Notes under the pieces: generated by a model | What the model was told of the DNA's origin: nothing | What the model saw: only the letters and a program-made list of their open reading frames with translations | Database searches by the model: none | DNA from: a virus | Taxonomy: Duplodnaviria > Heunggongvirae > Uroviricota > Caudoviricetes | IMG/VR virus record: IMGVR_UViG_2563366982_000005 | Reading direction: 5' to 3' (one strand) | Length of the DNA: 25,963 bases | In this document: piece by piece, positions 1-25,963 of the stretch | Layout of the letters: the number at the start of each line of letters is the position of its first letter | How positions within the stretch are numbered: position 1 is the stretch's first letter | Translations under genes and position numbers: made by a program

Positions 1-1131
1 TCAAATGACCAGTTTTTTCCATTCCTTACCGCGTGCGTCGTTGTAAATATCGGTCATTTTTTGATTCGAATGGCCCAGCAAAATTTTGGTATCAACCCCC
101 TGCTCTCTGAACAATCGCTCTGATAAAGATCTCTGCTCATGGAAAGAGGGTGGGGTGCCATTAGCACGCCAGTTGTAATCCACAGAATCCCGGGCTTTTT
201 TAAATGCAACGGTTAATGTTGCTGGCTTAACCATCCCGCCGCGCTTAGCTGTCCCTTTCGCGTGATGGTGGTGCAATAGCCACGGACTAAGAACGCAATC
301 GCGGCAGGATGACACTACATCATCCAGGGTGAGATTTAATTTATCGCAACGCAGAGCCAGAGGGATGGCAATCCGGGTTCCTGTTTTTTGCTGTTCGACA
401 TGAAGATAACCATCCCGGATATCCGAAAATTGCATTTTGCAAATATCTGAAAGGCGCTGGCCTGTCATCAGTGCCAGCAGCATACCGCGCTGTAAAAAGT
501 AACCATCCTTTTCCGCTGCGTTATAAATCATCATCCACTCATCAAAAGTCAGTCGCTGTCTTGATATCCGCACCTGCGGTTTTTTTGCCGATTCTGCAGG
601 GTTAAAGCCTGGCGGGACATCGCCCGTTTGCTGAGCTTCCCGGAAAACATCGATCAGTACTTTCCTGAAAATTTGTCCCATTCTGTTATGTCCTCTGGCC
701 TTGTACTCTTCCAGTACTGATACCACATCTTTTACGGTTATGGCATCTAACGGTCTGGTGCCAAAACGTTCATCAAATACCCTGAGAGGGGCCGCTTTCT
801 GTTTCAGCGTGTTGAGTTTGATCTCGCCGTTTTCATATCTTTCCTGTTGAATTTTTCTGTAATTATTCAGAAAAATGGTAACGGTTGATGAACCGCCGGT
901 ATCACTAATAATTTTCTCCTGCAGACTGAGCATTTGTTCCATTTGCTGCCGGGCAAGACGGCTGTTCGCTTCTGCTGCAATAGTTTCTGCCAGTTTCTGG
1001 TCAATACTGCCGAGACCGTGATTTTTGCCTGTTATGGGATGCCTGTAACGCCAGTAAACTTTGTTATTTCTTTTGTCAAAATACGGAGATAATCCCGGAA
1101 CATCGGTTTTATATTTTCGCGGGCGCGCCAT
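1..1131 (-). CDS. int: Phage tyrosine integrase (site-specific recombinase)
   Basis: 376-aa ORF from the track; sequence character typical of lambdoid integrases; located at prophage end and overlapped at its 5' end by a small excisionase-like ORF. Function assigned by family resemblance from memory, not by search. Confidence 0.85.
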   Translation of the reverse strand: MARPRKYKTDVPGLSPYFDKRNNKVYWRYRHPITGKNHGLGSIDQKLAETIAAEANSRLARQQMEQMLSLQEKIISDTGGSSTVTIFLNNYRKIQQERYENGEIKLNTLKQKAAPLRVFDERFGTRPLDAITVKDVVSVLEEYKARGHNRMGQIFRKVLIDVFREAQQTGDVPPGFNPAESAKKPQVRISRQRLTFDEWMMIYNAAEKDGYFLQRGMLLALMTGQRLSDICKMQFSDIRDGYLHVEQQKTGTRIAIPLALRCDKLNLTLDDVVSSCRDCVLSPWLLHHHHAKGTAKRGGMVKPATLTVAFKKARDSVDYNWRANGTPPSFHEQRSLSERLFREQGVDTKILLGHSNQKMTDIYNDARGKEWKKLVI

Positions 1132-1357
1132 CTTCCAGTATCCTCTTCAAAGCAGGGTGATCTGTGGCGATCACCTCCGGCTTGTTTACCATTCCGACAA
1201 AGCGAGCTTGCGGATCCACTCGCCAGCGTCTTCCAACTTTTTTGGGGAGAGGAAATATCATTCCGGCTTTAGCGTATTTACTTAACGTACTCGGAGTTGG
1301 GACCGGTTCACTGAATTCCTCTTTTGCCCACTCAGTGAGCAGAATAAGTCTTGCCAT
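1109..1357 (-). CDS. xis: Excisionase-like small DNA-binding protein
   Basis: 82-aa ORF immediately upstream of and overlapping int start by 23 nt, same strand; small basic protein; classic xis-int arrangement. Confidence 0.65.
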   Translation of the reverse strand: MARLILLTEWAKEEFSEPVPTPSTLSKYAKAGMIFPLPKKVGRRWRVDPQARFVGMVNKPEVIATDHPALKRILEDGAPAKI

Positions 1358-1421
1358 GAGCGTCGTTCGCTAATCATGGTCGCCGCCACTATAGCTGGTG
1401 GGCAACGACCGGGGTTGAACA

Positions 1422-3893
1422 TTAAAAATCAGCCTGATTCGGGATCAGTTTTTGCCAGATAACTGAAACGTATTTTGCCTGGTAACGGGCGTCATCAAGT
1501 GCATTATGGCGCTCACCTTCGAATGGAATAGCCGTTCTGGCATCGAAGTCTATGGCTTTCCCCAGCTCAACGATTGTGCGTACATCGCGATCGTTGTAGT
1601 AACGCCACGGGCAGGGGATCCCCTGCCGTTCGTATGAACGGCGCAAAATCGTGTTGTCGAAGTTGGCTCCATTTCCCCAGACCTGAACAAAAAATTCACC
1701 GGAGTTTTCGTCGATAAATTCCCGCAATTGTAACAGTGCATCATCTAACGGGATTTCATCGGTCATAATGGCAGATTGCGCTTCGCGTGATTGCTTAAGC
1801 CACCATTTAATGGTGTCCCGATCAATGACCCCGCCAGCAGTTTCCAGATCGATAGTCTTACTAAATTCCGGTCCCATATCTCCGGTTTGCGGATCGAAAA
1901 ATATTGCACCTATTGAGATGATCGGGGCATCAGGATTTTTTCCCATGGTTTCAAGGTCGATCATTAGATGGTCACACGTCCTGCTGGTGGATGTGATTTC
2001 TTGATGACCGTTCACCTTAATTGAGTGATCTGCCGTCTCGCCAGTTTCATTATCGCTATCGTGATGCTGATTGCCGTCAGTGTTCTCCTTGTGTGGATGT
2101 TCAGCGCCTTCCATTTCCTCCGGATCATCTTCCTGAACTTCAACCTGATACTCTTCATCGAATGTTTCCTGGTATGTTGCGTCGCCCATCACCGCGCCAC
2201 AATCAGGGCAGTTGCCGCCGCCGGTCTGACCGCAGGCGGTGCAGACTTTTTCCACTTCCTGTTGCGCCACTGGTTCAGGCTGTTTCGTTTCTGGCTCGTT
2301 TTGTAACGCATTTGGGCTGTTTTGTTCCGCTTTCTGGCCGTTCTGTTCCGTTTCTTGCTGGTTCTGATTCACTGAATCGCGGGTTTCAATCCCCTTCACC
2401 CATTTCGGATCATTCGGGTCGCTAATCCCTGCAACAAATTCACCACGTGATACAGCAAGCAACTTATTGGCGTCAGGCTGGCTGATATTGGCTGCCTGCA
2501 TAATTTTGTTTACTTCGTCAGCGGTAACTTTTACCGGCTCTGGTTGTGCGATCGTGTCAGATGCACCAGTATTTTGTTGTGAACCAGAGTACGTGCCGTT
2601 TTTACGTGCGAAGTATTCCTCTTTTGTGATTTCCGTAGCTCCCAGGGCCAGTGCTTTTTCCAGACCAGAAAGTTTGTTTGCGCGACCGTATTTTTCGCCG
2701 TCCTTATCGGTGAAAAGGAAGTAGAACGGTCCCTCACGCTCTACAGATGGTTCGTCTTCCACTTCGCATTCGGTTTTTTCGTTGTCCGGCATTGCCGTTT
2801 CCACTGCATCAGTTTCTGGTACTGGCGACGAGAGAGTATCAGTTGCGCTCTGATTTCTTCCTTCATCTTCAAACACGCCCTTTGTAGTCAGGTATTCAGT
2901 AATGTATTTGTTCAGTGCCACAGGGTCTTTGTGAATGTCGATCGGACGTTCACGGACAAGGCCAAAAATAGTCTGGCGGTCGTAGCGAAGGGCATCAGGC
3001 TGTTTGCGCATTGATGCCGAGATACGCTTCCAGTCTTCGCGGTCGTTGTCGATAACTTCATTTTTTGCCCAGCGATGGATGCTGCCGTCAATGTTTCCGG
3101 CATCCACATCACCAGGCCAGAGAGCGTAGGCCAGTTCGTCATCCAGTGTTTTCCATGTCTGCTTGTATTCGCGATGAATGGCAGCAATGACCGGGCTGAT
3201 TTTTCCTGTTGAATTTTCACTGTGCTGTTGATTGGTTCTGGCGCGGGCGAGATCAACAACAGACGTGTATTTTCCGGTTTCCTTGCGTTCACCTTCGCGA
3301 CGTTTTTTCCAGATGCGCATCTCTGCCTGAATTTCGGGCCATTTGGCACCAGGCTTACATTTATGCTTAACCCACCCGATGGCATGCAGCTTAAGCTCCG
3401 GATACATGGCGTTAACTTCTGGCATTTTCATCAACGCTTCAACGATATGTCCGTCGAATGTTGCCATGTCTTCCTGCAACAATTCCTGTGCGCTAATAAC
3501 CATATCAACGGTGATGTTTTCACATGTGTCGAACTTAACCATGACAGCGTTCTGTACTTCAGGGGCCAACTTGTCAAAAGTGACGTTCATCGGATCTGAT
3601 TCAGTCTCAACCGGGACAAAGGAAGCAGACTCCTCATCCCAGCGGTTTTCCTGCATATATTCAGCATCCCAGGAATCGAGGGCAGGGCGGGGTATGCCGG
3701 GTTTATCCTCACAGACAATAAATTTATAAGCGCAGTCCTGAGCAGCCGGATAATGTTCCAGGAATTGCCAGTGAAATTTTGCGCGGGCGCGACGTTCATC
3801 ACCGGCTTCAATGGCAGTGGCTACAGCGACTGCACCTTCTTCCTTTATTGCCTGTTCGTCCGGAATGGCGGCGCAAATAAAGACTTTACTCAT
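1422..3893 (-). CDS. Large phage exonuclease-like protein with C-terminal DnaQ-like (DEDDh) 3'-5' exonuclease domain
   Basis: 823-aa ORF; C-terminal region contains motifs resembling Exo I (MIDLETMG) and Exo III (H-x4-D: HNALDDARY) of DEDD exonucleases; a Cys-rich zinc-ribbon-like stretch (CTACGQ...CPDCG) mid-protein; acidic low-complexity central region. Domain assignment from motif inspection only. Confidence 0.6.
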   Translation of the reverse strand: MSKVFICAAIPDEQAIKEEGAVAVATAIEAGDERRARAKFHWQFLEHYPAAQDCAYKFIVCEDKPGIPRPALDSWDAEYMQENRWDEESASFVPVETESDPMNVTFDKLAPEVQNAVMVKFDTCENITVDMVISAQELLQEDMATFDGHIVEALMKMPEVNAMYPELKLHAIGWVKHKCKPGAKWPEIQAEMRIWKKRREGERKETGKYTSVVDLARARTNQQHSENSTGKISPVIAAIHREYKQTWKTLDDELAYALWPGDVDAGNIDGSIHRWAKNEVIDNDREDWKRISASMRKQPDALRYDRQTIFGLVRERPIDIHKDPVALNKYITEYLTTKGVFEDEGRNQSATDTLSSPVPETDAVETAMPDNEKTECEVEDEPSVEREGPFYFLFTDKDGEKYGRANKLSGLEKALALGATEITKEEYFARKNGTYSGSQQNTGASDTIAQPEPVKVTADEVNKIMQAANISQPDANKLLAVSRGEFVAGISDPNDPKWVKGIETRDSVNQNQQETEQNGQKAEQNSPNALQNEPETKQPEPVAQQEVEKVCTACGQTGGGNCPDCGAVMGDATYQETFDEEYQVEVQEDDPEEMEGAEHPHKENTDGNQHHDSDNETGETADHSIKVNGHQEITSTSRTCDHLMIDLETMGKNPDAPIISIGAIFFDPQTGDMGPEFSKTIDLETAGGVIDRDTIKWWLKQSREAQSAIMTDEIPLDDALLQLREFIDENSGEFFVQVWGNGANFDNTILRRSYERQGIPCPWRYYNDRDVRTIVELGKAIDFDARTAIPFEGERHNALDDARYQAKYVSVIWQKLIPNQADF

Positions 3894-3985
3894 TTTGTTT
3901 TACCTCATTACAGATTTAAGGGTGAACAAATCCCTGCCATTGCTGGCATATAAGAATGAAACCGGATATTTATTACGGAACTGTT

Positions 3986-4177
3986 TTAAAGACCTGCCGG
4001 GATTTCGTTATTATCCTGGTGAATAACTTTATCGACCGGGTAACAGTTACCGGGAATTTTCTGTTCGGTTGCTGCAGTCACACACTCCTGCATTGTCCTG
4101 TGAACACTGACTGCAATATCAACTGGCTCTCCGGAAACAAGAAAAACTGTCAGAACAAGTGCAAATGCTGTATTCAT
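3986..4177 (-). CDS. ydfD: YdfD-like small membrane (lysis-associated) protein
   Basis: 63-aa reading frame starting at internal Met (MNTAFALVLTVFLVSGEP...) with hydrophobic N-terminal segment; start ATG overlaps dicB stop (ATGA); matches my recollection of Qin YdfD sequence and position downstream of dicB. Confidence 0.6.
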   Translation of the reverse strand: MNTAFALVLTVFLVSGEPVDIAVSVHRTMQECVTAATEQKIPGNCYPVDKVIHQDNNEIPAGL

Positions 4178-4362
4178 TGTGCACATCCTTTTTGTATCGG
4201 ACGTAAACGGGCCAGCATTGAAAGAATGCATATTTTATTTAATAACTCCCGTTCGTGTTTTCTCTTGTTAATGGCATCTTCAGTAAATACAGGGTTACTG
4301 ATAGTGACACCAATTTCAAAACAACCTTCAGACGTATTAACGTTTGGTAATAACGTTTCCAT
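4174..4362 (-). CDS. dicB: Cell division inhibitor DicB
   Basis: 62-aa frame METLLPNVNTSEGCFEIGVTISNPVFTEDAINKRKHERELLNKICILSMLARLRPIQKGCAQ inside the 97-aa track ORF; closely matches recalled DicB sequence; located directly downstream of a DicF-like sequence as in the dicBF operon. Confidence 0.75.
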   Translation of the reverse strand: METLLPNVNTSEGCFEIGVTISNPVFTEDAINKRKHERELLNKICILSMLARLRPIQKGCAQ

Positions 4363-4532
4363 TATCGCGTCCTCAACAATGAATTTTGTGATGCGGTGCC
4401 TGGTGCCTCCAGGTGACGTTAACCAGTTAACAATTAACGCCGGATACAGAGAATCCACCCATAACACTGTTTTTGGTTTTAACTGTTCCGCGTGCGCTCA
4501 GCCGCATTCACCACATCACAAAATTCACTTTA

Positions 4533-4589
4533 AAAAGGGCGGCAGAGCAGTCACGGAGTAAAACTGATACCGCCAAACGTCACCAGAAA
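4533..4589 (-). ncRNA. dicF: DicF small regulatory RNA
   Basis: Minus-strand sequence UUUCUGGUGACGUUUGGCGGUAUCAGUUUUACUCCGUGACUGCUCUGCCGCCCUUUUU matches the DicF sRNA as I recall it, ending in a GC stem plus U-run intrinsic terminator; positioned between ydfC-like genes and dicB. Confidence 0.7.
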
Positions 4590-4925
4590 ATTGATAACAG
4601 AGGGCGTTGCAGCGGGGTTGTCACTTAAGCGTATGGTCAACCTGACAACCCGGTGTCCTCAACGGGGGAAGGAATAACCCCGCCATACTTACCGCCGCGC
4701 CATTTCGCGGATTGCCACAACCGGAAGCGCACGGTCGACGAAAATTTAACGACAGGCTATCTATGAACCAGCTACCTCGCCGAGCGCTTTCGCGTTATGG
4801 TCTGACTTTTCAGGGAAATATCCTTTCAGTAAACTGTCAGTGCCGGATGCTCACCCGTGTCCGGCGCACGCACTCCACCTCACCCGTGGAGAACTCCTTA
4901 ATCACCAACCCTCAGGAGGGTGAAA

Positions 4926-5200
4926 TGTCGACTGAAAATGATGAAATCATTAACTCCCTGATACGCCAGATTAATAATTTTGATAAAGCATTGCAGCATG
5001 CTGCGGCGCGTAGTGATATAACTCTTTTAGCAATTTCATTTCTTGCATCTGTTATGGATAAAAATGAAGTCGTACGACAGAGTCTTGTTGATTATATCGA
5101 CTCGCTTCAACCCGGCACTTTCAATCATGAGAGCTTCAATCATGAGAAAGAGCATGTTAAGTCTGTAATTAATTCTCTTATTTTGAATCAAAAGAATTAA
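4926..5200 (+). CDS. Hypothetical protein (91 aa), antisense to the early-left operon
   Basis: Strong SD (AGGAGGG) 5 nt before ATG at 4926; the 162-aa track ORF upstream extension is Arg-rich and looks non-coding, so the shorter start is preferred. No recognisable domain. Confidence 0.45.
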
Positions 5201-5498
5201 TGCTTTTTGTTGCAAAGTAATTTTCAAGGGGTTCTATTCGAATCCCTTTCGTTTTCATTAACAAGCCAAACCCCTTATCAATGATGTCCATTAGATCCAG
5301 GAAGTATTTTTCATGTAAATCCTGGTTATCAGAGAGCTGCTTCTCTTCGTACAGACCGATAAAGGCACGACGCACGTTACCGGATATAGTATCGATGGTT
5401 TCTTTTTCTACGGTACTCAGGTCAAGAGTCGCCAGTTGGGAACGAACTATATTCGCTGCCATTTCCTGGAATGGCATTGGTAAATCTTTAAATTCCAT
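5178..5498 (-). CDS. Hypothetical protein (106 aa)
   Basis: Track ORF; start codon abuts stop of upstream ydfC-like gene (translational coupling); AT-rich; no domain recognised. Confidence 0.5.
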   Translation of the reverse strand: MEFKDLPMPFQEMAANIVRSQLATLDLSTVEKETIDTISGNVRRAFIGLYEEKQLSDNQDLHEKYFLDLMDIIDKGFGLLMKTKGIRIEPLENYFATKSINSFDSK

Positions 5499-5500
5499 TA

Positions 5501-5740
5501 TTAGCCTCGTTGGTTAGCTATTAACGTGGGTATGTAACCATTCTGGCAATGCTTAATGCCGCTGCTTTTTTCCAGCCTGGTGATATCCTGCTCCAGAGCG
5601 GACAGATTTTCAGCCTGCTTAGTCCTGGCTTCATTGGCCCATTTCAGATCCTGCACTGCATTAATTTTCTGGCGCATCCACTCATAAAGTTCATCATCGG
5701 TATAGTCTGGCGCGATGATGACGGGTTCTCGTTTCTGCAT
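5501..5740 (-). CDS. YdfC-like small protein (79 aa)
   Basis: Track ORF in the expected position between ydfB-like and dicF in a dicBF-type operon; assignment positional. Confidence 0.5.
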   Translation of the reverse strand: MQKREPVIIAPDYTDDELYEWMRQKINAVQDLKWANEARTKQAENLSALEQDITRLEKSSGIKHCQNGYIPTLIANQRG

Positions 5741-5769
5741 ACTGATTCCTCGCGGTGCTGTTTCGCTTA

Positions 5770-5898
5770 TCAGCCGTTAGATTTTCCCGAACTGGAAAGC
5801 GCCTGTTTAAATTCACTGAAGCTGAGAGCTTCTTCGCCTTCGGCAAGACCATCGAAGTATTCTTCGTAAGCCTTTTCCATGATTGTGTCGAAATCCAT
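5770..5898 (-). CDS. ydfB: YdfB-like small protein (42 aa)
   Basis: Hand-translated minus-strand frame MDFDTIMEKAYEEYFDGLAEGEEALSFSEFKQALSSSGKSNG; below the 60-aa track cutoff; size and position match ydfB of Qin; the overlapping 69-aa track ORF (5694-5903) is in another frame and is Arg/Lys-rich. Confidence 0.5.
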   Translation of the reverse strand: MDFDTIMEKAYEEYFDGLAEGEEALSFSEFKQALSSSGKSNG

Positions 5899-5899
5899 A

Positions 5900-6054
5900 T
5901 CACTCACCTGAGTTTCTTTCCAGCCAGCGACGGGCACCATTTTCGGTTTTAAACGTTTTGCTTTTGGTATACGTCATCGCGGTGAATGTGCCGTCCTGGT
6001 TGGGAAACACGCCGTACACCAGAGATTCGTTGTTGCCAAGCTCGATAGTATCCA
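5900..6054 (-). CDS. ydfA: YdfA-like small protein (51 aa)
   Basis: Hand-translated frame MDTIELGNNESLVYGVFPNQDGTFTAMTYTKSKTFKTENGARRWLERNSGE with GAGG SD 6 nt upstream; matches recalled YdfA; first gene after the promoter downstream of dicA-like. Confidence 0.55.
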
Positions 6055-6126
6055 TGCTGACCTCATTTCCCCTTAACGCCGGGTGGCGGAACTAAAACCT
6101 ACAGCGCCGTGCTGTTCTTGATAGAA

Positions 6127-6155
6127 ATATTAGTAACGCGGATATTTTAAGTCAA
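6127..6155 (-). promoter_or_regulatory. Candidate sigma70 promoter for the ydfA-dicF-dicB operon (Pb-like)
   Basis: On minus strand: TTGACT - 17 bp - TAATAT, about 65 bp upstream of ydfA start; sequence-only prediction. Confidence 0.45.
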
Positions 6156-6253
6156 CAGTATGGCGTATGATATTTTTGATTTGGTAACTATGTAAATGTT
6201 TTTTCAAGGGAAAAATATTAGTTATACAGCTGATTTGCAGAAGTTATGGCACA

Positions 6254-6285
6254 AAAAAACCGACTAAGACGTCGGTTTTTTTGTT
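6254..6285. terminator. Bidirectional intrinsic terminator-like hairpin
   Basis: AAAAAAACCGAC-TAAG-ACGTCGGTTTTTTT: perfect GC-containing inverted repeat flanked by A-run and T-run, 24 bp downstream of dicA-like stop. Confidence 0.55.
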
Positions 6286-6308
6286 GTGGATGGGGTAGTG
6301 AGCGGTGG

Positions 6309-6770
6309 CTACTGGTTACGTTTCTTTAGTGCCAGCATGTTCTCGAAGGCTTCCTCGTAGAGCTTGTTTAGTCCACGTAGCTGGTTAAGGAGTTTGGCTT
6401 TTTCTGACGCAGGTAGAATCTCGAAGAGGTTAAGTAACTCTGCCTGTTCTTCATTGACCAGCCTCCATCCTTTGCCTGAAAAGTTATCATCATAATTATC
6501 TGATGATCTTACATAATTCATTAAGTCTTTAAGGTCTTCTCGAATGTCCTCTGGTTTTACCTTTAACAGAGCCGCAAATTTTAGCGCAGCGTCGGTATTT
6601 ACCGGTATCTTGCCGTTCAGATACTGGCTAACGGTGCCTTGAGATTCGAATCCCAACAACTCAGCCGCCAGCTCTTGAGTCAGCTTCAGCTCTTTTTTTC
6701 TTGCATTCCATGCGGCTTTTAAATTCTTGCTCGCTTCTGGAGTTGCAATCACTTCGCGTGTTTTTTTCAT
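6309..6770 (-). CDS. dicA: DicA-like XRE-family HTH repressor (prophage immunity repressor)
   Basis: 153-aa ORF with N-terminal HTH (LTQELAAELLGFESQGTVSQYLNG) and C-terminal motif (ELLNLFEILPASEKAKLL) resembling DicA as recalled; divergent from a Cro-like gene. Confidence 0.75.
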   Translation of the reverse strand: MKKTREVIATPEASKNLKAAWNARKKELKLTQELAAELLGFESQGTVSQYLNGKIPVNTDAALKFAALLKVKPEDIREDLKDLMNYVRSSDNYDDNFSGKGWRLVNEEQAELLNLFEILPASEKAKLLNQLRGLNKLYEEAFENMLALKKRNQ

Positions 6771-6798
6771 ACATAGAGTTTATTTGTTTTACCAATAT

Positions 6799-6845
6799 TA
6801 TCAAAGATAGTCTGGCTATTGATCTTTAAAATTAGCGGGGCTAAT
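6799..6845. promoter_or_regulatory. Divergent promoter/operator region with palindromes
   Basis: Perfect 15-bp palindrome ATTAGCGGGGCTAAT (6831-6845) overlapping a candidate -10 (TAATAT 6842-6847) with -35 TTGATC (6819-6824) for the plus-strand cro-like gene; second palindrome TATCAAAGATA (6799-6809). Confidence 0.4.
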
Positions 6846-6877
6846 ATTTGCTCGAGGCATAACGTAGAAGGTTGGCT

Positions 6878-7153
6878 ATGAACTTAAGAGACTATTTAAA
6901 AGAGAAACATATCACCCAGCTACAGTTTGGGAAGCTAACGGGTTTATCTCAGGTGCATGTAAGTCGAGTGCTGGGGGGCTATGAAAGATTCAGCCCTGAA
7001 AAAGCATTACGTGTTGCTGAAGTAACGAATTTCGAGGTTACACCTCATGAACTCCGGCCTGATATTTACCCGAATCCAACCGACGGCTTACCTGTTGGAT
7101 TCAAGGCTAACACACCAAATGCATCGGAGTTGATTCATGAAAATCAGGCATGA
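6878..7153 (+). CDS. Cro/DicC/YdaS-like HTH regulator
   Basis: 91-aa frame from ATG 6878 (track ORF begins at an upstream TTG); HTH-like segment (QLQFGKLTGLSQVHVSRVLGG) and ELRPDI motif typical of YdaS/Cro-like proteins; divergent from repressor. Confidence 0.65.
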   Translation: MNLRDYLKEKHITQLQFGKLTGLSQVHVSRVLGGYERFSPEKALRVAEVTNFEVTPHELRPDIYPNPTDGLPVGFKANTPNASELIHENQA

Positions 7154-7562
7154 GCACATCCGCATGGCGATGAATGCCTGGGCGCATCCGGACGGTGAAA
7201 AAGTTCCGGCAGCTGAAATAACCCGGGCTTATTTTGAGCTTGGTATGACGTTCCCGGAATTATATGACGACAGCCATCCGGAAGCCCTGGCTCGCAATAC
7301 CCAGAAAATTTTCCGCTGGGTGGAGAAAGACACTCCTGATGCGGTTAAAAAAATTCAGGCGTTGTTACCAGCGATCGAAAAAGCAATGCCGCCTCTGCTG
7401 GTGGCCCGAATGCGCAGCCACAGTTCAGCTTATTTTCGGGAGCTGGTGGAGACGCGGGAACGACTGGTGAGAGACGCTGATGATTTTGTCGCAGTGGCGA
7501 TCGCTGGTTTCAACCAGATGAATCGTGGTGGCCCTGCAGGAAATATTGTGGCTGTGCATTGA
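7137..7562 (+). CDS. YdaT-like (CII-like) regulatory protein
   Basis: 141-aa ORF beginning MKIRHEHI, directly after cro-like gene with GGAG SD; position and N-terminus consistent with YdaT family as recalled. Confidence 0.5.
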   Translation: MKIRHEHIRMAMNAWAHPDGEKVPAAEITRAYFELGMTFPELYDDSHPEALARNTQKIFRWVEKDTPDAVKKIQALLPAIEKAMPPLLVARMRSHSSAYFRELVETRERLVRDADDFVAVAIAGFNQMNRGGPAGNIVAVH

Positions 7563-7633
7563 CTCGCAATATTCATACCGGATCACTTCCGGCAATTTGT
7601 GAGTAAAAAGATTCGGTATCAGAAGAGGTGAGT

Positions 7634-8674
7634 ATGGCTAACGCCTGGCTCAGATTATGGCATGACATGCCAAATGACCCTAAGTGGCGAACAATTGCCA
7701 GGGTGTCAGGGCAGCCAATTGCAACAGTGATGGCAGTGTATATCCACCTTCTGGTGAGCGCGTCACGAAATGTCACGACATGTCACGGCGTGTCACTACG
7801 TGGTCACATTGATGTCACGACGGAAGATTTAGCAAGTGCGCTTGATGTGACGGAAGAAGTAATTGATTCAATTTTACAGGCAATGCAGGGGCGGGTACTT
7901 GATGGAGATTTAATCACCGGATGGGAAAAACGCCAGGTACTGAAAGAGGACAATGGCAACGTTTCACAAACCGCGAAATCCCCGGCAGAGCGCAAGAGAG
8001 CGCAGCGCGAGAGGGAAAAATTACGAAAACAGAATGAGGGGTGTCACGACGAGTCACGCATATGTCACGACATGTCACGACGAGTCACGACAGATAAAGA
8101 TACAGATAAAGAATTAAACCCCACACATAACGCGCACGTGCGCGAGAGTGCTCCGACCAGTGAGTCGAGTGGTACGCCGTTGCAGGCAGCAGAACCTGCA
8201 TCCCTGGATGGACTGAGCGAACCCATCGGGAAATTTCCGATGGTCGATGACTGGCATCCGTCGCCGGATTTTCGACGACGGGCTGCGTTGTGGGGGATGG
8301 CTTTGCCGGAGCCGGAATTTACACCTGCTGAACTTGCCGCTTTCCGGGACTACTGGGCAGCGGAGGGGAAAGTTTTCACGCAGGTTCAGTGGGAGCAGAA
8401 ATTCGCCCGTCACGTAAATCACGTCAGGGCGCAGGTTAAGCCAGTCAGCAAGGGGGTAAACCATGCAGCAGCACCAGGTGGCACCGCATCACGGGCAGTT
8501 CAGGAAATTCGGGCAGCACGTGAGCAGTGGGAACGTGAAAACGGATTTATCAGCGACGGAAACGGTCAGGAAGCTGTGGGAACTCATGGGGGAGGTTTAT
8601 TCGAACCGCTGGACCCAGAAGAACGGGGCCGCACCTTCGAAGCTCTGGATTGCACAGATTGGCGCGATGACTGA
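7634..8674 (+). CDS. Replication initiation protein (O-like N-terminus with DnaT-like C-terminal domain)
   Basis: ATG 7634 with AGAAGAGG SD (track ORF starts at GTG 7628); contains two internal clusters of 10-bp-periodic GTCACG repeats (iterons), as lambda O contains ori; C-terminal region (FTPAELAAFRDYWAAEGKVFTQVQWEQKFARHV) resembles DnaT C-terminal domain. Confidence 0.7.
   Translation: MANAWLRLWHDMPNDPKWRTIARVSGQPIATVMAVYIHLLVSASRNVTTCHGVSLRGHIDVTTEDLASALDVTEEVIDSILQAMQGRVLDGDLITGWEKRQVLKEDNGNVSQTAKSPAERKRAQREREKLRKQNEGCHDESRICHDMSRRVTTDKDTDKELNPTHNAHVRESAPTSESSGTPLQAAEPASLDGLSEPIGKFPMVDDWHPSPDFRRRAALWGMALPEPEFTPAELAAFRDYWAAEGKVFTQVQWEQKFARHVNHVRAQVKPVSKGVNHAAAPGGTASRAVQEIRAAREQWERENGFISDGNGQEAVGTHGGGLFEPLDPEERGRTFEALDCTDWRDD
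7761..7821. repeat. Iteron cluster 1 (TGTCACG repeats at ~10-bp spacing)
   Basis: cgtcacgaaa/tgtcacgaca/tgtcacggcg/tgtcactacg/tggtcacatt/gatgtcacga: six helically phased copies inside the O-like gene. Confidence 0.55.
8041..8090. repeat. Iteron cluster 2 (GTCACG repeats at 10-11-bp spacing)
   Basis: gtgtcacgac/gagtcacgca/tatgtcacga/catgtcacga/cgagtcacga, followed by an AT-rich stretch (gataaagatacagataaagaattaaa, 8091-8117) that could serve as unwinding element. Confidence 0.55.
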
Positions 8675-9128
8675 GCAGCAAATCCGACAGGTCTGCCGCC
8701 AGTGCATGGACCGCTGCCGGGCGGGTGAAACATGGCCTCCGGACCTGGCTGAGTTTGTGGCGCTGATTTCAGAAAGCGGGGCCAATCCATTTGGCCTGAC
8801 GGTGGATGCTGTGATGGAGGAGTACCGCCGCTGGCGTGATGAGTCCTGGCGATATGACGGAAGCGACAAATATCCGTGGCCTCAGCCTGTGCTGTACCAC
8901 ATCTGCCTCGAAATGCGTACCAGAGGGATTGAGCGCCAGATGACGCAGGGTGAGTTAAAACGACTTGCGGAACGGCAACTGACGAAATGGGCAAAGCATG
9001 TTGGTAACGGGATGAGTGTTCCGCCAGTGCGACGACAACTGGAAGGGGCGAAACACCCGCAAGGGCCAACGCCAATTGAACGGCTGAAACAGGAATACGA
9101 ACGCCGGAAGGCAGCTGGTTTTATTTGA
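8463..9128 (+). CDS. Replication protein P-like (helicase loader)
   Basis: 221-aa ORF with AAGGGGG SD before ATG 8463; central region (GAMTEQQIRQV...FVAL...YPWPQP) resembles lambda P as recalled (ITTMEQV...FVAW...YPW); N-terminus overlaps the O-like gene out of frame. Confidence 0.6.
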   Translation: MQQHQVAPHHGQFRKFGQHVSSGNVKTDLSATETVRKLWELMGEVYSNRWTQKNGAAPSKLWIAQIGAMTEQQIRQVCRQCMDRCRAGETWPPDLAEFVALISESGANPFGLTVDAVMEEYRRWRDESWRYDGSDKYPWPQPVLYHICLEMRTRGIERQMTQGELKRLAERQLTKWAKHVGNGMSVPPVRRQLEGAKHPQGPTPIERLKQEYERRKAAGFI

Positions 9129-9161
9129 ATCTGAGAAACGATTTTGTCGGAGGAAATTTTA

Positions 9162-9932
9162 ATGGAAACCGTATTTGACGCACTGAAAGCAATGGGAAAA
9201 GCCACATCGGTAGAACTGGCCGCGCGACTTGATATCAGTCGTGAAGAGGTTCTCAACGAGCTGTGGGAACTCAAAAGAAATGGCGTCGTTGATAAAACTG
9301 GTCACACCTGGTTTCTAGCTGGCGAAGGTGAATCCCGGGTAACCGAAGAGCGGCCAGTAAAATCTGAAGCACAGGATATGCTGACCGGGGAGGTCGAACA
9401 AAAAGTTACCGCAGACATGATGATTGAGTTTATCGGTCAGGATGGTGCTAAAACGTGTGAGGAACTGGCGGGTAAGTTCGGCGTCAGTACTCGCAAGGTT
9501 GCCTCCACGCTGGCGGTGGTAACCGCAACGGGGCGGCTGGCACGCGTTAATCAGAACGGTAAATTTCGTTACTGCATGCCGGGCGATAATTTACCAGCAG
9601 AGCCGAAAGCCGCGCTGGTAACGGAAAGTGATGGTAAGGCCTTTCCTCAGCCAGCAGGTGCTGCGTTACCAGTCCGGGAAGCCGCAACACAGGAAGAAAT
9701 TAAAACAGAAACTGTGGCGGACATTGTGCAGCCGTTGCCATCGTTTACCGAAACGCAAGCAGATGAGCTGATTTTTCCGTCCCTTCGCAGGGCAAACCTG
9801 GCGCTGCGCAGGGCGAAAAGTGATGTTCAGAAGTGGGAGCGAGTCTGCGCCGCGCTGCGGGAGGTGAACAAGCACCGGGATATTGTTCGACAGATTACTG
9901 ATTCTTCCCGCCGTGTTGTATCGGAAAAGTGA
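9162..9932 (+). CDS. Hypothetical phage protein with winged-helix-like N-terminus
   Basis: ATG 9162 preceded by GGAGG (track ORF begins at TTG 9144); N-terminal segment ([30 protein letters not shown]) looks like a wHTH; otherwise unrecognised. Confidence 0.55.
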
Positions 9933-9947
9933 TTGCCGGAGGCGCTT

Positions 9948-10340
9948 ATGGCAAAAGTATTTACACCAGAAGAGCGGGAAGAAGTGAAGGCGCGAATTGT
10001 GGAATTCGTGCGCCTGAGCGGACGAGAAACTTTTCGACAACTGGCAGATAAAACGGGTGTCAGTAAGACCGCTATTCGTCGTTTATCTGGTGCGCTTGCG
10101 GCCAGTGGTGATGTCTGGCTCTCTGGTTGCGGGGTATTTCCATCAGAGCAGGCGTATCGCGTATGGCGTAAGACACCGGAGAAGGCTGCTGACCCGACAC
10201 TGATTCGAAAGTTACCTGACGGAGAAATACGTCGTTACAACAGACGGCAGAACATAATTTGTCGTGAGTGCCGCCAGAGCGAAGTTATGCAGCGTGTGCT
10301 GGCGTTCTATCGGGGAAACTTTCAGGAGGTGATGGAGTGA
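9948..10340 (+). CDS. Hypothetical phage protein
   Basis: ATG 9948 preceded by GGAGG (track ORF begins at TTG 9933); HTH-like segment (FRQLADKTGVSKTAIRRL). Confidence 0.5.
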   Translation: MAKVFTPEEREEVKARIVEFVRLSGRETFRQLADKTGVSKTAIRRLSGALAASGDVWLSGCGVFPSEQAYRVWRKTPEKAADPTLIRKLPDGEIRRYNRRQNIICRECRQSEVMQRVLAFYRGNFQEVME

Positions 10341-10633
10341 GGGTCAGAGTTTATATTGCCGGTCCAATGACGGGATATGAAAATTTCAACCGTGAGGCGT
10401 TTCACAAGGCGGAAGAGGAACTGAAACGGGAAGGGCATACCGTCTTAAACCCGGCAGTACTTCCGGACGGGCTGACACAGCCGCACTACATGGATATTTG
10501 CATGGCAATGATTCGTTGTGTGGATGCGATTTACATGCTGAATGGCTGGCAGCGGTCAGCGGGCGCTAAGGCAGAGCTGGCACTGGCGGAGAAACTGGGG
10601 CATGCAGTGATTTATCAGGAGGTGGCTCAATGA
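10337..10633 (+). CDS. DUF4406-like (nucleoside 2-deoxyribosyltransferase-like fold) protein
   Basis: GTG 10337 overlapping the upstream stop, AGGAGG SD; YIAGPMTG N-terminal motif and small size fit the DUF4406 family as I recall it; low-certainty family call. Confidence 0.45.
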   Translation: MRVRVYIAGPMTGYENFNREAFHKAEEELKREGHTVLNPAVLPDGLTQPHYMDICMAMIRCVDAIYMLNGWQRSAGAKAELALAEKLGHAVIYQEVAQ

Positions 10634-11091
10634 GAGAGGTTAACTATGAGGCGCTTCGTGAGGCAGCACAAAACTATCAGTCGACGCTGGCGTGGTATCA
10701 GGCTATCCCGGACAGCCCAAATGCTGAACGGGATTGTGATGCGGCTCTTGCTGCGTTTAAGCGTCACATCCGTCATCGGGAAGCGGATATTATCGCTGAT
10801 TTGCTGGATGGACTGGAAGAAGCAAAATCACAACTCAACGAGCAGCGTGAGTATTACGAAGGCGTTATCTCTGATGGGAGCAAGCGTATTGCTGAACTGG
10901 AAGCGCGGGAAGTTCAATTACCGACTCGCTACGACCTTCGATATGGACACCCGATAAATGCAGATGAGCGACATGTCATGATACCTAAAGAAAATGGCAG
11001 TTGGCTTTACCTGATTGACTTAGAACACGCATTACGCGTCGCTGGCATTCGCATCAAAGGAGAGGAGCATGGAAATAAAACCAGAGGATGA
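10630..11091 (+). CDS. Hypothetical phage protein (possibly Ead/Ea22-like)
   Basis: 153-aa ORF, ATGA overlap with upstream gene; coiled-coil-like middle; family call tentative. Confidence 0.45.
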   Translation: MREVNYEALREAAQNYQSTLAWYQAIPDSPNAERDCDAALAAFKRHIRHREADIIADLLDGLEEAKSQLNEQREYYEGVISDGSKRIAELEAREVQLPTRYDLRYGHPINADERHVMIPKENGSWLYLIDLEHALRVAGIRIKGEEHGNKTRG

Positions 11092-11368
11092 GTTAAGCAA
11101 TATCGTTTTATTTCCGGTAAAAGAGGATGACCCTCGTAATCAGGTTAATTTTCTTTATGAGCCATCGGAAAGACCATATTGTCATCACGCCTCTGTTCGG
11201 GTTGACGAAAAAGAGCGTCAGGTCCGCTGTAAAATCTGCGGTGCAGTTGTGGAGCCGTTTGACTGGATGCTCTCTGTGGCGAAAAGAGAAACCAGACTGG
11301 CAGATGATGTAAGGCTATTGCGCCAGGAGGAACAGGAAAGGCGGAAAAATATAGAAAAGTTAATTTAG
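11069..11368 (+). CDS. Hypothetical protein with Cys/His cluster
   Basis: 99-aa ORF with GGAGAGGAG SD; CHH...CKICG putative metal-binding residues. Confidence 0.45.
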   Translation: MEIKPEDELSNIVLFPVKEDDPRNQVNFLYEPSERPYCHHASVRVDEKERQVRCKICGAVVEPFDWMLSVAKRETRLADDVRLLRQEEQERRKNIEKLI

Positions 11369-11520
11369 ATTGAGCGTAACGCGAAAGCGCGGATATGCAG
11401 GGCGACAAAATCCAGAACTGAATAATTAAATTTAGCACTGTAAATAAAATCAAATCCTTAACCGGAGGGATTTCTGCACCCTCAGAACATCAGGAGGCCG
11501 TCCGAAAGGGCGGTAGTGAA

Positions 11521-11703
11521 ATGCGAAAATTCAAAATAATTATTGAAACGGGAATAGCCGGTGGAGATTTCGAGGATGAATTCGAAGTGGATGATGATGC
11601 AACACCAGATGAAATACAGGATGAAGCTAAAGATATTTTCTTTAACTACTGCAATTACTCATACCACGAAATAAAAGACGAAGAGGAAGAACAAAATGGC
11701 TGA
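11521..11703 (+). CDS. Small acidic hypothetical protein (60 aa)
   Basis: AGGAGG-containing leader; highly acidic (D/E-rich) product. Confidence 0.4.
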   Translation: MRKFKIIIETGIAGGDFEDEFEVDDDATPDEIQDEAKDIFFNYCNYSYHEIKDEEEEQNG

Positions 11704-11872
11704 TTTTGGTTCAACTAAATATAACGCCAGTTTTGAAGAATGGCATGAACTGTTAATGGATTATGCAGAGTTACGCGGTGGAAGTGCCGCTGATGCTGAA
11801 GCATGGCGTGATGATTATGAAGCAGGGAAAACACCGGTCGAAGCATATTGTGATGAGTGGGGCGATGAATGA
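11696..11872 (+). CDS. Small hypothetical protein (58 aa)
   Basis: Hand-translated MADFGSTKYNASFEEWHELLMDYAELRGGSAADAEAWRDDYEAGKTPVEAYCDEWGDE; overlaps neighbours by ATGA-type junctions; below track cutoff. Confidence 0.35.
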   Translation: MADFGSTKYNASFEEWHELLMDYAELRGGSAADAEAWRDDYEAGKTPVEAYCDEWGDE

Positions 11873-12228
11873 GCGAGATTAATTATCAGGAAGGGCATGA
11901 AAAGGTAGGGCAGGCAAAACCAGTGGCATGGCGATATCGCTACGTGAAAAAAGGCGTTACAGACTTTCAGGGGAAGCAGTGGGTTGGTGACTGGAAATAT
12001 GTCCCGACAAAAGAGGATTGTAACGACAGACCAAACTATGAAATTCAGGCGTTATTCACGGCCCCGCCAGCTTCGGTGACATCAGAAGGACTGGTTAAAG
12101 CTGTGCGCTTTTATGAACAGGTACGGCGTGAGGATCCGCCAGTTGAAACCGGAGCATGGAAAGACGCTATTGACTGGGTACTCAAGGAGGCCTGCCTGGT
12201 TGTAAACACGGGCATCAAAGGAGGCTGA
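11869..12228 (+). CDS. Hypothetical phage protein (119 aa)
   Basis: Track ORF, ATGA overlap with upstream small ORF. Confidence 0.5.
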   Translation: MSEINYQEGHEKVGQAKPVAWRYRYVKKGVTDFQGKQWVGDWKYVPTKEDCNDRPNYEIQALFTAPPASVTSEGLVKAVRFYEQVRREDPPVETGAWKDAIDWVLKEACLVVNTGIKGG

Positions 12229-12444
12229 ATGGGTATTGCCGCAAGTTATACCATGCATCTCTATTGTGATTGCCGCCAGTGTACGGATGGCAAATATCAG
12301 TCGCCAGATTTTGGTGAGTATATCGGTACGTCATGGGCTGGCTGTGCAAAAGAGGCACGTAAAGATGGGTGGCGAATAAGTGCCGACAAAACGCGTGCTT
12401 TTGCGCCAGGGCATAAAATTTTGAGGAGCAACAAAGGAGAGTGA
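12229..12444 (+). CDS. Hypothetical Cys-rich small protein (71 aa)
   Basis: Track ORF; CDC..QC motif. Confidence 0.4.
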   Translation: MGIAASYTMHLYCDCRQCTDGKYQSPDFGEYIGTSWAGCAKEARKDGWRISADKTRAFAPGHKILRSNKGE

Positions 12445-12445
12445 T

Positions 12446-12664
12446 GTGCCTACATTATTCAGAAAAGAATATCCGCGAAAAAGTAGAGCGACAGAATTTT
12501 TGTTTCTCATTCTGTTTATCGTGTTGATGATACCGATATCCCCGTTAATTCTGGTATGGGGAATCGGAAAAATAATTGAGCCAGTTATTGAATTGTATAA
12601 CGACGTGGTATGGGCTCCGTTCAACACACTGCACAATAAAATTAATCCGTATAAGGAAAACTGA
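12446..12664 (+). CDS. Small hydrophobic membrane protein (72 aa)
   Basis: Track ORF starting at GTG; central hydrophobic stretch FLFLILFIVLMIPISPLILVWGIG. Confidence 0.4.
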   Translation: MPTLFRKEYPRKSRATEFLFLILFIVLMIPISPLILVWGIGKIIEPVIELYNDVVWAPFNTLHNKINPYKEN

Positions 12665-12665
12665 T

Positions 12666-12852
12666 ATGGCAACTTTGACAAAAAAAGAACAGGCATGGTT
12701 GAACGAATTACAGGACGTTCTTGATCGCTGTCCATCACCGAAAAAAATTGGTTTTTACACCATTGGCGATAAAAGCATTTACCTGTATGACCTGCGCCGC
12801 ATGGATGAAATCATGGAGGCTCTTGATAATCGTTCGTCAATGGATTGGTGTG
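12666..12852 (+). pseudogene. Phage small gene truncated/fused by IS911 insertion
   Basis: ORF MATLTKKEQAWLNELQDVLDRCPSPKK... begins at 12666 and runs straight into the IS911 inverted repeat at 12853; downstream reading continues into IS sequence (track ORF 12576-13007). Confidence 0.4.
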
Positions 12853-12882
12853 TGAAGTGGTCAACAAAAACTGGCCACCGAG

Positions 12883-14030
<1,148 letters not shown>

Positions 14031-14254
14031 TATGGCACCTGTGTTGTTCTGAGGTGAGCATATCACCTCTGTTCAGGTGGCCAAATTCAGTAAACCACTT
14101 CAGTCTCAGGCATGAACACCAAAAGGCAGATAGAGAAAAGCCCCAGTTAACATTACGCGTCCGGCAAGACGCTTAACATTAATCTGAGGCCATATCTATG
14201 CTCTACACACGTAGGTTAGCCTCTTACGTGCCGAAAGGCAAGGAGAAGCAGGCT

Positions 14255-14410
14255 ATGAAGCAGCAAAAGGCGATGCTAATCGCCCTGATCGTCATCTGTT
14301 TAACCGTCATTGTGACGGCACTGGTAACGAGGAAAGACCTCTGCGAGGTACGAATCCGAACCGGCCAGACGGAGGTCGCTGTCTTCACAGCTTACGAACC
14401 TGAGGAGTAA
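14255..14410 (+). CDS. hokD: Hok/Gef-family type I toxin (HokD/RelF-like)
   Basis: 51-aa frame MKQQKAMLIALIVICLTVIVTALVTRKDLCEVRIRTGQTEVAVFTAYEPEE with AAGGAG SD; matches HokD (RelF) as I recall it; single TM helix plus conserved Cys. Confidence 0.8.
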   Translation: MKQQKAMLIALIVICLTVIVTALVTRKDLCEVRIRTGQTEVAVFTAYEPEE

Positions 14411-14479
14411 GAGACCCGGCGGGGGAGTAATCTCCCGCCACCTCTGATGTGCCAGGCATCCTCAACGCACCCGCACTTA

Positions 14480-14500
14480 ACCCGCTTCGGCGGGTTTTTG
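14480..14500 (+). terminator. Intrinsic terminator downstream of hokD
   Basis: ACCCGC-TTCG-GCGGGTTTTT: GC stem, tetraloop, U-run. Confidence 0.6.
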
Positions 14501-14510
14501 CATTAGTCTG

Positions 14511-14545
14511 GTTGACAAAAATAGAAAAATGCGAAAATATGTGGT
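14511..14545 (+). promoter_or_regulatory. Candidate promoter for the two-gene cassette
   Basis: Perfect -35 TTGACA at 14511-14516 followed at ~17 bp by an A/T-rich -10-like region (AAATAT); about 30 bp upstream of cassette gene A; prediction by eye. Confidence 0.3.
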
Positions 14546-14575
14546 TTACGAATTCTAAAAAAAGCGAAACTTGAA

Positions 14576-15226
14576 ATGAATGAAAATCAGTTAGCTCCTT
14601 GTTGGGAATTTCAACCTTATCTTGCTGAAAACTATGTTCGCCACTTGTTGGCGGAGATCGCTAACGTACTTGAGCAGCTGTACTATCATAAGCACGCATT
14701 AGACAGCAACTGGTCTGAAGGTGTAAGGGCTTATGATTGGGTCAGAAATCATCTTATTCAAAATGAAGATGCAATTCCTGGCCTTGAGATGATTTCCAAG
14801 GGGTTGGACTATGTAGTTGCTTTAAATAAAGTTCCGCTACAATTTACCAAAGATTGCATTAATAACCCCAAAAAGAAACATCGTCTGCGTCGAAATAAAG
14901 TAGAGTATGAGCAGCTCTCATTGTTTGGTGATGTTGAGGCTGAGCAAGATATTACATGGCGAGTCATAGCTGAGCCTTTTTTATCCGAAGAGGGCGATGG
15001 TGAATTAGAGTCCACACTGCCTCGTTGGGAGGTAGCTCTTGTTGGATTTAATACTTATGGTGCTCAGATTAGTATAGTTTCTCATCAATCTACAGCATCG
15101 ATGCCGCTTATGCCTCTTGATTATAACACACTCCCTGACGAAGCGGAGATTAATAAGGTGCCTCTTCGTCGGCGTACGAAGGATAAAGATTTGGATGTGA
15201 GCAGTGATGGAACATCAGGTGAATAA
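14576..15226 (+). CDS. Hypothetical protein (216 aa), first gene of accessory cassette; contains QLSLF motif
   Basis: Track ORF; no recognised domain; basic patch NPKKKHRLRRNK followed by EQLSLFGD (residues 113-117 match the beta-clamp binding pentapeptide consensus QL[SD]LF); 3' end overlaps gene B start. Confidence 0.55.
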   Translation: MNENQLAPCWEFQPYLAENYVRHLLAEIANVLEQLYYHKHALDSNWSEGVRAYDWVRNHLIQNEDAIPGLEMISKGLDYVVALNKVPLQFTKDCINNPKKKHRLRRNKVEYEQLSLFGDVEAEQDITWRVIAEPFLSEEGDGELESTLPRWEVALVGFNTYGAQISIVSHQSTASMPLMPLDYNTLPDEAEINKVPLRRRTKDKDLDVSSDGTSGE

Positions 15227-16310
15227 CTTCACTGAGTATCGGGGTGATAAGCTCAAACTAGCGAGAATGGCTGTTGGGCTTTCTTGTGAAGAGTTAGCCG
15301 AAAAAATTGGCAAGACAAAGCAATTCGTTAGCAAACTGGAGAAGGGGTGCAGGCCATCGGAGCAATGTCTTGAGTTAATATCTTCAGCGCTTATGATTAA
15401 GTCCAGTTTTCTTTTTACTGAACGAAAATACGCTCTGGAAAGTGATGTCTGCCATTTTCGGAGTAAGAAGTCCAGGACTCAAACGCTGACTAATAGTGTA
15501 TTGGCCAGGGCTGAGATTCTTAATATTATAATTTCTGCTGTTGAAGGTGAAATCGAATTTCCTGACGTTAACATACCGGAGCACCCAGGGGCTGAATTAC
15601 TTACTCCGAATGATATTGAGCGAGTGGCAGAAGATTGTCGCCGTGCCTGGAATTTAGGTCTTGGCCCTATATCATCAATGGTTAAATTGGCGGAGAGTTT
15701 AGGGGTAATCGTTGCGCATGTTACGGGAGTCGATGATCGTGTTGATGCTTTTACTGTTCACAATAACAGGCCTGTTATCATCAGGAACAATGTTAAAAAA
15801 AGCATATGTAGATTTCGCTCTGATTTAGGTCATGAATTAGGGCATTTAGTAATGCATGAGGGCATAACGACAGGTGATAAACTTACGGAATCACAAGCCG
15901 ATCACTTTTCGAGCGCCTTATTAGTTCCCAGGTTATCTTTCATTAAAGAATTTCCACGAATACGAGGTAAGCAATTCGACTGGAATGCTCTGGTTGAATT
16001 TAAACTTAGATGGAAAATCAGCCTTAAAATGTGTATTTATCGAGCCAGCGCATTAGGCTTATTGACCCAGGAACAGGCAAGAACTGGCTATATGCATCTT
16101 AATTCCAGAGGGTATACGAGAGTTGAACCTGGTGATGAACTTTTGCGCCCTGAAGAACCCGGCATGCTGGCCGAGGCGATTGAAATGCTGGATGATGCAA
16201 CCTGGCTAAGAATTCTTATGAAAACTGGCTTGAGCCAAGATTTAATTCGTGAGTTGTTCTCCATCAACAGACCTATTACAAATCCAAGAAATATTTTCCA
16301 GATTGTTTGA
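15207..16310 (+). CDS. XRE-family HTH fused to ImmA/IrrE-type (M78/COG2856) zinc metallopeptidase
   Basis: N-terminal HTH (LKLARMAVGLSCEELAEKIGKTKQFVSKLEKG); HEXXH motif (GHELGHLVMHEG) about 200 aa in; ATG 15207 (track ORF at GTG 15204) overlaps upstream gene end. Confidence 0.75.
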   Translation: MEHQVNNFTEYRGDKLKLARMAVGLSCEELAEKIGKTKQFVSKLEKGCRPSEQCLELISSALMIKSSFLFTERKYALESDVCHFRSKKSRTQTLTNSVLARAEILNIIISAVEGEIEFPDVNIPEHPGAELLTPNDIERVAEDCRRAWNLGLGPISSMVKLAESLGVIVAHVTGVDDRVDAFTVHNNRPVIIRNNVKKSICRFRSDLGHELGHLVMHEGITTGDKLTESQADHFSSALLVPRLSFIKEFPRIRGKQFDWNALVEFKLRWKISLKMCIYRASALGLLTQEQARTGYMHLNSRGYTRVEPGDELLRPEEPGMLAEAIEMLDDATWLRILMKTGLSQDLIRELFSINRPITNPRNIFQIV

Positions 16311-16314
16311 GTAT

Positions 16315-16336
16315 ACCCGCTTCGGCGGGTTTTTTG
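16315..16336 (+). terminator. Intrinsic terminator downstream of cassette (near-identical copy of the hokD terminator)
   Basis: ACCCGCTTCGGCGGGTTTTTTG; the 20-bp core ACCCGCTTCGGCGGGTTTTT is identical to 14480-14499. Confidence 0.6.
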
Positions 16337-16419
16337 TTTTTATTTTCAACGTGTTTGAAGTTTTGGACGGTGCCAGAATAGAATCAAAAATACTTAAGTA
16401 GCGCGCAGGGAGAAGAGGG

Positions 16420-16641
16420 ATGGACCCCGAACAGGGGGAGTGCTATTTATCTGGAAGGATTCTGTTGATGAAAATCGAAGAATTACGTGAAATTTTTAGT
16501 GAAGATGGCCTCTATGCTGTGCGCGTTGAGAATGGGGGTATTACCTACACAGCGTTAATTCCTGATGATCATGTAGTGTTATCTGTTGAGGCATTCATTG
16601 AATACTTGGAAAGACTCGGTTTCAAGGTAGTTCGGGAATAA
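16420..16641 (+). CDS. Hypothetical small protein
   Basis: Track ORF (73 aa); alternative start at internal Met (MKIEELREIF) also possible. Confidence 0.4.
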   Translation: MDPEQGECYLSGRILLMKIEELREIFSEDGLYAVRVENGGITYTALIPDDHVVLSVEAFIEYLERLGFKVVRE

Positions 16642-16688
16642 GTTATAATACGTGAGCCAGCCTGAACAACTGGCAACCTGCAGCGCCA

Positions 16689-16973
16689 TTGGAGATGACA
16701 ATGGCGCATAATTTCAAATTTCGCAATTCTGATTCTGCCTTTGCCAGCAGGCACGGGTGGCGTTCTCACGCATTCAAATATGACTGGTATCAGCACGATC
16801 CCTGTACTGAAGAACAGGCCGAATGGCTGATTCATAACTACCGCAGACGTGGATATGAGTTTAGGAAAGCCCTCACCCTCGATTATCGTCACTGGATAAT
16901 CTACGTCAGACTCCCTTATTCCGAACGCCCACCGCGTCCGTCCCGCACATTCCAGCAACGCATCTGGAGGTAA
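16689..16973 (+). CDS. Hypothetical phage protein
   Basis: Track ORF (94 aa); probable start at MAHNFKF (16701) after GGAG. Confidence 0.4.
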   Translation: MEMTMAHNFKFRNSDSAFASRHGWRSHAFKYDWYQHDPCTEEQAEWLIHNYRRRGYEFRKALTLDYRHWIIYVRLPYSERPPRPSRTFQQRIWR

Positions 16974-16974
16974 C

Positions 16975-18021
16975 GTGCGGGTATTACTTCGACCTGTTCT
17001 GGTACCGGAACTCGGGCTGGTGATCGTTAAGCCGGGCCGTGAATCCATGCCGGTATTCCACAATACCCGGGTACTGGTGGAGCCGGAACCGAAAAGCATG
17101 CGTAATCTGCCGTCCGGGGTCGTTCCTGCCGTTCGCCAGCCGCTGGCGGAGGATAAATCATTACTGCCATTTTTCAGCGACGAACGAGTGATTCGTGCTG
17201 CTGGTGGCGCTGGCGCATTGTCTGATTGGTTACTGCGCCATGTTAAATCCTGCCAGTGGCCACACGGCGATTATCACCACAGTGAAACCGTCATTCACCG
17301 TTATGGTACCGGCGCAATGGTGTTGTGCTGGCACTGCGACAACCAGCTGCGCGACCAGACCTCCGAATCACTCGGGCAACTTGCTCACCAAAACCTGTCT
17401 GCATGGATGATTGACGTCATACGCCATGCAATGAATGGCTCGCAGGAACGGGAATTATCGCTGGCTGAATTATCCTGGTGGGCGGTCCGCAATCAGGTGG
17501 CGGACGCGCTACCGGAAGCGGTATTACGTCGTTCGCTGGGGTTGCGTGCGGAAAAAATCCGCTCAATGTACCGTGAAAGCGACATCGTACCGGGAGAGCA
17601 GACCGCCACCAGCATACTGAAGCAGCGCACAAAAAATCTTGCGCCGCTGCCTCACGCCCACCAGCAAAACCCGCCACAGGAAGAGACGGTGGTCAGCATT
17701 GCCGTTGATCCTGAGTCTCCGGAATCTTTCATGAAACGACCTAAACGTCGCCGCTGGGTTAACGAGAAATACACACGCTGGGTGAAGACACAGCCGTGTG
17801 CGTGTTGTGGTAAGCCAGCCGACGATCCCCATCACCTGATTGGTCATGGTCAGGGCGGAATGGGGACAAAATCTCACGATATTTTCACGCTACCGCTGTG
17901 TCGGGAGCATCACAACGAGCTTCATGCGGATCCTCTGGCGTTCGAAGAAAAGCATGGTTCTCAGGTTGATTTAATTTTTCGTTTTCTTGATCACGCCTTT
18001 GCAACTGGCGTGCTTGGGTAA
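16975..18021 (+). CDS. YdfU-like DUF968 protein with C-terminal Cys/His (HNH-like) cluster
   Basis: 348-aa ORF starting GTG after GGAGG; C-terminal CACCGK...HHLIGHGQGG...CREHHNELH; position between cassette and rusA/Q corresponds to ydfU in Qin as recalled. Confidence 0.6.
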   Translation: MRVLLRPVLVPELGLVIVKPGRESMPVFHNTRVLVEPEPKSMRNLPSGVVPAVRQPLAEDKSLLPFFSDERVIRAAGGAGALSDWLLRHVKSCQWPHGDYHHSETVIHRYGTGAMVLCWHCDNQLRDQTSESLGQLAHQNLSAWMIDVIRHAMNGSQERELSLAELSWWAVRNQVADALPEAVLRRSLGLRAEKIRSMYRESDIVPGEQTATSILKQRTKNLAPLPHAHQQNPPQEETVVSIAVDPESPESFMKRPKRRRWVNEKYTRWVKTQPCACCGKPADDPHHLIGHGQGGMGTKSHDIFTLPLCREHHNELHADPLAFEEKHGSQVDLIFRFLDHAFATGVLG

Positions 18022-18033
18022 AAGAGGTGACTG

Positions 18034-18408
18034 ATGCTCATAGATTTGGTTTTACCTTACCCGCCGACGGTGAACACTTACTGGCGACGCCGTGGCAGCA
18101 CATATTTTATCTCGGAGGAGGGAAAGCGTTATCGCCGGGCTGTGGCGCTTATTGTTCGCCAGCAGCGGCTGAAATTAAGCCTGTCCGGAAGGCTGGCGAT
18201 AAAGGTGATTGCAGAGCCACCGGATAAGCGTCGTCGCGACCTGGACAATATCCTGAAAGCACCGCTGGATGCGCTGACGCATGCGGGAGTGTTAATGGAC
18301 GATGAGCAGTTTGATGAAATCAATATCGTTCGTGGTCAGCCAGTATCTGGTGGACGTATGGGGGTGAAGATTTACCCCATAATGCATGAAGAGCAGGTCA
18401 AAAAATGA
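18034..18408 (+). CDS. rusA: Holliday junction resolvase RusA
   Basis: 124-aa ORF with AGAGG SD; RRRDLDN motif and overall pattern as in RusA; immediately upstream of Q, typical lambdoid position. Confidence 0.8.
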   Translation: MLIDLVLPYPPTVNTYWRRRGSTYFISEEGKRYRRAVALIVRQQRLKLSLSGRLAIKVIAEPPDKRRRDLDNILKAPLDALTHAGVLMDDEQFDEINIVRGQPVSGGRMGVKIYPIMHEEQVKK

Positions 18409-19226
18409 AACTGGAAGATTTACCGAAATACTACTCCCCAAAATCCCCTGGCCTGACCGATGCATCGGCCTCAACGTCAAAAGATGCGCTGAGTATCACT
18501 GATGTGATGGCCGCGCAGGGCATGACACAGAATCGGGCTGAGATGGGGTTTTCTGCGTTCCTGGGGAAAATGGGCATCAGTATGAATGACAGGGCGCGGG
18601 CAACAGAATTACTGGCAGATTATGCACTCAGTCGGTGCGATCGTGTGGCGGCGTTGAGAAAACTTCCGGCAGAAATAAAACCGGTAGTGATGCGCATTAT
18701 GGCTTCGTATGCGTTTGAAGATTATGCCCGTAGCGCGGCGAGCAAAAAACAGTGCCCCTGCTGTCACGGAAAAAAATTTATTGAAAGCGAGGTTTTTACA
18801 AACAAGATCCAGTATCCGGATGGTAAGCCACCAGTGTGGGCAAAGTGCACAAAAGGCGTGTATCCGTCTTACTGGGAAGAATGGAAAAAAGTCAGGGAGG
18901 TGGTAAAAGTTGCCTGTCCGGAGTGTGGCGGAAAGGGTGAGGTTTCCACCGCCTGTAAGGATTGCCGTGGGCGTGGTGTCGCCATTCATCGTGAAGAGTC
19001 GGTAAAACGTGGTATGCCTGTTATCAGAGATTGCCAGCGTTGTGGTGGTCGTGGCTGTGAAAGGCTGCCATCAACGGAGGCATTTAATGCCATATGCAAA
19101 GTGACGAGTGCTATCACGCTTGATACGTGGAAAAAATCAGTGAAACGCTTTTACGATACGTTGGTGGTTCGGTTTGACATTGAAGAGGCATGGGCGGAGC
19201 GGCAGTTAAAGAGGGTAACGCGATAG
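18405..19226 (+). CDS. Late-gene antitermination protein Q
   Basis: 273-aa ORF overlapping rusA stop (ATGA); multiple CxxC zinc-finger pairs (CPCCHG, CPECGG, CKDCRG, CQRCGG); followed by promoter-terminator (PR'/tR'-like) region. Confidence 0.75.
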   Translation: MKLEDLPKYYSPKSPGLTDASASTSKDALSITDVMAAQGMTQNRAEMGFSAFLGKMGISMNDRARATELLADYALSRCDRVAALRKLPAEIKPVVMRIMASYAFEDYARSAASKKQCPCCHGKKFIESEVFTNKIQYPDGKPPVWAKCTKGVYPSYWEEWKKVREVVKVACPECGGKGEVSTACKDCRGRGVAIHREESVKRGMPVIRDCQRCGGRGCERLPSTEAFNAICKVTSAITLDTWKKSVKRFYDTLVVRFDIEEAWAERQLKRVTR

Positions 19227-19308
19227 TGTTGTTGATTTTTCCCGAATCTGTGGTAAATTTGCTCTAACGATGGGCGTTTTATGCCTGACGTTAGAAGATT
19301 TTTTACAC

Positions 19309-19330
19309 CCCGCCGCCTGGCGGGTTTTTT
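19309..19330 (+). terminator. tR'-like intrinsic terminator downstream of Q
   Basis: CCCGCC-GCCT-GGCGGG followed by TTTTTT, about 80 bp downstream of Q stop; a late promoter (PR'/qut) is expected in 19227-19308 but not confidently resolved. Confidence 0.55.
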
Positions 19331-19452
19331 ATGACTGAAATCGCGTCAGTACAGTAAACGCGCTGGTGGCGGTGAATACCTGTCTTTCAGCTTGCTGGCT
19401 TTTTCGACAAGAGTTATTGGTGTGTCACGTTAACCGGAAAAGGGAAAAAGAC

Positions 19453-19650
19453 ATGCTAAAACAGCAGGATATGACAGAAACCGCCAGAGTGGTGTTTAAT
19501 GAATTAAGCGTTACCGAACCGGCGACAGTCGGGGAGATAGCGCAGAATACTTACCTTTCACGCGAACGCTGCCAGTTAATACTGACCCAGCTGGTTATGG
19601 CGGGTCTGGCAGACTATCAGTTTGGTTGTTACAGACGCCTTCAGTCCTGA
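19453..19650 (+). CDS. Small hypothetical protein (65 aa)
   Basis: Internal ATG with AAAGGGAAAAAG leader inside the 94-aa track ORF; wHTH-like character (VGEIAQNTYLSRERCQLIL). Confidence 0.4.
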   Translation: MLKQQDMTETARVVFNELSVTEPATVGEIAQNTYLSRERCQLILTQLVMAGLADYQFGCYRRLQS

Positions 19651-19800
19651 AGGCTTTTTTATTTGTGGTAAATGGGCGGCTGGTGGGTGTTAGGGGCACT
19701 CACCAGCCATCTGCTCATGCGTCTGGATCACAAGCAAACCTCAGGCCCACTGCTTTGCGCAAAAGCAGAATGAGCCTATCAGAGACAGGTTTAATGATCC

Positions 19801-20859
19801 ATGCTTAATACTGTAAAAATATCCAGTTGTGAGTTAATCAACGCCGACTGCCTGGAATTTATCCGGTCGTTACCCGAAAATTCTGTTGACCTGATAGTCA
19901 CGGACCCGCCGTACTTTAAAGTGAAGCCTGAGGGCTGGGATAACCAGTGGAAGGGCGACGATGATTACCTGAAGTGGCTGGACCAGTGTCTGGCGCAGTT
20001 CTGGCGGGTGCTGAAACCTGCCGGAAGTCTTTACCTGTTCTGTGGTCATCGCCTGGCATCTGATATCGAAATCATGATGCGTGAACGCTTCAGTGTGCTG
20101 AACCATATTATCTGGGCAAAGCCGTCCGGACGCTGGAACGGGTGCAACAAGGAAAGCCTGCGGGCGTATTTCCCCGCCACAGAGCGCATTCTGTTCGCGG
20201 AACATTATCAGGGGCCGTATCGTCCGAAAGATGCCGGGTATGAGGCGAAGGGCAGGGCACTGAAACAGCATGTGATGGCCCCGCTGATTGCTTACTTTCG
20301 TGATGCGCGCGCTGCCCTGGGGATAACGGCAAAACAGATAGTGGATGCCACAGGAAAGAAAAACATGGTGTCGCACTGGTTCAGTGCCAGTCAGTGGCAG
20401 CTGCCGAACGAAAGTGATTATCTGAAATTACAGGCGCTGTTTGCCCGGGTGGCAGAAGAGAAGCATCAGCGGGGTGAACTGGAAAAGCCCCACCACCAGC
20501 TGCTGGAGACGTATACTTCACTGAACCGGCAGTATGCGGAACTGCAGAGTGAATATAAGCATCTGCGGCGGTATTTTGGCGTGACGGCGCAGGTGCCGTA
20601 CACGGATGTGTGGACGCATAAACCGGTGCAGTACTATCCCGGGAAACATCCGTGCGAAAAACCGGCAGAAATGCTGCAGCAGATAATCAGTGCGAGCAGT
20701 CGTCCGGGTGACCTGGTTGCAGATTTCTTCATGGGGTCGGGTTCGACAGTCAAAGCCGCGATGGCGCTGGGGCGTCGTGCTACAGGCGTTGAGCTGGAGA
20801 CTGAACGTTTTGAACAGACGGTCAGGGAAGTTCAGGATTTAGCCAGTCAGAACGGATGA
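19801..20859 (+). CDS. Orphan DNA methyltransferase (amino-MTase, DPPY motif IV before FxGSGST motif I)
   Basis: 352 aa; VTDPPYF near N-terminus and FFMGSGST near C-terminus, the circularly permuted order of beta-class N6-adenine/N4-cytosine MTases; no adjacent restriction endonuclease gene seen. Confidence 0.8.
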   Translation: MLNTVKISSCELINADCLEFIRSLPENSVDLIVTDPPYFKVKPEGWDNQWKGDDDYLKWLDQCLAQFWRVLKPAGSLYLFCGHRLASDIEIMMRERFSVLNHIIWAKPSGRWNGCNKESLRAYFPATERILFAEHYQGPYRPKDAGYEAKGRALKQHVMAPLIAYFRDARAALGITAKQIVDATGKKNMVSHWFSASQWQLPNESDYLKLQALFARVAEEKHQRGELEKPHHQLLETYTSLNRQYAELQSEYKHLRRYFGVTAQVPYTDVWTHKPVQYYPGKHPCEKPAEMLQQIISASSRPGDLVADFFMGSGSTVKAAMALGRRATGVELETERFEQTVREVQDLASQNG

Positions 20860-20899
20860 TATTGCAGGATTAGTTACGTACCGTTATTATCCTGCGCCC

Positions 20900-20975
20900 G
20901 GCCCTTTAGCTCAGTGGTGAGAGCGAGCGACTCATAATCGCCAGGTCGCTGGTTCAAATCCAGCAAGGGCCACCA
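20900..20975 (+). tRNA. tRNA with CAU anticodon (Ile2-lysidine or Met type)
   Basis: 76 nt, acceptor stem GGCCCTT/AAGGGCC, anticodon loop CTCATAA, T-loop GGTTCAAATCC, 3' CCA encoded. Confidence 0.8.
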
Positions 20976-20984
20976 TATCACATA

Positions 20985-21061
20985 CCGCCATTAGCTCATC
21001 GGGATAGAGCGCCAGCCTTCGAAGCTGGTTGCGCGGGGTTCGAGTCCTCGATGGCGGTCCA
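20985..21061 (+). tRNA. tRNA-Arg (anticodon UCG)
   Basis: 77 nt, acceptor CCGCCAT/ATGGCGG, anticodon loop CTTCGAA, T-loop GGTTCGAGTCC, CCA encoded. Confidence 0.75.
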
Positions 21062-21075
21062 TTTATCGGCATTCT

Positions 21076-21152
21076 GCGTTGTTAGCTCAGCCGGACAGAG
21101 CAATTGCCTTCTAAGCAATCGGTCACTGGTTCGAATCCAGTACAACGCGCCA
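21076..21152 (+). tRNA. tRNA-Arg (anticodon UCU)
   Basis: 77 nt, acceptor GCGTTGT/ACAACGC, anticodon loop CTTCTAA, T-loop GGTTCGAATCC, CCA encoded. Confidence 0.8.
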
Positions 21153-21322
21153 GACTTATTTTTCCCGGCTCGCTTTTGCGGGCCTTTTTTGTATCCGCGC
21201 CACGCCCGGCGCATATCAACCACAGAGCCTTTCGGGGGTGAGCTTACGGAGTGGTCAGTGTGACTTTCTCTGTGGGCAGATCGCTCCCGGGCGTTGGCTC
21301 ACCCACCCAAAGGAACGTCACA

Positions 21323-21754
21323 ATGCTTGGAATCTTCAAAAAGAAAACCCGCAGAGCGTCTGCGGAAATTAAAAAGTTTGAAAAACGCGATCTGGCACAG
21401 GCAGTGATTAACGCTGCATACCTGGTGGCTTATGCCGATGGTGAATGTGAGGCTTCCGAGAAAGCGAAGATCGAACAGGTATTACGTAACCAGCCCACCT
21501 TGTCCGCGTTTACGTCAGAAATTAATGCGATTAGCGCAACCATTATCGGTCAGCTGGATACGAACTTTAAAATTGGTCGTCGTGCGGCGTTACGTGAGAT
21601 CGAGGATGTGAAACACGATACGCGTGAAGCGGAAGACGTGCTGGATGTGGCGGTGGCCATTGCCGAAGCAGACGGCGAAATAGAGCCGGAAGAGCGCAAG
21701 GTGCTGGAAGAGATTGCCGGTGTTCTGGGCCTTCGTCTGGAGAATCATCTGTGA
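21323..21754 (+). CDS. TerB-like (tellurite-resistance TerB family fold) protein
   Basis: 143-aa frame from internal ATG with AAGGAA SD inside the 167-aa track ORF; repeated A-x-x-x-V/A-A-x-A-D-G-E motifs (AAYLVAYADGECEASE; VAVAIAEADGEIEPEE) typical of TerB-like helical domains. Confidence 0.55.
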   Translation: MLGIFKKKTRRASAEIKKFEKRDLAQAVINAAYLVAYADGECEASEKAKIEQVLRNQPTLSAFTSEINAISATIIGQLDTNFKIGRRAALREIEDVKHDTREAEDVLDVAVAIAEADGEIEPEERKVLEEIAGVLGLRLENHL

Positions 21755-21762
21755 CGGTAAAA

Positions 21763-21915
21763 ATGCGTCTGGCTGTGGTTGCGCTCCTGCTGTTTCTGGT
21801 GGTGATGGTGGACTTCAGCAGCCGGATAATGTCAGTGCTGGCTGACGGTGTGCTGGTGGCGGGTGTGGTGGTTGTTGCTTTCCCGTTGCTGAAAAAGAAA
21901 GCATCAGGCGATTAG
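21763..21915 (+). CDS. Small hydrophobic peptide (50 aa), possible membrane protein
   Basis: Hand-translated MRLAVVALLLFLVVMVDFSSRIMSVLADGVLVAGVVVVAFPLLKKKASGD; two hydrophobic segments, C-terminal lysines; starts 9 nt after TerB-like stop; below track cutoff. Confidence 0.35.
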   Translation: MRLAVVALLLFLVVMVDFSSRIMSVLADGVLVAGVVVVAFPLLKKKASGD

Positions 21916-21950
21916 CAGGGTATCAGTTACCCGTTGAAATTTTTAAATAC

Positions 21951-22178
21951 CTCACAATTCAGGCGGTTGACTGTTGTCTGGTTTGCGGGGAGTTTGTTAA
22001 AAGAAACTGGCATGGTGAATCCCCCTGTGCGGAGGGGCAATCAGCAACTGGTGTTTTGTCACCGACCCTTATCCTTTCTGTGCGGGTTCAGGTGCTGATA
22101 CTGAACTCACCGGGAGGCACCCGGCACCATGCAATGGCACATAGTGCCACTCTCCAGCCCCTCTCCGGAGGGGCTTTT
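21951..22178 (+). repeat. Structured repeat element, copy 1 (conserved hairpins plus terminator)
   Basis: Shares with copy 2 the blocks CTCACAATTCAG..TTGAC, TTTGTTAAAA, GCATGGTGAATCCCCCTGNGCGGAGGGGC, CTGAACTCACCGGGAGGCACCCGGCACCATG and AGCCCCTCTCCGGAGGGGCTTT; ends in a GC hairpin followed by a T-run. Confidence 0.6.
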
Positions 22179-22369
22179 CTGTGCCGGATACATCACAGTT
22201 TCTGGAACCTTAGGTACTACAGTATCAGTCAGGGTGCTATATTTTCAGATGTGATGAAAGCCTGTCAGCAGGCAGGGCGTATCGGAAATGACCCAGTAGA
22301 GAAAACGTTGACTCAGATACCGGTGCTGAGTTACCGGGAAACCGGCATCACATGACCGCTATCCTTCCA

Positions 22370-22396
22370 GGCCCATCCGCTCCGGTGGGCCTTTTT
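22370..22396 (+). terminator. Intrinsic terminator-like hairpin between the repeat copies
   Basis: GGCCCA-(loop)-TGGGCC followed by TTTTT. Confidence 0.45.
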
Positions 22397-22433
22397 ACTG
22401 CAGAAAACAGGTTCCCCGTTAAATGCTATGTTG

Positions 22434-22665
22434 CTCACAATTCAGTAAGTTGACAGTTGCCTGTCAGACTGGGCATTTGTTAAAAAAATTTCGCATGGTG
22501 AATCCCCCTGAGCGGAGGGGCGACTGGTGACGGTATAATCTCTGATTATCAAAACGAGAATGACGCGGGTTTAGTGGCACCGGGCTGAACTCACCGGGAG
22601 GCACCCGGCACCATGTGCATGATGATACAGATACGCGGCTTTAGCCCCTCTCCGGAGGGGCTTTC
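22434..22665 (+). repeat. Structured repeat element, copy 2
   Basis: Same conserved blocks as copy 1 in the same order, with divergent spacers; terminal hairpin GCCCCTC-TCCG-GAGGGGC plus T-rich tail. Confidence 0.6.
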
Positions 22666-22880
22666 TTGTGGGCAAAAAAAGCCCGAGTGGGTTCGGGCAA
22701 CAGCATGAGATATACATTTTTATAATCGAATGGATTTTAACCAGAATTCATAAGGCTGCGCAACTGCGCGGTCTTTTTCGAATTGCGGGCTGTCGTCTCT
22801 CTTCTGCCATTGTCCTGTAACTTCCGGACTTCAGCCCGCTCCTTATTTTACTCACAATATTATCCCGGCCGGGAGGATTC

Positions 22881-24422
22881 ATGGCATTTAAACACTATGA
22901 CGTGGTCAGGGCGGCATCGCCGTCAGACCTTGCGAAACGACTGACACAAAAACTGAAGGAGGGGTGGCAGCCATTTGGCAGTCCGGTGGCCATCACGCCT
23001 TATACCCTGATGCAGGCCATTGCGGCGGAAGGTGATGTCACCACACCTGTGGTGGTGAAGCCGTCGGATGGAGAAGGCGCAGTTATCAGCACCACCAGCA
23101 ACCCGGAGTATTACTTTGTTGTTGCCCTGGCCGGGCAGTCAAACGGTATGGCGTATGGTGAAGGGCTTCCGCTGCCGGAGACATATGACCGTCCGGACCC
23201 GCGTATTAAACAGCTGGCGCGTCGCAGCACTGTCACGCCGGGTGGTGCGTCCTGTAACTACAATGACATTATTCCTGCGGACCACTGCCTGCATGATGTT
23301 CAGGATTTGAGTAAGTTTTCACACCCGAAAGCCAGCGCAGCTCAGTATGGATGCGTGGGGCAGGGATTACATATCGCGAAGAAATTGTTGCCGTTTATTC
23401 CGGCGAATGCCGGTATTCTTCTGGTTCCGTGCTGCCGTGGTGGTTCTGCATTTTTGGCGGGCGATGAAGGTACCTTCAGCGAATCCACCGGCGCAAGCGA
23501 GACCTCGGCACGCTGGGGTGTAGATAAGCCACTGTACAAGGACCTGCTTACCCGTACTCAGGCCGCACTGAAGGCCAACCCTAAAAATATTCTGCTTGCA
23601 GTGGTCTGGATGCAGGGCGAGTTTGATTTGAAACAGGGTGCATACGCCACTCAGCCGGGGCTGTTTGATTCCATGGTGGAAAAATATCGTTCTGACCTGT
23701 CGGAATTCGGAGGTCAGTGTCTCGGGGGCTCTCCGTCATCGGTTCCCTGGATTTGTGGCGACACGACCTACTACTGGAAGCAGACTTATTCTTCGCAATA
23801 CGATGCGGTGTATGGTGCATACAAGACGAAATCCGCAAAAAAAATCTTCTTTGTGCCGTTTATGACGGATGAAAACGGGCGAAATGTGGGTACCAACGAG
23901 CCGTCAGAAGATCCGGATGTTGCGGATATTGGGTATTACGGAGCCGGTGGTCGAACGGACGCCAAAACCTGGACGACGGCTGACCGTAAAACGCATTTTG
24001 GATCATGGGCACGTCGTGGGATTATTTCCGACCGTCTGGCAACGGCGATTCTTGTGCATGCCGGGAGAAACGCTGAATTCATTACCGGAAAACAGCCTGA
24101 TACGGTGAAGCCCACCGGACCTTCCGGTGAAGGTACGGAGAGAGAGCCGGAAGCCCCGGTCAGTAACCGAACCCTGATGAGTCTGCTGGCGTCCGGCGAA
24201 GACCTGGCATCACAGGGCTGGCGCTATTATCACAAACCGGCGAGCGGAGACAATGTTAACAAAAACATTGCTGAAGCGGTGGTCAGTGATGCGGGGGCTA
24301 CGGGAGGTAAGGCCCTGCAACTGAATAAACCGGAAAACCACATCTGGTTTCTGGAGCATGATGCAGCCGGACAGGGAGTGGAGTTACTGAAGAAGGGGGG
24401 GACGTGTGAGCGTACGGTTTAA
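22881..24422 (+). CDS. NanS-p-like esterase (DUF1737 N-terminus plus sialate O-acetylesterase/SASA-type domain)
   Basis: 513 aa; GGAGG SD; GQSN motif (VALAGQSNGMAYGEG) characteristic of SASA/SGNH-like carbohydrate esterases; position upstream of lysis genes as for nanS-p in Stx phages (recalled). Confidence 0.7.
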   Translation: MAFKHYDVVRAASPSDLAKRLTQKLKEGWQPFGSPVAITPYTLMQAIAAEGDVTTPVVVKPSDGEGAVISTTSNPEYYFVVALAGQSNGMAYGEGLPLPETYDRPDPRIKQLARRSTVTPGGASCNYNDIIPADHCLHDVQDLSKFSHPKASAAQYGCVGQGLHIAKKLLPFIPANAGILLVPCCRGGSAFLAGDEGTFSESTGASETSARWGVDKPLYKDLLTRTQAALKANPKNILLAVVWMQGEFDLKQGAYATQPGLFDSMVEKYRSDLSEFGGQCLGGSPSSVPWICGDTTYYWKQTYSSQYDAVYGAYKTKSAKKIFFVPFMTDENGRNVGTNEPSEDPDVADIGYYGAGGRTDAKTWTTADRKTHFGSWARRGIISDRLATAILVHAGRNAEFITGKQPDTVKPTGPSGEGTEREPEAPVSNRTLMSLLASGEDLASQGWRYYHKPASGDNVNKNIAEAVVSDAGATGGKALQLNKPENHIWFLEHDAAGQGVELLKKGGTCERTV

Positions 24423-24843
24423 GTTGCCGGGTTCACTGGTGCCGAATCAGTTTGCCCTGGGCATTTACTGGCAGTTGTCGTCCCTGCCGGAGGGAGTGAC
24501 GCTGGCAGAGGAAGGCAACGACATGCTGATGTCCTTCTTCCTGCAGACGGATGCGACGAACCTGAACGCGATGCACCACAAGAAGCCGAATGCGAAGCTG
24601 GATACGTTCGGGGTCTTTGATAACGGATGGCACACACTGGCTTTTGAGTTTGCCGGAAACAACAGCATTCAGGTGACGCCGGTACTGGATGAGAAACGGG
24701 GGACGCCGTTCACACTGGTGAAATCTCCGGCATCAGGGGCGGCGGACAAACTGCAACTGACAGGCATATCAAAGGCGGCGACATATACGCTGCTGATTGA
24801 CAGTGTGAAGGTGGAAGTGAACAACGCGGATGCCGCGGCATGA
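24406..24843 (+). CDS. Probable C-terminal portion of NanS-p-like protein as a separate frame
   Basis: 145-aa ORF starting GTG and overlapping the 3' end of the esterase ORF by 17 nt in another frame; combined length (~658 aa) is near the size I recall for full-length NanS-p. Confidence 0.45.
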   Translation: MSVRFKLPGSLVPNQFALGIYWQLSSLPEGVTLAEEGNDMLMSFFLQTDATNLNAMHHKKPNAKLDTFGVFDNGWHTLAFEFAGNNSIQVTPVLDEKRGTPFTLVKSPASGAADKLQLTGISKAATYTLLIDSVKVEVNNADAAA

Positions 24844-25199
24844 TAAAAAAAGGCCGCCAGCGGCAGGAATGGAAGCTGGCGGAGGTAATCCCAATGGAGA
24901 ATGTAAAGAAAAGATGCTTTCGTATATCGGTTTTTTAAATGAAAACAGTTCTCATTGTCAACCATAACGGTAAGAAATTATGACATTTATTCATCAGGTG
25001 ATGCTGTACTTCTGTACGGCAGTCTGTGTTATGTATCTTCTTTCGGGTGGGTACAGGGCAGTGCGCGATTTCTGGCGCAGGCAGATTGATAAAAGGGCCG
25101 CTGAGAGAATCAGCGCCAGTCAGTCAGCCGGAAGCAAACCCGAAGATCCGCTCATTCCGTAGTCACTTTCTTGACAACACCTTTCAACGAGAAAATCCC

Positions 25200-25445
25200 A
25201 TGTCAGAAATCACATCCCTGGTCACTGCTGAGGCAGTGAAGGAAGTCCTGCGCTCTGAAGAAGTCCTGAGCGTACTGAAACAGAAACTCCGCCAGAACCT
25301 TGAGGCGCGTCTTGATGCAGAAGTGGATGCCATTCTGGATGAGCTGCTGGGCGTACCAGCGGTTCCGGAGCCGGAAGGTATCGCGGGTGACGGGAGTGCT
25401 TCAGATGGCGGTGAACCCACACCTGACAGCGACATGATGATGTAA
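25200..25445 (+). CDS. Hypothetical acidic phage protein (81 aa)
   Basis: Internal ATG of the 139-aa track ORF; upstream extension looks non-coding; weak SD. Confidence 0.4.
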
Positions 25446-25521
25446 GCCTGCGCAAGGGACCATCGGTGTGTGCCGGTGGTCTTTATATTGTTGTGAGCTT
25501 CCGGATAACGGGAGACGGGGT

Positions 25522-25737
25522 ATGTACCAGATGGAAAAAATCACAACAGGTGTGTCATACACCACGTCAGCGGTGGGAACGGGCTACTGGTTCCTGCAGT
25601 TGCTGGACAGGGTTTCCCCGTCTCAGTGGGCGGCAATAGGCGTGCTGGGGAGTCTGCTGTTTGGGCTGCTGACATATCTGACTAACCTGTATTTCAAAAT
25701 CAGAGAGGACCGGCGTAAGGCGGCGCGGGGAGAGTAA
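25522..25737 (+). CDS. Class II holin (S21-like pinholin) with dual-start motif
   Basis: 71-aa frame [71 protein letters not shown]; two Met starts three codons apart, two TM segments, charged C-terminus; GGAGACGGGG leader. Confidence 0.8.
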
Positions 25738-25741
25738 AGCG

Positions 25742-25963
25742 ATGAAGAAAAAATACGAACTGGTTGTTAAAGGGATAAATAATTACCCGGATAAGATTAC
25801 TGTTACTGTGGCACTGGAAGTTGGTGGGTATCCGTCACTGTTGTTGCCAGATGTGGCGATTAGTCTTGACCGTACTGAAGGTGCCACGCTGGAGTTTTAC
25901 GAAGCTGAGGCGAAAAAGCAGGCGAAGCAGTTTTTCATGGATGTTGCTGCCGGGTTATGTGAA
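25742..25963 (+). CDS. Hypothetical protein, 5' partial (runs off window end)
   Basis: ATG 5 nt after holin stop; MKKKYELVVKGINNYPDKITVTVALEVGGYPSLL...; not endolysin-like in this N-terminal part. Confidence 0.4.
   Translation, partial: MKKKYELVVKGINNYPDKITVTVALEVGGYPSLLLPDVAISLDRTEGATLEFYEAEAKKQAKQFFMDVAAGLCE

Follow-up and report, generated by a model that had tools for sequence, protein, structure and literature searches.

A leader-type variant of the STnc100/PasD prophage RNA domain in the spacer between dicF and dicB

The DNA analyzed here (the window: 25,963 nucleotides of the IMG/VR virus record IMGVR_UViG_2563366982_000005) contains on its minus strand the dicF and dicB genes of the dicBF operon, a textbook cryptic-prophage locus that most E. 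coli carry and that has been under study since the 1980s. The late region, on the plus strand, contains two copies of a repeat. The positions of these features are given in Table 1.

Table 1. Positions of the features in the window, with their sequences and scores (R1, our own covariance model)
Feature	Position	Strand	Sequence, score or remark
DicF sRNA, 53-nt form (K-12 annotation)	4537-4589	minus	Rfam DicF, 76.7 bits
Leader-type STnc100-like domain	4379-4528	minus	DicF terminator to dicB ribosome-binding site, extended closing helix included
dicB copy, closing helix P0/P1, 5' strand	4509-4528	minus	GUGAAUUUUGUGAUGUGGUG
dicB copy, P2 hairpin	4490-4505	minus	GCGGC-UGAGC-GC-A-CGC
dicB copy, pseudoknot 5' strand	4479-4485	minus	CAGUUAA, in J2/3
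dicB copy, P4 hairpin	4415-4441	minus	GGCGUUAAUU-GUUAACU-GGUUAACGUC
dicB copy, pseudoknot 3' strand	4424-4430	minus	UUAACUG, in P4 loop
dicB copy, P5 hairpin	4399-4413	minus	CCUGG-AGGCA-CCAGG, stacked directly on P1
dicB copy, closing helix P0/P1, 3' strand	4379-4398	minus	CACCGCAUCACAAAAUUCAU; helix covaries across genera
Motif, dicB site	4395-4416	minus	TCACCTGGAGGCACCAGGCACC; last 2 nt of P4 3' strand (UC), linker A, P5, and CACC (first 4 nt of P1 3' strand)
dicB Shine-Dalgarno	4370-4374	minus	GAGGA, 4 nt past closing helix
dicB CDS	4174-4362	minus	
Motif, late region	22107-22128 and 22591-22612	plus	both TCACCGGGAGGCACCCGGCACC
STnc100 copy 1, domain	22006-22136	plus	Rfam 139.7 bits (21981-22186); R1 96.1 bits
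Copy 1, P1	22010-22017/22125-22132	plus	
Copy 1, P2	22021-22037	plus	
Copy 1, pseudoknot	22040-22046 x 22093-22099	plus	
Copy 1, P4	22084-22108	plus	
Copy 1, P5	22110-22124	plus	
Copy 1, terminator	22156-22175	plus	
Fourth, diverged copy, between copies 1 and 2	22245-22357	plus	R1 29.2 bits, E about 1e-6
STnc100 copy 2, domain	22489-22620	plus	Rfam 165.5 bits (22464-22673); R1 97.4 bits
Copy 2, P1	22493-22500/22609-22616	plus	
Copy 2, P2	22504-22520	plus	
Copy 2, pseudoknot	22524-22529 x 22578-22583	plus	
Copy 2, P4	22567-22592	plus	
Copy 2, P5	22594-22608	plus	
Copy 2, terminator	22643-22662	plus	

In the initial annotation, a motif of about 22 nt in the dicF-dicB spacer was reported to recur in both late-region copies. 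Scanning the whole window with the pattern TCACCNGGAGGCACCNGGCACC gave three exact matches, which confirms this observation, with the correction that the minus-strand coordinates (4396-4417) were off by one base (true 4395-4416). When up to two mismatches were allowed, no match was found in 100 dinucleotide-preserving shuffles of the window. The motif is far from random, with no chance matches expected, and the possibility, also raised in the initial annotation, that it is a common repeat scattered at random does not hold. A literature search for the motif string found no paper.

The two bases that differ between the dicB site and the late-region sites (T/G and A/C) are located on opposite sides of stem pair 3, which is U-A in the former and G-C in the latter. 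When IMG/VR was scanned with a pattern in which both middle pairs were unconstrained (TCACCNNGAGGCACNNGGCACC), 130 instances were obtained: 100 with GG/CC, 29 with TG/CA, and a single one with GG/TC, which forms a G.U pair. Thus, all 130 instances are pairable, and the compensatory change proposed earlier is borne out. The stem, together with its loop, reads CCGGG-AGGCA-CCCGG in 169 of 207 distinct sequences. Where rare variants occur, their changes are compensated; those found in wider taxa affect pair 1 (UCGGG..CCCGA), pair 3 (CCAGG..CCUGG) and pair 4 (CCGUG..CACGG). Short boundary sequences are common at module junctions of lambdoid phages, and the motif is located at accessory-gene junctions, so that it might be regarded as a DNA-level feature, such as a recombination boundary or a protein-binding site, or as a chance repeat. 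However, besides the fact that no matches are expected by chance, the covariation keeps the pairing and not the sequence, and many of the conserved pairs are G.U, i.e., mismatches on the opposite strand. As far as sequence analysis goes, the strand-specific G.U pairs and the compensatory changes refute this explanation, and the probability that we assign to it is negligible.

The motif is not a free-standing element of 22 nt, as it had been described. It consists of two parts of a larger pseudoknotted domain, namely the 3'-terminal hairpin, P5 (CCNGG-AGGCA-CCN'GG), and the inner 3' strand of closing helix P1, and the three sites are homologous over this entire domain and not over the 22-mer alone. 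The domain has a size of 115-145 nt (roughly 125 nt) and contains helices P1, P2, a variable P3, P4 and P5, as well as a pseudoknot between J2/3 and L4; P2 has 5 bp with a bulged A and a pentaloop, and P5 is stacked on P1. The flanking sequence whose similarity had been pointed out (xAACxTCACC) is indeed shared, being the 3' strand of the neighboring hairpin P4. The three domain cores fold independently (minimum free energy, MFE) into a common architecture. Folding and covariation analyses had been suggested as a check on the motif; they show that pairing is preserved, and the view that an RNA structural motif recurs in distinct prophage transcripts is supported. Two other candidate features were rejected. 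Firstly, a kissing interaction between the P5 and P2 loops would depend on a UGC/GCA pairing that is not conserved. Secondly, the AUG of a small ORF that would start within CACCAUG is not conserved either (CACCACG, CACCGCA, CACCUGU and others), and the frames run through the terminators.

Several lines of evidence support the proposed structure. Among 100 distinct sequences, 94.3% of cells were paired, versus 77% in shuffles and about 42% when partners were slid, controls that should not be read as probabilities because the alignments (A4 and A5) were fitted to our own covariance model, which favors the structure, and because the sequences are phylogenetically related. In the same 100 sequences, changes on both sides were present in 18 of 26 pairs, and one P4 pair was a G.U in 68. 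The pseudoknot is represented by 91 distinct complementary duplexes of at least 6 bp, and its mean best duplex was 6.38 bp, versus 4.52 +/- 0.08 bp when the loops were permuted among sequences. An unfitted alignment (MAFFT/RNAalifold) recovered P1, P2 and P5, with 8 of 18 pairs compensated.

P5 is nearly invariant in sequence while the other helices drift and compensate, and it is therefore the most likely, putative surface for a conserved partner. Its AGGCA loop is not indispensable to the fold, because diverged members have other loops (GAAA, UCUAACGAG). The boxB hairpins of lambda and P22 have a 5-bp stem and a 5-nt loop. P5 has precisely these dimensions and is sequence-invariant in RNAs that otherwise drift, and it could thus be imagined as a site of the boxB kind, bound by an arginine-rich antiterminator of the N type or by some other RNA-binding protein of the phage. 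However, the AGGCA loop does not have the G1...A5 pattern of the GNRA-like boxB pentaloops, no adjacent boxA-like element was noticed on inspection and no N gene is annotated in the prophage. Moreover, the sites are not located at the starts of early operons and the hairpin never occurs outside the larger domain, which makes a boxB-like site very unlikely.

The domain belongs to a known family, that of the STnc100/PasD prophage small RNAs, of which the dicF-dicB copy represents a new leader-type variant. Membership of STnc100 (RF02076), a prophage sRNA of gammaproteobacteria, was defined as a covariance-model score of at least 47 bits, the Rfam gathering score. Both late-region repeat copies are full-length members far above this score, the motif corresponding to model positions of about 125-146 (P5 and the P1 3' strand). 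The diverged fourth copy located between them scores 30.1 bits with the Rfam model (22225-22398), which is under the gathering score; it has CCGG-GAAA-CCGG in place of P5 and its own terminator (22369-22392). This diverged type recurs in other loci. Thus, the late region contains three tandem members (two strong and one diverged), each followed by its own intrinsic terminator, just upstream of esterase and lysis genes.

The dicF-dicB copy matches the full length of the Rfam model with 38.7 bits. This match is significant (E-value of 2.8e-7 in a search of 261 nt and of 2.8e-5 in one of the whole window) but stays below 47 bits, so that by the Rfam rule it is a related variant and is not called a member. 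Our own model gives it 85.5 bits (4387-4520). Its MFE fold has the same architecture as that of the STnc100 copies, with like helices, and it contains the consensus helices of the 5' domain, for which there is covariation support: among 10 leader-type sequences drawn from several genera, compensation is seen in 18 of 35 pairs, the extended closing helix included. Its P2 has the shape of the CCCCC-UGUGC-GG-A-GGG(G) hairpin of the STnc100 copies, with a fully swapped stem sequence. The J2/3-to-L4 pseudoknot is absent from the Rfam structure line printed for these STnc100 matches, as are the leader-type subfamily and the back-to-back arrays described below.

PasD1 and PasD2 of EPEC are Hfq-dependent prophage sRNAs (Pearl Mizrahi 2021; Zhu, Shabalina and Storz 2026 preprint), and, according to the preprint, which we follow for the relation to STnc100, they are structural homologues of STnc100 and adjoin the genes for a sialate esterase and a holin. 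This gene arrangement is also present in the window. In the PasD papers, the family is understood as sRNAs that base-pair through seeds; the preprint on PasD and STnc100 does not mention dicF or dicB. Since both RNAs are described as Hfq-bound with many RIL-seq partners, and conservation in an sRNA often peaks at its seed, the P5 hairpin might be the seed of a trans-acting sRNA, in which case the dicB-site copy would be a functionless, decaying relic. This is improbable in our opinion. The stretch is base-paired and has compensatory variants, which are expected under a structural constraint but not for a seed. The dicB-type copy, furthermore, retains every helix and the pseudoknot, with compensatory changes both within its lineage and across genera, and is found, unannotated, in 4310 of 5426 complete E. 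coli genomes, K-12 included, a pattern unlike that of a relic. We consider it probable that the domain is the autonomously folding, conserved 5' part of the STnc100/PasD family, and regard this, together with the reading of the closing helix as an RNase III substrate given below, as the best explanation of the data.

The leader-type copies differ from STnc100 in how they are embedded. The dicB copy is without a terminator or a promoter-like site, has a closing helix of 21 bp and is followed by a coding gene. No terminator-like site was found between 4174 and 4395 on the minus strand, and in the Rfam alignment the dicB start region falls on the terminator positions (model ~175-206). An intrinsic terminator is likewise absent in 32 of 34 leader-type copies. 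Copies of this type stop 4-35 nt short of a start codon. A promoter-like site placed so as to start transcription at P1 was found in none of 20 leader-type copies; the corresponding counts were 24 of 167 for standard copies and 1 of 835 for control positions. The closing helix begins 8 nt downstream of the DicF terminator, and is formed by pairing of 4509-4529 with 4378-4398 (about 21 bp without interruption, including two G.U pairs; z = -4.4 for the MFE fold). Its 3' strand, CACCGCAUCACAAAAUUCAU, begins with the last four bases of the motif, and its partner is the sequence just past the DicF terminator. The closing helix has 22-28 bp in 12 of 25 distinct leader-type sequences, all of them DicF-linked in Escherichia/Shigella except for one from Lelliottia, and, according to a crude extension script, 2-15 bp in the other 13; the median for standard copies is 6 bp. 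An 8-nt match in the window between the 5' seed of DicF and ACGUCACC of the adjacent domain was rejected as a functional pairing since, on inspection, it is not conserved with DicF-like paralogues.

Members of the family occur in the prophages of some 24 genera within the Enterobacterales. As a rule, they lie a short distance ahead of lysis genes or of accessory genes in the late region; at the G/C-type IMG/VR sites, the next gene, where it could be called, is most often a holin, esterase or porin gene. Sometimes the copies form back-to-back arrays, in which domains separated by spacers of 4-13 nt share one terminator. Members are also found in Stx-converting phages, immediately downstream of stx2. 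The link to DicF/dicB biology suggested in the initial annotation does not extend to the family, since none of 103 G/C-type IMG/VR sites has dicF or dicB within 600 nt.

The gene context, together with the aptamer-like complexity of the domain (a multi-way junction, a pseudoknot and invariant junction nucleotides), could be taken as an indication of a cis-acting sensor, i.e., a riboswitch or attenuator controlling the following terminator or the accessibility of the dicB ribosome-binding site: downstream of standard copies lie an intrinsic terminator and then same-strand genes, and leader-type copies end within a short distance of a start codon. In the window, the 3' strand of P2 (GGAGGGGC) even resembles the 3' strand of the terminator. 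However, a strand exchange of this kind as the riboswitch platform is true only of the E. coli late-type copies. More generally, no conserved alternative pairing exists between the domain and an expression platform, because the linkers from P1 to the terminator (25-70 nt) are not conserved and the terminators of different members are unrelated in sequence. In addition, the 21-bp P0/P1 helix is too stable for switching, arrays under one terminator misfit a scheme of one sensor per platform, and members are reported to accumulate as terminated, Hfq-dependent sRNAs. A sensor function is therefore considered unlikely.

The same context recalls putL and putR of phage HK022, which are likewise structured RNAs of lambdoid phages located just past promoters or inside early operons. 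Copies of the domain occur within an early-left operon and also precede late and lysis genes, many standard copies begin at the 5' end of the transcript, as putL does, and no N-like gene is annotated in this prophage. It is conceivable, then, that the nascent RNA would bind RNA polymerase and cause read-through of terminators in the early-left and late operons of N-less lambdoid phages. Our results make this extremely doubtful. Put is an autonomous antiterminator of two stem-loops and about 70 nt, whereas STnc100 members terminate right after the domain; the putL and putR sequences are without the common architecture, and a search of the whole HK022 genome with our domain model, filters off, gave as its best match 9.0 bits (E-value of 0.88), off the put sites. 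The prophage has its own Q (Pfam Antiterm) with a lambda-like PR' (TTGATT-17-TAAATT with an AACGAT pause element) and tR' immediately after it (~19237-19330), a location that also led us to reject the idea that the STnc100 copies are PR' leader RNAs analogous to 6S RNA. Members appear in lysogens as terminated sRNAs of ~200 nt, and autonomous read-through into holin genes would be lethal. Finally, the dicB copy lies after the DicF terminator and not before it, and arrays are not expected for put.

What, then, might be the consequence of a long closing helix directly downstream of DicF? Read-through transcripts spanning dicF, dicB and ydfD exist (PMC10448788), and a 72-nt form of DicF has been described, as PMC5069750 relates citing Faubladier 1990, whose 3' end depends on RNase III. 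This end lies 19 nt past that of the 53-nt form and therefore, by arithmetic on the published lengths, at window position 4518|4517, which falls within the helix strand 4528-4509 even with an uncertainty of +/-5 nt. The P0/P1 helix, with 21 bp, has the length of an RNase III site (about two turns, at least 20 bp of double-stranded RNA). Furthermore, in an RNA-seq screen the K-12 position 1649470 ("intergenic dicF-dicB"), which corresponds to window position 4501 in the spacer, had 0 and 0 reads in the wild type versus 26 in the rnc mutant (PMC5371410 Table S1). The lack of wild-type spacer reads argues against accumulation of an excised domain in K-12 under the conditions of that screen (PMC5371410), with the proviso that RNAs of ~130 nt might have been lost in library preparation. 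The suggestion made earlier that the motif may be a processing site thus gains indirect support: by length arithmetic, the RNase III-dependent DicF end maps within the helix, one strand of which begins with the last four bases of the motif. In the literature searched, in which the 1990 result is represented by a later citation, no description was found of a duplex behind the DicF RNase III cut or of the structured RNA that it encloses.

Long-range stems cut by RNase III include those of pre-16S and pre-23S rRNA, the R sites of T7 early mRNA and the site in the lambda N leader; in these, a helix of at least 20 bp flanks a folded RNA or lies between phage cistrons, and the cut by the host enzyme separates the products. 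The likeness to the dicF-dicB spacer is mechanistic, there being no kinship in sequence, and at our locus the cut in the 3' strand is a prediction. Punctuation of another kind, in which the coaxial stack of P1 and P5 mimics the acceptor and T arms of a tRNA and is cut by RNase P or tRNA-processing enzymes, would agree with the cloverleaf-like order of the helices, the absence of a linker between P5 and the P1 3' strand, the length of the stack (about 13 bp), the location of the domain between an sRNA and an ORF, and the arrays, which recall tRNA operons. On the other hand, the domain is not called by ARAGORN or the Rfam tRNA model, it has no conserved 3' CCA, its loop has 5 nt and not the 7 nt of a T-loop, and RNase III is the sole nuclease documented in the spacer. 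We see little chance that the domain is such a tRNA-like element.

With RNase III as the processing enzyme, the following scheme may be proposed. The leader-type copy is probably read only within read-through transcripts of the dicBF operon, and its closing helix of ~21 bp is the probable substrate of the known cleavage that yields 72-nt DicF. A second RNase III cut on the partner strand, predicted at 4388|4387, would, together with the first, separate DicF from the dicB message and leave dicB with a leader of about 25 nt. The double cut would also free the domain as an RNA of ~130 nt, whose remaining P1 of 9 bp would match that of ordinary STnc100 members.

Together, the pseudoknotted core, the leader-type subfamily and the arrays argue that selection maintains the domain and not a base-pairing seed. 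We tentatively put forward, as a possibility with the odds still against it, that the selected unit is the folded domain rather than the variable 3' "seed", and that it is a trans-acting pseudoknotted RNA with P5 as its recognition surface, which may serve prophages across Enterobacterales as a protein decoy or scaffold or as a ligand binder. It would be produced by three routes: from its own promoter and terminator, in multi-domain arrays, and by RNase III excision from an early-left operon of the dicBF type.

The 174-nt "spacer" between dicF and dicB is a complete structured RNA, supported by covariation and homologous to an abundant family of prophage sRNAs. It offers a structural explanation for the RNase III cut that, as cited in later work, was reported in 1990, and predicts a second cut, a product of 130 nt and a shortened dicB leader. 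If the domain is indeed a trans-acting RNA of the kind put forward above, the K-12 dicBF operon would give rise to a third RNA, so far unnoticed, from the region between dicF and dicB. The role of a very widespread prophage RNA thus becomes directly testable in K-12.

The pattern TCACCNGGAGGCACCNGGCACC has exactly three matches in the window, and 100 shuffled sequences keeping dinucleotides gave no match, also when two mismatches were tolerated. The sequences at these sites are as the initial annotation had written them, its coordinates for the dicB site (4396-4417) being one base too high. It had also described the motif as a stem-loop; the 5-bp hairpin with an AGGCA loop is correct, but the Rfam structure line shows that the 22-mer is only the end of a larger structure, namely the last two bases of helix P4, a one-base linker, P5 (the 5-bp hairpin) and the 3' strand of the closing helix P1. 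In the two late copies, which Rfam calls as STnc100 (RF02076), this strand, CACCAUGC, directly abuts P5, and its 5' partner, GCAUGGUG, lies about 110 nt upstream. The observation is confirmed, and the interpretation placed on it is partly right.

A permissive Rfam scan of 4300-4560 returned a full-length STnc100 match in the dicF-dicB spacer. Its 38.7 bits fall below the gathering score and yet are far from noise (E 2.8e-7, or 2.8e-5 when the whole window was scanned). Folded separately and without constraints, the three cores adopted an identical architecture: the closing helix reads GCAUGGUG/CACCAUGC (late copies) versus UGAUGUGGUG/CACCGCAUCA (dicB), with three further compensated pairs beyond the one noticed initially; P2 is CCCCC..GGGG versus GCGGC..GCGC and is followed 3' by a variable region; P4 is GGGUUCAG..CUGAACUC versus GGCGUUAAUU..GGUUAACGUC; and P5 closes the domain. 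From this common architecture it follows that the homology spans about 130 nt, not 22. The two STnc100 copies flank a fourth, diverged family member, which may be another named Pas sRNA (P5, CCGG-GAAA-CCGG; P1, GAUGUGAUG/CAUCACAU), and the resulting three-unit array was seen again in several IMG/VR loci.

Features of the prophage stretch, with coordinates and gene order
Feature	Coordinates	Strand	Remarks
22-mer, dicB site	4395-4416	minus	N positions are T and A
22-mer, late sites	22107-22128 and 22591-22612	plus	G and C at the N positions
STnc100 copy 1	21981-22186	plus	139.7 bits; gathering score 47
STnc100 copy 2	22464-22673	plus	165.5 bits
STnc100 match, dicB copy	4330-4539	minus	full length
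Diverged fourth copy	22245-22357	plus	terminator 22369-22392
Pseudoknot, dicB copy	4479-4485 x 4424-4430	minus	
Predicted closing helix, dicB copy	4509-4529 x 4378-4398	minus	21 bp, uninterrupted
dicB Shine-Dalgarno	4370-4374	minus	GAGG
DicF terminator U-tract	4531-4536	minus	
Early-left operon		minus	repressor-side promoter, ydfA, ydfB, ydfC, dicF, spacer, dicB, ydfD, exo, xis, int
Replication side		plus	replication genes, hokD, rusA, Q (Pfam Antiterm)
Order after Q		plus	PR'-tR', methyltransferase, three tRNAs, terB, DUF3927 gene, STnc100 array, NanS-p esterase, holin
sok antitoxin RNA match	14033-14260	plus	57.5 bits, gathering score 59; adjoins annotated hokD toxin gene
Lambda-like late promoter module	19237-19330	plus	directly 3' of Q; TTGATT-17-TAAATT, then AACGATGGG (sigma-dependent pause element of lambda PR'); terminator CCCCGCCGCCTGGCGGGTTTTTT ~50 nt downstream
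CAU-anticodon tRNA	20900-20975	plus	ARAGORN, Met; RefSeq, tRNA-Ile
AsxR match	22674-22728	minus	exactly at gathering score, 63 bits; opposite strand to the STnc100 array, between array and NanS-p esterase

The stretch is a lambdoid prophage integrated beside ompW, with an identical copy in E. coli WP3-W18-CRE-03. An AgvB-like match (43 bits, opposite strand) overlaps the AsxR match, and both share a bidirectional terminator immediately 3' of STnc100 copy 2. The CAU-anticodon tRNA is probably of the lysidine-modified Ile2 type, typical of the ileZ-argN-argO clusters of Stx phages.

The domain structure is supported by comparison. When both middle stem pairs were left free, a scan of IMG/VR gave 130 instances in 120 loci, and these pairs were always pairable (GG/CC 100, TG/CA 29, GG/TC 1). 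Twenty-nine representatives (<85% mutual identity) were aligned with MAFFT without structural information; on this alignment RNAalifold recovered P1, P2 and P5, with both-side changes in 8 of 18 pairs. A covariance model built from it, R1, found 139 domains in 100 sources (first set) and 124 further domains in 80 loci of bacterial assemblies, one genome per species. Among 100 distinct sequences of the first set, standard pairs fill 94.3% of cells, versus 77.3% after shuffling and 41-44% when partners were slid by 1-3 columns, and double changes occur at 18 of 26 pairs; because the alignment was fitted to R1 and the sequences are related, these figures speak for the structure without being probabilities. 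The strand is fixed by the many conserved pairs that are G.U.

In nearly every member, the 6-9 nt directly 3' of P2 (J2/3) are complementary to the P4 loop, forming a pseudoknot absent from the Rfam structure line. Its sequences vary widely (AUCAGCA/UGCUGAU, CCAGUC/GACUGG, CUGGUG/CACCGG, CAGUUAA/UUAACUG, ACUGGAUA/UAUCCAGU, CUAGGC/GUCUAG and GCCAGGUC/GACCUGGC). Across 162 distinct segment pairs, which include 91 different duplexes of at least 6 bp, the mean longest duplex is 6.38 bp versus 4.52 +/- 0.08 (maximum 4.72) with loops permuted among sequences. The pseudoknot is present in the dicB copy and kept in the diverged fourth copy. Our confidence in the identity and structure of the domain is high.

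P5 is the only helix constrained in sequence; P1, P2, P4 and the pseudoknot change their bases and keep pairing through compensation. Among 207 distinct domains, P5 is CCGGG-AGGCA-CCCGG in 169 and CCUGG-AGGCA-CCAGG in 17, and the remaining variants retain the hairpin, either by compensation (UCGGG..CCCGA, CCAGG..CCUGG, CCGUG..CACGG) or with G.U pairs; a few diverged members have the loops AAGCA, GAAA or UCUAACGAG. The terminal CACC of the 22-mer is less constrained, the inner P1 pairs being AACG/CGUU or UAUG/CAUA in Pantoea arrays. That P5 alone is held at the sequence level suggests a recognition surface, and with low to moderate confidence we propose that a partner may bind there.

Standard members have an intrinsic terminator within 110 nt downstream in at least 137 of 216 cases (strict detector), and a strong sigma-70-like site, such as TTGAAA-17-TAAATT, is placed to start at the first P1 base in 24 of 167, versus 1 of 835 control positions. 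Their linker and terminator sequences are not conserved. A downstream ORF was callable for 79 of 157 last-or-solo standard copies; after clustering and a Pfam scan of cluster representatives, these genes included three unrelated holin families (in clusters of 15, 8 and 2), NanS-p esterase (12), KdgM-type porin (9) and GnsAB (4). In phage records the domain occurs mostly in Stx-converting phages, either unannotated or under 'hypothetical protein' calls.

Leader-type members, whose hallmark is a GCGGC-type P2, have no terminator in 32 of 34 copies and a promoter-like site in none of 20. The closing helix measures 22-28 bp in the DicF-linked Escherichia/Shigella copies and one Lelliottia copy, against a standard-copy median of 6 bp, and is shorter in the remaining leader-type copies (crude extension script). 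The domain ends 4-35 nt before the start codon of dicB or of other small genes (MIAHHFGTDEIPRQC..., an Ash-family protein, MIPIITPRSDW...). In E. coli and Shigella its upstream neighbour is DicF or a DicF-like terminator hairpin, the joint between them being conserved (UUUUUAAAGUGAAUUUUGUGAUG); the T/A variant of the 22-mer marks the DicF-linked Escherichia/Shigella lineage, other leader types having G/C or G/U. Lelliottia, Klebsiella, Buttiauxella, Pseudescherichia and Scandinavium have other flanks but keep the long helix through compensation, which was seen at 18 of 35 pairs across 10 leader-type sequences (unfitted alignment). DicF-like sRNA paralogues, sharing a terminator base and a conserved upstream CUGUGUGUAGUC and differing in hairpin loops and 5' regions, lie upstream of the domain in L008, L032, L042, L045, L051 and L055, and precede leader-type domains ahead of genes other than dicB. 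In L125, an E. coli locus, the order is reversed, domain then hairpin, as though a DicF-type RNA could serve as the 3' portion of a transcript carrying the domain.

Head-to-tail domains occur in Pantoea, Superficieibacter, Citrobacter and Enterobacter. At one locus of Pantoea formicae, three domains 4 and 13 nt apart lie downstream of a promoter-like site, with a fourth 137 nt on and then one terminator and a holin gene. Arrays of three to six domains with 4-13 nt spacers were seen in L203 (Pantoea formicae, reverse strand 3243-3867), L188, L197 and L164, with one promoter-like site, one terminator and a holin gene immediately downstream. Taken together, domain-only repeats, leader types without 3' linker or terminator, and variable standard linkers argue that the conserved functional unit is the domain itself.

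Full-length domains were found in about 24 genera of Enterobacterales, including Escherichia, Shigella, Salmonella, Citrobacter, Klebsiella, Raoultella, Enterobacter, Kosakonia, Lelliottia, Leclercia, Kluyvera, Trabulsiella, Buttiauxella, Atlantibacter, Phytobacter, Scandinavium, Superficieibacter, Silvania, Pantoea (one replicon being a megaplasmid), Erwinia, Rosenbergiella and Serratia; Rahnella gave only a 32-nt match, cut off by the locus end. Three pattern matches in Nocardioides, Streptomyces and Isosphaeraceae, about the number expected by chance for a 19-base pattern in 596 Gb, contained no domain. Full-length, high-scoring enterobacterial-type domains (88-92 bits) in L136, L180 and L199, from assemblies labelled Prolixibacteraceae, Mucilaginibacter MAG and Vagococcus, which are of unrelated phyla, most likely reflect contaminating enterobacterial contigs.

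The same 174-nt dicF-dicB spacer is found in MG1655 (1649435-1649608), where the last base of the 22-mer is changed from C to T (CACT, not CACC; L123 1936-2109), giving a G.U pair in P1. Codon 2 of dicB is AAA in MG1655 versus GAA in the window. When 5426 complete E. coli genomes were compared, 4310 carried the spacer at a length coverage of at least 80%, in up to nine places per genome, and RefSeq annotates nothing at it in E. coli. Folded with its flanks (-84.6 kcal/mol, z = -4.4), the window spacer is predicted to be closed by the 21-bp helix. Just outside this helix, the dicB Shine-Dalgarno pairs weakly, mostly by G.U, with the DicF terminator U-tract in the MFE fold, a pairing that could further mask dicB from translation as long as the read-through RNA is uncleaved.

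This helix offers a possible explanation for the processing of DicF. According to the summary of Faubladier et al. 1990 in Balasubramanian et al. 2016 (PMC5069750), 72-nt DicF is made by RNase III. The K-12 DicF 5' end corresponds to window 4589, so that, by length arithmetic on that reported size, nucleotide 72 is 4518 and the cut would fall between 4518 and 4517, after the 11th base of the helix 5' strand; an uncertainty of +/-5 nt would not move it out of the helix. In an independent RNA-seq screen for RNase III targets, K-12 1649470 ('intergenic dicF-dicB', flagged as a known site) had 0 and 0 reads in the wild type versus 26 in the rnc mutant (PMC5371410 Table S1); it lies within P2, at window 4501. 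Ragunathan et al. 2023 (PMC10448788) detected a read-through ydfABC-dicFB-ydfD transcript and found RNase III important for the operon's RNAs; their paper contains no description of the spacer. We propose that P1 and its outer extension P0 would be the RNase III substrate, with a staggered partner cut between 4388 and 4387. Cleavage would yield three products: 72-nt DicF, an RNA of about 130 nt that holds the domain (4517-4388) and has a P1 of 9 bp like standard members, and dicB mRNA with a leader of 25 nt. The lack of wild-type reads at 1649470 may mean that the excised piece is degraded or lost in library preparation. Our confidence in RNase III excision of the domain is moderate.

STnc100 is an established Rfam family and, in Stx2 phages, follows stx2 at a distance of 75 nt; the Hfq-dependent sRNAs PasD1 and PasD2 have been validated (Pearl Mizrahi 2021), and a 2026 preprint (Zhu, Shabalina and Storz) reports that they are related to STnc100. 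Our literature search found no paper placing the dicF-dicB spacer in this family, describing the pseudoknot, leader-type subfamily or arrays, or identifying the RNase III duplex of the spacer. The dicB copy, at a classic locus, is a new form of an RNA family that was already known, and it provides a concrete, testable model for how the transcript may be processed.

Follow-up and report, generated by a model that had tools for sequence, protein, structure and literature searches.

The 590-bp block that lies between ydfC and the dicF leader of the prophage studied here carries two convergent, overlapping protein-coding genes, and the site it occupies is polymorphic among E. coli genomes. On balance, we favour the view that the dicBF-type early-left operon of Escherichia lambdoid prophages has a recombination hotspot of which the block represents one allele, and that the block holds two functionally separate genes, the plus-strand one being an accessory gene that would be expressed in the lysogen. 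As such, the finding is itself well documented and belongs to ordinary lambdoid mosaicism.

The window, by which we mean the whole stretch of 25,963 nucleotides that was analysed, is a lambdoid prophage whose integration adjoins ompW, and its segment 3900-6300 has 100% identity with E. coli M1/5 as well as with many genomes of the ST131 type. An early-left operon of the dicBF type lies on the minus strand, in the order HTH repressor, ydfA, ydfB, ydfC, 106-aa ORF, DicF, dicB, ydfD and a large exonuclease gene. The identities of ydfD, dicB and ydfA are backed by Pfam (DicB, DUF1391, DUF1482 and HTH_3 families), and the DicF RNA, DicB and the ydfA/ydfD families follow in order downstream of the repressor, as in other dicBF operons. 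The main features of the operon are the following.

6309-6770, minus strand: HTH repressor in the DicA/cI position (Pfam HTH_3 and gene order)
5900-6055, minus strand: ydfA (DUF1391; Pfam)
5501-5740, minus strand: ydfC, a +1 frameshift allele with a 79-aa ORF (called a pseudogene by PGAP; alignment with K-12)
4537-4588, minus strand: DicF sRNA (Rfam RF00039, 76.7 bits against a gathering score of 48)
4174-4362, minus strand: dicB (Pfam PF05358, E 2e-37; PGAP)

The repressor presumably holds the early-left operon off in the lysogen. DicF is known to be processed out of a polycistronic RNA initiated at dicBp, which lies upstream of ydfA (bioRxiv 10.1101/2023.04.14.536235), and this RNA therefore has to run through the cassette, antisense to the plus gene, as a previous reading of the window made from the sequence alone (hereafter the sequence-only reading) had proposed.

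Comparison with the Qin prophage of K-12 defines the cassette as a single clean block (4911-5500), bordered by the ydfC stop on one side and by the conserved dicF leader on the other. The K-12 Qin operon (ydfABC-dicF-dicB-ydfD) has the same gene order as the window, and the flanks of the cassette are 95-97.5% identical between the two, but Qin contains neither cassette gene and its 340-nt dicF leader comes directly after ydfC; the spacing between ydfC and dicF is thus 912 bp in the window versus 340 bp in K-12 MG1655 Qin. The cassette and its surroundings are laid out as follows.

4911-5500, both strands: 590-bp cassette, absent from K-12 Qin (pairwise alignment with NC_000913.3)
5178-5498, minus strand: 106-aa early-left gene of the "MEFKDLP" family (phrog_6937; PHROGs profile E 5.6e-68)
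4925-5200, plus strand: 91-aa gene, AT-rich, product predicted to be all-helical, facing against the early-left operon
4914-4920, plus strand: ribosome-binding site AGGAGGG of the 91-aa gene, 4 nt ahead of its ATG
5178-5200, both strands: 3' overlap of the two convergent genes, 23 bp (32 bp in the 109-aa allele)
5226-5248, plus strand: terminator-like hairpin with a 9-bp stem, followed by UCGUUUUCAU, 26 nt past the stop of the plus gene and inside the minus gene
4807-4835, plus strand: best candidate promoter for the plus gene, weak (TTTTCA, 17-nt spacer, TAAACT; 8/12 matches)
4589-4910, minus strand: conserved dicF leader, 97.5% identical to K-12 and untouched by the cassette

The sequence-only reading had described two genes that are extra relative to the K-12 Qin layout, and the alignment confirms it with a clean block of 590 bp missing from K-12. 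Both convergent ORFs and their 23-bp overlap are also where it had put them, as is the strong AGGAGGG sequence; the minus ORF was correctly delimited at 5178-5498, whereas the plus start lies at 4925 and not at 4926. Its boundaries have to be revised, for it let the insert begin at 4590: the alignment puts the start at 4911, and the stretch 4589-4910 is leader that K-12 also possesses. Likewise, ydfC and dicF, which it described as close neighbours in K-12, are 340 bp apart there and not immediately adjacent.

The DicF precursor has been reported to be 190 nt long (bioRxiv 10.1101/2023.04.14.536235), and would map to about 4537-4726, within the untouched leader; the RNase III site that yields it would lie within the 4589-4910 leader. 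No direct or inverted terminal repeats were found bordering the 590-bp block, so nothing points to transposition, and a transposon-like insertion was dropped on this ground. As far as the alignment goes, the block may be an insertion here or a deletion in K-12, since it fits either. Rfam, run with a permissive threshold, detected no known RNA in the cassette. The GC content over the plus-gene region (4900-5300) falls to 35-38%, versus 46-57% in the flanks.

The sequence-only reading had also supposed that the 106-aa ORF is translationally coupled to ydfC. This holds for the allele in the window and not for the normal 72-aa ydfC alleles, whose stop lies 22 nt upstream of the 106-aa gene ATG. 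In comparison with K-12 and most other alleles, the ydfC of the window bears a +1 frameshift at a run of T (5566-5571), which gives it a new C-terminus and a frame that runs to 2 nt before the 106-aa ATG. The coupling is thus specific to the window allele, because the frameshift lengthens the ydfC frame.

Both ORFs of the cassette are coding, and both are called by PGAP as hypothetical proteins (WP_000102678.1 and WP_000394526.1). For the plus ORF the most informative comparison is with a diverged allele (locus L006), which differs from the window by 43 substitutions in 253 nt (17%), with no indels and no stops. The annotated plus frame is the sole one of the six frames that is free of stops in both alleles, and its Nei-Gojobori dN/dS is 0.29 versus 0.5-1.6 in the other five frames, a selection test that draws mainly on this one diverged lineage. 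Moreover, in the part of the plus ORF that does not overlap the minus gene, the substitutions seen in closer alleles are synonymous (3/3 in L007 and 1/1 in L008), and the ORF is intact in about 58 of the 59 IMG/VR loci that carry a cassette of the 91-aa type. Most of the 198 genomes with the plus gene have near-identical copies (at least 99% identity in 164), so that much of the apparent conservation of the gene is recent shared ancestry. A plus ORF that is not conserved would be at odds with the sequence-only reading; here the frame is kept at 17% divergence, with the dN/dS given above. Judged from these comparisons, the plus ORF looks like a real gene, more than a chance frame, and is under purifying selection. 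A longer version of the ORF (162 aa from a TTG at 4712; 145-214 aa in the PGAP annotation of some genomes) was rejected, as the frame upstream differs among alleles through indels and the RBS is conserved, as is the ATG at 4925. Within the gene, an in-frame 15-bp tandem repeat at 5120-5149 encodes ESFNH twice, and an IMG/VR locus (L018) has a third in-frame copy of this repeat with the frame kept.

Homology and structure searches, which the sequence-only reading had recommended for both proteins, were performed and gave no function from profile, sequence or fold. Profile scans of the two proteins against Pfam, NCBIfam and PADLOC gave no match, and when PHROGs was included and four other alleles were added, only PHROG families of unknown function were retrieved, phrog_6937 and phrog_18692 among them. 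In PADLOC-DB 2.0 the best scores (E 0.014 and 0.045) fell on short stretches, and the other alleles had no matches. Sequence and profile searches of the PDB with both proteins were empty. A phmmer search with the 91-aa protein against 1.84 billion representatives returned 7 matches, namely near-identical E. coli fragments and a spurious one, while word-indexed searches found relatives of both proteins in Escherichia and Salmonella only; scanning one genome per species for the minus gene gave E. albertii only. The AlphaFold2 models are of modest confidence, all-helical for the plus protein (pLDDT 66) and helical for the minus protein (pLDDT 70), and with both of them Foldseek retrieved nothing from the PDB at E <1. 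Against BFVD, a library of viral proteins, the sole Foldseek match was an uncharacterised 52-aa protein of phage phi191, aligned to the N-terminal domain. A literature search by the accessions of the two proteins found nothing.

The plus protein nevertheless has a full-length homologue in the protein of the 92-aa allele (28% identity, E 1e-5), which itself scores 8e-63 to phrog_18692. The direct match of the 91-aa protein to the phrog_18692 profile is weak (E 0.022), with end-to-end coverage. On these scores, the 91-aa protein is a distant relative of phrog_18692. No membrane segment is predicted in it, and sequence inspection revealed no hydrophobic stretch of membrane length.

The minus protein matches phrog_6937 over its full length (residues 1-106 on profile positions 1-106 of 124) and has 234 relatives of several C-terminal types. 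About 53 N-terminal residues are conserved in the family; after that the sequences part, and the C-terminus is a mosaic. The N-terminal ~53 codons (5339-5498) are common to phrog_1363, 2151, 9419 and 33007, whose C-termini differ, and in phage phi191 this domain exists as a stand-alone protein of 52 aa. The N-terminal domain may be the functional core, and the variable tails may be by-products of cassette exchange. The 106-aa gene is best read as an ordinary mosaic early-left gene.

The distribution of the cassette was assessed in a set of 5426 complete E. coli genomes, with the following counts.

K-12-type empty junction: 2697/5426 genomes
minus gene, any part: 930/5426 genomes
whole 590-bp block: 198/5426 genomes
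91-aa plus gene: 198/5426 genomes
92-aa plus gene: 127/5426 genomes
73-aa plus gene: 88/5426 genomes

The cassette of the window is a minority allele. The sequence-only reading had assumed that the two genes are not standard components of dicBF operons, and indeed the junction is empty in about half of the genomes and the plus gene is confined to 198 of them. It had further treated the gene pair as one acquired insert. Both genes do lie in the block, but they do not form one unit, for several hundred genomes, including O157:H7, have the minus gene in a 124-aa version without a plus gene, and with the dicF leader directly next to it. At least five types of cassette were seen at the slot.

minus gene of 106/109 aa with a plus gene of 91 aa
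minus gene of 124 aa with a plus gene of 73 aa (phrog_7249)
minus gene of 133 aa with a plus gene of 92 aa
minus gene of 122 aa with a plus gene of 100 aa (phrog_8894)
minus gene of 135 aa with a plus gene of 77 aa

So many alternatives at one place indicate a recombination hotspot and not a one-off insertion. The 91-, 92- and 73-aa genes have a common start, CTCAGGAGG(G/A)TGAAATG, which includes the RBS and the ATG, and diverge directly after the ATG; the 77-aa allele lies downstream of the same leader sequence, and the 100-aa gene has a leader of its own. As divergence begins after the ATG of the plus gene and within the minus family, the boundaries of the exchanged modules are the plus start codon and a point inside the minus gene. 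Furthermore, the partners are not fixed. The type-A body of the minus gene is accompanied by the 91-aa gene, by the unrelated 73-aa gene or by none, and the homologous 91-aa and 92-aa plus proteins face unrelated minus C-termini. Such pairing, which is not one-to-one, favours independent accessory genes at a hotspot over an obligate pair of proteins. The cassette is also found with differing repressor types, and is thus independent of immunity.

The type-C cassette of one locus (L092, 2780-3560) opposes a 122-aa minus gene to the 100-aa plus gene (phrog_8894) with an overlap of 77 bp; in this locus the DicF seed sequence is missing and the terminator hairpin is still present. In another (L094; NZ_CP195449.1, 167725-174974), the same prophage segment as in the window, from the exonuclease to replication protein P, cassette included, lies on a plasmid record of 195 kb, which may be a phage-plasmid hybrid, a plasmid insertion or an assembly artefact.

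Signals for transcription of the plus gene are of unequal quality. The hairpin at 5226-5248 has a folding energy of -14 kcal/mol (z -3.35) and a U-rich tail, and may act as its terminator. Upstream of the gene, no convincing sigma-70 promoter was found on the plus strand: the best candidate has 8 of 12 matches, and it is equally conserved in loci without the plus gene. A leader running from the putative start at about 4842 would be highly structured (-37.8 kcal/mol, z -4.0), with the RBS partly buried.

The position of the plus gene has a close parallel in the Rac prophage. There sieB, on the plus strand, is likewise reverse-oriented within the early-left operon, and its 3' end overlaps by 4 bp that of a small convergent early gene on the minus strand, ydaF (DUF1391); the sRNA kilS and then kilR come next. 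Thus sieB sits, in the sense of the operon, just upstream of kilS/kilR, as the plus gene does of DicF/dicB, in both cases an sRNA and a division inhibitor. Since the architecture is the same, the plus gene occupies what may be called the sieB slot. For P22, Ranade and Poteete (1993) reportedly found the sas RNA to be a processing product of the early-left transcript. The antisense RNA that switches the translation of sieB in P22 comes from the operon transcript (PMC12197685). The plus protein is not itself a SieB homologue, a possibility that was rejected because it has no match to PF14163 (1.5e-31 for Rac SieB) and reaches only E 1.8 in BLASTP against SieB; moreover, SieB has 162 aa versus 91 aa for the plus protein. 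The Rac region upstream of sieB was compared with the dicF leader, and no homology was found. The region upstream of Rac kilS/kilR (L089, 2750-2954) is 77% identical to 4378-4575 of the window, which comprises the DicF terminator and the sequence upstream of dicB; the sRNA and division-inhibitor modules of Rac and of Qin-type prophages are thus related beyond gene order.

The plus gene also resembles lambdoid morons (HK97 gp15 and lambda bor/lom, for instance), which are accessory genes added among conserved ones. Related prophages have the plus gene or lack it at one fixed site, its GC content differs from that of the flanks, it comes with translation signals of its own and with a terminator-like hairpin, and it is oriented against the lytic genes. 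Genes antisense to lytic operons are typical accessory loci (PMC7067206). What is not standard for morons is that several unrelated genes reuse one conserved RBS and ATG at the slot. Taken from sequence features, the plus gene is probably a lysogen-expressed accessory gene of this kind.

Three other explanations of the block have to be set against this one. That the plus ORF is a chance or decaying frame, unexpressed, with the minus gene alone being real, strikes us as highly improbable. It would fit with the lack of detectable homologues beyond Escherichia and Salmonella prophages (the 7 matches among 1.84 billion representatives), the low-confidence model and the missing promoter, but it leaves unaccounted for the only open frame of six, indel-free at 17% divergence and with a dN/dS of 0.29, the strong and conserved RBS, the full-length homologue with 28% identity at the same site in another cassette and the end-to-end match to phrog_18692. 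The two genes might instead be a cognate pair, either a toxin with its antidote or an exclusion protein with its escape function as in P22 SieB/Esc/sas, in which the variable C-terminus of the minus protein would neutralise the lysogen-expressed plus protein on induction and the 3' overlap would be the switch. The P22 sieB/sas antisense switch is a precedent for this (PMC12197685), the 91-aa gene never occurs without the minus gene (198 genomes have the gene and 198 the whole block), a convergent, overlapping minus gene of the MEFKDLP family accompanies every plus allele, and the minus protein has a conserved N-terminus and a variable C-terminus. Physical adjacency alone, however, explains the co-occurrence, and the free assortment described above, with the type-A C-terminal body next to the unrelated 73-aa gene or partnerless in several hundred genomes and with homologous 91- and 92-aa proteins matched to unrelated C-termini, makes a cognate pair quite unlikely. 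Neither a toxin-antitoxin nor a defence family was matched, and the arrangement is not that of a type II toxin-antitoxin system, as the genes are convergent and Pfam, NCBIfam and PADLOC gave no toxin or antitoxin family.

The sequence-only reading had taken the cassette to be mainly regulatory, the transcription of the plus strand setting the amount of DicF/DicB by colliding or pairing with the early-left transcript. Such an effect is plausible in itself: DicF and dicB depend on the dicBp transcript that crosses the cassette, the two genes converge and overlap, and the 5' region of the plus gene has the structured dicF leader as its antisense strand. As the main role of the cassette we regard it as unlikely, for a pure antisense element needs neither a protein frame under purifying selection nor a strong RBS, and unrelated protein genes occupy the same slot; besides, no promoter was found for the plus strand, the region of DicF processing (4537-4726) is untouched, and the operon is already repressed in lysogens.

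If the block is indeed a hotspot allele with two separate genes, the following course of events can be proposed. The minus gene would be read from the repressor-controlled promoter along with ydfABC, DicF and dicB. In the lysogen, where the operon is repressed, the plus gene would be transcribed from a promoter of its own, on the antisense strand of the dicF leader, and its mRNA would be translated by means of the strong RBS and terminated at the 5226-5248 hairpin. The product would most likely target the host or incoming phages, exclusion and defence being examples; a part in phage exclusion is possible. Derepression of the operon should then silence the plus gene through convergent transcription and the pairing of sense with antisense RNA, both of which may also trim the read-through towards DicF and DicB.

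A bolder version of the hotspot can be imagined, which we regard as quite unlikely. The slot, with the MEFKDLP-family gene on one side and the dicF leader on the other, would be a dedicated exchange point for accessory genes. Unrelated lysogeny genes would share a leader, an RBS and an ATG there, and together with the early-left transcript each would make a self/non-self switch, on in the lysogen and silenced by antisense or neutralised by its partner on induction. Should this be true, it would amount to a new, cassette-based generalisation of the sieB/esc/sas logic, and the slot could encode several small anti-phage proteins.

Provided that lysogens express its plus genes, the slot would be, even on the simpler reading of a hotspot with independent genes, a compact reservoir of small, uncharacterised prophage proteins. 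The plus proteins fall into at least five families, of 73-100 aa; they occur in pathogenic E. coli lineages that are common, ST131-like strains among them, and could affect phage resistance or host physiology. DicF and DicB are toxic inhibitors of cell division, and since the cassette lies on the sole route to them, prophages with and without the cassette offer a natural test of tuning by convergent transcription.

Two further observations concern small RNAs elsewhere in the window. Directly 3' of DicF, and reaching into the start of dicB, a match to STnc100 covers 4330-4539 on the minus strand; it is below threshold, at 38.7 bits where the gathering score is 47 (E 1.6e-6). Farther along, the segments 20900-21149, 21981-22186, 22464-22673 and 22676-22728 contain three tRNA genes, two sRNAs of the STnc100 family and one match to AsxR (anti-stx2), a group (20900-22728) that looks like the late regulatory region of an Stx phage.

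Follow-up and report, generated by a model that had tools for sequence, protein, structure and literature searches.

A candidate theta-type replication origin of phased GTCACG iterons inside the initiator gene of a lambdoid prophage

Introduction

Short iterons (6-8 bp) that are arranged in more than one cluster near an AT-rich region are found at the ori and crr of satellite phage P4 and at the origins of SaPIs. Ori-lambda occupies the central part of gene O, and its iterons are followed by an A-rich stretch of the coding strand (PMC7466680). The DopC/DopE pair comprises an O-like protein, in which an HTH_36 N-terminal domain is combined with a DnaT C-terminal motif, and a P-like partner (PMC5509034). 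DopC is a domesticated protein, and its authors report no iterons in it (PMC5509034).

The DNA considered here, hereafter called the window, is a stretch of 25,963 nucleotides from a virus of the Caudoviricetes (IMG/VR record IMGVR_UViG_2563366982_000005). Its initiator gene (7634..8674, + strand), which codes for a protein of 346 aa, holds two clusters of GTCACG-type hexamers and an A-rich stretch. The original prediction was that these elements constitute a candidate replication origin. Synonymous conservation of the repeats, their conserved layout, the interdomain linker position and the linkage of the repeats to the N-terminal domain all agree with this proposal. Judging from these sequence features, the segment 7762-8120 probably represents the theta-type replication origin of a lambdoid prophage of E. 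coli, embedded in the gene of its own initiator (probability about 0.75).

The initiator and its partner

The initiator gene lies downstream of cro and cII-like genes. The winged-helix N-domain of its product (aa 1-100; 7634-7933), which is confident in the structure model, is followed by a basic helix (aa 117-134), a linker predicted by the model to be disordered (aa 138-195), and a DnaT-like domain of the single-stranded DNA-binding type (about aa 196-270; 8219-8443), beyond which extends a low-confidence tail. The C-domain matches the three-helix ssDNA-binding family PF17948 (DnaT) with an E value of 1e-17, and its Foldseek match is 4ou6 (DnaT 84-153; TM 0.93, 59% identity). Against the DnaT equivalog NF002770, in contrast, the protein scored 97.4 bits versus a cutoff of 201 bits, with positions 80-166 alone of the profile being matched. 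By these profile comparisons, the initiator carries a DnaT-like domain and yet is not DnaT. Its PHROG label is 'replication initiation protein', and the domain architecture seen in the model fits a replication initiator.

Fold searches place the N-domain no finer than in the broad winged-helix class. DnaT was the sole match of the initiator in a Pfam search, which returned neither HTH_36 nor Phage_rep_O for the N-domain. PF09681 (Phage_rep_org_N) gave no match to the initiator at E ≤ 0.01 and matched one of six relatives, with an E value of 0.017, while PHROG 4880 ('replisome organizer') reached an E value of only 4.5e-5. Comparison with lambda O by BLASTP yielded an E value of 2.4. The earlier description of the gene as 'O-like' therefore holds in a functional sense only, as the gene is an analogue and not a homologue of O.

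Next to the initiator gene is that of a lambda-P-like helicase loader (8463..9128, + strand). Its RefSeq start is at 8667, but homology to the P family begins upstream of that position and overlaps the 3' tail of the initiator gene in a different frame, a putative dual-coding overlap of 89-212 nt. In the long open reading frame, residues 53-188 match Pfam PF06992 (E 5e-16) and residues 19-221 match PHROG 109 ('P-like helicase loader'). The protein aligns with lambda P at a BLASTP E value of 2e-6, and on the strength of these matches the downstream gene is a true, if distant, lambda P homologue.

Two arrays of helically phased hexamers

Within the initiator gene, cluster 1 (7762..7819, + strand) is composed of six GTCACG-type hexamers and cluster 2 (8043..8089, + strand) of five. 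The two clusters are 281 bp apart, with cluster 1 upstream. The original prediction of six and five GTCACG copies at 10-11-bp spacing is correct as to the arrays and their spacing; cluster 1, however, contains four exact copies (starting at 7762, 7772, 7782 and 7814 on the + strand) and two degenerate ones with a single mismatch, GTCACT at 7792 and GTCACA at 7803, rather than six exact copies. Its hexamers follow each other at 10, 10, 10, 11 and 11 bp. In cluster 2 all five are exact; they start at 8043, 8053, 8064, 8074 and 8084 (spacing 10, 11, 10 and 10 bp), with the local consensus ATGTCACGAC. Tandem Repeats Finder reported period-10 arrays at 7762-7807 and 8042-8092.

Over the whole window, the number of GTCACG hexamers is unremarkable, at 17 observed versus 10.7 expected. 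The longest run of one exact hexamer at 10/11-bp steps comprises five copies, whereas, when the window was simulated 300 times with a first-order Markov model, the longest phased chain was two in 299 cases and three in the remaining one. It is thus the clustering of GTCACG, rather than its overall count, that is non-random.

Because of the 10-11-nt period, GTCACG occurs in each of the three codon phases (VT / CH / SR), and since this period is no multiple of 3, the encoded peptides (VTTCHGVSL and CHDESRICHDMSRRVTT) are non-periodic. The repeats do lie within the open reading frame, but the earlier claim that they are in-frame and encode repetitive peptides does not stand. This has some bearing on an alternative explanation, according to which the arrays have no function at the DNA level and are either a coding microsatellite prone to slippage or a peptide repeat under selection, the A-rich stretch being a DKDT or recombination linker. 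That the encoded segments are of low confidence or disordered in the structure model would be in keeping with this explanation: cluster 1 encodes a hairpin of the N-domain (aa 43-63) with a pLDDT of about 64-72, and cluster 2 encodes residues 137-153, which are predicted to be disordered. A selected peptide repeat is nevertheless difficult to reconcile with a period that generates a peptide without repetition.

GTCACA at 7846..7851 (- strand) is a possible lone inverted copy, for which phage Tritos and a Pseudomonas phage have an exact TGTCACG. As this copy coincides with conserved LDVT codons, its significance is uncertain. The lone GTCACG at 8409 was rejected as an iteron; it is part of the C-module and is found in Rac-SA53 and PPompW as well. 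No further phased array was present among the repeats, tandem repeats and consensus sites reported for the replication region, and a scan of the origin region for promoters and terminators gave nothing exceeding background. The base-composition skew has no inflection at the proposed origin, a measure that is uninformative here because the prophage segment is transcribed one way.

Conservation of the repeats among relatives

Homologues in which the repeats are absent or unphased were named at the outset as evidence that would speak against an origin. The relatives gave the opposite outcome. When each bacterial species was represented by a single locus (75 in total), at least three phased repeats were found at the position of cluster 2 in 70 loci, and 52 of the 75 have at least three copies at the position of cluster 1 too. 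Of the proposed origin, cluster 2 is thus the core that is kept almost universally. A few relatives speak against the origin reading, as the repeats are weak and number just 1-2 in Ventosimonas and Entomomonas. Across the Gamma-, Beta- and Alphaproteobacteria, the repeats and the A-rich stretch occupy the same two positions in the gene. Copy number varies between close relatives: cluster 1 has either 4 or 6 hexamers, and cluster 2 either 4 or 5. The 4-copy form of cluster 1 corresponds to a 21-bp in-frame difference.

Conservation at synonymous positions was assessed with 20 species-level loci, the median nucleotide identity of which is 69% (range 61-99%), using other codons with conserved amino acids as the comparison class. 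Third-codon positions are 98% conserved in the hexamers of cluster 1 versus 56% elsewhere (Mann-Whitney p = 8e-6), which indicates selection on the repeat DNA. While the variable copy number would be expected of coding repeats devoid of a DNA-level function, the near-invariance of synonymous positions across species of such divergence would not, nor would the retention of phasing and positions when the hexamer itself changes between clades. That explanation is therefore considered extremely improbable.

Among the relatives, GTCACG is used in Escherichia, Pseudomonas, Aeromonas and Bordetella and also in an alphaproteobacterium, GTAACG in Enterobacter and Marinobacter, CGAACG in many Betaproteobacteria, GCAACG in Ralstonia and Cupriavidus, and GTGACG in Paraburkholderia. 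The hexamer thus differs from clade to clade, while the phasing and both positions stay. Grouping of 81 sequences by hexamer revealed no clear determinants among N-domain residues that would co-vary with hexamer type, and comparison of the alphaproteobacterial GTCACG user (locus L162) with its CGAACG relatives yielded clade-level differences only. A clean switch from GTCACG to GTAACG in Erwinia, Enterobacter and Pantoea was considered and discarded, as the loci concerned (L109, L112 and L110) mix GTCAC, GTAAC and GTGAC hexamers, both direct and inverted. This mixture weakens the notion of a strict 'specificity code', and the differences between clades may in part reflect drift in a loosely read core rather than true changes of specificity. 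The hairpin encoded by cluster 1 is also unlikely to be the DNA-reading element, because relatives that lack cluster 1 keep similar AS..E.RG hairpins whatever their hexamer.

That no N-domain residues were found to track the hexamer type could be taken to mean that the hexamers are bound not by the protein whose gene contains them, but by a host protein or by another phage protein, such as a cII/YdaT-like protein or the DUF1627 product. In the Pseudomonas, Aeromonas and Ralstonia phages that keep the repeats, however, the neighbouring genes are wholly different, and the N-domain is the only constant partner. A host factor, in particular, would account neither for the differing hexamers among hosts of the same family nor for the occurrence of one GTCACG across Enterobacteria, Pseudomonas, Bordetella and an alphaproteobacterium. 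Recognition by such other factors is thus very unlikely.

The A-rich stretch and module exchange

Directly 3' of cluster 2 lies a purine-rich, A-rich stretch (8090..8120, + strand), made of ACAGATAAAGA twice and then ATTAAAC. An AT-rich stretch had been predicted after the second cluster, and this was confirmed: its GC content is 26%, and the lowest-GC 30-mer of the gene begins at 8089 (23% GC). In the relatives, the 36 nt past cluster 2 average 35% GC, compared with 55% for the whole gene, and are 74% purine. At about 30 bp, the A-rich stretch is short, which counts against the origin reading. Residues 137-162, the part of the protein specified by cluster 2 together with the A-rich stretch, fall between confident domains and are predicted to be disordered. 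Cluster 1 departs from this layout, since it sits within the DNA that encodes the N-domain. By analogy with lambda, 8090-8120 is proposed to be the DNA-unwinding element.

Just past this stretch is a perfect 12-bp palindrome, GCGCACGTGCGC (8131..8142). It is a feature of the C-module and is missing in relatives with other C-domains, and because of this absence it is probably situated outside the conserved origin.

The modular nature of the gene is apparent from phages that share only a part of it with the window. Evi and Tritos match the window over nt 1-479 of the gene (about 88% identity), but their C-domain is unrelated. In Rac-SA53 and PPompW it is nt 459-1041 that match the window (about 92% identity), and it is the N-domains that are unrelated. 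The repeats of PPompW, which occupy the corresponding place, are of an unrelated ACACCCAAAAAC type. The megablast breakpoints, at gene nt 459-479, correspond to 8092-8112 and fall inside the A-rich stretch. As exchange breaks right at this stretch, the repeats move with the N-domain, and 8090-8120 is also proposed, from these alignments, to be the point at which recombination joins the N module to the C module. Being a module junction, and having a 6-nt (two-codon) substructure, the stretch offers some support to the coding-repeat explanation discussed above. The helicase partners found in the relatives vary as well, and include P-like and DnaC-like proteins, a primase-helicase and DnaB.

Another conceivable role of the repeats is that of initiator sites for autoregulation or copy control, by roadblock, titration or handcuffing, with replication starting elsewhere in the prophage. 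Sites of this kind might also be used for autoregulation in addition to initiation. The sites lie within the transcription unit of the initiator itself, cluster 1 is dispensable in 23 of the 75 relatives, and the number of repeats differs among close relatives, all of which would be compatible with a control function; in iteron plasmids, surplus iterons work as control elements. On the other hand, cluster 2 is nearly always coupled to the A-rich stretch of low stability, for which a pure operator has no need, and the N-domain, the repeats and the A-rich stretch behave as one mobile module across different helicase systems. In addition, the features reported for the replication region include no other phased array. 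A purely regulatory role is accordingly regarded as improbable, and an origin at 7762-8120 remains the preferred reading.

Proposed mechanism and significance

By analogy with lambda O/P/ori, we infer the following course of initiator binding, unwinding and helicase loading for an origin at this place, together with any part that looping or transcription across the origin may play. Derepression would lead to transcription from the early promoter on the cro side, and hence to synthesis of the initiator. Its winged-helix N-domain would then bind the GTCACG hexamers, and, since neighbouring sites are one helical turn apart, the protein would stack at cluster 2 along a single face of the double helix. 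Cluster 1 would provide extra binding sites and could be looped in. The resulting nucleoprotein complex might destabilise the adjoining A-rich stretch (8090-8120), after which the DnaT-like C-domain would hold single-stranded DNA and/or dock the loader-helicase complex, the lambda-P-like protein bringing in the DnaB helicase of the host.

The module is present in about 40% of complete E. coli genomes (2186/5426), in up to 5 places per genome, and O157:H7 strains carry it in three places. None of the records examined marks an origin, and the only annotations that the protein has received are 'hypothetical protein', 'phage replisome organizer' and 'DnaT-like ssDNA-binding domain-containing protein'. 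A literature search on the motif and origin type, in which subscription journals were thinly covered, turned up no account of GTCACG iterons, nor of an origin in the family to which this initiator belongs, and neither the papers on Eru-type Stx phages nor that on a Bcep22-like phage cover them.

It is possible, although doubtful, that the locus is the first example of a large family of initiators and origins, as yet uncharacterised and spread across the Proteobacteria, which would be distinguished by a minimal NNNACG hexamer, a bipartite origin and co-resident prophages that share iterons. In such a family, a winged-helix initiator would read NNNACG at each helical turn, the hexamer having diversified into a natural series of specificities (GTCACG, GTAACG, GTGACG, GCAACG and CGAACG), and an iteron set inside the coding sequence of the DNA-binding domain would act by looping or handcuffing. 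Co-resident prophages could also cross-activate each other or compete for origins on induction, because a single E. coli genome may contain as many as five prophages with this type of iteron.

The location of the origin and the site of its initiator matter for prophage induction and for in-situ amplification of neighbouring genes. They might be of use for predicting cross-talk between co-resident prophages, for annotating the origins of proteobacterial prophages, and for building lambda-dv-like vectors in new compatibility groups, and the clade-specific hexamers offer a comparative series in which the joint change of initiator and binding sites can be followed. The general view of phage replication is unchanged.

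Comparison with known systems

The G38P-type 'replisome organizer' of SPP1, which goes with oriL, is of the PF09681 type, for which the window protein is below the Pfam threshold. G38P-type systems also differ from the window in host range, partner proteins and repeat sequences. DopC/DopE and the PPompW-type proteins resemble the window protein in their DnaT-like C-terminal domain and in having a P-family partner, but they have another N-domain, and the repeats of PPompW are of the ACACCCAAAAAC type. The initiators of P4 and the SaPIs are self-loading primase-helicases, and the geometry of their sites and the position of these relative to the gene differ from those in the window.

The layout is like that of lambda. 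Both ori-lambda and the proposed origin of the window are placed well within the initiator gene, midway along it; the A-rich stretch is 3' of the iterons in the same orientation, and the origin DNA parts the N-terminal DNA-binding part of the protein from its C-terminal part. A P-family loader gene comes next, cro and cII-like genes are upstream, and the number of iterons varies among relatives, as it does between lambda (4) and the Stx phages (6). The analogy is architectural only, however, because the initiator has no detectable sequence similarity to O, and its C-domain is DnaT-like rather than that of lambda O. The lambda iterons are 18 bp long, have internal dyad symmetry, are spaced 20-24 bp and form one cluster. 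Those of the window, in contrast, are 6-bp cores in a unit of about 10 bp, all direct, with one-turn spacing and in two clusters, one of which is inside the coding sequence of the DNA-binding domain. By this analogy, the locus would follow the lambda plan with different parts, as a new member of the class of origins located inside the initiator gene.

Phased repeats within the initiator gene

Two arrays of GTCACG-type repeats lie within the gene (7634-8674, plus strand) of the 346-residue replication protein, hereafter the initiator. In cluster 1 (7762-7819), exact copies start at 7762, 7772, 7782, and 7814, and one-mismatch copies, GTCACT and GTCACA, at 7792 and 7803; the six copies originally predicted are thus six sites, four exact and two degenerate. 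Cluster 2 (8043-8089) consists of five exact copies, starting at 8043, 8053, 8064, 8074, and 8084. All copies are on the plus strand, every step is 10 or 11 bp, as had been predicted for both clusters, and Tandem Repeats Finder detects both arrays. The expected AT-rich stretch directly follows the five copies of cluster 2 (8090-8120, 26% GC); the lowest-GC 30-mer of the gene falls within it, and ACAGATAAAGA occurs there twice. The number of GTCACG hexamers in the window is ordinary (17 vs. 10.7 expected), but their arrangement is unusual: none of 300 Markov simulations produced five identical hexamers in a row at 10/11-bp spacing, the longest chain being two in 299 of them and three in one.

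The original prediction also held that the repeats are in frame and encode repetitive peptides, which is not the case. Since the period is not divisible by three, the hexamer occurs in each of the three codon phases, also across species-level loci, and the encoded peptides are non-repetitive. Conservation was assessed on 20 species-level GTCACG loci in one register, with pairwise nucleotide identities of 61-99% (median 69%). Third-codon positions within the cluster 1 hexamers were 95-100% conserved (mean 98%), as against a mean of 56% at codons outside the hexamers whose amino acid is conserved (p = 8e-6). This difference excludes a purely protein-level explanation of the repeats.

Conservation of the layout among relatives

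Relatives of the N-terminal domain (N-domain) were sought by tblastn of phage genomes and by a scan in which each bacterial species was represented by one genome. The former identified them in Pseudomonas, Aeromonas, Ralstonia, and uncultured phages, among which the helicase partner differs while the repeat layout stays. Thus, a Pseudomonas phage (64% identity) has GTCACG clusters of 4 + 4 copies at the same gene positions and a primase-helicase gene next; Ralstonia phage Firinga (37%) has an equal layout with GCAACG, followed by DnaB, and an uncultured phage (46%) one with CGAACGC. Similarly, an Aeromonas phage (69%) has clusters of 4 + 3 GTCACG copies at the same positions and a DnaT-like C-terminal domain, followed by a DnaC-like loader gene. 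The latter arrangement recalls the chromosomal dnaT-dnaC pair, which is organized as an operon, and prompts the question of whether a phage initiator of this kind gave rise to host dnaT.

The species scan yielded 80 loci (35-100% identity) in Gamma-, Beta-, and Alphaproteobacteria and a few other phyla. Of these, 75 were usable for repeat counts. At the cluster 2 position, three or more phased copies are present in 70 of the 75 and four or more in 47, and 52 also have at least three at cluster 1; absence or lack of phasing in homologues was the condition set for refuting the original prediction, and the counts go against it. Over the 36 nt that follow cluster 2, mean GC content is 35%, vs. 55% for the gene, and 74% of the coding-strand bases are purines, the typical sequence being GATAAAGATAAAGA, GATACAGATACA, or AGAGAAGAG. 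From these counts and the low GC content, cluster 2 and the A-rich stretch are therefore the near-universal core, and cluster 1 is a frequent addition. Close relatives have four or six copies in cluster 1, a difference that corresponds to a 21-bp in-frame indel of two repeat units, and four or five in cluster 2. The dominant hexamer is clade-specific (GTCACG, GTAACG, CGAACG/GAACGC, GCAACG, GTGACG, or GGAACG), all forms ending in ACG.

Two subsets of loci depart from this pattern. Three prophages of Erwinia, Pantoea, and Enterobacter (L109, L110, L112), in which the initiator is closely related to that of the window, have mixed GTCAC, GTAAC, and GTGAC units at gene nt 120-240 and 395-460, some 5 bp apart and some forming perfect palindromes (GTAACGTTAC); in this subclade, the hexamer's third base may be read loosely, and either orientation is tolerated. 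In Serratia and Pantoea genomes (L137, L155), the N-domain is fused to a different C-terminal part, and at the junction (gene nt 320-360) CTACGTA/ACTACG repeats replace GTCACG, without an A-rich stretch. By eye, YYVY...GIS.NPWAR in the C-terminal part resembles a GIY-YIG-type nuclease motif.

A mosaic initiator

Megablast against phage genomes divides the initiator gene into two separately matching parts. Nucleotides 1-479 are ~88% identical to phages Evi, Tritos, and others, whose C-terminal halves are unrelated, and nucleotides 459-1041 are ~92% identical to Rac-SA53 ydaU, PPompW, and others, whose N-terminal halves are unrelated; the two match sets overlap at 8092-8112, within the A-rich stretch. 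In Tritos, both GTCACG clusters are retained, with 4 + 5 copies, as is the A-rich stretch. PPompW has another N-domain and four to five ACACCCAAAAAC-type repeats at the equivalent place. In Rac-SA53, whose N-domain is of yet another type, GTTCAAACA/GTTTGAACA-type repeats precede the common A-rich stretch. Since the matches break at this stretch and the repeats change with the N-domain, the repeats belong to the N-domain module, with modules being exchanged at the A-rich stretch.

The only Pfam match of the initiator is the DnaT DNA-binding domain (residues 201-267); the NCBIfam DnaT model is matched over the C-terminal half of DnaT only, below cutoff. By PHROG, the protein falls into 'replication initiation protein' families; its N-terminal 160 residues also weakly match 'replisome organizer' and 'DnaD-like helicase loader'. 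In the AlphaFold model, residues 1-100 form a confident N-domain of winged-helix layout, in which residues 43-63, encoded by cluster 1, are a lower-confidence hairpin. Residues 138-195 are disordered in the model, cluster 2 and the A-rich stretch encoding the start of the disorder. The C-terminal domain, also confident (8219-8443, residues about 196-270), superposes on residues 84-153 of E. coli DnaT (4ou6, ssDNA-binding domain) with 59% identity.

According to Pfam, PHROG, and comparison with lambda P itself, the following gene is distantly homologous to lambda P. The final 212 nt of the initiator ORF (8463-8674) overlap the N-terminal part of the P-like ORF in a different frame, and both frames are open in 20 distinct variants. 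RefSeq starts P at 8667 (153 residues); the Pfam, PHROG, and lambda P homologies begin well upstream, their starts falling at residues 19-86 of the long ORF, and DnaT homology in the initiator stops at about 8468. A single 482-residue PHROG profile covers the pair, a hint that some phages have fused them or use frameshifting.

A probable replication origin

The repeat anatomy, its constraint at the DNA level, its conservation across the family, its linkage to the N-domain, and the architecture of the protein are established. We consider it probable, at about three chances in four, that the region is a phage replication origin within the initiator gene; conserved layout, DNA-level selection, and N-domain linkage support this proposal by comparative evidence. 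By analogy with lambda, the N-domain would bind hexamers side by side on one helix face, the resulting complex would melt the A-rich stretch, and the DnaT-like domain and the P-like protein would recruit DnaB. Cluster 1 could reinforce the complex by looping, or serve control. The main rival explanation is that the repeats are initiator-binding sites of purely regulatory use.

Genomic setting and prevalence

The window is a lambdoid prophage of E. coli, and its replication region is 99.9% identical in ABU 83972, where a truncated ompW gene adjoins the prophage, NCTC86, and other strains. A cI-like repressor gene (6309-6770, minus strand) precedes cro/YdaS-like (6872-7153) and cII/YdaT-like (7137-7562) genes, and the initiator gene is followed by the lambda-P-like (8463-9128), DUF1627 (9144-9932), and DUF977 (9933-10340) genes, all on the plus strand. 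Rfam identifies the antisense sRNA DicF at 4537-4588 (minus strand, 76.7 bits), in the prophage dicB/ydfD region. The late regulatory layout (18405-24422) resembles that of Stx phages, without stx. It comprises the Q antiterminator (18405-19226), a DNA methylase (19801-20859), tRNA-Met(CAT), tRNA-Arg(TCG), and tRNA-Arg(TCT) (20900-21152), a TerB-domain ORF (21251-21754) at the toxin-gene position of Stx phages, two STnc100 sRNA copies (21981-22186, 22464-22673), an AsxR-like 'anti-stx2' sRNA (22676-22728, minus strand) scoring exactly the gathering score, and a DUF1737 and sialate-esterase (NanS-p-like) ORF (22881-24422).

Of 5426 complete E. coli genomes, 2186 carry the N-domain module (7634-8112), with 3119 occurrences in all and no more than five in any one genome; in O157:H7 strains there are three, at about 91% identity. 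Prophages of one genome that have GTCACG-type modules may share initiator specificity. RefSeq labels the proteins 'DnaT-like ssDNA-binding domain-containing protein', 'phage replisome organizer', or 'hypothetical protein'. While the principle is unsurprising, the element is very common, has no origin annotation in the records examined, and is directly testable.

Comparison with known origins

The lambda origin, as published, lies midway in O and comprises iterons and an AT-rich tract (PMC7466680). Gene O contains four iterons of 18 bp at 20-24-bp spacing (39034-39118) and, after them, a coding-strand A-rich stretch. The window shares this plan, with iterons and then a coding-strand A-rich stretch at the boundary between N-terminal DNA-binding and C-terminal parts, and a P-family gene next. 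In that sense the gene is 'O-like', as predicted, but the initiator itself is unrelated to O, no sequence similarity to lambda O being found, and it has a DnaT-like C-terminal domain. The iterons also differ, being short, direct, one helical turn apart, and in two clusters. The domesticated DopC/DopE pair combines an O-like protein carrying a DnaT C-terminal motif with a P-like partner, and its authors found no iterons (PMC5509034); its N-domain differs from that of the window initiator. G38P of SPP1, the model 'replisome organizer', binds its own origin, oriL (PMC5615212), and the window protein falls below threshold for the Pfam model of the G38P-type N-domain. Phage origins embedded in initiator genes are of a well-known kind, to which the window probably adds one that has its own iteron geometry and belongs to a large uncharacterised family.

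Follow-up and report, generated by a model that had tools for sequence, protein, structure and literature searches.

A probable RosmerTA toxin-antitoxin moron behind the hok/sok terminator of an E. coli lambdoid prophage carries a candidate sliding-clamp-binding motif in its predicted toxin

RosmerTA is a validated family of toxin-antitoxin phage-defence systems whose antitoxin combines a helix-turn-helix (HTH) with a Zn-peptidase, and whose toxins were described without a known function (Millman et al., bioRxiv 10.1101/2022.05.11.491447). Protection against phages has been reported for two systems: the RosmerTA of E. coli OLC-716, to whose family the E101 prophage toxin-antitoxin pair described by Rousset et al. 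2021 also belongs, and the system of Gordonia phage Kita (PMC10440598). In the verified OLC-716 system a deletion of the antitoxin gene rmrA was unobtainable, and carrying a Rosmer system makes ClpX or ClpP essential. The toxin (RmrT) of Kita depolarises membranes (PMC10440598), and Rosmer toxins therefore do not all share one target.

Two further systems connect toxins with the beta sliding clamp. The RipAB pair (Spr1630/Spr1629) of S. pneumoniae (PLoS Genet 2025, PMC12795458) is of the Rosmer family, as RipA matches the RmrT model PDLC03931 and RipB matches the antitoxin, RmrA. RipA binds the clamp, DnaN; its suppressors fall in the DnaN pocket that takes up clamp-binding motifs, although the paper reports no such motif in RipA (PMC12795458). 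The SocB toxin of the type VI system SocAB from Caulobacter crescentus blocks replication by means of a clamp-binding motif (PMC9690074); the authors of the RipA study found no homology between SocB and RipA (PMC12795458).

The cassette described here consists of two genes on the plus strand of the window, by which we mean the whole stretch of 25,963 nucleotides of viral DNA that was analysed (IMG/VR record IMGVR_UViG_2563366982_000005). In E. coli 042 the identical region is annotated with hokD upstream and rem, DUF968/ydfU, rusA and Q downstream; this annotation and the gene coordinates (Table 1) agree with an initial annotation made from the bare sequence, which had seen two overlapping plus-strand genes between hokD and the ydfU/rusA/Q block. 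Because RefSeq/PGAP starts the identical gene B of E. coli 042 (WP_000401168.1) at ATG 15207, we take the overlap of the two genes to be 20 nt; counted from the GTG at 15204 it would be 23 nt. The cassette had also been called AT-rich relative to its neighbours, and its GC content (0.415 for 14500-16314, against 0.50 in the left flank and 0.51 in the right flank) bears this out. A megablast search of the cassette against GenBank phages gave 0 matches, and a literature search on the accessions of both proteins found no paper.

Table 1. Features of the cassette and its borders, in coordinates of the window
Feature	Position	Strand	Description
Left terminator copy	14480-14499	+	hok/sok-locus terminator; sole copy in empty sites; hairpin
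Promoter-like block	14512-14540	+	-35 TTGACA 14512-14517, 17-nt spacer, weak -10 AAATAT 14535-14540
5' leader (GGTTTACGAATTC..AAAAAAAGCGAAACTTGAA)	14541-14575	+	conserved upstream of gene A; alignment, 17 distinct loci
Gene A (rmrT)	14576-15226	+	216 aa
QLSLF, candidate beta-sliding-clamp-binding motif	14912-14926	+	gene A residues 113-117; helix end, before variable acidic linker
Gene B (rmrA)	15207-16310	+	367 aa from ATG; alternative GTG at 15204 gives 368 aa
XRE-type HTH domain of RmrA	15252-15392	+	residues 17-63, Pfam HTH_3 E 5e-07
Peptidase_M78 (ImmA/IrrE-like) domain of RmrA	15732-16049	+	residues 177-282, PF06114 E 6e-11
Right terminator copy	16315-16334	+	cassette end; downstream continues as in empty sites (GTTTTTATTTTCAACG...)

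Because both proteins match PADLOC RosmerTA models, the cassette is very probably, as judged by homology, a RosmerTA (RmrT/RmrA) toxin-antitoxin anti-phage module. Gene A matches the RmrT model PDLC03929 over its full length (E 4.6e-25), and gene B matches the RmrA model PDLC03943 (E 6e-105) together with 13 further RmrA models. Gene B is 29% identical to the verified RmrA of E. coli OLC-716 (BLASTP E 2e-35) and 25% identical to RipB (E 6e-24). The predicted toxin gene lies directly 5' of a co-oriented antitoxin gene, its product falls in an RmrT family, and the partner is homologous to RmrA. Homologues of the two genes are paired, with the genes overlapping, in 52/52 viral loci, and the pairing recurs in prophages of Serratia, Xenorhabdus and Enterobacter, at three different slots. 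The PADLOC matches, the RmrA homology and the conserved pairing support the initial proposal of a self-contained effector gated by an HTH-peptidase protein in a defence, abortive-infection or addiction module. The type of system is not new, having already been named and catalogued, which the initial annotation had missed; the RmrT subtype to which gene A belongs is a predicted toxin.

The reading of gene B as an XRE-HTH/M78 fusion with an HEXXH motif holds as well. HTH_3 and Peptidase_M78 both exceed the Pfam gathering thresholds, the HTH matches the HTH structures of SinR and the 434 repressor, and the HELGH is found at nt 15831-15845 (residue 209). An M78/COG2856 metallopeptidase and an XRE HTH are also combined in ImmR/ImmA of ICEBs1, IrrE/DdrO and CapH/CapP, and gene B matches the PADLOC models capP (E 1.6e-14) and capH (E 1.5e-4). 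However, those systems encode the HTH and the peptidase as separate proteins, with cleavage of the repressor by the peptidase turning on other genes, whereas in gene B the two are fused and paired with a predicted toxin gene. No CBASS operon, ICE or repair regulon was found beside the cassette, and identity with CapH/CapP of CBASS is excluded by the fusion and by the neighbours hokD, rem, ydfU, rusA and Q. PD-lambda-2 (Vassallo 2022) comprises three genes, encoding a HigB-like toxin, an Xre-peptidase and a P4-type antitoxin; the cassette has only two, gene B misses the PD-Lambda-2_B model, and gene A is not HigB-like, which sets this candidate aside.

The cassette is bracketed by an exact 20-bp repeat, ACCCGCTTCGGCGGGTTTTT, which is present in exactly two copies; 100 shuffles produced 0 matches, and both copies score as hairpins resembling intrinsic terminators. 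The empty hokD-rem junctions of two related prophages (L003 and L004) contain one terminator copy each. Given this empty site with a single terminator, the cassette is therefore an optional insert of 1,835 bp in an E. coli lambdoid prophage. It is carried by 237/5,426 complete E. coli genomes, and at least 1,871 of the 5,426 have the hokD-rem junction without it. Synteny between hok and ydfU, a check that had been suggested at the outset, thus identifies an optional moron that is not universal in related prophages. The duplicated terminator proposed initially stood insofar as an exact repeat flanks the cassette on both sides, but a simple target duplication is unlikely. The right copy probably belongs to the cassette itself and has undergone recombination or conversion with the hok terminator, because homologous cassettes in unrelated prophage contexts end in ACCCGC-loop-GCGGGTTTTT hairpins whose loops differ. 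The near-identical terminators on the two sides may act as recombination handles. In other prophages the same slot holds RelE/ParE-HTH toxin-antitoxin pairs, and the junction behind the hok terminator of lambdoid prophages serves as an exchange point for alternative toxin-antitoxin and defence cargo.

These occupants of the slot, and the adjoining hokD, would also suit a cassette that serves chiefly in prophage addiction or stabilisation, or as an ImmR/ImmA-like stress switch, and that keeps the prophage in its lineage with no role in phage defence. Peptidases of the ImmA/IrrE/CapP type are stress-activated regulators, which counts in favor of this explanation, and pneumococcal RipAB works in competence signalling and not in defence. 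However, the verified E. coli RosmerTA and the Kita system do protect against phages, and the cassette occurs across several prophage slots and genera in the manner of defence morons; we regard an explanation that leaves out defence as improbable. The location, with replication genes on one side and the Q antiterminator region on the other, could instead point to a phage accessory protein that is not a toxin: gene A would recruit the host clamp for replication or transcription of the prophage, and gene B would be its regulator. Phage Mu provides a precedent, its MuC protein being reported to use the clamp for late transcription (PMC12867686). Against such a role, the cassette is optional and changes slots, an RmrA-type antitoxin is always paired with the gene, and rmrA resists deletion in the verified system. 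Moreover, in one genome (FDAARGOS_1249) an IS5 element interrupts gene A while gene B stays intact, a decay pattern that is indirect evidence for a toxin neutralised by RmrA. A non-toxin accessory is, in our judgment, the least credible of the explanations considered.

For expression, the RosmerTA module appears to bring its own signals. The perfect TTGACA -35 box of the initial annotation is present as a hexamer in a conserved block, but the best -10 at 17-nt spacing, AAATAT, has 3/6 consensus matches, and the TTGACA site is absent from the list returned by a promoter scan. The GGTTGACA-N17-AAATAT block is kept in homologous cassettes whose gene A proteins are down to 50% identical, CGAAAATAT is invariant across the homologous cassettes, and their comparison reveals that the promoter block moves together with the cassette. 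The same block may also hold an operator for RmrA; a search for a convincing palindromic operator resolved none, finding only an imperfect CGAAAA/TTTACG dyad.

The gene A product had not been recognised initially. Neither it nor 55 family members match a Pfam or NCBIfam family, and the family profile has no match among PDB sequences; it does, however, belong to a catalogued RmrT family, PDLC03929, which 55/55 of its distant relatives match, and to phrog_5786 (E 8e-85). The AF2 model of gene A (pLDDT 87) has no structural match in the PDB or BFVD. The protein is acidic and has at most 10 hydrophobic residues in any 19 consecutive ones, and thus no transmembrane segment; we therefore rejected a membrane toxin like that of Kita.

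The OLC-716 system (Millman et al. 2022) resembles the cassette in the toxin-then-antitoxin order, in the XRE HTH and Zn-peptidase of RmrA, and in being enterobacterial and associated with a mobile element. Its toxin and gene A are similar in size (216-239 aa), have the same predicted order of secondary-structure elements, which is the only respect in which their AF2 models are alike, and both have a disordered acidic tail as well as a flexible linker containing a clamp-binding-like motif. In contrast, gene A has no detectable sequence similarity to this experimentally verified RmrT, and the two belong to different models (PDLC03935 and PDLC03929). Of the two systems, OLC-716 is the one for which defence and ClpP dependence have been demonstrated.

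The pentapeptide QLSLF of gene A is an exact match to the beta-clamp-binding consensus QL(S/D)LF (PMC9690074), and the six-frame ORFs of the window, 8,739 aa in total, contain no other strict match. In the gene A family the motif column has Q in 46/55 members and L at +3 in 42/55, and a penta- or hexapeptide form of the motif is found in 41/55 members at 15-27% identity, with the form switching between members and a Pro inside the motif in nine of them. A wider regular expression matches 38/55 members against 4.8 expected in shuffles; the motif search as a whole was post hoc. A recognisable motif is missing in 14/55 members. Within the folded core, pLDDT is lowest at residues 111-120 (74), and Q113 to S115 lie within a predicted helix of this part of the AF2 model; some of the conservation could thus be structural.

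Comparable peptides occur in at least four RmrT families (PDLC03929; PDLC03935, the verified one; PDLC03933/34, that of phage Tritos; and PDLC03931, that of RipA), mostly within flexible linkers but N-terminally in RipA. In the OLC-716 family the peptide is QLKLDL, or NLDLF in members from Vibrio, Photobacterium and Shewanella, within a disordered loop; in the Tritos family it is NYELNF or NYDLF; and RipA has an N-terminal NQDLF, in a family whose candidates come from four sequences. None of hmmsearch, phmmer and hhalign detected remote homology between the RmrT families. RipA in particular differs from gene A in its PADLOC model, with a family-versus-family hhalign probability of 0.2%, and RipAB lies on the chromosome of a Gram-positive host and has been studied for its role in competence induction, while our cassette is from an E. 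coli prophage. Nevertheless, the clamp pocket bound by RipA is the one that recognises QLxLF-type motifs (PMC12795458), and QLSLF of gene A is of this type. The beta clamp is thus a plausible target of RmrT, though we place it slightly below an even chance. With somewhat less assurance still, the unrelated-looking Rosmer toxins may represent one functional, perhaps even structural, class of beta-clamp poisons.

Taken as a whole, a RosmerTA moron with a clamp-poisoning RmrT under the control of RmrA has in our estimation an even chance of being correct. Such a cassette would be autonomous in having a promoter and a terminator of its own around two translationally coupled genes, and would be placed in the slot behind the hok/sok terminator. 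The XRE HTH of RmrA would probably repress the cassette promoter, and the M78 Zn-peptidase domain would, most likely in concert with ClpXP, keep RmrT from acting. Should RmrA control fail during infection, QLSLF would insert into the hydrophobic pocket of DnaN and displace the polymerases; replication would then stop in the host and in phages that depend on its replisome, resulting in abortive infection. SocAB offers a parallel, since control of SocB is reported by Aakre et al. (2013) to depend on ClpXP, as Rosmer systems depend on ClpX or ClpP, although SocA, a small proteolytic adaptor, lacks the HTH and the peptidase domain of RmrA. A less likely, though still appreciable, alternative is a RosmerTA module whose toxin acts elsewhere, for example as a degenerate PD-(D/E)xK-like nuclease or another enzyme, with QLSLF being structural or only a tether to the replication fork. 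We down-weighted the PD-(D/E)xK nuclease because no conserved catalytic motif was seen. If Rosmer toxins do form one class of clamp poisons, RmrA and ClpXP would keep them off the clamp, and RosmerTA would amount to a widespread counterpart of SocAB, borne by prophages, that arrests replication upon infection. Bacterial and prophage genomes commonly carry RosmerTA, and the clamp motif, as a specific and testable mechanism, bears on how the toxins act and why ClpX or ClpP is needed, and would join the RipA-DnaN result to phage defence in E. coli.

The exact same slot behind the hok terminator is occupied in Escherichia phage Tritos by another RosmerTA allele (TRITO_40/41). This allele has a related GGTTGACA..AAATAT promoter block and a near-identical terminator, ACCCGCCTCGGCGGGTTTTT; however, its RmrA is only 32% identical to gene B, and its RmrT matches PDLC03933/34 and has NYELNF in place of QLSLF.

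The window is a lambdoid prophage of E. coli; several complete genomes match it with 99.9% identity across 95% of its length. Two overlapping plus-strand genes, here called gene A and gene B (together the cassette), were placed by the initial annotation between hokD and the ydfU/rusA/Q block, and the ORF listing and the annotation of E. coli 042 agree; the latter has hokD upstream and a rem-like ORF, DUF968/ydfU, rusA and Q downstream. The cassette is indeed richer in AT than its neighbors (41.5% GC versus about 50% on each side). The proposed size of 216 aa holds for gene A, whereas 368 aa for gene B corresponds to a GTG start; the RefSeq start in E. coli 042 is the ATG at 15207, which yields 367 aa and thus an overlap of 20 nt between the genes. 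Comparison with the rem annotated in an empty-site locus makes ATG 16468 (MKIEELREIF...) the likely start of the rem-like ORF. Alignment of the window to its closest complete genomes breaks into two pieces (95% coverage), so these genomes probably lack the IS3-family insertion.

Features of the cassette and of the remainder of the window
Feature	Position	Strand	Remarks
DicF RNA	4537-4588	-	immunity region
IS3-family element	12883-14066	-	orfA 13728-14066, orfB 12883-13701; just upstream of hok/sok
Direct repeat AAAAATGCGAAAA / AAAAAAGCGAAAC	within 14524-14571		around -10 element and leader
Imperfect dyad CGAAAA-N7-TTTACG	within 14524-14571		around -10 element and leader
Gene A	14576-15226	+	216 aa ORF; identical in E. 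coli 042 (RefSeq WP_001004956.1); PADLOC RmrT PDLC03929, E 4.6e-25, full length; phrog_5786 (function unknown)
Gene B	from GTG 15204 (ORF listing)	+	368 aa; identical in E. coli 042 (WP_000401168.1); Pfam HTH_3 residues 17-63, Peptidase_M78 177-282; HELGH at residue 209; PADLOC RmrA, E 6e-105, 13 more RmrA models, capP E 1.6e-14; NCBIfam spr1629 repressor/antitoxin family, score under that family's cutoff
Rem-like small ORF	16420-16641	+	directly after cassette; counterpart of rem in Qin-like prophages
Three tRNA genes	20900-21149		downstream of Q
STnc100 sRNA, two tandem copies	21981-22186, 22464-22673
AsxR (anti-stx2) sRNA	22676-22728	-	strand opposite to STnc100 copies

The cassette is an already catalogued RosmerTA subtype of ordinary type in a prophage moron slot; what is new here is one testable mechanistic lead, a clamp-binding-like motif in gene A. 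In the definition of Millman et al., RosmerTA pairs a Zn-peptidase antitoxin with a functionally uncharacterized toxin; a deletion of rmrA was unobtainable, and E. coli OLC-716 is the source of the verified example. The HMM searches that had been advised for both proteins assign gene A to RmrT (PDLC03929) and gene B to RmrA, and the domains of gene B bear out its reading as a fusion of an XRE-type HTH with an M78 peptidase carrying HEXXH. Judged by these PADLOC matches, the suggestion of a toxin gated by an HTH-peptidase appears right in kind, but the system already has a name, and gene A, reported as unrecognized, belongs to a catalogued family: all 55 aligned family members match PDLC03929. 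Gene A has no match in Pfam or NCBIfam and no similarity to the verified OLC-716 RmrT; gene B is 29% identical to the OLC-716 RmrA (E 2e-35). A word-indexed search returned 21 relatives of gene A, all from Enterobacterales and kin such as Plesiomonas, and an exhaustive profile search returned 65 cluster representatives, each about 200 aa long.

The cassette is an optional insert. The proposed synteny check between hok and ydfU found both presence and absence: in PPompW/Stx2_14744 and PhiR42_1, hok and a single terminator are followed directly by GTTTTTATTTTCAACG and rem, and in the window 1,835 bp set the terminator and GTTTTTATTTTCAACG apart. Among 5,426 complete E. coli genomes, 237 carry the whole cassette at about 100% identity, and a search with the two flanks joined shows hokD running uninterrupted into rem in at least 1,871. 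The slot after the hok terminator holds a different HTH-peptidase pair (a RosmerTA allele) in phage Tritos and a RelE/ParE plus HTH toxin-antitoxin pair in strain 2014C-3307; in WP4-W18-ESBL-08 it is empty and rem is absent too. The 14499/14500 junction (compared in loci L002, L016, L017 and L018) acts as a swap site, at which different prophages have another RosmerTA allele, the RelE/ParE plus HTH pair, rem only, or nothing. Strain E1648 has an AbiH gene upstream of hokD. In Serratia prophages the cassette lies between Q and the holin gene; prophages of Xenorhabdus and Enterobacter likewise have it at other positions.

Across the homologous cassettes L036-L088, set against window 14576-16310, conservation is consistently higher in the antitoxin than in the toxin; for example, 85% identity in A goes with 92% in B, and 50% with 63%. 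An IS5 within gene A of E. coli FDAARGOS_1249 reduces it to a 140-aa fragment, and gene B there is undamaged; this is consistent with gene A being the toxin, as a single anecdote from one genome. In viral contig L047 the gene B ORF stops about 22 codons early and gene A is intact.

The identical terminator core noted on both sides of the cassette is confirmed: the 20-mer ACCCGCTTCGGCGGGTTTTT occurs exactly twice in the window (14480-14499 and 16315-16334; no match in 100 shuffles), and both copies score as terminator-like hairpins. The TTGACA described as a perfect -35 box is present at 14512-14517, but its paired -10 is weak and a generic promoter scan did not report it. Across 53 IMG/VR loci a promoter block, GGTTGACA-N17-AAATAT with an invariant CGAAAATAT, accompanies the genes even where protein identity is as low as 50%, and an ACCCGC-loop-GCGGGTTTTT hairpin with a variable loop closes most cassettes. 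Given this pattern, the duplicated terminator is the general terminator-promoter-genes-terminator layout of a moron; recombination inside the hairpin plausibly made the window's right copy the same as the hok terminator. The RmrA operator could be either the direct repeat or the imperfect dyad; close cassettes keep both, and Xenorhabdus has an AAATGCG/CGCATTT inverted repeat instead.

Residues 113-117 of gene A read QLSLF, a candidate motif that fits the bacterial clamp-binding consensus QL(S/D)LF (PMC9690074). The search for this motif was post hoc. In an alignment of 55 family members, the majority with 15-27% identity to gene A, 46 have Q at the motif column, 42 have L at +3, and 41 show at that column a pentapeptide (QxxLF) or hexapeptide (QxxLxL/F) form. 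Variants include QLSLPL (the Hda form), QLSLAF, QLNLSF and QYDLF; nine members have a proline inside the motif, and an acidic, indel-rich stretch follows it. A strict regex matches 8/55 members (0.25 expected from shuffled sequences) and a looser, position-free one 38/55 (4.8 expected); the gene A motif is the sole strict match in the window's six-frame ORFs of at least 100 aa. A recognizable motif is absent from a quarter of the family, and QLSLF overlaps a predicted helix in part. The switching between five and six residues and the tolerance of proline argue for a linear binding motif rather than a packed helix. Our literature search found no paper linking Rosmer to such a motif.

Three other RmrT families show the same pattern; none has detectable homology to gene A, and neither do those that were compared with one another. 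Enteric members of the OLC-716 family carry QLKLDL, and those from Vibrio, Photobacterium and Shewanella carry NLDLF at the same place; in OLC-716 the motif lies within a loop predicted to be disordered (residues 136-157). In the Tritos family the motif reads QNYELNF, NYDLF or NRDLF. Pneumococcal RipAB, whose sequence we obtained through its published primer, is a PADLOC Rosmer pair as well, and RipA begins MLNQDLFD. RipA is the one RmrT whose target is known: two assays show it binding the sliding clamp DnaN, and suppressor mutations fall in the hydrophobic DnaN pocket where clamp-binding motifs dock; the paper makes no mention of such a motif (PMC12795458). The Kita RmrT, however, is a membrane toxin (PMC10440598), a caveat on the clamp reading. 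The verified OLC-716 RmrT has T at position 46, which fits the T46S suppressor of the E101 prophage toxin; the two are therefore probably of the same family.

For this RmrT subtype we propose, from sequence, a mechanism in which the RmrA HTH would repress the cassette promoter and the RmrA peptidase, with ClpXP, would keep RmrT harmless. The latter step is suggested by the E101 system, which makes clpP essential, and by RipAB, whose presence makes clpX essential and whose effect is rescued by RipB overproduction (PMC12795458). Should RmrA control fail in infection, RmrT may fill the clamp pocket and replication would halt.

The AlphaFold2 model of gene A, built from the family alignment, is confident (pLDDT 87, pTM 0.77) and runs through two helices, three strands, short helices, a linker, three strands and a disordered tail; the AlphaFold2 model of the OLC-716 RmrT predicts the same order of elements. 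The tail (residues ~172-216; window ~15089-15223) is predicted to be disordered, and is acidic and conserved. Such tails, with alternating acidic and hydrophobic residues, end all four RmrT families (DLDV..NGTSGE, DIDLDILKTG, EDFEIIP and EIEDKIKIL), and could be an RmrA contact, a cleavage site or a ClpX degron.

Follow-up and report, generated by a model that had tools for sequence, protein, structure and literature searches.

Does a perfect beta-clamp-binding pentapeptide, QLSLF, in the middle of a 216-residue protein of a tailed-phage genome (Caudoviricetes) indicate that the protein acts on the host replisome, or is it one of the short matches that arise by chance in any sequence? The question is raised by the first gene (gene A) of a two-gene cassette in the window, by which we mean the whole stretch of DNA analysed here, 25,963 nucleotides of the IMG/VR record IMGVR_UViG_2563366982_000005. 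The initial annotation, made from the sequence alone, had suggested from this peptide that gene A may target the replisome, as clamp-binding toxins do, and had cautioned that a match of five residues could be fortuitous. In this paper, we have identified the module to which gene A belongs, traced the peptide through its relatives, and compared it with the toxins of related systems, including one that is known to kill through the DnaN sliding clamp.

The cassette consists of two co-oriented genes, the toxin gene coming first and the antitoxin gene (gene B) overlapping its 3' end by 20-23 nt. The genes and the domains of the second product are as follows.

14576..15226, plus strand: gene A, rmrT, the RosmerTA toxin, 216 aa (PADLOC RmrT PDLC03929)
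15207..16310, plus strand: gene B, rmrA, the antitoxin, from the RefSeq ATG, the first in-frame start being a GTG at 15204 (PADLOC RmrA PDLC03943)
15243..15392, plus strand: XRE-type helix-turn-helix (HTH) of RmrA, about residues 14-63 (Pfam HTH_3, E = 5e-7)
15732..16049, plus strand: Peptidase_M78 (ImmA/IrrE) domain of RmrA (Pfam PF06114, E = 6e-11)
15831-15845, plus strand: zinc motif HELGH of RmrA, residues 210-214 (read from the sequence)

The product of gene A is matched by the PADLOC model RmrT PDLC03929 with an E value of 4.6e-25 over residues 7-209, this being the only RmrT model that it matches, and by phrog_5786 of PHROGs (E = 8e-85), to which no function is assigned there; Pfam and NCBIfam gave no match to it. 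Its RefSeq entry is WP_001004956.1 of E. coli 042, in whose genome the two genes are labelled 'hypothetical protein' and 'helix-turn-helix domain-containing protein', respectively. Gene B is matched by RmrA PDLC03943 (E = 6e-105) as well as by 13 further RmrA models of PADLOC, and by the NCBIfam model of the spr1629-family repressor/antitoxin with an E value of 1.5e-45, at a score (155.9 bits) below the model cut-off of 335. Furthermore, it is 29% identical (E = 2e-35) to the RmrA of the RosmerTA system of E. coli OLC-716; it was Millman et al. (2022) who named RosmerTA and verified phage defence for this system, listing the function of its toxin as 'unknown'. On the grounds of the RmrT and RmrA matches, of an HTH and an M78 domain with its HELGH motif in a gene adjoining and co-oriented with one of a recognised RmrT family, and of the likeness to the OLC-716 antitoxin, genes A and B are, by sequence, a RosmerTA toxin-antitoxin defence module.

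The same pairing is found among distant relatives, since a gene encoding an HTH and an M78 domain directly follows the toxin gene in all four of the distant homologues examined on their contigs. Several of these lie in a defence or mobile setting, namely beside a SLATT and reverse-transcriptase (RT) pair, on an island with integrase and AlpA genes, or beside a methyltransferase gene. One family member adjoins a SLATT_5 and reverse-transcriptase pair (L003 6028-7958), and another has a restriction endonuclease and a toxin-antitoxin pair of the RES/Xre kind as its neighbours (L024 443-1341 and 3238-3624), both in defence islands. In one of the four distant homologues, a metagenomic relative (L002 2910-4036), the antitoxin is split into an HTH ORF of 152 aa and an M78 peptidase ORF of 223 aa.

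An E. coli lambdoid prophage carries the module as cargo in its early-right (nin) region, with hok/gef on one side and the DUF968, rusA and Q genes on the other, an arrangement that matches E. coli 042. The elements at its borders are the following.

14479..14499, plus strand: terminator hairpin ACCCGCTTCGGCGGGTTTTT at the end of the hok/gef transcript, left repeat copy (terminator scan)
14512..14540, plus strand: putative cassette promoter, with -35 TTGACA (14512-14517), a 17-nt spacer and a weak -10 AAATAT (14535-14540), read from the sequence
16315..16335, plus strand: terminator hairpin at the cassette end, right repeat copy (terminator scan)

The flanks share an exact direct repeat of 20 nt (20 identical bases in the flank alignment), each copy of which is a terminator hairpin. 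As two identical hairpins thus bracket the module, it has the look of an inserted cargo cassette, and the repeat suggests that the module was inserted at the hok terminator, or duplicated it, as moron-like cargo. The promoter is one that we infer from the letters, as its -35 element is perfect but the candidate scores too low to be called in the consensus scan. Of 5426 complete E. coli genomes, 237 have gene A, almost every copy being at least 99% identical, and a search of E. coli genomes for divergent DNA returned close copies only; a tblastn search with gene A gave no match among GenBank phages and, among plasmids, two near-identical E. coli copies only. The Hok/Gef type I toxin ORF lies directly upstream at 14198-14410 (Pfam HOK_GEF, E = 3e-23; hokD in E. 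coli 042), so that the nin region has two toxin systems next to each other. An IS3-family element of about 1.25 kb occupies 12854-14099 on the minus strand, about 100 bp upstream of hok, and stands in place of about 730 bp of small hypothetical genes of the otherwise collinear E. coli 042 prophage. Its genes are:

12883-13701, minus strand: IS3 orfB
13728-14066, minus strand: IS3 orfA

Motifs that bind the beta clamp fall into two classes, i.e. the pentapeptide QL[SD]LF or QLxLF and the hexapeptide QLxLx[LF], and are carried by Pol III alpha, Pol II, Pol IV, UmuC, Hda, MutS and MutL; the canonical forms are reportedly due to the work of Dalrymple in 2001 and of Wijffels in 2004. Three neighbouring stretches of gene A are relevant here.

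14864..14899, plus strand: basic patch N97-K108, NPKKKHRLRRNK (translation, alignment)
14912..14926, plus strand: QLSLF, Q113-F117, an exact match to the consensus pentapeptide (sequence, conservation)
14927..14950, plus strand: acidic linker G118-D125 (GDVEAEQD), prone to indels, from the motif to strand 127-135 (gap-rich alignment columns; loop in the AlphaFold2 model)

Translation of the ORF confirmed what the initial annotation had read from it, namely QLSLF at residues 113-117 of a 216-residue protein and a basic stretch ahead of it, residues 97-117 together being NPKKKHRLRRNKVEYEQLSLF. The span first given for the motif, 14909-14929, does contain it but corresponds to E112-G118, three nucleotides more on either side than the pentapeptide itself. 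The pattern QL[SD]LF occurs once across the six reading frames of the window. From amino-acid composition, it is expected 3.4e-4 times per protein of 216 aa, about 0.02 times over those ORFs of the window that are 100 aa or longer, and about three times in a proteome of the size of that of E. coli. As many motifs are open to a reader, a lone QLSLF match is weak evidence and suggestive at most, so the question has to be decided by conservation and context.

The peptide is highly conserved in the family of gene A. All 19 close homologues, which come from Enterobacterales and Xenorhabdus and are 53-100% identical, have Q113, L116, F117 and G118. An exhaustive profile-free search extended the family to 37 cluster representatives from Aeromonas, Vibrio, Photobacterium, Pseudomonas and metagenomes, every one of them annotated as 'hypothetical', and an alignment of 35 mostly non-redundant relatives at about 20-55% identity comprised 191 columns. 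By information content, Q113 ranks sixth among these columns (Q in 30 of the 35 sequences), E110 thirteenth and L116 twenty-fifth, the latter being L in 28, F in three and I in two, so that motif position 4 is occupied by L, F or I in 33 of the 35. The P98-K-K of the basic patch is kept family-wide as well, with P at position 98 in 33 of 35. Under a permissive clamp-motif pattern, 25 of the 35 proteins have a motif-like penta- or hexapeptide at the Q113 column, compared with 0.0011 matches per position in the rest of these proteins. The pentapeptides at this site are QLSLF, QMTLF, QISIF, QLTLF, QLPLF, QYELF and QYDLF, the hexapeptides, in which position 5 is not F, are QLSLPL, QLALLF, QLNLAF, QLEFAF, QFVLPL and QMSLEL, and the further variants are QLSLL and QMSLL; about 10 members are degenerate at the motif column, e.g. 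HDSLLG, SLDFLS and QPQFPF. Conservation therefore concerns the elements of a clamp motif, i.e. Q at position 1, the hydrophobic residue at position 4 and position 5/6, and the variants reproduce natural forms, QLSLPL being exactly that of Hda and QMSLL that of MutS.

Conservation among homologues, a check that had been proposed together with the first reading, thus places the QLSLF site with the best conserved parts of the family. As the motif is kept down to about 20% identity, with Q113 at rank six of 191 and a motif-like peptide in 25 of 35 members, the match in gene A is, to judge from these alignments, not due to chance, and the conservation data speak against the earlier caution on this point. 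Among the database toxin alleles P0011, P0013, P0014, P0016 and P0020 (alignment A1), several are frameshifted after about residue 160, and one from E. coli, P0011 (163 aa), has an in-frame deletion of residues 61-112, the end of which directly adjoins QLSLF; such alleles have the look of toxins that were inactivated. One Pseudomonas member (P0091, of the P0031 cluster) is named 'alkylated DNA nucleotide flippase Atl1' in a single JGI record, an isolated name that nothing else supports.

The predicted structure of gene A is compatible with an accessible peptide. AlphaFold2, run with the family alignment, gave a confident model (pLDDT 80, pTM 0.72) in which helices 18-36 and 51-62, three strands (70-92) and short helices 101-104 and 108-115 are followed by loop 116-126, three strands (127-171) and a disordered tail. 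QLSLF straddles the end of helix 108-115 and loop 116-126, Q113 and L114 being in the last turn of the helix. The mean pLDDT falls to 67 over residues 111-120, from 88 and 83 in the neighbouring blocks, and indels are abundant directly downstream of the motif in the 35-sequence alignment. As to burial in a folded core, judged by per-residue confidence rather than by coordinates, the model does not make QLSLF part of a confidently predicted core. These predictions fit a position of QLSLF on an exposed linker between two subdomains.

The peptide also occurs in the toxin family of the verified OLC-716 system. We aligned eight plasmid homologues of the OLC-716 RmrT, which are 24-39% identical and each followed by an XRE or ImmA/IrrE gene, and found the consensus QLDLF at mid-protein, with the same positions conserved as in the family of gene A; QLDLF is exact in Sphingomonas and QLSLF is exact in Methylocystis. 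When compared profile to profile (hhalign), the two families align over 141 columns with a probability of 66% and an E value of 5.8e-5, the QLSLF and QLDLF motifs and a conserved W that follows them being in register. The significance belongs to the profile-profile comparison only, as the gene A family had no significant match to the single OLC-716 RmrT sequence. The OLC-716 RmrT family is thus a probable distant homologue of that of gene A, and the in-register motif therefore makes the peptide common to at least two probably homologous RmrT families. The OLC-716 toxin differs from gene A in belonging to PADLOC PDLC03935 and in having itself the hexapeptide form QLKLDL.

A direct precedent for clamp targeting is provided by the Rosmer pair RipA/RipB (Spr1630/Spr1629) of Streptococcus pneumoniae, which has been reported to kill via DnaN (Maziero et al., PLoS Genet, December 2025; PMC12795458). 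RipA was shown experimentally to bind the hydrophobic pocket of DnaN, and seven suppressor substitutions, at H183, L185, Y249, Y333 and L371, cluster in this protein-binding pocket (PMC12795458). RipA is restrained by RipB and ClpX, and the authors proposed that ClpX hands RipA to RipB (PMC12795458). They named no motif in RipA, and the word 'motif' is absent from their paper (PMC12795458). We recovered the RipA sequence via its cloning primer. As in genes A and B, the toxin gene precedes that of an antitoxin with an XRE-type HTH and an ImmA-type zinc peptidase, and both proteins have PADLOC matches, RipA to RmrT PDLC03931, its only RmrT match, and RipB to RmrA PDLC03945. Gene A, which matches PDLC03929 only, has no detectable homology to RipA (hhalign profile probability 0.24; the comparison with the single sequence is also not significant). 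The single best local alignment of the two in hhalign, though not significant, pairs EQLSLFGDV of gene A with IQMELVSDE of RipA. In the RipA family, Q141, E143, L144 and D147 are invariant, giving the forms QMELV, QMELI, QLELI and QMELF. The model of RipA (pLDDT 66, pTM 0.73) has its elements in the same order as that of gene A. An alpha-alpha-beta3 half precedes the motif and a beta3 half follows it, and the motif lies where a stretch with pLDDT under 50 (residues 128-143) ends; a Q-[LM]-x-L-h peptide, where h is hydrophobic, is conserved on a predicted flexible linker in both toxins.

From a common partner (a proposed one in the case of gene A), a common order of secondary structure and a short motif, we consider that the clamp peptide common to the gene A and OLC-716 families is plausibly shared with the RipA family as well. 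RipA nevertheless differs from gene A in its PADLOC model, in a peptide, QMELV, that is not the perfect consensus, and in being chromosomal, from a Gram-positive host and tied to competence, whereas gene A is prophage-borne. It also differs in an additional peptide at the N-terminus, where RipA (L019 3874-3900) begins MLNQDLFD and its relatives have NPTDLFD and MEREIFT; this terminal DLF-type sequence is a candidate clamp-binding peptide and could be the real clamp-binding site of RipA instead of QMELV. Another peptide is conserved in the disordered C-terminal tails, i.e. LP-x-EAEI-x3-LRRR at about residues 185-200 of gene A (window about 15129-15175), [VI]-[DE]-[IL]-x-x-P-x-[VIL] in its distant relatives, and as the counterpart in RipA an invariant DFEIIPR at residues 228-235 (L019). 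RmrA or ClpX may dock there, or the peptide may be a clamp motif of the MutL-like type QxxLxP.

Lethality has been shown by experiment for a very probable member of the family of gene A. Vmi480 of Vibrio mimicus, a 198-aa toxin whose gene comes first in the operon, kills E. coli, and Vmi470, an HTH-zinc-peptidase protein of 362 aa, neutralises it (Luo et al. 2015; PMC4671572). From the cloning primers, Vmi480 begins MTKKPEFY and ends QKKVSDE, and these termini match those of a 199-aa member of the gene A family (P0034; MTPKPEFY...QKEVDDDE; PDLC03929, E = 4e-35), so that, to judge from its termini, Vmi480 very probably belongs to this family; a search of viral and metagenome contigs gave no exact match to the vmi480 primer. 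In the E. coli E101 prophage, a pair 33% and 42% identical to Vmi480 and Vmi470, respectively, makes clpP essential (Rousset et al.; bioRxiv 10.1101/2020.05.25.114553), which parallels the ClpX dependence of RipA. Both pairs resemble genes A and B in having a toxin of about 200 aa first, followed by an HTH and zinc-peptidase antitoxin of about 365 aa. For Vmi480/Vmi470, toxicity and neutralisation have been demonstrated by experiment; only about 25% identity to gene A is expected.

Taken together, these comparisons favour the reading, to which we give a probability of roughly 0.65, that the locus is a RosmerTA cargo module whose RmrT would block the cleft of DnaN through QLSLF and stall replication as a form of abortive infection. 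RmrA, with its XRE HTH and M78 zinc peptidase, would hold RmrT silent, probably together with ClpXP, by analogy with the relatives. Upon a phage cue, RmrT would accumulate or be released, and its exposed mid-protein linker would present QLSLF, which would enter the hydrophobic cleft of DnaN, NKVEYEQLSLFGDVEAE being the candidate ligand peptide, and there outcompete Pol III alpha, the clamp loader and repair polymerases. Replication would then stall in the host as well as in all phages dependent on its replisome. Binding to DnaN, arrest of replication, control by ClpXP and RmrA, and the defence phenotype of this module are what we infer, and the original suggestion that gene A may target the host replisome gains support from the conservation of the motif, the RosmerTA context and the precedent of RipA. 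Canonical clamp-binding proteins, whose consensus gene A matches exactly, use the clamp to work on DNA, whereas the motif of gene A would jam it. The same role has been described for SocB of Caulobacter crescentus, which blocks replication via the hydrophobic cleft of DnaN under ClpXP-dependent control; its antitoxin SocA is a ClpXP adaptor, however, while the antitoxin here is an HTH-peptidase of another architecture. The authors of the RipA study found SocB and RipA to be similar in neither sequence nor structure (PMC12795458), and the likeness of gene A to SocB would be functional only. Moreover, RmrT toxins are heterogeneous and do not all target the clamp, since the unrelated RmrT of phage Kita depolarises membranes (Ernits et al. 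2023).

In the main alternative, the conservation of a peptide on a flexible linker might instead reflect control of the toxin, the linker motif being where RmrA and/or ClpXP recognise, cleave or mask an RmrT that has some other target. Peptidases of the ImmA/IrrE type do cleave their partners at an exposed site, a predicted inter-subdomain linker is where a protease would cut, and the restraint of RipA by RipB and ClpX, like the essentiality of clpP with the prophage pair related to Vmi480/Vmi470, would agree with such a role. We nevertheless consider it unlikely as the sole explanation, because it leaves unexplained that the variants track the two known clamp-binding classes with Q the best conserved residue, and that the RipA suppressors lie in the pocket of DnaN that binds peptides. 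Each role is compatible with the other, as masking of the clamp peptide would be an obvious route to neutralisation.

That QLSLF arose by chance, or is there for purely structural reasons, and plays no part in any interaction is a very improbable reading; it can appeal to the three or so occurrences expected per proteome and to the modelling of part of the motif as helix, but it does not account for a motif kept at about 20% identity and found at the same position in a second and probably a third RmrT family. It is improbable, too, that RmrT is an enzyme, e.g. a degenerate nuclease of the PD-(D/E)xK type, whose catalysis is the toxic activity and for which the clamp is only a landing pad at the fork or is not used at all.

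RosmerTA is widespread, and its toxins are listed as being of 'unknown function'; the gene A family is a 'hypothetical protein' in every record examined, those of the 237 complete E. coli genomes included, and Vmi480 is already used as a counterselection marker. While RosmerTA as a system, and the targeting of the clamp by one Rosmer toxin (in 2025), were already known, what appears to be new here is a conserved canonical clamp-binding peptide that links RmrT families. Such a peptide provides a concrete mechanism, open to testing by mutagenesis, offers a candidate site for the binding of RipA to DnaN, which was published without a motif, and would extend the clamp mechanism to an E. coli system verified for phage defence. 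The phages sensitive to the module are predicted to be users of the host clamp. It is possible, although we hold this only tentatively, that the clamp-binding linker peptide is the ancestral warhead of at least PDLC03929, PDLC03935 and PDLC03931, and that RosmerTA is generally a DnaN-targeting abortive infection system; if so, antitoxin and ClpXP would act by masking or cutting the linker, and phage specificity would follow from dependence on the host clamp. In a bolder extension of this reading, the folded domains of RmrT might carry an unseen activity that the clamp delivers to replication forks. The QLSLF peptide would also add a natural candidate for a high-affinity ligand to the leads for DnaN inhibition.

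What the first reader, a model, noticed from the sequence alone, without database searches (positions are those of the whole stretch)
19227..22880. Stx-phage-like late cargo locus without stx: methyltransferase, three tRNAs, TerB-like gene and small membrane peptide
Seen in sequence: downstream of Q and a tR'-like terminator lie an orphan amino-MTase, three tRNAs (CAU, UCG, UCU anticodons; the last two decode rare Arg codons), a TerB-like protein, a 50-aa hydrophobic peptide and the repeat elements, followed by a NanS-p-like esterase and the holin. Established knowledge (recalled): Stx phages have Q, tRNAs, stxAB, nanS-p, lysis genes in this order. Here the toxin slot holds different cargo, so this is a moron hotspot worth characterising.
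Basis: partly seen in the sequence, partly recalled or inferred. Interest (0 to 1): 0.55.

Follow-up and report, generated by a model that had tools for sequence, protein, structure and literature searches.

The report
Stx-less lambdoid prophage late-operon cargo
This is the cargo stretch behind the late promoter of an ordinary lambda-like E. coli prophage, laid out like a Shiga-toxin phage but carrying the common two-gene tciA-tciB cassette where the toxin genes would be; every part is already catalogued, so it is real but ordinary.

Summary
Window 19227-22880 is 100% identical to a prophage of E. coli ABU 83972 and about 80 other sequenced strains.

After a lambda-family Q gene it contains:
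- a lambda-like pR'/pause region and the tR' terminator;
- a 65-aa ORF;
- an orphan DNA methyltransferase, about 95% identical to the non-specific adenine methylase M.EcoGII;
- ileZ (CAU, a tRNA-Ile2, not tRNA-Met), argN and argO;
- a terminator;
- tciA (TerB domain) overlapping tciB (54-aa DUF3927 membrane peptide);
- two full STnc100/PasD-family sRNA genes plus one degenerate copy;
- an antisense AsxR-like anti-sRNA;
- a frameshifted nanS-p, then the holin.

Homology to Stx2a phages runs at 96% from tR' to just past the post-argO terminator and resumes at the second STnc100. So tciAB sits exactly in the stx2AB slot.

Among 111 viral contigs sharing that terminator, the slot holds stx2 (27), tciAB (29) or nothing before nanS-p (about 29-35).

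The "moron insertion site" 3' of pR', its sRNAs, the methylase family, the tRNAs and stx-less relatives such as phage JLK-2012 are all published or annotated.

The only open question is what tciAB does. The pair also occurs in P1, P2/186-like and jumbo phages. Interest is low.

The parts
18405..19226 (+). Late antiterminator Q, lambda-Q family, 273 aa, with a Zn-ribbon-rich insertion of about 66 aa
   Evidence: PF03589 E=2e-49. phrog_127 'anti-termination protein Q-like'. 31% identity to lambda Q, E=1e-37.
19232..19276 (+). pR'-like late promoter (-35 TTGATT 19232-19237, 16-nt spacer, extended -10 TGgTAAATT 19251-19259) and lambda-like initial transcribed/pause region TGCTCTAACGATGGG
   Evidence: Read from the sequence. 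The alignment to lambda pR' conserves GGTAAATTTG...AACGATGGG. It falls below the threshold of the generic promoter scan (8 of 12 matches), so the call rests on the lambda homology.
19309..19332 (+). tR' intrinsic terminator, which ends a short pR' RNA of about 66 nt. Homology to Stx2 phages begins here.
   Evidence: Terminator scan. Fold of 19266-19332: -21.9 kcal/mol, z=-2.45. The blastn breakpoint falls at 19309.
19453..19650 (+). 65-aa ORF of unknown function, weakly winged-helix-like, followed by terminator 19637-19654+T6
   Evidence: phrog_331 E=1e-37. Weak TrmB hit, E=0.0024, below cut-off. Annotated WP_000917768.1. Terminator.
19801..20859 (+). Orphan beta-class N6-adenine DNA methyltransferase of the M.EcoGI/GII (non-specific) family
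   Evidence: PF01555 E=5.8e-44. 348/352 identical to the phage 1720a-02 MTase. 329/348 identical to the M.EcoGII sequence printed in the supplement of PMC11551740. DPPY and FxGxG motifs are visible.
20900..20975 (+). tRNA with anticodon CAU = ileZ (tRNA-Ile2, reads AUA after lysidine modification)
   Evidence: ARAGORN. Rfam 72.5 bits. RefSeq annotation tRNA-Ile/ileZ. C4-G69 and C5-G68 present.
20985..21061 (+). tRNA-Arg (UCG) = argN
21076..21152 (+). tRNA-Arg (UCU) = argO
21167..21190 (+). Intrinsic terminator after the tRNA block. It is the conserved left-hand junction of the cargo slot.
   Evidence: Terminator scan. The sequence is shared by the window, Stx2a_WGPS2, PPyecE_EH1910 and JLK-2012 behind different upstream modules; the stx and tci versions diverge from about 21203. 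The exact 24-mer was found in at least 120 viral contigs.
21323..21754 (+). tciA: 143-aa TerB-domain protein
   Evidence: PF05099 E=2.9e-16. phrog_632. E=4e-8 to solved KP-TerB 2JXU over residues 13-137. Homologous to P1 tciA.
21751..21915 (+). tciB: 54-aa DUF3927 peptide with two hydrophobic segments. Its GTG start overlaps the tciA stop (GTGA).
   Evidence: PF13064 E=4.8e-20. phrog_1470 'TciB-like'. Alignment with the P1, Serratia, E. coli P2-like, JLK-2012 and Pantoea small-ORF (weak, 27% identity) versions. The overlap is read.
21981..22186 (+). STnc100/PasD-family sRNA gene, copy 1 (the type found next to tciAB), ending in a terminator at 22156-22175
   Evidence: Rfam RF02076, 139.7 bits. 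Its 5' flank and 5' half are nearly identical to JLK-2012. Terminator.
22225..22398 (+). Degenerate STnc100-like segment ending in terminator 22369-22392
   Evidence: Rfam 30.1 bits, E=6.6e-4, below cut-off. Terminator. The same 250-nt segment occurs in vB_EcoS-640R1-like phages between a tciB remnant and iraM.
22464..22673 (+). STnc100/PasD-family sRNA gene, copy 2 (the type found after stx2B)
   Evidence: Rfam 165.5 bits. 87% identical to the element 46 nt downstream of stx2B in Stx2a_WGPS2.
22676..22728 (-). AsxR-like anti-sRNA with a conserved 3' terminator half and a variant 5' end
   Evidence: Rfam RF02703, 63.0 bits, exactly at the gathering score. AgvB scores 43.4, below its cut-off. 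A terminator lies on the minus strand at 22698-22681. AgvB occupies the same position in PPyecE_EH1910.
22881..24843 (+). nanS-p-like sialate O-acetylesterase (DUF1737 + SASA + DUF6645), split by a +1 frameshift in a G7 run at 24395-24401
   Evidence: Pfam. Intact 653-aa CDS in ABU 83972. Difference list. Sequence.

Best explanation
The region is the accessory ('moron') segment at the start of the late operon of a lambda-like prophage of extraintestinal E. coli. It works as in lambda and the Stx phages.

**Late transcription.** pR' fires constitutively, but in the lysogen transcription stops at tR' and makes only a short RNA. After induction, Q loads onto RNA polymerase at the lambda-like pause site. 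Polymerase then reads through tR' and the five or more further intrinsic terminators that punctuate the cargo, and reaches nanS-p and the lysis genes. All cargo is therefore co-expressed at high level late in lytic growth.

**Methyltransferase.** The M.EcoGII-type enzyme then methylates adenines in progeny DNA without sequence specificity. This protects the DNA from restriction in the next host.

**tRNAs.** ileZ, argN and argO supply decoding capacity for AUA, CGA/CGG and AGA/AGG. The prophage's own genes use these codons 3-10 times more often than core genes do. The tRNAs probably also have their own promoter.

**The toxin slot.** It lies between the post-argO terminator and an STnc100 sRNA gene. 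Here it holds tciA-tciB, a translationally coupled pair made of a TerB-domain protein and a two-helix membrane peptide.

**tciAB function (low confidence).** I infer that TciB tethers TciA to the inner membrane. I also infer that the pair acts during lytic growth on the state of the membrane or envelope, for example by guarding against premature depolarisation or lysis, or against superinfection. I do not think it acts as a lysogenic-conversion factor.

**sRNAs.** The STnc100 copies and the antisense AsxR-like RNA are Hfq-type regulatory RNAs that come with the slot.

**Shown versus inferred.** Shown here: the identity and family of every part, the breakpoints, the population frequencies and the codon bias. 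Inferred: Q-dependent read-through, methylase specificity and the role of tciAB.
For: **Identity of the parts:**

**Lambda-type Q and pR'/pause region:**

**Terminators:** 13 terminator-like sites against 4.4 +/- 1.8 in shuffles, nearly all on the + strand at module boundaries.

**Placement in the stx slot:**
- 96% identity to an Stx2a phage from tR' to 21201, resuming at STnc100.
- The junction terminator is shared by four phages with different neighbours.
- In 111 viral contigs with that terminator, the slot holds stx2 (27), tciA(B) (29) or nothing before nanS-p (about 29-35). ileZ-argN-argO lie upstream in about 100 of 112.

**Methylase:** 95% identical to M.EcoGII. The paper that characterises M.EcoGII reports non-specific adenine methylation, silence in the lysogen and toxicity when expressed (PMC5778455).

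**Codon usage:** prophage genes against core genes, per 1000 codons:
- ATA 9.5 vs 2.3
- AGA 8.6 vs 0.9
- AGG 6.2 vs 0.7
- CGA 8.2 vs 2.7
- CGG 10.2 vs 2.9

All differences have p<1e-6.

**tRNA promoter:** dRNA-seq in O157 Sakai found a transcription start between tR' and stx2AB that drives the tRNAs (PMC7547250).

**tciAB as a lytic-cycle pair:**
- The stop and start codons overlap.
- The pair is conserved in P1, JLK-2012, and the early lytic operon of P2/186-like prophages of Serratia and E. coli.
- In a Pantoea lambdoid prophage the TerB gene follows Q and is followed by an overlapping 50-aa ORF.
- Two database clusters are TerB+DUF3927 fusions.
- No promoter-like site lies between the terminator and the tciA ATG.
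Against: - No expression data were available here, so Q-dependent read-through is inferred from homology.
- pR' itself scores only 8 of 12 in the generic promoter scan. That scan found no more sites than chance (3 vs 2.9), so the absence of a tciAB promoter is weak evidence.
- The methylase differs from M.EcoGII at about 19 positions, some of which may be OCR errors in my source. Its specificity is untested.
- tciA, tciB and nanS-p barely use the rare codons, so the tRNAs do not serve the neighbouring cargo specifically.
- Nothing is known experimentally about TciA/TciB. PADLOC has no model for them.
- The frameshift in nanS-p shows that at least one cargo gene in this copy is decaying.
Confidence: 0.85

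Rival explanations
1. The locus is a former Stx2 late region. An Stx2-type phage module lost stx2AB when a tciAB + STnc100 cassette recombined in through the shared terminator and STnc100 flanks. The original stx2-type STnc100 and AsxR were left behind as the second copy.
For: - Copy 2 of STnc100 is 87% identical to the copy after stx2B and sits next to an AsxR-like RNA. Copy 1 is of the tciAB-associated type seen in JLK-2012 and PPyecE.
- The left module is 96% identical to Stx2a phages.
- Two STnc100 copies are rare: 4 of 90 contigs. That pattern is what a recent insertion would leave.
Against: - The direction of the exchange cannot be read from the sequences.
- tciAB, stx2 and empty slots are about equally frequent.
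- The Q gene, pR' and the rest of the prophage differ from the Stx2 phages compared.
- The spacer between the copies comes from yet another lineage, the iraM-carrying phages. General mosaicism explains the pattern equally well.
Confidence: 0.25
2. tciAB is a lysogenic-conversion moron. It is expressed in the lysogen from its own promoter and gives the host resistance to tellurite, pore-forming colicins or superinfecting phage, as the ter operons of IncHI2 plasmids do.
For: - TerB family membership.
- The pair is widespread and well conserved in prophages: 790 of 5426 genomes, with up to 8 places matching this query in one genome.
- Morons often carry their own promoter and terminator (PMC8065619).
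Against: - Only TerB is present. No TerC, TerD, TerZ or other ter genes lie nearby.
- The gene follows a strong terminator, with no promoter-like site in the 130 nt before the ATG.
- In P2/186-like prophages the pair lies inside the early lytic operon, downstream of cox.
- There is no PADLOC defence model hit.
- No experimental report was found.
Confidence: 0.3
3. The segment is inert baggage of a decaying cryptic prophage. Its parts are no longer expressed or selected.
For: - nanS-p is frameshifted in this window.
- One STnc100 copy is degenerate.
- Related prophages show IS insertions and gene remnants at the same place.
Against: - All other ORFs from int to the holin are intact.
- The region is 100% identical in dozens of independent isolates.
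- The frameshift is a single base in a G run and is absent in ABU 83972.
- The tRNAs and sRNAs score far above their family thresholds.
Confidence: 0.12

Closest known systems
Late 'stx region' of Stx2a/2c/2d-converting lambdoid phages (e.g. Stx2a_WGPS2, NC_049941; phage 1720a-02)
   Same: Same order: Q - short ORF - MTase - ileZ/argN/argO - terminator - cargo - STnc100 - nanS-p - DUF1378 - DUF826 - holin. 96% DNA identity from tR' to just past the post-argO terminator. MTase 99% identical to that of 1720a-02.
   Different: No stx2AB; tciAB occupies that position. Q and pR' are lambda-type rather than the short Q of the compared Stx2 phages. There are two and a half STnc100 copies instead of one. 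nanS-p is only 75% identical and is frameshifted.
Escherichia phage JLK-2012 (from O55:H7 strain DEC5E) and prophage PPyecE_EH1910: stx-less lambdoid phages carrying tciA-tciB
   Same: tciA-tciB 95% and 87% identical at the DNA level, in the same slot between a terminator and STnc100, upstream of nanS-p and the lysis genes.
   Different: JLK-2012 has tRNA-Asn/Thr/Gly and no MTase upstream. PPyecE has a RelE-like/HTH pair instead of tRNAs and AgvB instead of the AsxR-like RNA.
Phage P1 dmt - tRNA - tciABC - tRNA(CAU) region
   Same: The same association of a DNA methyltransferase, tRNA genes and a TerB-domain gene overlapping a DUF3927 gene. tciA/tciB similarity is detectable at the DNA level (66%).
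   Different: Different phage type and transcription unit. P1 has an additional tciC. Its Dmt is a much larger, unrelated bifunctional methylase, and its tRNAs differ.
Lambda late operon control (Q, pR', qut, 6S RNA, tR')
   Same: The Q protein is homologous (E=1e-37). The -10 TAAATT and the AACGATGGG pause region are conserved.
   Different: Q carries an insertion of about 66 aa. The terminated RNA would be about 66 nt rather than lambda's 194-nt 6S RNA (the lambda figure is from memory). About 3.5 kb of cargo lies between tR' and the lysis region.
Prophage sRNAs STnc100/PasD and anti-sRNAs AsxR/AgvB
   Same: Rfam matches above threshold, at the position described for them: 3' of pR' in the moron site, with AsxR antisense and 3' to the cargo. 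TerB is reported as a conserved neighbour of the PasA/PasC sRNAs, and PasD is reported to be related to STnc100 (bioRxiv 10.64898/2026.05.13.724894).
   Different: The AsxR-like RNA differs from the family consensus at several 5' positions, so its target may not be FnrS. STnc100 is duplicated.

Membership tests
Lambdoid late operon (Q antitermination module) | Q-family antiterminator gene immediately upstream | tested here: met
   PF03589 E=2e-49. 31% identity to lambda Q, E=1e-37.
Lambdoid late operon (Q antitermination module) | Late promoter with promoter-proximal pause/qut element, followed by an intrinsic terminator | tested here: met
   TTGATT-16-TGgTAAATT, with AACGATGGG conserved with lambda. 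Terminator 19309-19324+T6.
Lambdoid late operon (Q antitermination module) | Q-dependent read-through of tR' and downstream terminators | not testable with these tools
   Needs RNA-seq or reporter assays with and without Q.
Shiga-toxin-converting phage | stxA and stxB genes between the tRNAs and nanS-p | tested here: not met
   tblastn of Stx2A/B against the window: best E=0.36 over 24 aa. The slot is annotated as TerB + DUF3927.
Shiga-toxin-converting phage | Late-region synteny Q - tRNAs - cargo - nanS-p - holin | tested here: met
   PMC7366253.
M.EcoGI/M.EcoGII non-specific adenine methyltransferases | Close sequence identity, and beta-class motif order with DPPY at the N-terminal end and FxGxG at the C-terminal end | tested here: met
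   329/348 identical to M.EcoGII. 99% identical to the 1720a-02 MTase, which the M.EcoGII paper cites as very similar. VTDPPY and FFMGSGST motifs are present.
M.EcoGI/M.EcoGII non-specific adenine methyltransferases | Methylates adenine in any sequence context | not testable with these tools
   Needs the expressed enzyme, or a methylome of induced phage DNA.
tRNA | Cloverleaf fold and conserved positions | tested here: met
   ARAGORN finds 3 genes. Rfam RF00005: 72.5, 56.1 and 70.1 bits against a cut-off of 29.
tRNA-Ile2 (lysidine, reads AUA) | CAU anticodon plus the acceptor-stem pairs C4-G69 and C5-G68, recalled as TilS determinants (Ikeuchi et al. 2005, from memory) | tested here: met
   Sequence check. 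RefSeq annotates tRNA-Ile/ileZ. ARAGORN and some GenBank records call it Met. The lysidine modification itself cannot be tested here.
TerB family (PF05099) | TerB domain over the full length | tested here: met
   PF05099, 60.2 bits against a cut-off of 24.4. E=4e-8 to solved TerB 2JXU.
ter (tellurite resistance) operon | TerB together with TerC, TerD/E/Z and TerA | tested here: not met
   No other ter gene appears in the window. The only partner is the DUF3927 peptide.
P1-type tciA-tciB pair | TerB-domain gene followed by an overlapping DUF3927 small membrane-protein gene | tested here: met
   GTGA overlap. PF13064 E=4.8e-20. P1, JLK-2012, Serratia and E. coli P2-like examples.
STnc100 sRNA (RF02076) | Score above the Rfam gathering threshold over the full model | tested here: met
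   165.5 and 139.7 bits against 47, model positions 1-206. The third copy scores 30.1 bits and does not meet the threshold.
AsxR anti-sRNA (RF02703) | Score at or above the gathering threshold, plus a 5' seed able to pair with the FnrS terminator loop | tested here: inconclusive
   63.0 bits, exactly the threshold. The 3' terminator half is identical to the consensus, but the 5' half has several substitutions. Pairing with FnrS was not tested.
NanS-p prophage sialate O-acetylesterase | DUF1737 + SASA esterase + C-terminal DUF6645 domain in one reading frame | tested here: not met
   All three domains are present but split by a +1 frameshift (513 aa + 145 aa). The gene is intact in ABU 83972.
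Known anti-phage defence systems (PADLOC) | Match of TciA or TciB to a defence-system model | tested here: not met
   TciA gives only PDC-S48 at E=0.0025 with no matched stretch. TciB gives no hit.

The most novel reading that the evidence does not exclude
tciA-tciB is not a tellurite or colicin resistance leftover. It is a dedicated phage module for lytic growth: a TerB-domain protein tethered to the membrane by its two-helix partner.

The pair is carried in the lytic transcription units of lambdoid and P2/186-like phages. It also occurs in P1, and tciA alone in jumbo phages. Its proposed role is to control something general in the infected cell, such as the timing of holin triggering, protection of the membrane potential, or exclusion of competitors.

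The post-tRNA terminator and the STnc100 gene would then act as the homologous flanks that let tciAB and stx2AB replace each other.
Probability: 0.2. Interest if true: 0.5.

Novelty: already known. Interest (0 to 1): 0.18.

Why it matters
It matters little as a discovery. The sequence is annotated in many genomes and each component belongs to a described family.

Its modest value is as a clean example of three points:
- The Shiga-toxin slot is a three-state site (stx2, tciAB or empty), bounded by a conserved terminator and an sRNA gene.
- Uropathogenic and commensal B2 strains carry the same late-region chassis as Stx phages: methylase, rare-codon tRNAs, sRNAs and esterase. This is relevant to how easily toxin cassettes could move.
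- tciAB is a very common phage gene pair of unknown function and is a reasonable target for a simple knockout study.

Tried and rejected
- **PADLOC on all cargo proteins.** Only generic MTase models matched. Nothing matched TciA or TciB, so the pair cannot be assigned to a known defence system.
- **Generic sigma-70 promoter scan of 19100-22950.** It found 3 sites against 2.9 expected, all on the minus strand. It is uninformative and even misses pR'.
- **Promoters for the STnc100 copies.** I looked by eye. The conserved TTGACA/TTGACT upstream of each copy has no usable -10 at the right distance, so the origin of their 5' ends is unresolved.
- **GC content as a moron signature.** All modules lie at 48-56%, near the window mean of 49%. 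There is no signal.
- **Rfam E-value scan for a known family covering the pR'-tR' short RNA.** No match. StxS of Sakai is a different, longer RNA (258 nt, processed to 74 nt).
- **Paper searches.** The search for ileZ/argN/argO returned nothing. The search for DUF3927 returned one incidental mention.
- **M.EcoGII sequence.** The supplement of the M.EcoGII paper is not held. I took the sequence from an OCR'd table in another paper, so a few of the 19 differences may be OCR errors (for example NHHIW against NHIIW).
- **Structure prediction of TciA.** Considered but not run, because the sequence match to the solved TerB structure was already significant.
- **Whether the TerB genes of the jumbo phages are followed by a DUF3927 gene.** Not checked.

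Full report
**1. What is there**

The window is a lambdoid prophage. Positions 19000-23200 are 100% identical to the chromosome of E. coli ABU 83972 (NC_017631.1, 1184986-1189186) and to many other, mostly human extraintestinal, isolates. One hundred and five of 5426 complete genomes carry at least 80% of this 4.2-kb stretch, and 84 records match at 99% identity or better.

The RefSeq annotation of ABU 83972 lists, in order:
- antitermination protein
- hypothetical protein
- DNA methyltransferase
- tRNA-Ile, tRNA-Arg, tRNA-Arg
- TerB family protein
- DUF3927 family protein
- SASA family esterase
- DUF1378 and DUF826 proteins
- class II holin, YdfR family protein, lysozyme

My own calls agree with this annotation:
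- Q is PF03589 (E=2e-49).
- The methylase is PF01555 (E=5.8e-44).
- TerB is PF05099 (E=2.9e-16).
- The peptide is PF13064/DUF3927 (E=4.8e-20).
- The esterase carries DUF1737 + SASA, and DUF6645 in a second frame.
- ARAGORN finds three tRNAs with anticodons CAU, UCG and UCU.
- Rfam scores them at 72.5, 56.1 and 70.1 bits against a cut-off of 29.

**2. Corrections and additions to the observation**

*The CAU tRNA.* It is the Stx-phage gene ileZ. RefSeq calls it tRNA-Ile in three records. It has C4-G69 and C5-G68, which I recall as the determinants for lysidine synthetase. ARAGORN and some GenBank records label it Met, and so does at least one paper.

*The peptide.* It is 54 aa. Its GTG start overlaps the TerB stop codon (GTGA).

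*The 'repeat elements'.* They are two full-length STnc100 sRNA genes (RF02076; 139.7 and 165.5 bits against a cut-off of 47). A degenerate third copy lies between them (30.1 bits, E=6.6e-4). Each ends in an intrinsic terminator.

*An antisense sRNA.* Directly after copy 2, on the opposite strand, lies an AsxR-like anti-sRNA. It scores 63.0 bits, exactly the family threshold. Its terminator half is identical to the consensus, and its 5' half differs at several positions.

*The esterase.* It is frameshifted in this window by an extra G in a G run at 24395-24401, relative to ABU 83972.

**3. The control region**

Immediately after the Q stop codon comes TTGATT, then 16 nt, then TGgTAAATT (19232-19259). 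This is followed by TGCTCTAACGATGGG. An alignment with lambda shows the same -10 hexamer and the same AACGATGGG element that lies in lambda's promoter-proximal pause region.

The Q protein is a lambda-Q homologue (31% identity, E=1e-37) with an insertion of about 66 aa that is rich in CxxC motifs. A strong terminator lies at 19309-19324 plus T6. It would end a short RNA of about 66 nt.

Homology to Stx2 phages begins exactly at this terminator. This fits the rule that Q and its promoter/qut site travel together, while what lies downstream is exchangeable.

Across 19100-22950 there are 13 terminator-like sites against 4.4 +/- 1.8 in shuffled sequence. Most lie on the + strand at module boundaries: after tR', after the 65-aa ORF, after argO, and after each STnc100 unit. 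Downstream late genes can only be reached by terminator-resistant, Q-modified polymerase. This last step is inferred from the lambda and Stx paradigm (PMC7547250; PMC8065619). It was not measured here.

**4. The methyltransferase**

It is 348/352 identical to the methylase of phage 1720a-02. The paper describing M.EcoGII names that enzyme as a very similar relative (PMC5778455).

It is also 329/348 identical to the M.EcoGII sequence printed in the supplement of PMC11551740. That text was machine-read, so some differences may be artefacts.

M.EcoGII methylates adenine in any sequence context. It is silent in the lysogen and harmful when expressed constitutively. Its discoverers proposed that it is switched on as the prophage excises. 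The position of the gene directly behind tR' gives that proposal a mechanism.

In viral contigs sharing the downstream terminator, the methylase is present in about half (49 of 112). It is absent in the rest, and in 14 of those the 65-aa ORF directly precedes the tRNAs. The methylase is therefore itself an optional insert.

**5. The tRNAs**

The 39 intact prophage genes in the window (6499 codons) use the cognate codons far more often than 36 core genes from a 50-kb region of ABU 83972 (13445 codons). All differences have p<1e-6.

| Codon | Prophage genes (per 1000) | Core genes (per 1000) |
|---|---|---|
| ATA | 9.5 | 2.3 |
| AGA | 8.6 | 0.9 |
| AGG | 6.2 | 0.7 |
| CGA | 8.2 | 2.7 |
| CGG | 10.2 | 2.9 |

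This supports the usual view that the tRNAs compensate for the phage's codon usage. The neighbouring cargo (tciA, tciB, nanS-p) hardly uses these codons.

A sequence just upstream of ileZ (TTGCAG, 17 nt, TATTAT, then a GC-rich discriminator; my reading) would fit a promoter. dRNA-seq in O157 Sakai detected a transcription start that drives the tRNAs.

**6. The slot**

Against Stx2a phage WGPS2, identity is 96% from 19309 to 21201. In that phage this point is about 43 nt before stx2A. Identity resumes (87%) at 22435-22664, which corresponds to the STnc100 element 46 nt after stx2B.

A four-way alignment shows that the terminator GGCTCGCTTTTGCGGGCC-T6 (21167-21190) is shared by:
- the window and WGPS2, where it follows argO;
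- JLK-2012, where it follows tRNA-Gly;
- PPyecE_EH1910, where it follows a RelE-like/HTH pair.

Sequences diverge into a 'stx' version and a 'tci' version a dozen bases later.

On the right side, STnc100 copy 1 and its 5' flank are nearly identical to the copy after tciB in JLK-2012. Copy 2 is of the stx2-associated type. The 250-nt spacer between them occurs in another lineage, between a tciB remnant and iraM.

The downstream content of the 111 contigs with at least 300 nt downstream was as follows.

| First element downstream | Contigs |
|---|---|
| stx2A(B) | 27 |
| tciA(B) | 29 |
| nanS-p directly (empty slot) | 29 |
| holin directly | 4 |
| iraM | 3 |
| No reference hit | 19 |

Of the 19 with no reference hit, 14 have less than 1000 nt downstream. 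At least six are truncated nanS-p, and two are unrelated high-GC contigs.

Upstream, ileZ-argN-argO is present in about 100 of 112 contigs. Among the 90 contigs with at least 1000 nt downstream, 76 have one STnc100 copy within 2.5 kb and only 4 have two.

The slot is therefore a real exchange point with few alternative contents. The window's only unusual feature is the doubled STnc100.

**7. tciA-tciB**

The pair carries the names of its homologues in phage P1. P1 has dmt - tRNA-Asn - tRNA-Thr - tciA - tciB - tciC - tRNA(CAU).

At 80% coverage or better, the pair is found in 790 of 5426 complete E. coli genomes. Matches to this query occur at up to 8 places per genome.

TciA aligns with the solved TerB structure 2JXU at E=4e-8 over nearly its whole length. 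No other ter gene is nearby, so this is not a ter operon.

Homologues at 50-90% identity occur across Enterobacterales and in jumbo Erwinia and Salmonella phages. Two database clusters are TerB+DUF3927 fusions.

The context of three homologues is informative:
- In a Pantoea lambdoid prophage the gene follows Q and is followed by an overlapping 50-aa ORF.
- In P2/186-like prophages of Serratia and E. coli, TerB-DUF3927 lies in the early lytic operon: int, repressor, Cox, DUF4761, Fil (present in the E. coli loci only), TerB, DUF3927..., Dam, GpA.

TciB homologues share two hydrophobic segments and a VDF(T/S)S...D motif.

The pair thus sits in lytic transcription units in both lambdoid and P2/186-like phages. 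It follows a strong terminator here, and no promoter-like site precedes it (weak evidence).

I therefore favour a role during lytic growth: a membrane-tethered TerB module that affects membrane or envelope state, lysis timing or exclusion. I favour this over lysogenic conversion, but it is inference with low confidence. No experimental paper was found. PADLOC has no model for either protein.

**8. Comparison with what is known**

Several points are already published or annotated:
- The gene order is the published 'stx region' order (PMC7366253).
- nanS-p is known in both Stx and non-Stx prophages (PMC8065619).
- Tree et al. [quoted passage not shown]
- A 2026 preprint reports TerB as a conserved neighbour of the prophage sRNAs PasA/PasC and finds PasD related to STnc100.
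- JLK-2012 is an annotated stx-less phage with tciA-tciB in this slot.

The finding is therefore a correct reading of a known architecture. The window is not an Stx phage, because the defining genes are absent. It shares the late-region chassis of one.

**9. Verdict**

Novelty is rated 'already known' and interest is low.

The residual unknown is the function of tciAB, and whether the terminator and STnc100 flanks actively promote cassette exchange.

Noticed in passing
window 14576-16310 (+): A two-gene RosmerTA-type anti-phage defence/toxin-antitoxin pair. RmrT is 216 aa (PADLOC E=4.6e-25). RmrA is 367 aa with HTH + Peptidase_M78/IrrE domains (PADLOC E=6e-105). The pair is inserted between hokD and the DUF968/rusA/Q genes.
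   Followed up: partly
window 24395-24401: The nanS-p-like esterase is split into 513 aa + 145 aa by one extra G in a G7 run, against G6 and an intact 653-aa CDS in ABU 83972. Several RefSeq genomes annotate the second piece separately as a 'DUF6645 domain-containing protein', so the frameshift is probably real and shared within a lineage.
   Followed up: partly
window 4537-4588 (-): DicF antisense sRNA (Rfam 76.7 bits), next to positions corresponding to dicB/ydfD-type genes in the ABU 83972 annotation. The early region is Qin/Rac-like.
   Followed up: no
window 1-14100 versus NC_017631.1: The window is not ABU 83972 itself. It starts at the integrase gene (ABU locus position 531) and is colinear to 12853. 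It then differs across about 12853-14100 before matching again. In ABU 83972 the integrase abuts a truncated ompW, which suggests integration at ompW.
   Followed up: no
L007 (phage P1, OP279344.1 63257-70527): P1 shows the same association of modules as the window: DNA methyltransferase (dmt), tRNA genes, tciA-tciB(-tciC), and a CAU-anticodon tRNA. JLK-2012 carries tRNA-Asn and tRNA-Thr before tciAB, as P1 does. This hints that tRNA + tciAB blocks move between P1-like and lambdoid phages.
   Followed up: partly
P0004 (197 aa) and P0064 (170 aa): Database proteins in which the TerB and DUF3927 domains are fused in one chain. These are either true fusions or one-base slips at the GTGA overlap. 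Either way, they are consistent with the two products acting together.
   Followed up: no
L002 6462-6523 (-) and window 22676-22728 (-): The anti-sRNA position right after STnc100 is conserved, but its occupant differs: AgvB (96.5 bits) in PPyecE_EH1910 and an AsxR-like variant here. No match reached the threshold in Stx2a_WGPS2.
   Followed up: partly
L005 (E. coli MRSN346638) and L009 (phage vB_EcoS-640R1): Close relatives with the same 273-aa Q show a decayed version of the slot. It has only ileZ, a tciB remnant, iraM on the opposite strand (interrupted by ISApl1 in one case) and a truncated nanS-p.
   Followed up: no

Follow-up and report, generated by a model that had tools for sequence, protein, structure and literature searches.

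The window analyzed here, the whole 25,963-nucleotide stretch of DNA from a tailed virus (Caudoviricetes) in IMG/VR, contains a pair of overlapping genes that are phage tciA and tciB, encoding a TerB-family protein and a 54-residue membrane peptide (Table 1). The pair is real, conserved, and already named and annotated rather than new: the window is 100% identical to an Escherichia coli prophage in which RefSeq annotates both genes, the names come from phage P1, and the two families have had PHROG and Pfam entries for years. PHROG places both in the category “moron, auxiliary metabolic gene and host takeover.” The complete pair occurs in about 790 of 5,426 complete E. coli genomes, with decayed remnants in many more, and tciAB is common prophage cargo. 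A search of the literature found no experiments on TciA or TciB.

Table 1. Features of the tciAB locus and its surroundings, in window coordinates
Feature	Position	Strand	Basis or remark
Late antiterminator gene Q	18405–19226	+	PHROG 127 and 25523, “anti-termination protein Q-like,” E 1e-111 or better; RefSeq “antitermination protein”
Terminator-like hairpin after Q	19309–19324		
Three tRNA genes (CAT, Arg-TCG, Arg-TCT)	20900–21152	+	ARAGORN; Rfam tRNA; RefSeq tRNA-Ile/Arg/Arg
Terminator-like hairpin and T-run	21167–21184	+	Between last tRNA gene and tciA
tciA	21323–21754	+	ATG start, 143 aa; TerB PF05099; PHROG 632; RefSeq WP_001304604.1 in the identical prophage
Terminator-like hairpin in tciA	21366–21348	−	
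First acidic motif, A-Y-A-D-G-E	21428–21445	+	TciA residues 36–41; read from sequence
Promoter-like site in tciA	21571–21542	−	
Second acidic motif, A-E-A-D-G-E	21662–21679	+	TciA residues 114–119; read from sequence
Shine-Dalgarno-like GGAG for tciB	21739–21742	+	Inside last tciA codons, 8 nt before GTG 21751
tciA stop/tciB start overlap, GTGA	21751–21754		
tciB	21751–21915	+	54 aa, most likely GTG start; DUF3927 PF13064; PHROG 1470; RefSeq WP_000216690.1 in the identical prophage
First hydrophobic segment of TciB	21769–21810		Residues 7–20; hydropathy and family consensus
Second hydrophobic segment of TciB	21826–21891		Residues 26–47; hydropathy and family consensus
KKK tail of TciB	21892–21900		
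Holin gene	25468–25737	+	PHROG 9876 and 20, “holin,” E 4.5e-40; RefSeq “class II holin family protein” (identical prophage)

Both genes lie downstream of, and on the same strand as, the gene for the late antiterminator Q, which is followed by a terminator-like hairpin, and upstream of a holin gene that opens the lysis cassette; because of this position between Q and holin genes, we marked the pair as late-operon cargo. It is the late-operon slot in which Stx phages carry toxin genes. Three tRNA genes sit directly upstream of tciA, and a further hairpin with a T-run precedes it, so that transcripts to tciA must read through this structure. A crude consensus scan of the plus strand from that hairpin to tciA found no sigma-70-like promoter, a result that leaves room for a weak lysogenic one. 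RefSeq neighbors in the identical prophage include a DNA methylase gene, the tRNA genes, DUF3927, and a DUF6645 pseudogene, with no ter genes among them.

In several temperate phages the pair likewise lies just upstream of the holin and endolysin genes; in P1, N4-like phages, and a jumbo phage it lies away from lysis genes. Besides this locus, tRNA genes also border the pair in JLK-2012, P1, P7, and ChrisDB. We considered and rejected the tRNA genes as part of the module, and read their proximity as a shared cargo position, because 20 of the 25 other loci scanned, among them most of the divergent loci, have none. The minus strand within tciA carries a terminator-like hairpin and a promoter-like site, and an antisense RNA over the 5′ part of the gene was rejected as chance, the hairpin being perfect only in this allele and lost in most others.

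The TerB-family protein and the DUF3927 peptide

TciA is a soluble, all-helical protein with the basic N terminus MLGIFKKKTRR. An earlier note on this DNA, made from the letters alone, had called it TerB-like, and rightly so: TciA matches Pfam TerB over residues 26 to 138 (E 2.9e-16, 60.2 bits against a cut-off of 24.4) and aligns almost full length with the solved Klebsiella TerB structure 2jxu (residues 13 to 137 on chain residues 19 to 144, E 4e-8), and Foldseek comparisons agree. The AlphaFold2 (AF2) model behind the latter (pLDDT 87.9, pTM 0.82) has eight predicted helices; its top match is 2h5n (probability 1.00, TM 0.55 to 0.62, modest E of 7e-3), and it also matches 2ou3, “tellurite resistance protein of COG3793” (probability 0.91, modest E of 0.47). 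The match to PHROG 632 has an E value of 8.8e-69. Similarity to DjlA (NCBIfam E 1e-6) and to DUF533 (24.8 bits) is weak but specific, and since these scores fall below the family cut-offs, TciA is not a member of either family.

The two acidic motifs that the earlier note had seen are both present (Table 1). In the first, D39 and G40 are invariant or nearly so among phage TerB proteins; in the second, A114 is invariant and D117 and G118 are invariant or nearly so among homologues. Such paired A-D-G-E motifs are the proposed metal or ligand site of the TerB family. Selection on tciA is very strongly purifying, with a pN/pS of 0.045.

The same note had described a hydrophobic reading frame with a KKK tail starting 9 nt after tciA and had considered its product unannotatable by size alone. 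The frame is there, ending at 21915 with the residues LLKKKASGD, and the ATG in question exists (21763), but the gap is 8 nt past the last base of the tciA stop codon (21754). We regard GTG 21751 as the most likely start on sequence grounds, because homologues keep a K-x-R N terminus, which is lost from the ATG start, and the stop/start overlap. A Shine-Dalgarno-like element precedes this GTG within the last codons of tciA, and a TGGA(G/A/C/T) element is conserved at its position in diverse tciA/tciB junctions. Annotation of the peptide proved straightforward, with matches to Pfam DUF3927 (E 4.8e-20, 71.7 bits against a cut-off of 25) and PHROG 1470 (E 1.6e-24) in addition to its RefSeq entry.

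TciB has two hydrophobic segments separated by the conserved polar stretch D21-F-S-S-R25, and a conserved D32-G33. It matches a consensus that we derived from 34 distinct members, which spans about 49 to 60 aa with the core K-x-R ... LLFLVV-VDF(T/S)-..MS.LADGVLV..G ... (W/F)P..K. The AF2 model of the peptide is a single continuous helix over residues 3 to 51, so that a two-pass hairpin topology stays putative. Openness of the frame in related prophages, the check that the earlier note had set, is borne out in 78 of 80 close relatives, all in the same register; pN/pS over codons 1 to 36 is 0.17, and the peptide is recognizable even in phages whose TerB is only 31 to 42% identical. For these three reasons, the tciB frame is more than a chance open reading frame.

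Pairing of TerB with membrane proteins across phages

Homologues of tciB were located by profile and pattern scans, and TerB loci were scanned with narrow rather than 12-protein alignments. Every one of 83 intact DUF3927 genes (35 distinct peptides) in the phage and genome collections searched has a TerB gene immediately upstream, which strongly supports the earlier description of a two-gene module. The genes share a stop/start overlap in 81 of these 83 cases; this overlap is a feature derived in the present survey and stands outside the Pfam definition of DUF3927. The TerB partners are 31 to 100% identical to TciA. Two DUF3927 copies without an upstream TerB gene are 5′-truncated remnants. 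Apparent fusions of the two proteins (P0132, P0171, P0172, P0241, and P0301), considered as possible signs of contact between them, were rejected as frameshifted or chimeric, with out-of-frame junctions or unrelated N termini, and we found no genuine natural fusion among the long proteins.

The hosts of the pair are diverse. It occurs in lambdoid prophages, in the P1-like phage-plasmids P1 and P7, in the virulent N4-like phages SP-058 and Pollock, in the jumbo Erwinia phage ChrisDB, and in Pantoea phage LIET2, Pseudomonas phage Nican01, and Salmonella phage Arash; in the virulent N4-like and jumbo phages its neighbors are early or nucleotide-metabolism genes. Loss of tciA together with the 5′ part of tciB is seen in many E. 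coli prophages, and the module is therefore dispensable for the lysogen.

Taking phage TerB genes as the starting point, a membrane-protein gene adjoins TerB in 18 of the 20 phage lineages inspected. The neighbor is DUF3927 in 13 lineages, phrog_27356 (a second family of small membrane proteins) in 3, TerC in 1, and an Na_Ca_ex homologue in 1; the TerC and cation-exchanger neighbors are found in Vibrio phages, one of which has TerC directly adjoining. No membrane protein adjoins TerB in the remaining two lineages, PMBT3 and phiM5.

According to its GenBank annotation, P1 carries the pair as tciA/tciB, and P7 carries it as terB/upf69.4. Families (PHROG 632/1470, TerB/DUF3927), gene order, stop/start overlap, and the 54-aa peptide length are the same as here, with TciA 41% identical to its P1 counterpart and 51% to that of P7, and TciB 44% and 43%, respectively. 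P1 differs in having a third gene, tciC (35 aa), of which the window has no homologue; a tblastn search of the window with P1 TciC gave a chance-level match only (E 3.2), elsewhere in the window. The setting differs as well, the pair lying in the C1-controlled ban operon of P1, which we count as expression in the lytic program, and in the Q-dependent late operon of a lambdoid prophage here.

A putative membrane unit and its alternatives

Our best reading, by analogy, is that TciB acts during lytic growth as the inner-membrane tether of TciA, the two forming a minimal equivalent of TerB-TerC. Membrane association of TerB and a TerC-TerB core complex have both been reported (PMC11003894, PMC12054061, bioRxiv 10.1101/2022.05.11.491447). 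In both systems a soluble TerB goes with an integral membrane partner, although the partner here is a 54-aa peptide that does not resemble the multi-pass TerC. TerZ, -A, -C, -D, -E, and -F were not found here, a six-frame search of the window having given one TerB match only; tellurite resistance is therefore not expected, and tciAB does not count as a tellurite-resistance determinant of the ter-operon kind.

Other proteins join a TerB-like domain to the membrane by different means. In DjlA (N-terminal domain) and DUF533/YebE, a transmembrane segment in the same chain anchors such a domain at the inner membrane; in tciAB the anchor would be a separate polypeptide, and the J-domain is absent. 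Bunzi BnzA, Shango SngA, and Dionysus DinB (with the pore-former DinC) combine a TerB domain with transmembrane elements and are proposed to survey the membrane. These belong to host defense operons with helicase, ATPase, or pore-forming effectors, whereas tciAB is phage-borne, consists of two small genes, and matches no defense model.

More broadly, we tentatively favor, at a little short of an even chance, the view that TciB is the inner-membrane partner of the soluble TerB-fold TciA in a two-protein unit that acts during lytic growth in a membrane or cation role. Given the position of tciAB between Q and the holin gene and the absence of a promoter-like site of its own in our scan, the genes would be transcribed chiefly once the prophage is induced, as part of the Q-antiterminated late transcript. 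As the sequence shows, translation of tciB is coupled to that of tciA by the overlapping GTGA and by the GGAG inside tciA, a conserved arrangement, and such coupling favors both proteins being made at the same place and time. TciB would then be inserted in the membrane by its two hydrophobic segments, and TciA, with its two acidic motifs, would act with it at the cytoplasmic face. Purifying selection on both genes counts for such a joint unit. By analogy with the TerB-TerC core and with phage TerB beside TerC or an Na/Ca-exchanger homologue, the most likely role of the complex is to guard or adjust the status of the inner membrane or of cations in lytic growth. In the weakest step of this scheme, the targets may be depolarizing insults, such as superinfecting phage or pore-forming colicins. 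P1 forms plaques without tciA, tciB, and tciC under CRISPRi, the genes being non-essential (PMC10695390), and any benefit is therefore conditional.

Four alternatives have to be weighed against this two-protein membrane unit. The earlier note had named a toxin/immunity module as one possibility, in which TciB would be a small membrane-damaging toxin and TciA its upstream, coupled antidote in an addiction or abortive-infection system. The peptide is indeed small and very hydrophobic with a basic tail, the partner-first order with a stop/start overlap is that of many type II toxin-antitoxin operons, and intact tciB without tciA was not found. We nevertheless consider such a module quite unlikely, as the pair occurs in virulent N4-like and jumbo phages, which need no addiction module, and TciA is far more conserved than usual antitoxins. 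Pfam and NCBIfam searches gave neither a toxin-antitoxin family for the pair nor a DNA-binding or known antitoxin domain in TciA, and PADLOC gave an insignificant match for TciA (E 0.0025) and none for TciB. The crude consensus scan found no promoter-like site belonging to the pair, and the antisense terminator-like hairpin in tciA is not conserved among alleles. TerC, an Na/Ca exchanger, or another membrane protein can replace DUF3927 beside TerB, and such swapped neighbors fit a soluble subunit with a membrane partner, not a toxin with its antidote. “Membrane-stress module,” which the note had offered beside toxin/immunity, is a fair label for the putative role of tciAB.

Lysogenic conversion, the role to which the gene names point, with tciAB made in the lysogen for tellurite or colicin resistance or for inhibition of cell division, would accord with TerB being part of ter determinants (tellurite, colicin, and phage resistance), with the PHROG category of both families, and with the Stx-phage toxin cargo site. 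We give it a slim chance: terC, terD, and other ter genes are absent from the window and from the identical RefSeq prophage, and the smallest reported unit for tellurite resistance is TerC-TerD (PMC12054061); the scan upstream of the pair found a terminator-like hairpin and no promoter-like site; virulent phages, which form no lysogens, carry the module too; and the P1 name was given “by homology” only. Similarly remote is a counterdefense decoy, in which phage TerB and its anchor would occupy the membrane site or ligand of the ter operon, Shango, Bunzi, or Dionysus and so blunt them. TerB domains do occur in validated defense systems as proposed membrane monitors, and the module is present in many unrelated phages with expression in the lytic program, but the proposal is purely inferential, no similarity was found beyond the TerB domain, the PADLOC match is the insignificant one given above, and the TerC or cation-exchanger neighbor of TerB in Vibrio phages suggests an intrinsic membrane or ion function over mimicry. 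That TciB tunes holin triggering as a pinholin- or antiholin-like peptide is very improbable. Its two hydrophobic segments and charged C terminus, and the place of the pair just upstream of holin and endolysin genes in several temperate phages, would suit such a role; against it, TciB matches no Pfam or PHROG holin family, a separate holin gene is present here, lysis genes are not adjacent in P1, N4-like phages, and the jumbo phage, and TerB rather than the lysis cassette is the constant neighbor.

The two-protein membrane unit can be extended to a general proposal, which we think rather unlikely: phage TerB would never stand alone but would form the soluble half of an obligate membrane device in two parts, its membrane half being interchangeable, and TciB, with its conserved D21 and D32, would let TciA sense or adjust divalent-cation or membrane status and so protect the lytic program. 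If true, DUF3927/TciB, phrog_27356, TerC, and an Na/Ca-type exchanger would be such interchangeable halves, the protection would be against superinfection, colicins, or TerB-based host surveillance, and the device would be a widespread, unstudied takeover function common to temperate and virulent phages.

For the window itself, these results are mostly bookkeeping, since the pair is named, annotated, and common. Papers on phage genomes have described phage terB as a solitary piece of the ter operon that is probably inactive. The survey shows that a dedicated membrane partner accompanies phage terB in nearly every case and that strong selection acts on the gene in virulent and temperate phages alike. 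tciAB offers a small, tractable entry to TerB-domain function, also for ter operons, Shango, Bunzi, and Dionysus.

Identity of the two genes

The gene pair tciA and tciB encodes members of two recognized families. TciA scores 60.2 bits against Pfam TerB (cut-off, 24.4), matches PHROG 632 (“tellurite resistance”), and aligns over residues 13 to 137 with the solved Klebsiella TerB structure 2jxu (E 4e-8). Its AF2 model (22 homologues) is all-helical and confident (pLDDT 87.9, pTM 0.82), and the best structural matches, at modest E-values, are the TerB-clan structural-genomics proteins 2h5n and 2ou3. TciB scores 71.7 bits against Pfam DUF3927 (cut-off, 25) and matches PHROG 1470 (“TciB-like”). 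It has hydrophobic segments at residues 7 to 20 and 26 to 47, both ends are basic, and AF2 renders it as one long helix; a polar D21-F-(S/T)-S-(R/K) stretch is conserved, as is D32-G33. Its LADGV residues lie within the most conserved stretch, (S/M)xLADGVLV, and share the A-D-G triplet with both acidic motifs of TciA, which may be coincidence.

The earlier note, which had described a TerB-like protein with two acidic motifs followed by a hydrophobic open reading frame (ORF) with a KKK tail, was right on both genes. Its premise that the peptide escapes annotation was wrong, as Pfam, PHROG, and RefSeq families all cover TciB. The start codon used in the note, ATG 21763, lies 8 nt, not 9 nt, behind the tciA stop; this start would also drop the basic K-x-R N terminus that TciB homologues keep. 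We take GTG 21751 as the start because it overlaps the tciA stop as GTGA, follows a GGAG, retains K-x-R, and has conserved counterparts. Translational coupling is conserved: across 83 homologous loci, the peptide gene begins within the TerB stop, by 4 nt in 47 (GTGA) and by 1 nt in 32 (ATG), and a TGGA(G/A/C/T) element is kept 5' of the start.

The pair is already named and annotated, and therefore known. An Escherichia coli MCJCHV-1 prophage, 100% identical to the window, carries RefSeq proteins WP_001304604.1 (TerB family) and WP_000216690.1 (DUF3927 family, 54 aa), and phage JLK-2012 (95.9% DNA identity) uses the names tciA and tciB. These come from phage P1, where tciA, tciB (54 aa), and tciC (35 aa), inside the C1-controlled ban operon, were named “by homology” (GenBank annotation). 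The P1 tci genes are nonessential by CRISPRi (PMC10695390); a literature search yielded no experimental study of tciA or tciB.

Features of the window and of loci extracted for comparison (L-numbers; positions within each locus)
Feature	Position	Strand	Remarks
DicF antisense sRNA	4537-4588	-	full-length match, 76.7 bits; early region of prophage
Q, late antiterminator	18405-19226	+	upstream of tciA
Terminator-like hairpins	19309-19324, 21167-21184		upstream of tciA
DNA methyltransferase	19801-20859	+	upstream of tciA
Three tRNA genes	20900-21152	+	upstream of tciA
First tRNA	20900-20975		tRNA-Met, anticodon CAT (ARAGORN); tRNA-Ile (RefSeq, identical gene)
tciA	21323-21754	+	ATG start, 143 aa
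AYADGE motif	21428-21445	+	TciA residues 36-41, read from sequence
AEADGE motif	21662-21679	+	TciA residues 114-119, read from sequence
GGAG, Shine-Dalgarno-like	21739-21742	+	8 nt 5' of GTG 21751
tciB (as taken here)	21751-21915	+	54 aa from GTG; hydrophobic; tail LLKKKASGD
LADGV	21838-21852		TciB residues 30-34
tciB codons 37-54	21859-21915		variable C terminus
STnc100 sRNA, two tandem copies	21981-22186, 22464-22673	+	165.5, 139.7 bits; 3' of tciB
AsxR (“anti stx2”) sRNA	22676-22728	-	just downstream of tciB
phrog_143/DUF6645, two overlapping ORFs	22881-24422, 24406-24843	+	large late-operon gene
Holin	25468-25737	+	downstream of tciB
phrog_27356, phage AF	L005 1932-2153		
phrog_27356, phage Zuri	L011 1943-2146		
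phrog_27356, phage Lana	L188 1138-1353		
TerC, Vibrio phage MS02	L185 1-597		directly upstream of TerB; PF03741, E 1.5e-19
Na_Ca_ex homologue, Vibrio phage D505	L007 1999-3081		360 aa, directly downstream of TerB; PF01699, E 4e-28
DUF3927, Klebsiella phage 5 LV-2017 (KY271399)	L182 1123-1278		after TerB; own profile, E 5.5e-24
DUF3927, Pseudomonas phage Nican01 (PP179318)	L184 1135-1317		after TerB; Pfam, E 1.4e-8; own profile, E 4.2e-17
DUF3927 remnant	L095, about 2500-2650		no start codon; directly behind methylase gene
tciB stump, CFT073	L013 2469-2600		43 aa; tciA deleted
tciB stump, WCHEC005215	L012 2534-2620		28 aa; tciA deleted

Conservation of the pair and its membrane partners

The feature is a real, conserved two-gene module, as the earlier note had proposed. 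A DUF3927 alignment, run against IMG/VR and the GTDB species genomes, gave 85 loci, and a TerB profile then placed a TerB ORF directly upstream in 83; both exceptions (L095 and L097) are 5'-truncated remnants. Within this near-obligate synteny, the 83 pairs comprise 35 distinct peptides, with TerB partners 31 to 100% identical to TciA of the window. The possibility that the peptide frame would not be conserved in related prophages, raised in the same note, is contradicted by both close and distant phages. Of 80 IMG/VR loci whose TciA shares 95% identity or more, 78 have tciB behind tciA in the same register, and a few of these copies are altered in length, by premature stops or otherwise. Recognizable DUF3927 peptides also stand behind TerB proteins of only ∼30 to 50% identity, as in P1 (Pfam E 7e-31), P7 (1e-25), the virulent N4-like SP-058 (8e-12), Salmonella phage Arash (1e-11), Pseudomonas phage Nican01 (1.4e-8), Pantoea phage LIET2 (27.4 bits), E. 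coli phage Pollock (TciB-like by annotation, and E 5.6e-28 with a DUF3927 profile of our own), and Erwinia jumbo phage ChrisDB (below the Pfam cut-off; PHROG 1470, E 1.6e-19). The partner is without annotation in the GenBank records of 5 LV-2017 and Nican01. The family is small, with 122 clusters (50% identity) at E ≤ 1e-3 of 1.84 billion representatives.

Both genes are under purifying selection, with pN/pS of 0.045 for tciA (38 alleles) and, for tciB, 0.17 over codons 1 to 36 and 0.68 over codons 37 to 54. Close relatives carry three alternative C termini (AFPLLKKKASGD, LFPLVKKDMPGS, and LWPVIKRNSLHNA), and recombinant combinations of these ends are also seen. DNA homology to many prophages breaks off near the tciB 3' end, which suggests a mosaic junction within the gene. 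Most of the pair is present in 790 of 5,426 complete E. coli genomes, and ∼1,800 further genomes retain no more than the 3' portion of tciB together with downstream DNA, which argues that the module is often lost from resident prophages. Stumps of 28 to 43 aa, still labeled “DUF3927 family protein” by RefSeq, occur in many E. coli and related prophages from which tciA is deleted; iraM adjoins the stump in the two E. coli K-12-like cases.

Published work regards phage terB as a single or “standalone” gene (PMC3728262, PMC8421299, PMC7824862). By tblastn, TerB is present in phages of many host genera (132 records), and in the 20 lineages that we inspected it usually has a membrane partner. DUF3927 directly follows TerB in 13 (the window, JLK-2012, P1, P7, ChrisDB, SP-058, LIET2, pJN2-26, 5 LV-2017, pPE4, Nican01, Pollock, and Arash). 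The partners are interchangeable: in three Pseudomonas phage lineages (AF, Zuri, and Lana), DUF3927 is replaced by the unrelated phrog_27356, a small single-pass protein with one N-terminal hydrophobic segment and a YGxQT(E/D)R..KYA..VGCMV motif that includes two cysteines, whose start overlaps the TerB stop in AF and Lana. The N4-like Vibrio phages MS02 and D505 (one lineage each) have TerC and a Na/Ca-exchanger homologue, respectively, instead of a small peptide, and two lineages (PMBT3 and phiM5) are without an adjacent membrane protein.

Genomic context and expression

The tciA/tciB pair occupies the cargo slot that separates Q from the lysis genes, the position of stx in Stx phages. A crude consensus scan found no sigma-70-like site 5' of tciA on the plus strand, and the genes would be expressed mainly from the Q-antiterminated late transcript. 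In virulent phages, tci-type genes lie among early or nucleotide-metabolism genes. The module is part of the lytic program in every context, whether here, in the repressor-controlled ban operon of P1, or in virulent phages. Among the neighboring genes, the RefSeq call of tRNA-Ile for a CAT-anticodon gene points to an ileX-like tRNA whose CAT anticodon is modified, and in the identical prophage the split phrog_143/DUF6645 gene is labeled by RefSeq as a pseudogene with a frameshift. A “dicF-like region” lies in the same P1 operon as the tci genes, and, according to a 2026 preprint on the Pas sRNAs of prophages, the conserved genes within 10 kb of most PasA and PasC sRNA loci include a TerB gene.

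Possible function

We propose that TciB would be inserted in the inner membrane via its hydrophobic segments and that TciA would cooperate with this peptide on the cytoplasmic side. Such a pairing of a membrane protein with TerB would resemble TerC-TerB, for which a complex and membrane association of TerB have been reported (PMC11003894, PMC12054061, bioRxiv 10.1101/2022.05.11.491447). It would also parallel the membrane-tethered cellular TerB-like domains of DjlA and DUF533, to which TciA is weakly similar. The membrane-partner reading is weakest at its last step: by analogy with ter phenotypes and with the transporter partners in Vibrio phages, tciAB may protect membrane or cation status from superinfection, colicins, or premature depolarization while the phage grows lytically.

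A toxin/antitoxin pair, akin to the toxin/immunity module that the earlier note had named as one option, is unlikely: the gene order fits and lone tciB is absent, but virulent phages carry the pair, TciA is extremely conserved, no toxin/antitoxin or defense model is matched, and transporters replace DUF3927 in other phages. A role in making the lysogen resistant to tellurite or colicins seems slightly less probable still, as the module comes without TerC and TerD and without a promoter-like site. We give similarly low weight to a decoy against TerB-based defense systems, for which we found no specific support. Least probable by some distance is a holin-like role of TciB, which matches no holin family and whose linkage to lysis genes is not constant.

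Follow-up and report, generated by a model that had tools for sequence, protein, structure and literature searches.

Copies of the catalogued prophage small RNA gene STnc100, with a covarying pseudoknotted 5' domain, at the stx-equivalent site of a lambdoid prophage

The window analysed here is a 25,963-nucleotide stretch of Caudoviricetes DNA (IMG/VR record IMGVR_UViG_2563366982_000005), in which Q, a tRNA cluster and genes for a TerB-family protein and a DUF3927 protein are followed by small RNA (sRNA) genes, nanS-p and the lysis genes (Table 1). The TerB and DUF3927 genes sit where Stx phages hold stxAB, in the moron site of an ExPEC-type E. coli lambdoid prophage. A preliminary description of the sequence had placed a duplicated element at the stx-equivalent position, and this was borne out by an Stx2 phage contig (L003) in which 104 nt separate stx2B from the start of the homologous unit, itself followed by nanS-p. 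A convergent AsxR/AgvB-like sRNA of 53 nt, which the preliminary description had overlooked, converges on the last element of the cluster and lies 8 nt from its terminator. It scored 63.0 bits against the Rfam AsxR model (RF02703, threshold 63) and 43.4 bits against AgvB, and its AsxR membership is borderline because the score margin is zero.

Two copies of one element, with all five of the shared blocks described earlier in the same order and place, were found at 21951-22178 and 22434-22665. A repeat search of the window paired 21951-22038 with 22434-22521 (88 nt, 80% identity), 22101-22131 with 22585-22615 (31 nt, 100%) and 22156-22183 with 22643-22670 (28 nt, 93%). The window contains exactly two occurrences of the 31-mer, with 0.00 expected from 100 shuffles; the repeat is real and far above chance. 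In the Rfam/Infernal scan that had been proposed as a check, the two copies, hereafter units 1 and 3, were identified as full-length STnc100 (RF02076, model positions 1-206) with 139.7 and 165.5 bits, which is 3-3.5 times the curated gathering threshold of 47 bits. The preliminary description had counted two elements; both are real, but a third, diverged unit in the middle (unit 2, approximately 22235-22397) had been missed. Its Rfam STnc100 score of 30.1 bits (E = 4.7e-5, at 22225-22398) lies under the threshold, and unit 2 is therefore a diverged STnc100 relative and not a formal Rfam member. A covariance model of the 5' domain built in this analysis gave 112.3 bits for unit 1, 58.2 bits for unit 2 (22249-22353, E about 1e-12) and 106.1 bits for unit 3, and the P1 and P4 helices of unit 2 carry compensatory changes. 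Identical middle units flanked by two STnc100 units are present in our loci L006, L067 and L100, and a variant middle unit occupies the same position between units in L079, L082, L092, L094, L101, L113 and L126.

The units are thus copies of an already catalogued prophage sRNA gene, and sequence related to the element is found in 2783 of 5426 complete E. coli genomes, about half. Publications dating back to 2008-2014 already cover the STnc100 family and its location at the stx-equivalent site, and the finding is real but ordinary because the element is such a catalogued gene. Rfam-based pipelines would label these copies STnc100, and the annotation itself is of little weight.

Table 1 Features at the moron site, in window positions
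Feature	Position	Strand	Basis and remarks
tRNA cluster (Ile2/Met-CAU, Arg-UCG, Arg-UCU)	20900..21152	+	downstream of antiterminator gene
TerB-family gene and DUF3927 small membrane protein gene	21324..21915	+	annotation of the identical ABU 83972 locus; ORFs
Unit 1 upstream region	21951..21979	+	CTCACAATTCAG (21951-21962), then two overlapping -35-like hexamers
Unit 1 -35-like hexamers	TTGACT 21967-21972; TTGTCT 21974-21979	+	read from sequence
Unit 1 TG-extended -10, TGTTAAAAG	21995..22003	+	
Unit 1 structured 5' domain	22010..22132	+	Rfam STnc100, own model, helix covariation, pseudoknot
Unit 1 variable linker, AAUGGCACAUAGUGCCACUCUCC	22133..22155	+	small hairpin and CU-rich single strand; candidate seed
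Unit 1 intrinsic terminator, AGCCCCUCUCCGGAGGGGCU then UUUUCU	22156..22181	+	terminator scan (22156-22175), MFE fold
Unit 2 TG-extended -10, TGCTATATT	22235..22243	+	read from sequence
Unit 2 structured 5' domain, diverged	22249..22353	+	P1 = AUGUGAUG/CAUCACAU
Unit 2 linker GACCGCUAUCCUUCC and intrinsic terminator (22369-22392), then UUUUU	22354..22397	+	terminator scan, fold
Unit 3 putative promoter region	22434..22486	+	geometry same as unit 1
Unit 3 promoter parts	CTCACAATTCAG 22434-22445; TTGACA 22450-22455; TTGCCT 22457-22462; -10 TGTTAAAAA 22478-22486	+	
Unit 3 structured 5' domain	22493..22616	+	Rfam STnc100, own model
Unit 3 linker GCAUGAUGAUACAGAUACGCGGCUUU and terminator (22643-22662), then UUCUUG	22617..22668	+	linker predicted single-stranded, candidate seed
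AsxR/AgvB-like short sRNA, convergent	22676..22728	-	own terminator 22698-22681
nanS-p-type SASA carbohydrate esterase gene	22881..24422	+	downstream of sRNA cluster

Each unit is laid out as a putative promoter with a conserved extended -10, a structured 5' domain of 105-124 nt, a variable linker and an intrinsic terminator. The five shared blocks fall onto this layout: the first (CTCACAATTCAG..TTGAC) is the upstream and -35 region, the second (TTTGTTAAAA) the TG-extended -10 element, the third the 5' strand of P1 with the P2 hairpin, the fourth the 3' strand of P4 with the P5 hairpin and the 3' strand of P1, and the fifth the intrinsic terminator, which a terminator scan called in both copies. 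In unit 1, TTGTCT is separated from the -10 hexamer by 18 nt; the -10 element of unit 2 aligns with TGTTAAAA of units 1 and 3 in the Rfam alignment. Among 48 distinct upstream 60-mers, positions -17 to -8, which cover the -10 region, form the most conserved stretch, and the CTCACAATTCAG block is kept in most type-I upstream regions; 6-7 nt lie between the end of the -10 hexamer and the first base of P1. A generic sigma-70 consensus scan yielded no + strand promoter ahead of any of the units, and inspection for a sigma-54 promoter, prompted by a remark on RpoN ChIP-exo, revealed no GG-N10-GC motif common to the units. Rho-independent terminators were called on the + strand for all three units. 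Units 1 and 3 end in short, interrupted U-tails, a suboptimal form for Hfq. The linkers (15-26 nt) are poorly conserved and differ between all three units.

The structured 5' domain of unit 1 is closed by P1 (GCAUGGUG/CACCAUGC) and continues with the P2 hairpin, a variable P3 region and the P4 and P5 hairpins. Across 142 distinct sequences, 92.7% of the cells in P1, P2, P4 and P5 were paired and 24 of 26 pairs showed compensatory changes, values reached by 0 of 500 shuffles; these counts lean towards structure because the alignment was fitted to the model, and slid controls fell to 38-51% paired. Covariation in the hairpins and a fold of each unit had been proposed as checks on the element. 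All nested helices covary, and folds were run for all three units, the single-sequence fold of unit 1 giving z = -4.1. The window units fit the consensus fold of STnc100, with its closing helix, internal hairpins and terminator. Beyond the nested helices, the 5' domain holds a strongly covarying pseudoknot. It is formed in unit 1 by AAUCAGC (J2/3) and GCUGAU (P4 loop), in unit 2 by UAUCGG and CCGGUG, and in unit 3 by ACUGGUG and CACCGG. Judged by register-free duplex energies and permutations, the unit's own loop was the best partner in 9 of 10 sequence classes and the observed sum was reached by 0 of 200,000 permutations; a count in fixed register gave 37.9% paired, a register that misfits some classes. 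Two candidate identities for the fold were set aside: a tRNA-like five-helix junction, since ARAGORN called the three true tRNAs alone and the loops misfit, and CsrA-type GGA hairpins, since half of the GGA is buried in the stems.

The preliminary description had argued that conserved structure with variable linkers marks structured RNAs and not a protein-coding duplication, and this argument holds: all nested helices covary, and the ORF that begins at the conserved AUG is itself not conserved. The alternative, that the units encode a small protein or act as type I toxin-like mRNAs, starts from a GGAGG and, 4-11 nt downstream of it, a conserved AUG at the end of the 31-nt block that opens a short ORF, which in PasD2 would encode MRTSLVLFLLSFSL. 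Some STnc100 copies of EDL933 carry ribosome footprints, with ribosomal coverage values of up to 3.2 (PMC5331693). However, the ORF meets a stop before the terminator in only 6 of 99 distinct units and runs through it in 93, it is frameshifted between PasD1 and PasD2, and the resulting peptides are unrelated. The AUG is missing in a homolog of the domain in the dicB leader (CACCGCAU) and in many genera, where P1 covaries freely. Helices P1 and P5 also take up the AUG and some of the GGAGG as paired bases. An ORF from the AUG was rejected because neither the ORF nor the AUG is conserved; at the level of sequence comparison, an ORF in the units is excluded. As far as sequence can show, the small-protein reading is refuted for the window copies, and we regard it as scarcely credible.

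Two cis-acting readings were also weighed. The elements had been described as either paralogous sRNAs or a duplicated regulatory leader. The first option is upheld by the full-length STnc100 matches, while the second is unsupported because a promoter-like element and a terminator are present in every unit and the convergent sRNA, not an ORF, lies opposite the last one. The tail types of units 1 and 3 recur with different 5' domains in other units; domains and tails reassort between units, which is evidence that the scaffold and the presumed seed tails recombine as modules. This free reassortment of tails and terminators, together with the fact that units adjoin other units or the convergent sRNA, is not what a riboswitch or cis-leader would present. 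Riboswitch-like switching between P2 and the terminator, with CCCCU..GGAGGGGC in both, was dropped because this shared sequence is not conserved in other tail types and is absent from PasD-type tails. The units could instead be mainly promoter-terminator cassettes that punctuate the late operon, so that in the lysogen nanS-p and the lysis genes stay silent until a Q-modified polymerase passes the terminators, with the short RNAs as by-products. Q-modified RNA polymerase ignores terminators in lambda, and in the window the interval from the tRNAs to nanS-p, which follows the antiterminator gene, has three + strand terminators within 700 bp. For such a role, though, a terminator alone would suffice, which leaves unexplained the promoter-like element of each unit and the covarying 110-nt pseudoknotted fold, whose conservation extends across Enterobacterales families; moreover, homologs are abundant RNAs that bind Hfq and have many RIL-seq partners, and units are also found outside late operons (L191). 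We consider late-operon punctuation very unlikely.

Taken together, we think it probable that the locus is a tandem array of three independent STnc100-family sRNA genes plus a convergent AsxR-like sRNA, each with its own promoter and acting in trans through its linker and Hfq. The array is flanked by the late promoter and the tRNAs on one side and by nanS-p and the lysis genes on the other. Transcription of each unit would depend on a putative sigma-70 promoter that combines a weak -35 (TTGnCT) with a TG-extended -10 (TAAAAR). Judging from the homologous PasD2, whose 5' end has been mapped, the RNA would start at the first base of P1, a G. Its initial 105-124 nt fold into a compact pseudoknotted multi-helix domain, as shown by covariation, and would be followed by the 15-26-nt linker and the Rho-independent terminator, with U-tail and linker predicted to bind Hfq. 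By analogy with its relatives, the RNA most likely acts in trans, as documented for PasD1/PasD2 and indicated for EcOnc27/sRNA103; the linker, as the likely seed, would pair with host and prophage mRNAs with the aid of Hfq. Since three different linkers are carried on one scaffold, three specificities would result from the array. The probable role of the 5' domain is either to shield the RNA, as the fully base-paired 5' end suggests, or to bind a further factor.

The alternative that the pseudoknotted 5' domain is itself the active part, as a protein decoy or binding site or as a nuclease-resistant stabiliser, with the tail serving mainly as terminator, would make the tandem units a means to raise dose and not seed diversity. 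The domain far exceeds the tail in conservation, shows covariation in Citrobacter, Enterobacter, Klebsiella, Salmonella, Pantoea, Rahnella and other genera, and it holds the invariant loop sequences GGUGAAU and GGAGGCA. In other Enterobacterales, back-to-back copies of the domain lie 12-35 nt apart (L150, L191, L175, L213 and L156), as measured from matches to our own model, a survey of spacings by regular expression being too strict for such closely packed arrays. There is no room between these copies for a promoter and a terminator, and in L150 and L191, where the sequence was read, a terminator follows the last copy alone. A further homolog lies in the dicF-dicB spacer, at 4391-4516 (-) in the window and 956-1081 in K-12 (L123), and keeps P1, P2, P4, P5 and the pseudoknot through compensatory changes. 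Unlike STnc100, this homolog of Qin-type prophages is situated inside an operon mRNA and not in an sRNA gene, is devoid of a terminator of its own, and has a P1 extended to about 20 bp that encloses the domain. The 72-nt form of DicF has a 19-nt 3' extension attributed to RNase III (PMC5069750), and the 3' end so generated falls inside the 20-bp helix. These observations are set against RIL-seq chimeras and a target motif of PasD that fall within the 3' linker, outside the 5' domain. In addition, no known protein-binding motif was identified in the domain, and no partner is consistently encoded nearby, the upstream neighbour being stx2B, DUF3927 or another unit depending on the locus. We hold a domain-centred function to be unlikely. 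It is compatible with the sRNA array and does not exclude it. Against the sRNA array stand the negative sigma-70 scan, the interrupted U-tails of units 1 and 3, and conservation that favours the scaffold over the presumed seed, in contrast with most sRNAs.

The dicF-dicB copy, which has no sRNA-like tail, and the back-to-back arrays also count against it and suggest that some function is intrinsic to the domain, one that base-pairing does not explain. We tentatively put forward, as a possibility we rate below an even chance, that the STnc100 5' domain is an autonomous and ancient pseudoknotted RNA module of Enterobacterales prophages with its own function, such as binding of a conserved host or phage factor or nuclease resistance, reused in three settings. 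These may be an Hfq sRNA scaffold with exchangeable seed tails, the back-to-back arrays, and a dicF-dicB element possibly excised by RNase III. Neither in the Rfam model nor in the parts of the STnc100 and DicF literature available to us did we find the pseudoknot, the dicB-leader homology or the multi-domain arrays; the reassortment of domains and tails likewise goes beyond the databases covered here. The well-supported pseudoknotted fold, the evidence for modular recombination of scaffold and tail, and the unexpected dicBF and multi-domain copies offer a handle on the role of the conserved domain.

Among known relatives, PasD1 and PasD2 of EPEC E2348/69 (EcOnc13 in EHEC) are 172-173 nt long, depend on Hfq for stability and form RIL-seq chimeras with many partners (PMC8550237). 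The geometry of their predicted promoters and the start at GCAUGGUGAAUCC are those of the window units, and the 5' end of PasD2, supported by RNA-seq and Northern blot, is the first base of P1. P1, P2, P4 and the pseudoknot are common to both, as is the context with DUF3927 upstream and an esterase downstream, and the linker that precedes the terminator holds the PasD seed UGUGAG, in the same place as the variable linker of the window units. The PasD and STnc100 families are described as related in a preprint from the Storz laboratory. Unlike the window units, PasD has no P5 hairpin (GGGAGGC runs directly into P1), a longer tail with the seed UGUGAG, a different terminator and an Rfam STnc100 score of just 41 bits. 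The window units were consequently rejected as PasD: a core is common with PasD2 (L002:2658-2829), but PasD has no P5 and carries an unrelated tail. Near-identity including UGUGAG and the terminator GGCUGCGCAU(U/G)GCGC(A/G)GCC was not found, and UGUGAG is in none of the three window units. PasA, PasB and PasC occupy different sites and strands of E2348/69. IpeX of DLP12, which we took to be a candidate member of the family, was discarded after our own model, with filters off, found nothing in the quuD-nmpC-essD region of K-12.

For STnc100 itself, a study of EDL933 lists 11 copies with RNA-seq reads, one of them Northern-positive (PMC5331693). The STnc100 consensus tail resembles that of unit 3 (AUACAGAUAC...), whereas the tail of unit 1 differs. 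The closest counterpart of the locus is EcOnc27/sRNA103 of the Stx2 phage Sp5/933W, which sits 3' of stx2B and has been detected by Northern blot and Hfq-CRAC, with no direct target shown (PMC4104026, PMC7873438). Tree et al. (2014) reported EcOnc27 and AsxR as convergent Hfq-bound sRNAs at this site in eight Sakai prophages (PMC4104026, PMC7873438). The window shares with the AsxR/AgvB anti-sRNA dyads of EHEC lambdoid prophages the convergent arrangement, here with the last STnc100 unit, although the Rfam score of its minus-strand sRNA is exactly at threshold. It also shares with EcOnc27/sRNA103 the position after the moron and before nanS-p and the convergent partner AsxR. Where the EcOnc27 locus holds stxAB and one unit, however, the window holds TerB, DUF3927 and three tandem units, and a non-toxigenic ExPEC/ABU-type prophage thus carries the regulatory RNA cargo of Stx phages in triplicate.

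Both copies of the repeated element that the preliminary description had placed here were found as described at 21300-23200 of the window. A repeat search of the window aligned 21951-22038 with 22434-22521 (80% identity over 88 nt), 22101-22131 with 22585-22615 (identical over 31 nt) and 22156-22183 with 22643-22670 (93% over 28 nt); the exact 31-mer occurs twice in the window and in none of 100 shuffles. The whole window was scanned with Rfam 15 at gathering thresholds, giving seven matches, and both copies (units 1 and 3) were recognised as STnc100 sRNAs above the family threshold of 47. A permissive scan added a diverged middle unit, which has the same helices as its neighbours and its own terminator. 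The finding belongs to an established family, in an arrangement that has been described before.

RNA features of the window, with the scan that identified each
Feature	Coordinates	Strand	Source and score
STnc100 (RF02076), unit 1	21981-22186	+	Rfam, 139.7 bits, model positions 1-206
STnc100-like, middle unit	22225-22398	+	Permissive Rfam scan, 30.1 bits, E = 4.7e-5 for that stretch
STnc100 (RF02076), unit 3	22464-22673	+	Rfam, 165.5 bits, model positions 1-206
AsxR (RF02703)	22676-22728	-	Rfam, 63 bits, exactly its threshold
DicF	4537-4588	-	Rfam, gathering threshold
Fourth domain copy	4516-4391	-	Own domain model, 46.5 bits, E ~1e-9
Three tRNAs			Rfam and ARAGORN

Single-sequence folding of the three units brought out helices P1, P4 and P5 and the terminator, at z = -4.1, -2.7 and -1.5. 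Relatives were collected by searching viral contigs with the conserved pattern (120 loci) and one genome per species with a gapped pattern (111 loci, in genera including Citrobacter, Enterobacter, Klebsiella, Salmonella, Leclercia, Kosakonia, Pantoea, Buttiauxella, Rahnella and others), and matches were aligned to a covariance model built for the 5′ domain. P1 and P4 reached 99.5% pairing in the E. coli-type set (47 distinct sequences), with compensatory changes in six of eight P1 pairs and all eight P4 pairs. In the cross-genus set (142 distinct sequences) pairing holds in 92.7% of cells, and both sides have changed in 24 of 26 pairs, so the suggested hairpins do covary; none of 500 shuffles reached this and slid controls dropped to 38-51% paired. 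Despite the bias toward structure of alignments fitted to a covariance model, the helices are secure because of the effect size and the variety of pair types. Family membership and structure are demonstrated here. The conserved AUG could instead open a small ORF, but among 99 distinct units just 6 have a stop ahead of the terminator, the peptides are unrelated and the AUG is lost wherever P1 covaries; this reading is extremely improbable. The argument that a conserved structure with variable linkers marks RNA rather than a coding duplication holds, since the ORF is not conserved and the helices covary.

The strand following P2 (J2/3) is complementary to the P4 loop, a pairing absent from the Rfam STnc100 consensus structure, and strand and loop change together, falling into discrete classes: AAUCAGC with GCUGAU in unit 1, ACUGGUG with CACCGG or CACCAG in unit 3, UAUCGG with CCGGUG in the middle unit, AAAUGAUC with GAUCAUUU in PasD of EPEC, and several more. 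Two tests support this pseudoknot. Among ten class representatives the own P4 loop was the best partner of J2/3 in nine, and the summed energy was reached by none of 200,000 permutations; across genera (112 distinct duplex sequences) own pairs averaged -8.96 kcal/mol versus -4.62 ± 0.19 when permuted.

The domain also occurs outside the sRNA genes. A fourth copy, on the minus strand, fills the spacer that separates DicF from the dicB start codon (4362), and K-12 Qin carries the same spacer copy (L123, 956-1081). Compensatory changes preserve P1, P2, P4, P5 and the pseudoknot (CAGUUAA with UUAACUG), and P1 is lengthened to ~20 bp (4528-4509 with 4398-4379). PMC5069750 attributes a 72-nt form of DicF to RNase III cleavage. 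This form exceeds the 53-nt one by 19 nt, and its 3′ end, measured from the end of dicF as annotated in K-12, falls inside the extended P1. Homology of this spacer to the STnc100 domain was not found in the available portions of the STnc100 and DicF literature examined. In Enterobacter, Pantoea and related genomes, two to four domain copies are spaced 12-35 nt apart and therefore leave no room for a promoter and terminator between them. In L150 (7187-7803, minus) and L191 (4287-4563, minus) a terminator was read only after the last copy; L175 and L213 are spaced as L150, and L156 as L191. The layout of such arrays suggests multi-domain RNAs, some 300-650 nt in length. Together with the dicF-dicB copy they suggest an independent role for the 5′ domain, beyond what base-pairing of the tail explains. 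That the window units themselves function chiefly through this domain is unlikely, though partly compatible with the explanation preferred below. Exact domain-pattern matches also turned up on three very short contigs (L161, L166, L203) whose labels are Prolixibacteraceae, Nanosynbacter MAG and Xanthomonas pisi; contamination with enterobacterial DNA is the likeliest source.

Domain types and 3′ tails (variable linker plus terminator) reassort between units: L008 joins a unit-1 domain to a unit-3 tail, L016 a unit-3 domain to a unit-1 tail, and L024 an STnc100 domain to a PasD-like tail. As the PasD seed UGUGAG sits in the tail and tails reassort, the three window units share a common scaffold and differ in their candidate seeds. 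The same triple array, with a middle-type unit flanked by two STnc100 units, occurs in L006, L067 and L100, and a variant in L079, L082, L092, L094, L101, L113 and the E. albertii locus L126. We consider it probable that the array comprises three independent sRNA genes, each giving an RNA of 150-175 nt. Its 5′ domain, being fully paired, would stabilise the RNA or act as a scaffold, and the linker and U-tail, with Hfq, would base-pair in trans with mRNAs. Binding of Hfq and the existence of targets are proposed by analogy with relatives. The intrinsic terminators called at the 3′ end of all three units might alternatively punctuate the late operon, which we regard as very unlikely. The remaining interest lies in the conserved domain.

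Over its 1 kb the region matches prophages of ABU 83972, ST131 and further strains of ExPEC type at 100% identity. Some match is present in 2783 of 5426 complete E. coli genomes, and in 345 it covers at least 80% of the region. In ABU 83972 the order is RusA, antitermination protein, DNA methyltransferase, tRNA-Ile/Arg/Arg, TerB-family protein, DUF3927, an unannotated gap (the sRNA site), SASA esterase (nanS-p), holin, lysozyme and terminase. The assignment to the stx-equivalent locus was right, because in the Stx2 phage contig L003 a homologous unit starts 104 nt past stx2B, ahead of nanS-p. At 22881-24843 the window has a nanS-p-type esterase ORF of 513 aa and, after it, an overlapping ORF of 145 aa, against a gene of ~653 aa in ABU 83972. 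The cause may be a frameshift, or the C-terminal module may differ; some identical-flank genomes have a DUF6645 protein annotated instead. The AsxR-like short sRNA converges on unit 3, AgvB matching more weakly, and its variable 5′ end decides which core sRNA would be sponged.

Eleven STnc100 copies with RNA-seq reads, one Northern-confirmed, are described for EHEC EDL933 in PMC5331693. Tree et al. 2014 (PMC4104026) and a review (PMC7873438) present the Hfq-bound EcOnc27 (sRNA103) as an STnc100 copy 3′ of stx2B forming a convergent "dyad" with AsxR, and place dyads between PR′ and the lysis genes in at least eight Sakai prophages. Overexpression of sRNA103 raised fimZ and espA transcripts, no direct target being established. 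PasD1 and PasD2 (172-173 nt) are Hfq-dependent with many RIL-seq partners (PMC8550237), and are related to STnc100 according to a 2026 preprint.

From its coordinates, the PasD2 5′ end is the G of GCATGGTGAATCC, homologous to window bases ~22010 (unit 1), ~22249 (middle unit) and ~22493 (unit 3). Conservation in 48 distinct upstream sequences peaks at -17 to -8, reading TTTGTTAAAA or TTTATTAAAA, a predicted TG-extended -10; units 1 and 3 carry a TTGnCT hexamer 18 nt ahead of it, and the block CTCACAATTCAG is conserved farther upstream. A generic promoter scan made no call at these sites, so the unit promoters rest on conservation and PasD2 homology, and we infer their use from relatives. CTCACAATTCAG (21951-21962, 22434-22445) contains CUCACAA, which includes the PasD RIL-seq target motif CUCACA and can pair with UUGUGAG, the PasD seed. 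The match may be fortuitous, or the site may have a role in read-through transcripts only. The -35 region (21967-21979, 22450-22462) resembles a 7-bp tandem duplication (TTGACTG TTGTCTG and TTGACAG TTGCCTG); PasD-type promoters have a single TTGACT at 18-nt spacing.
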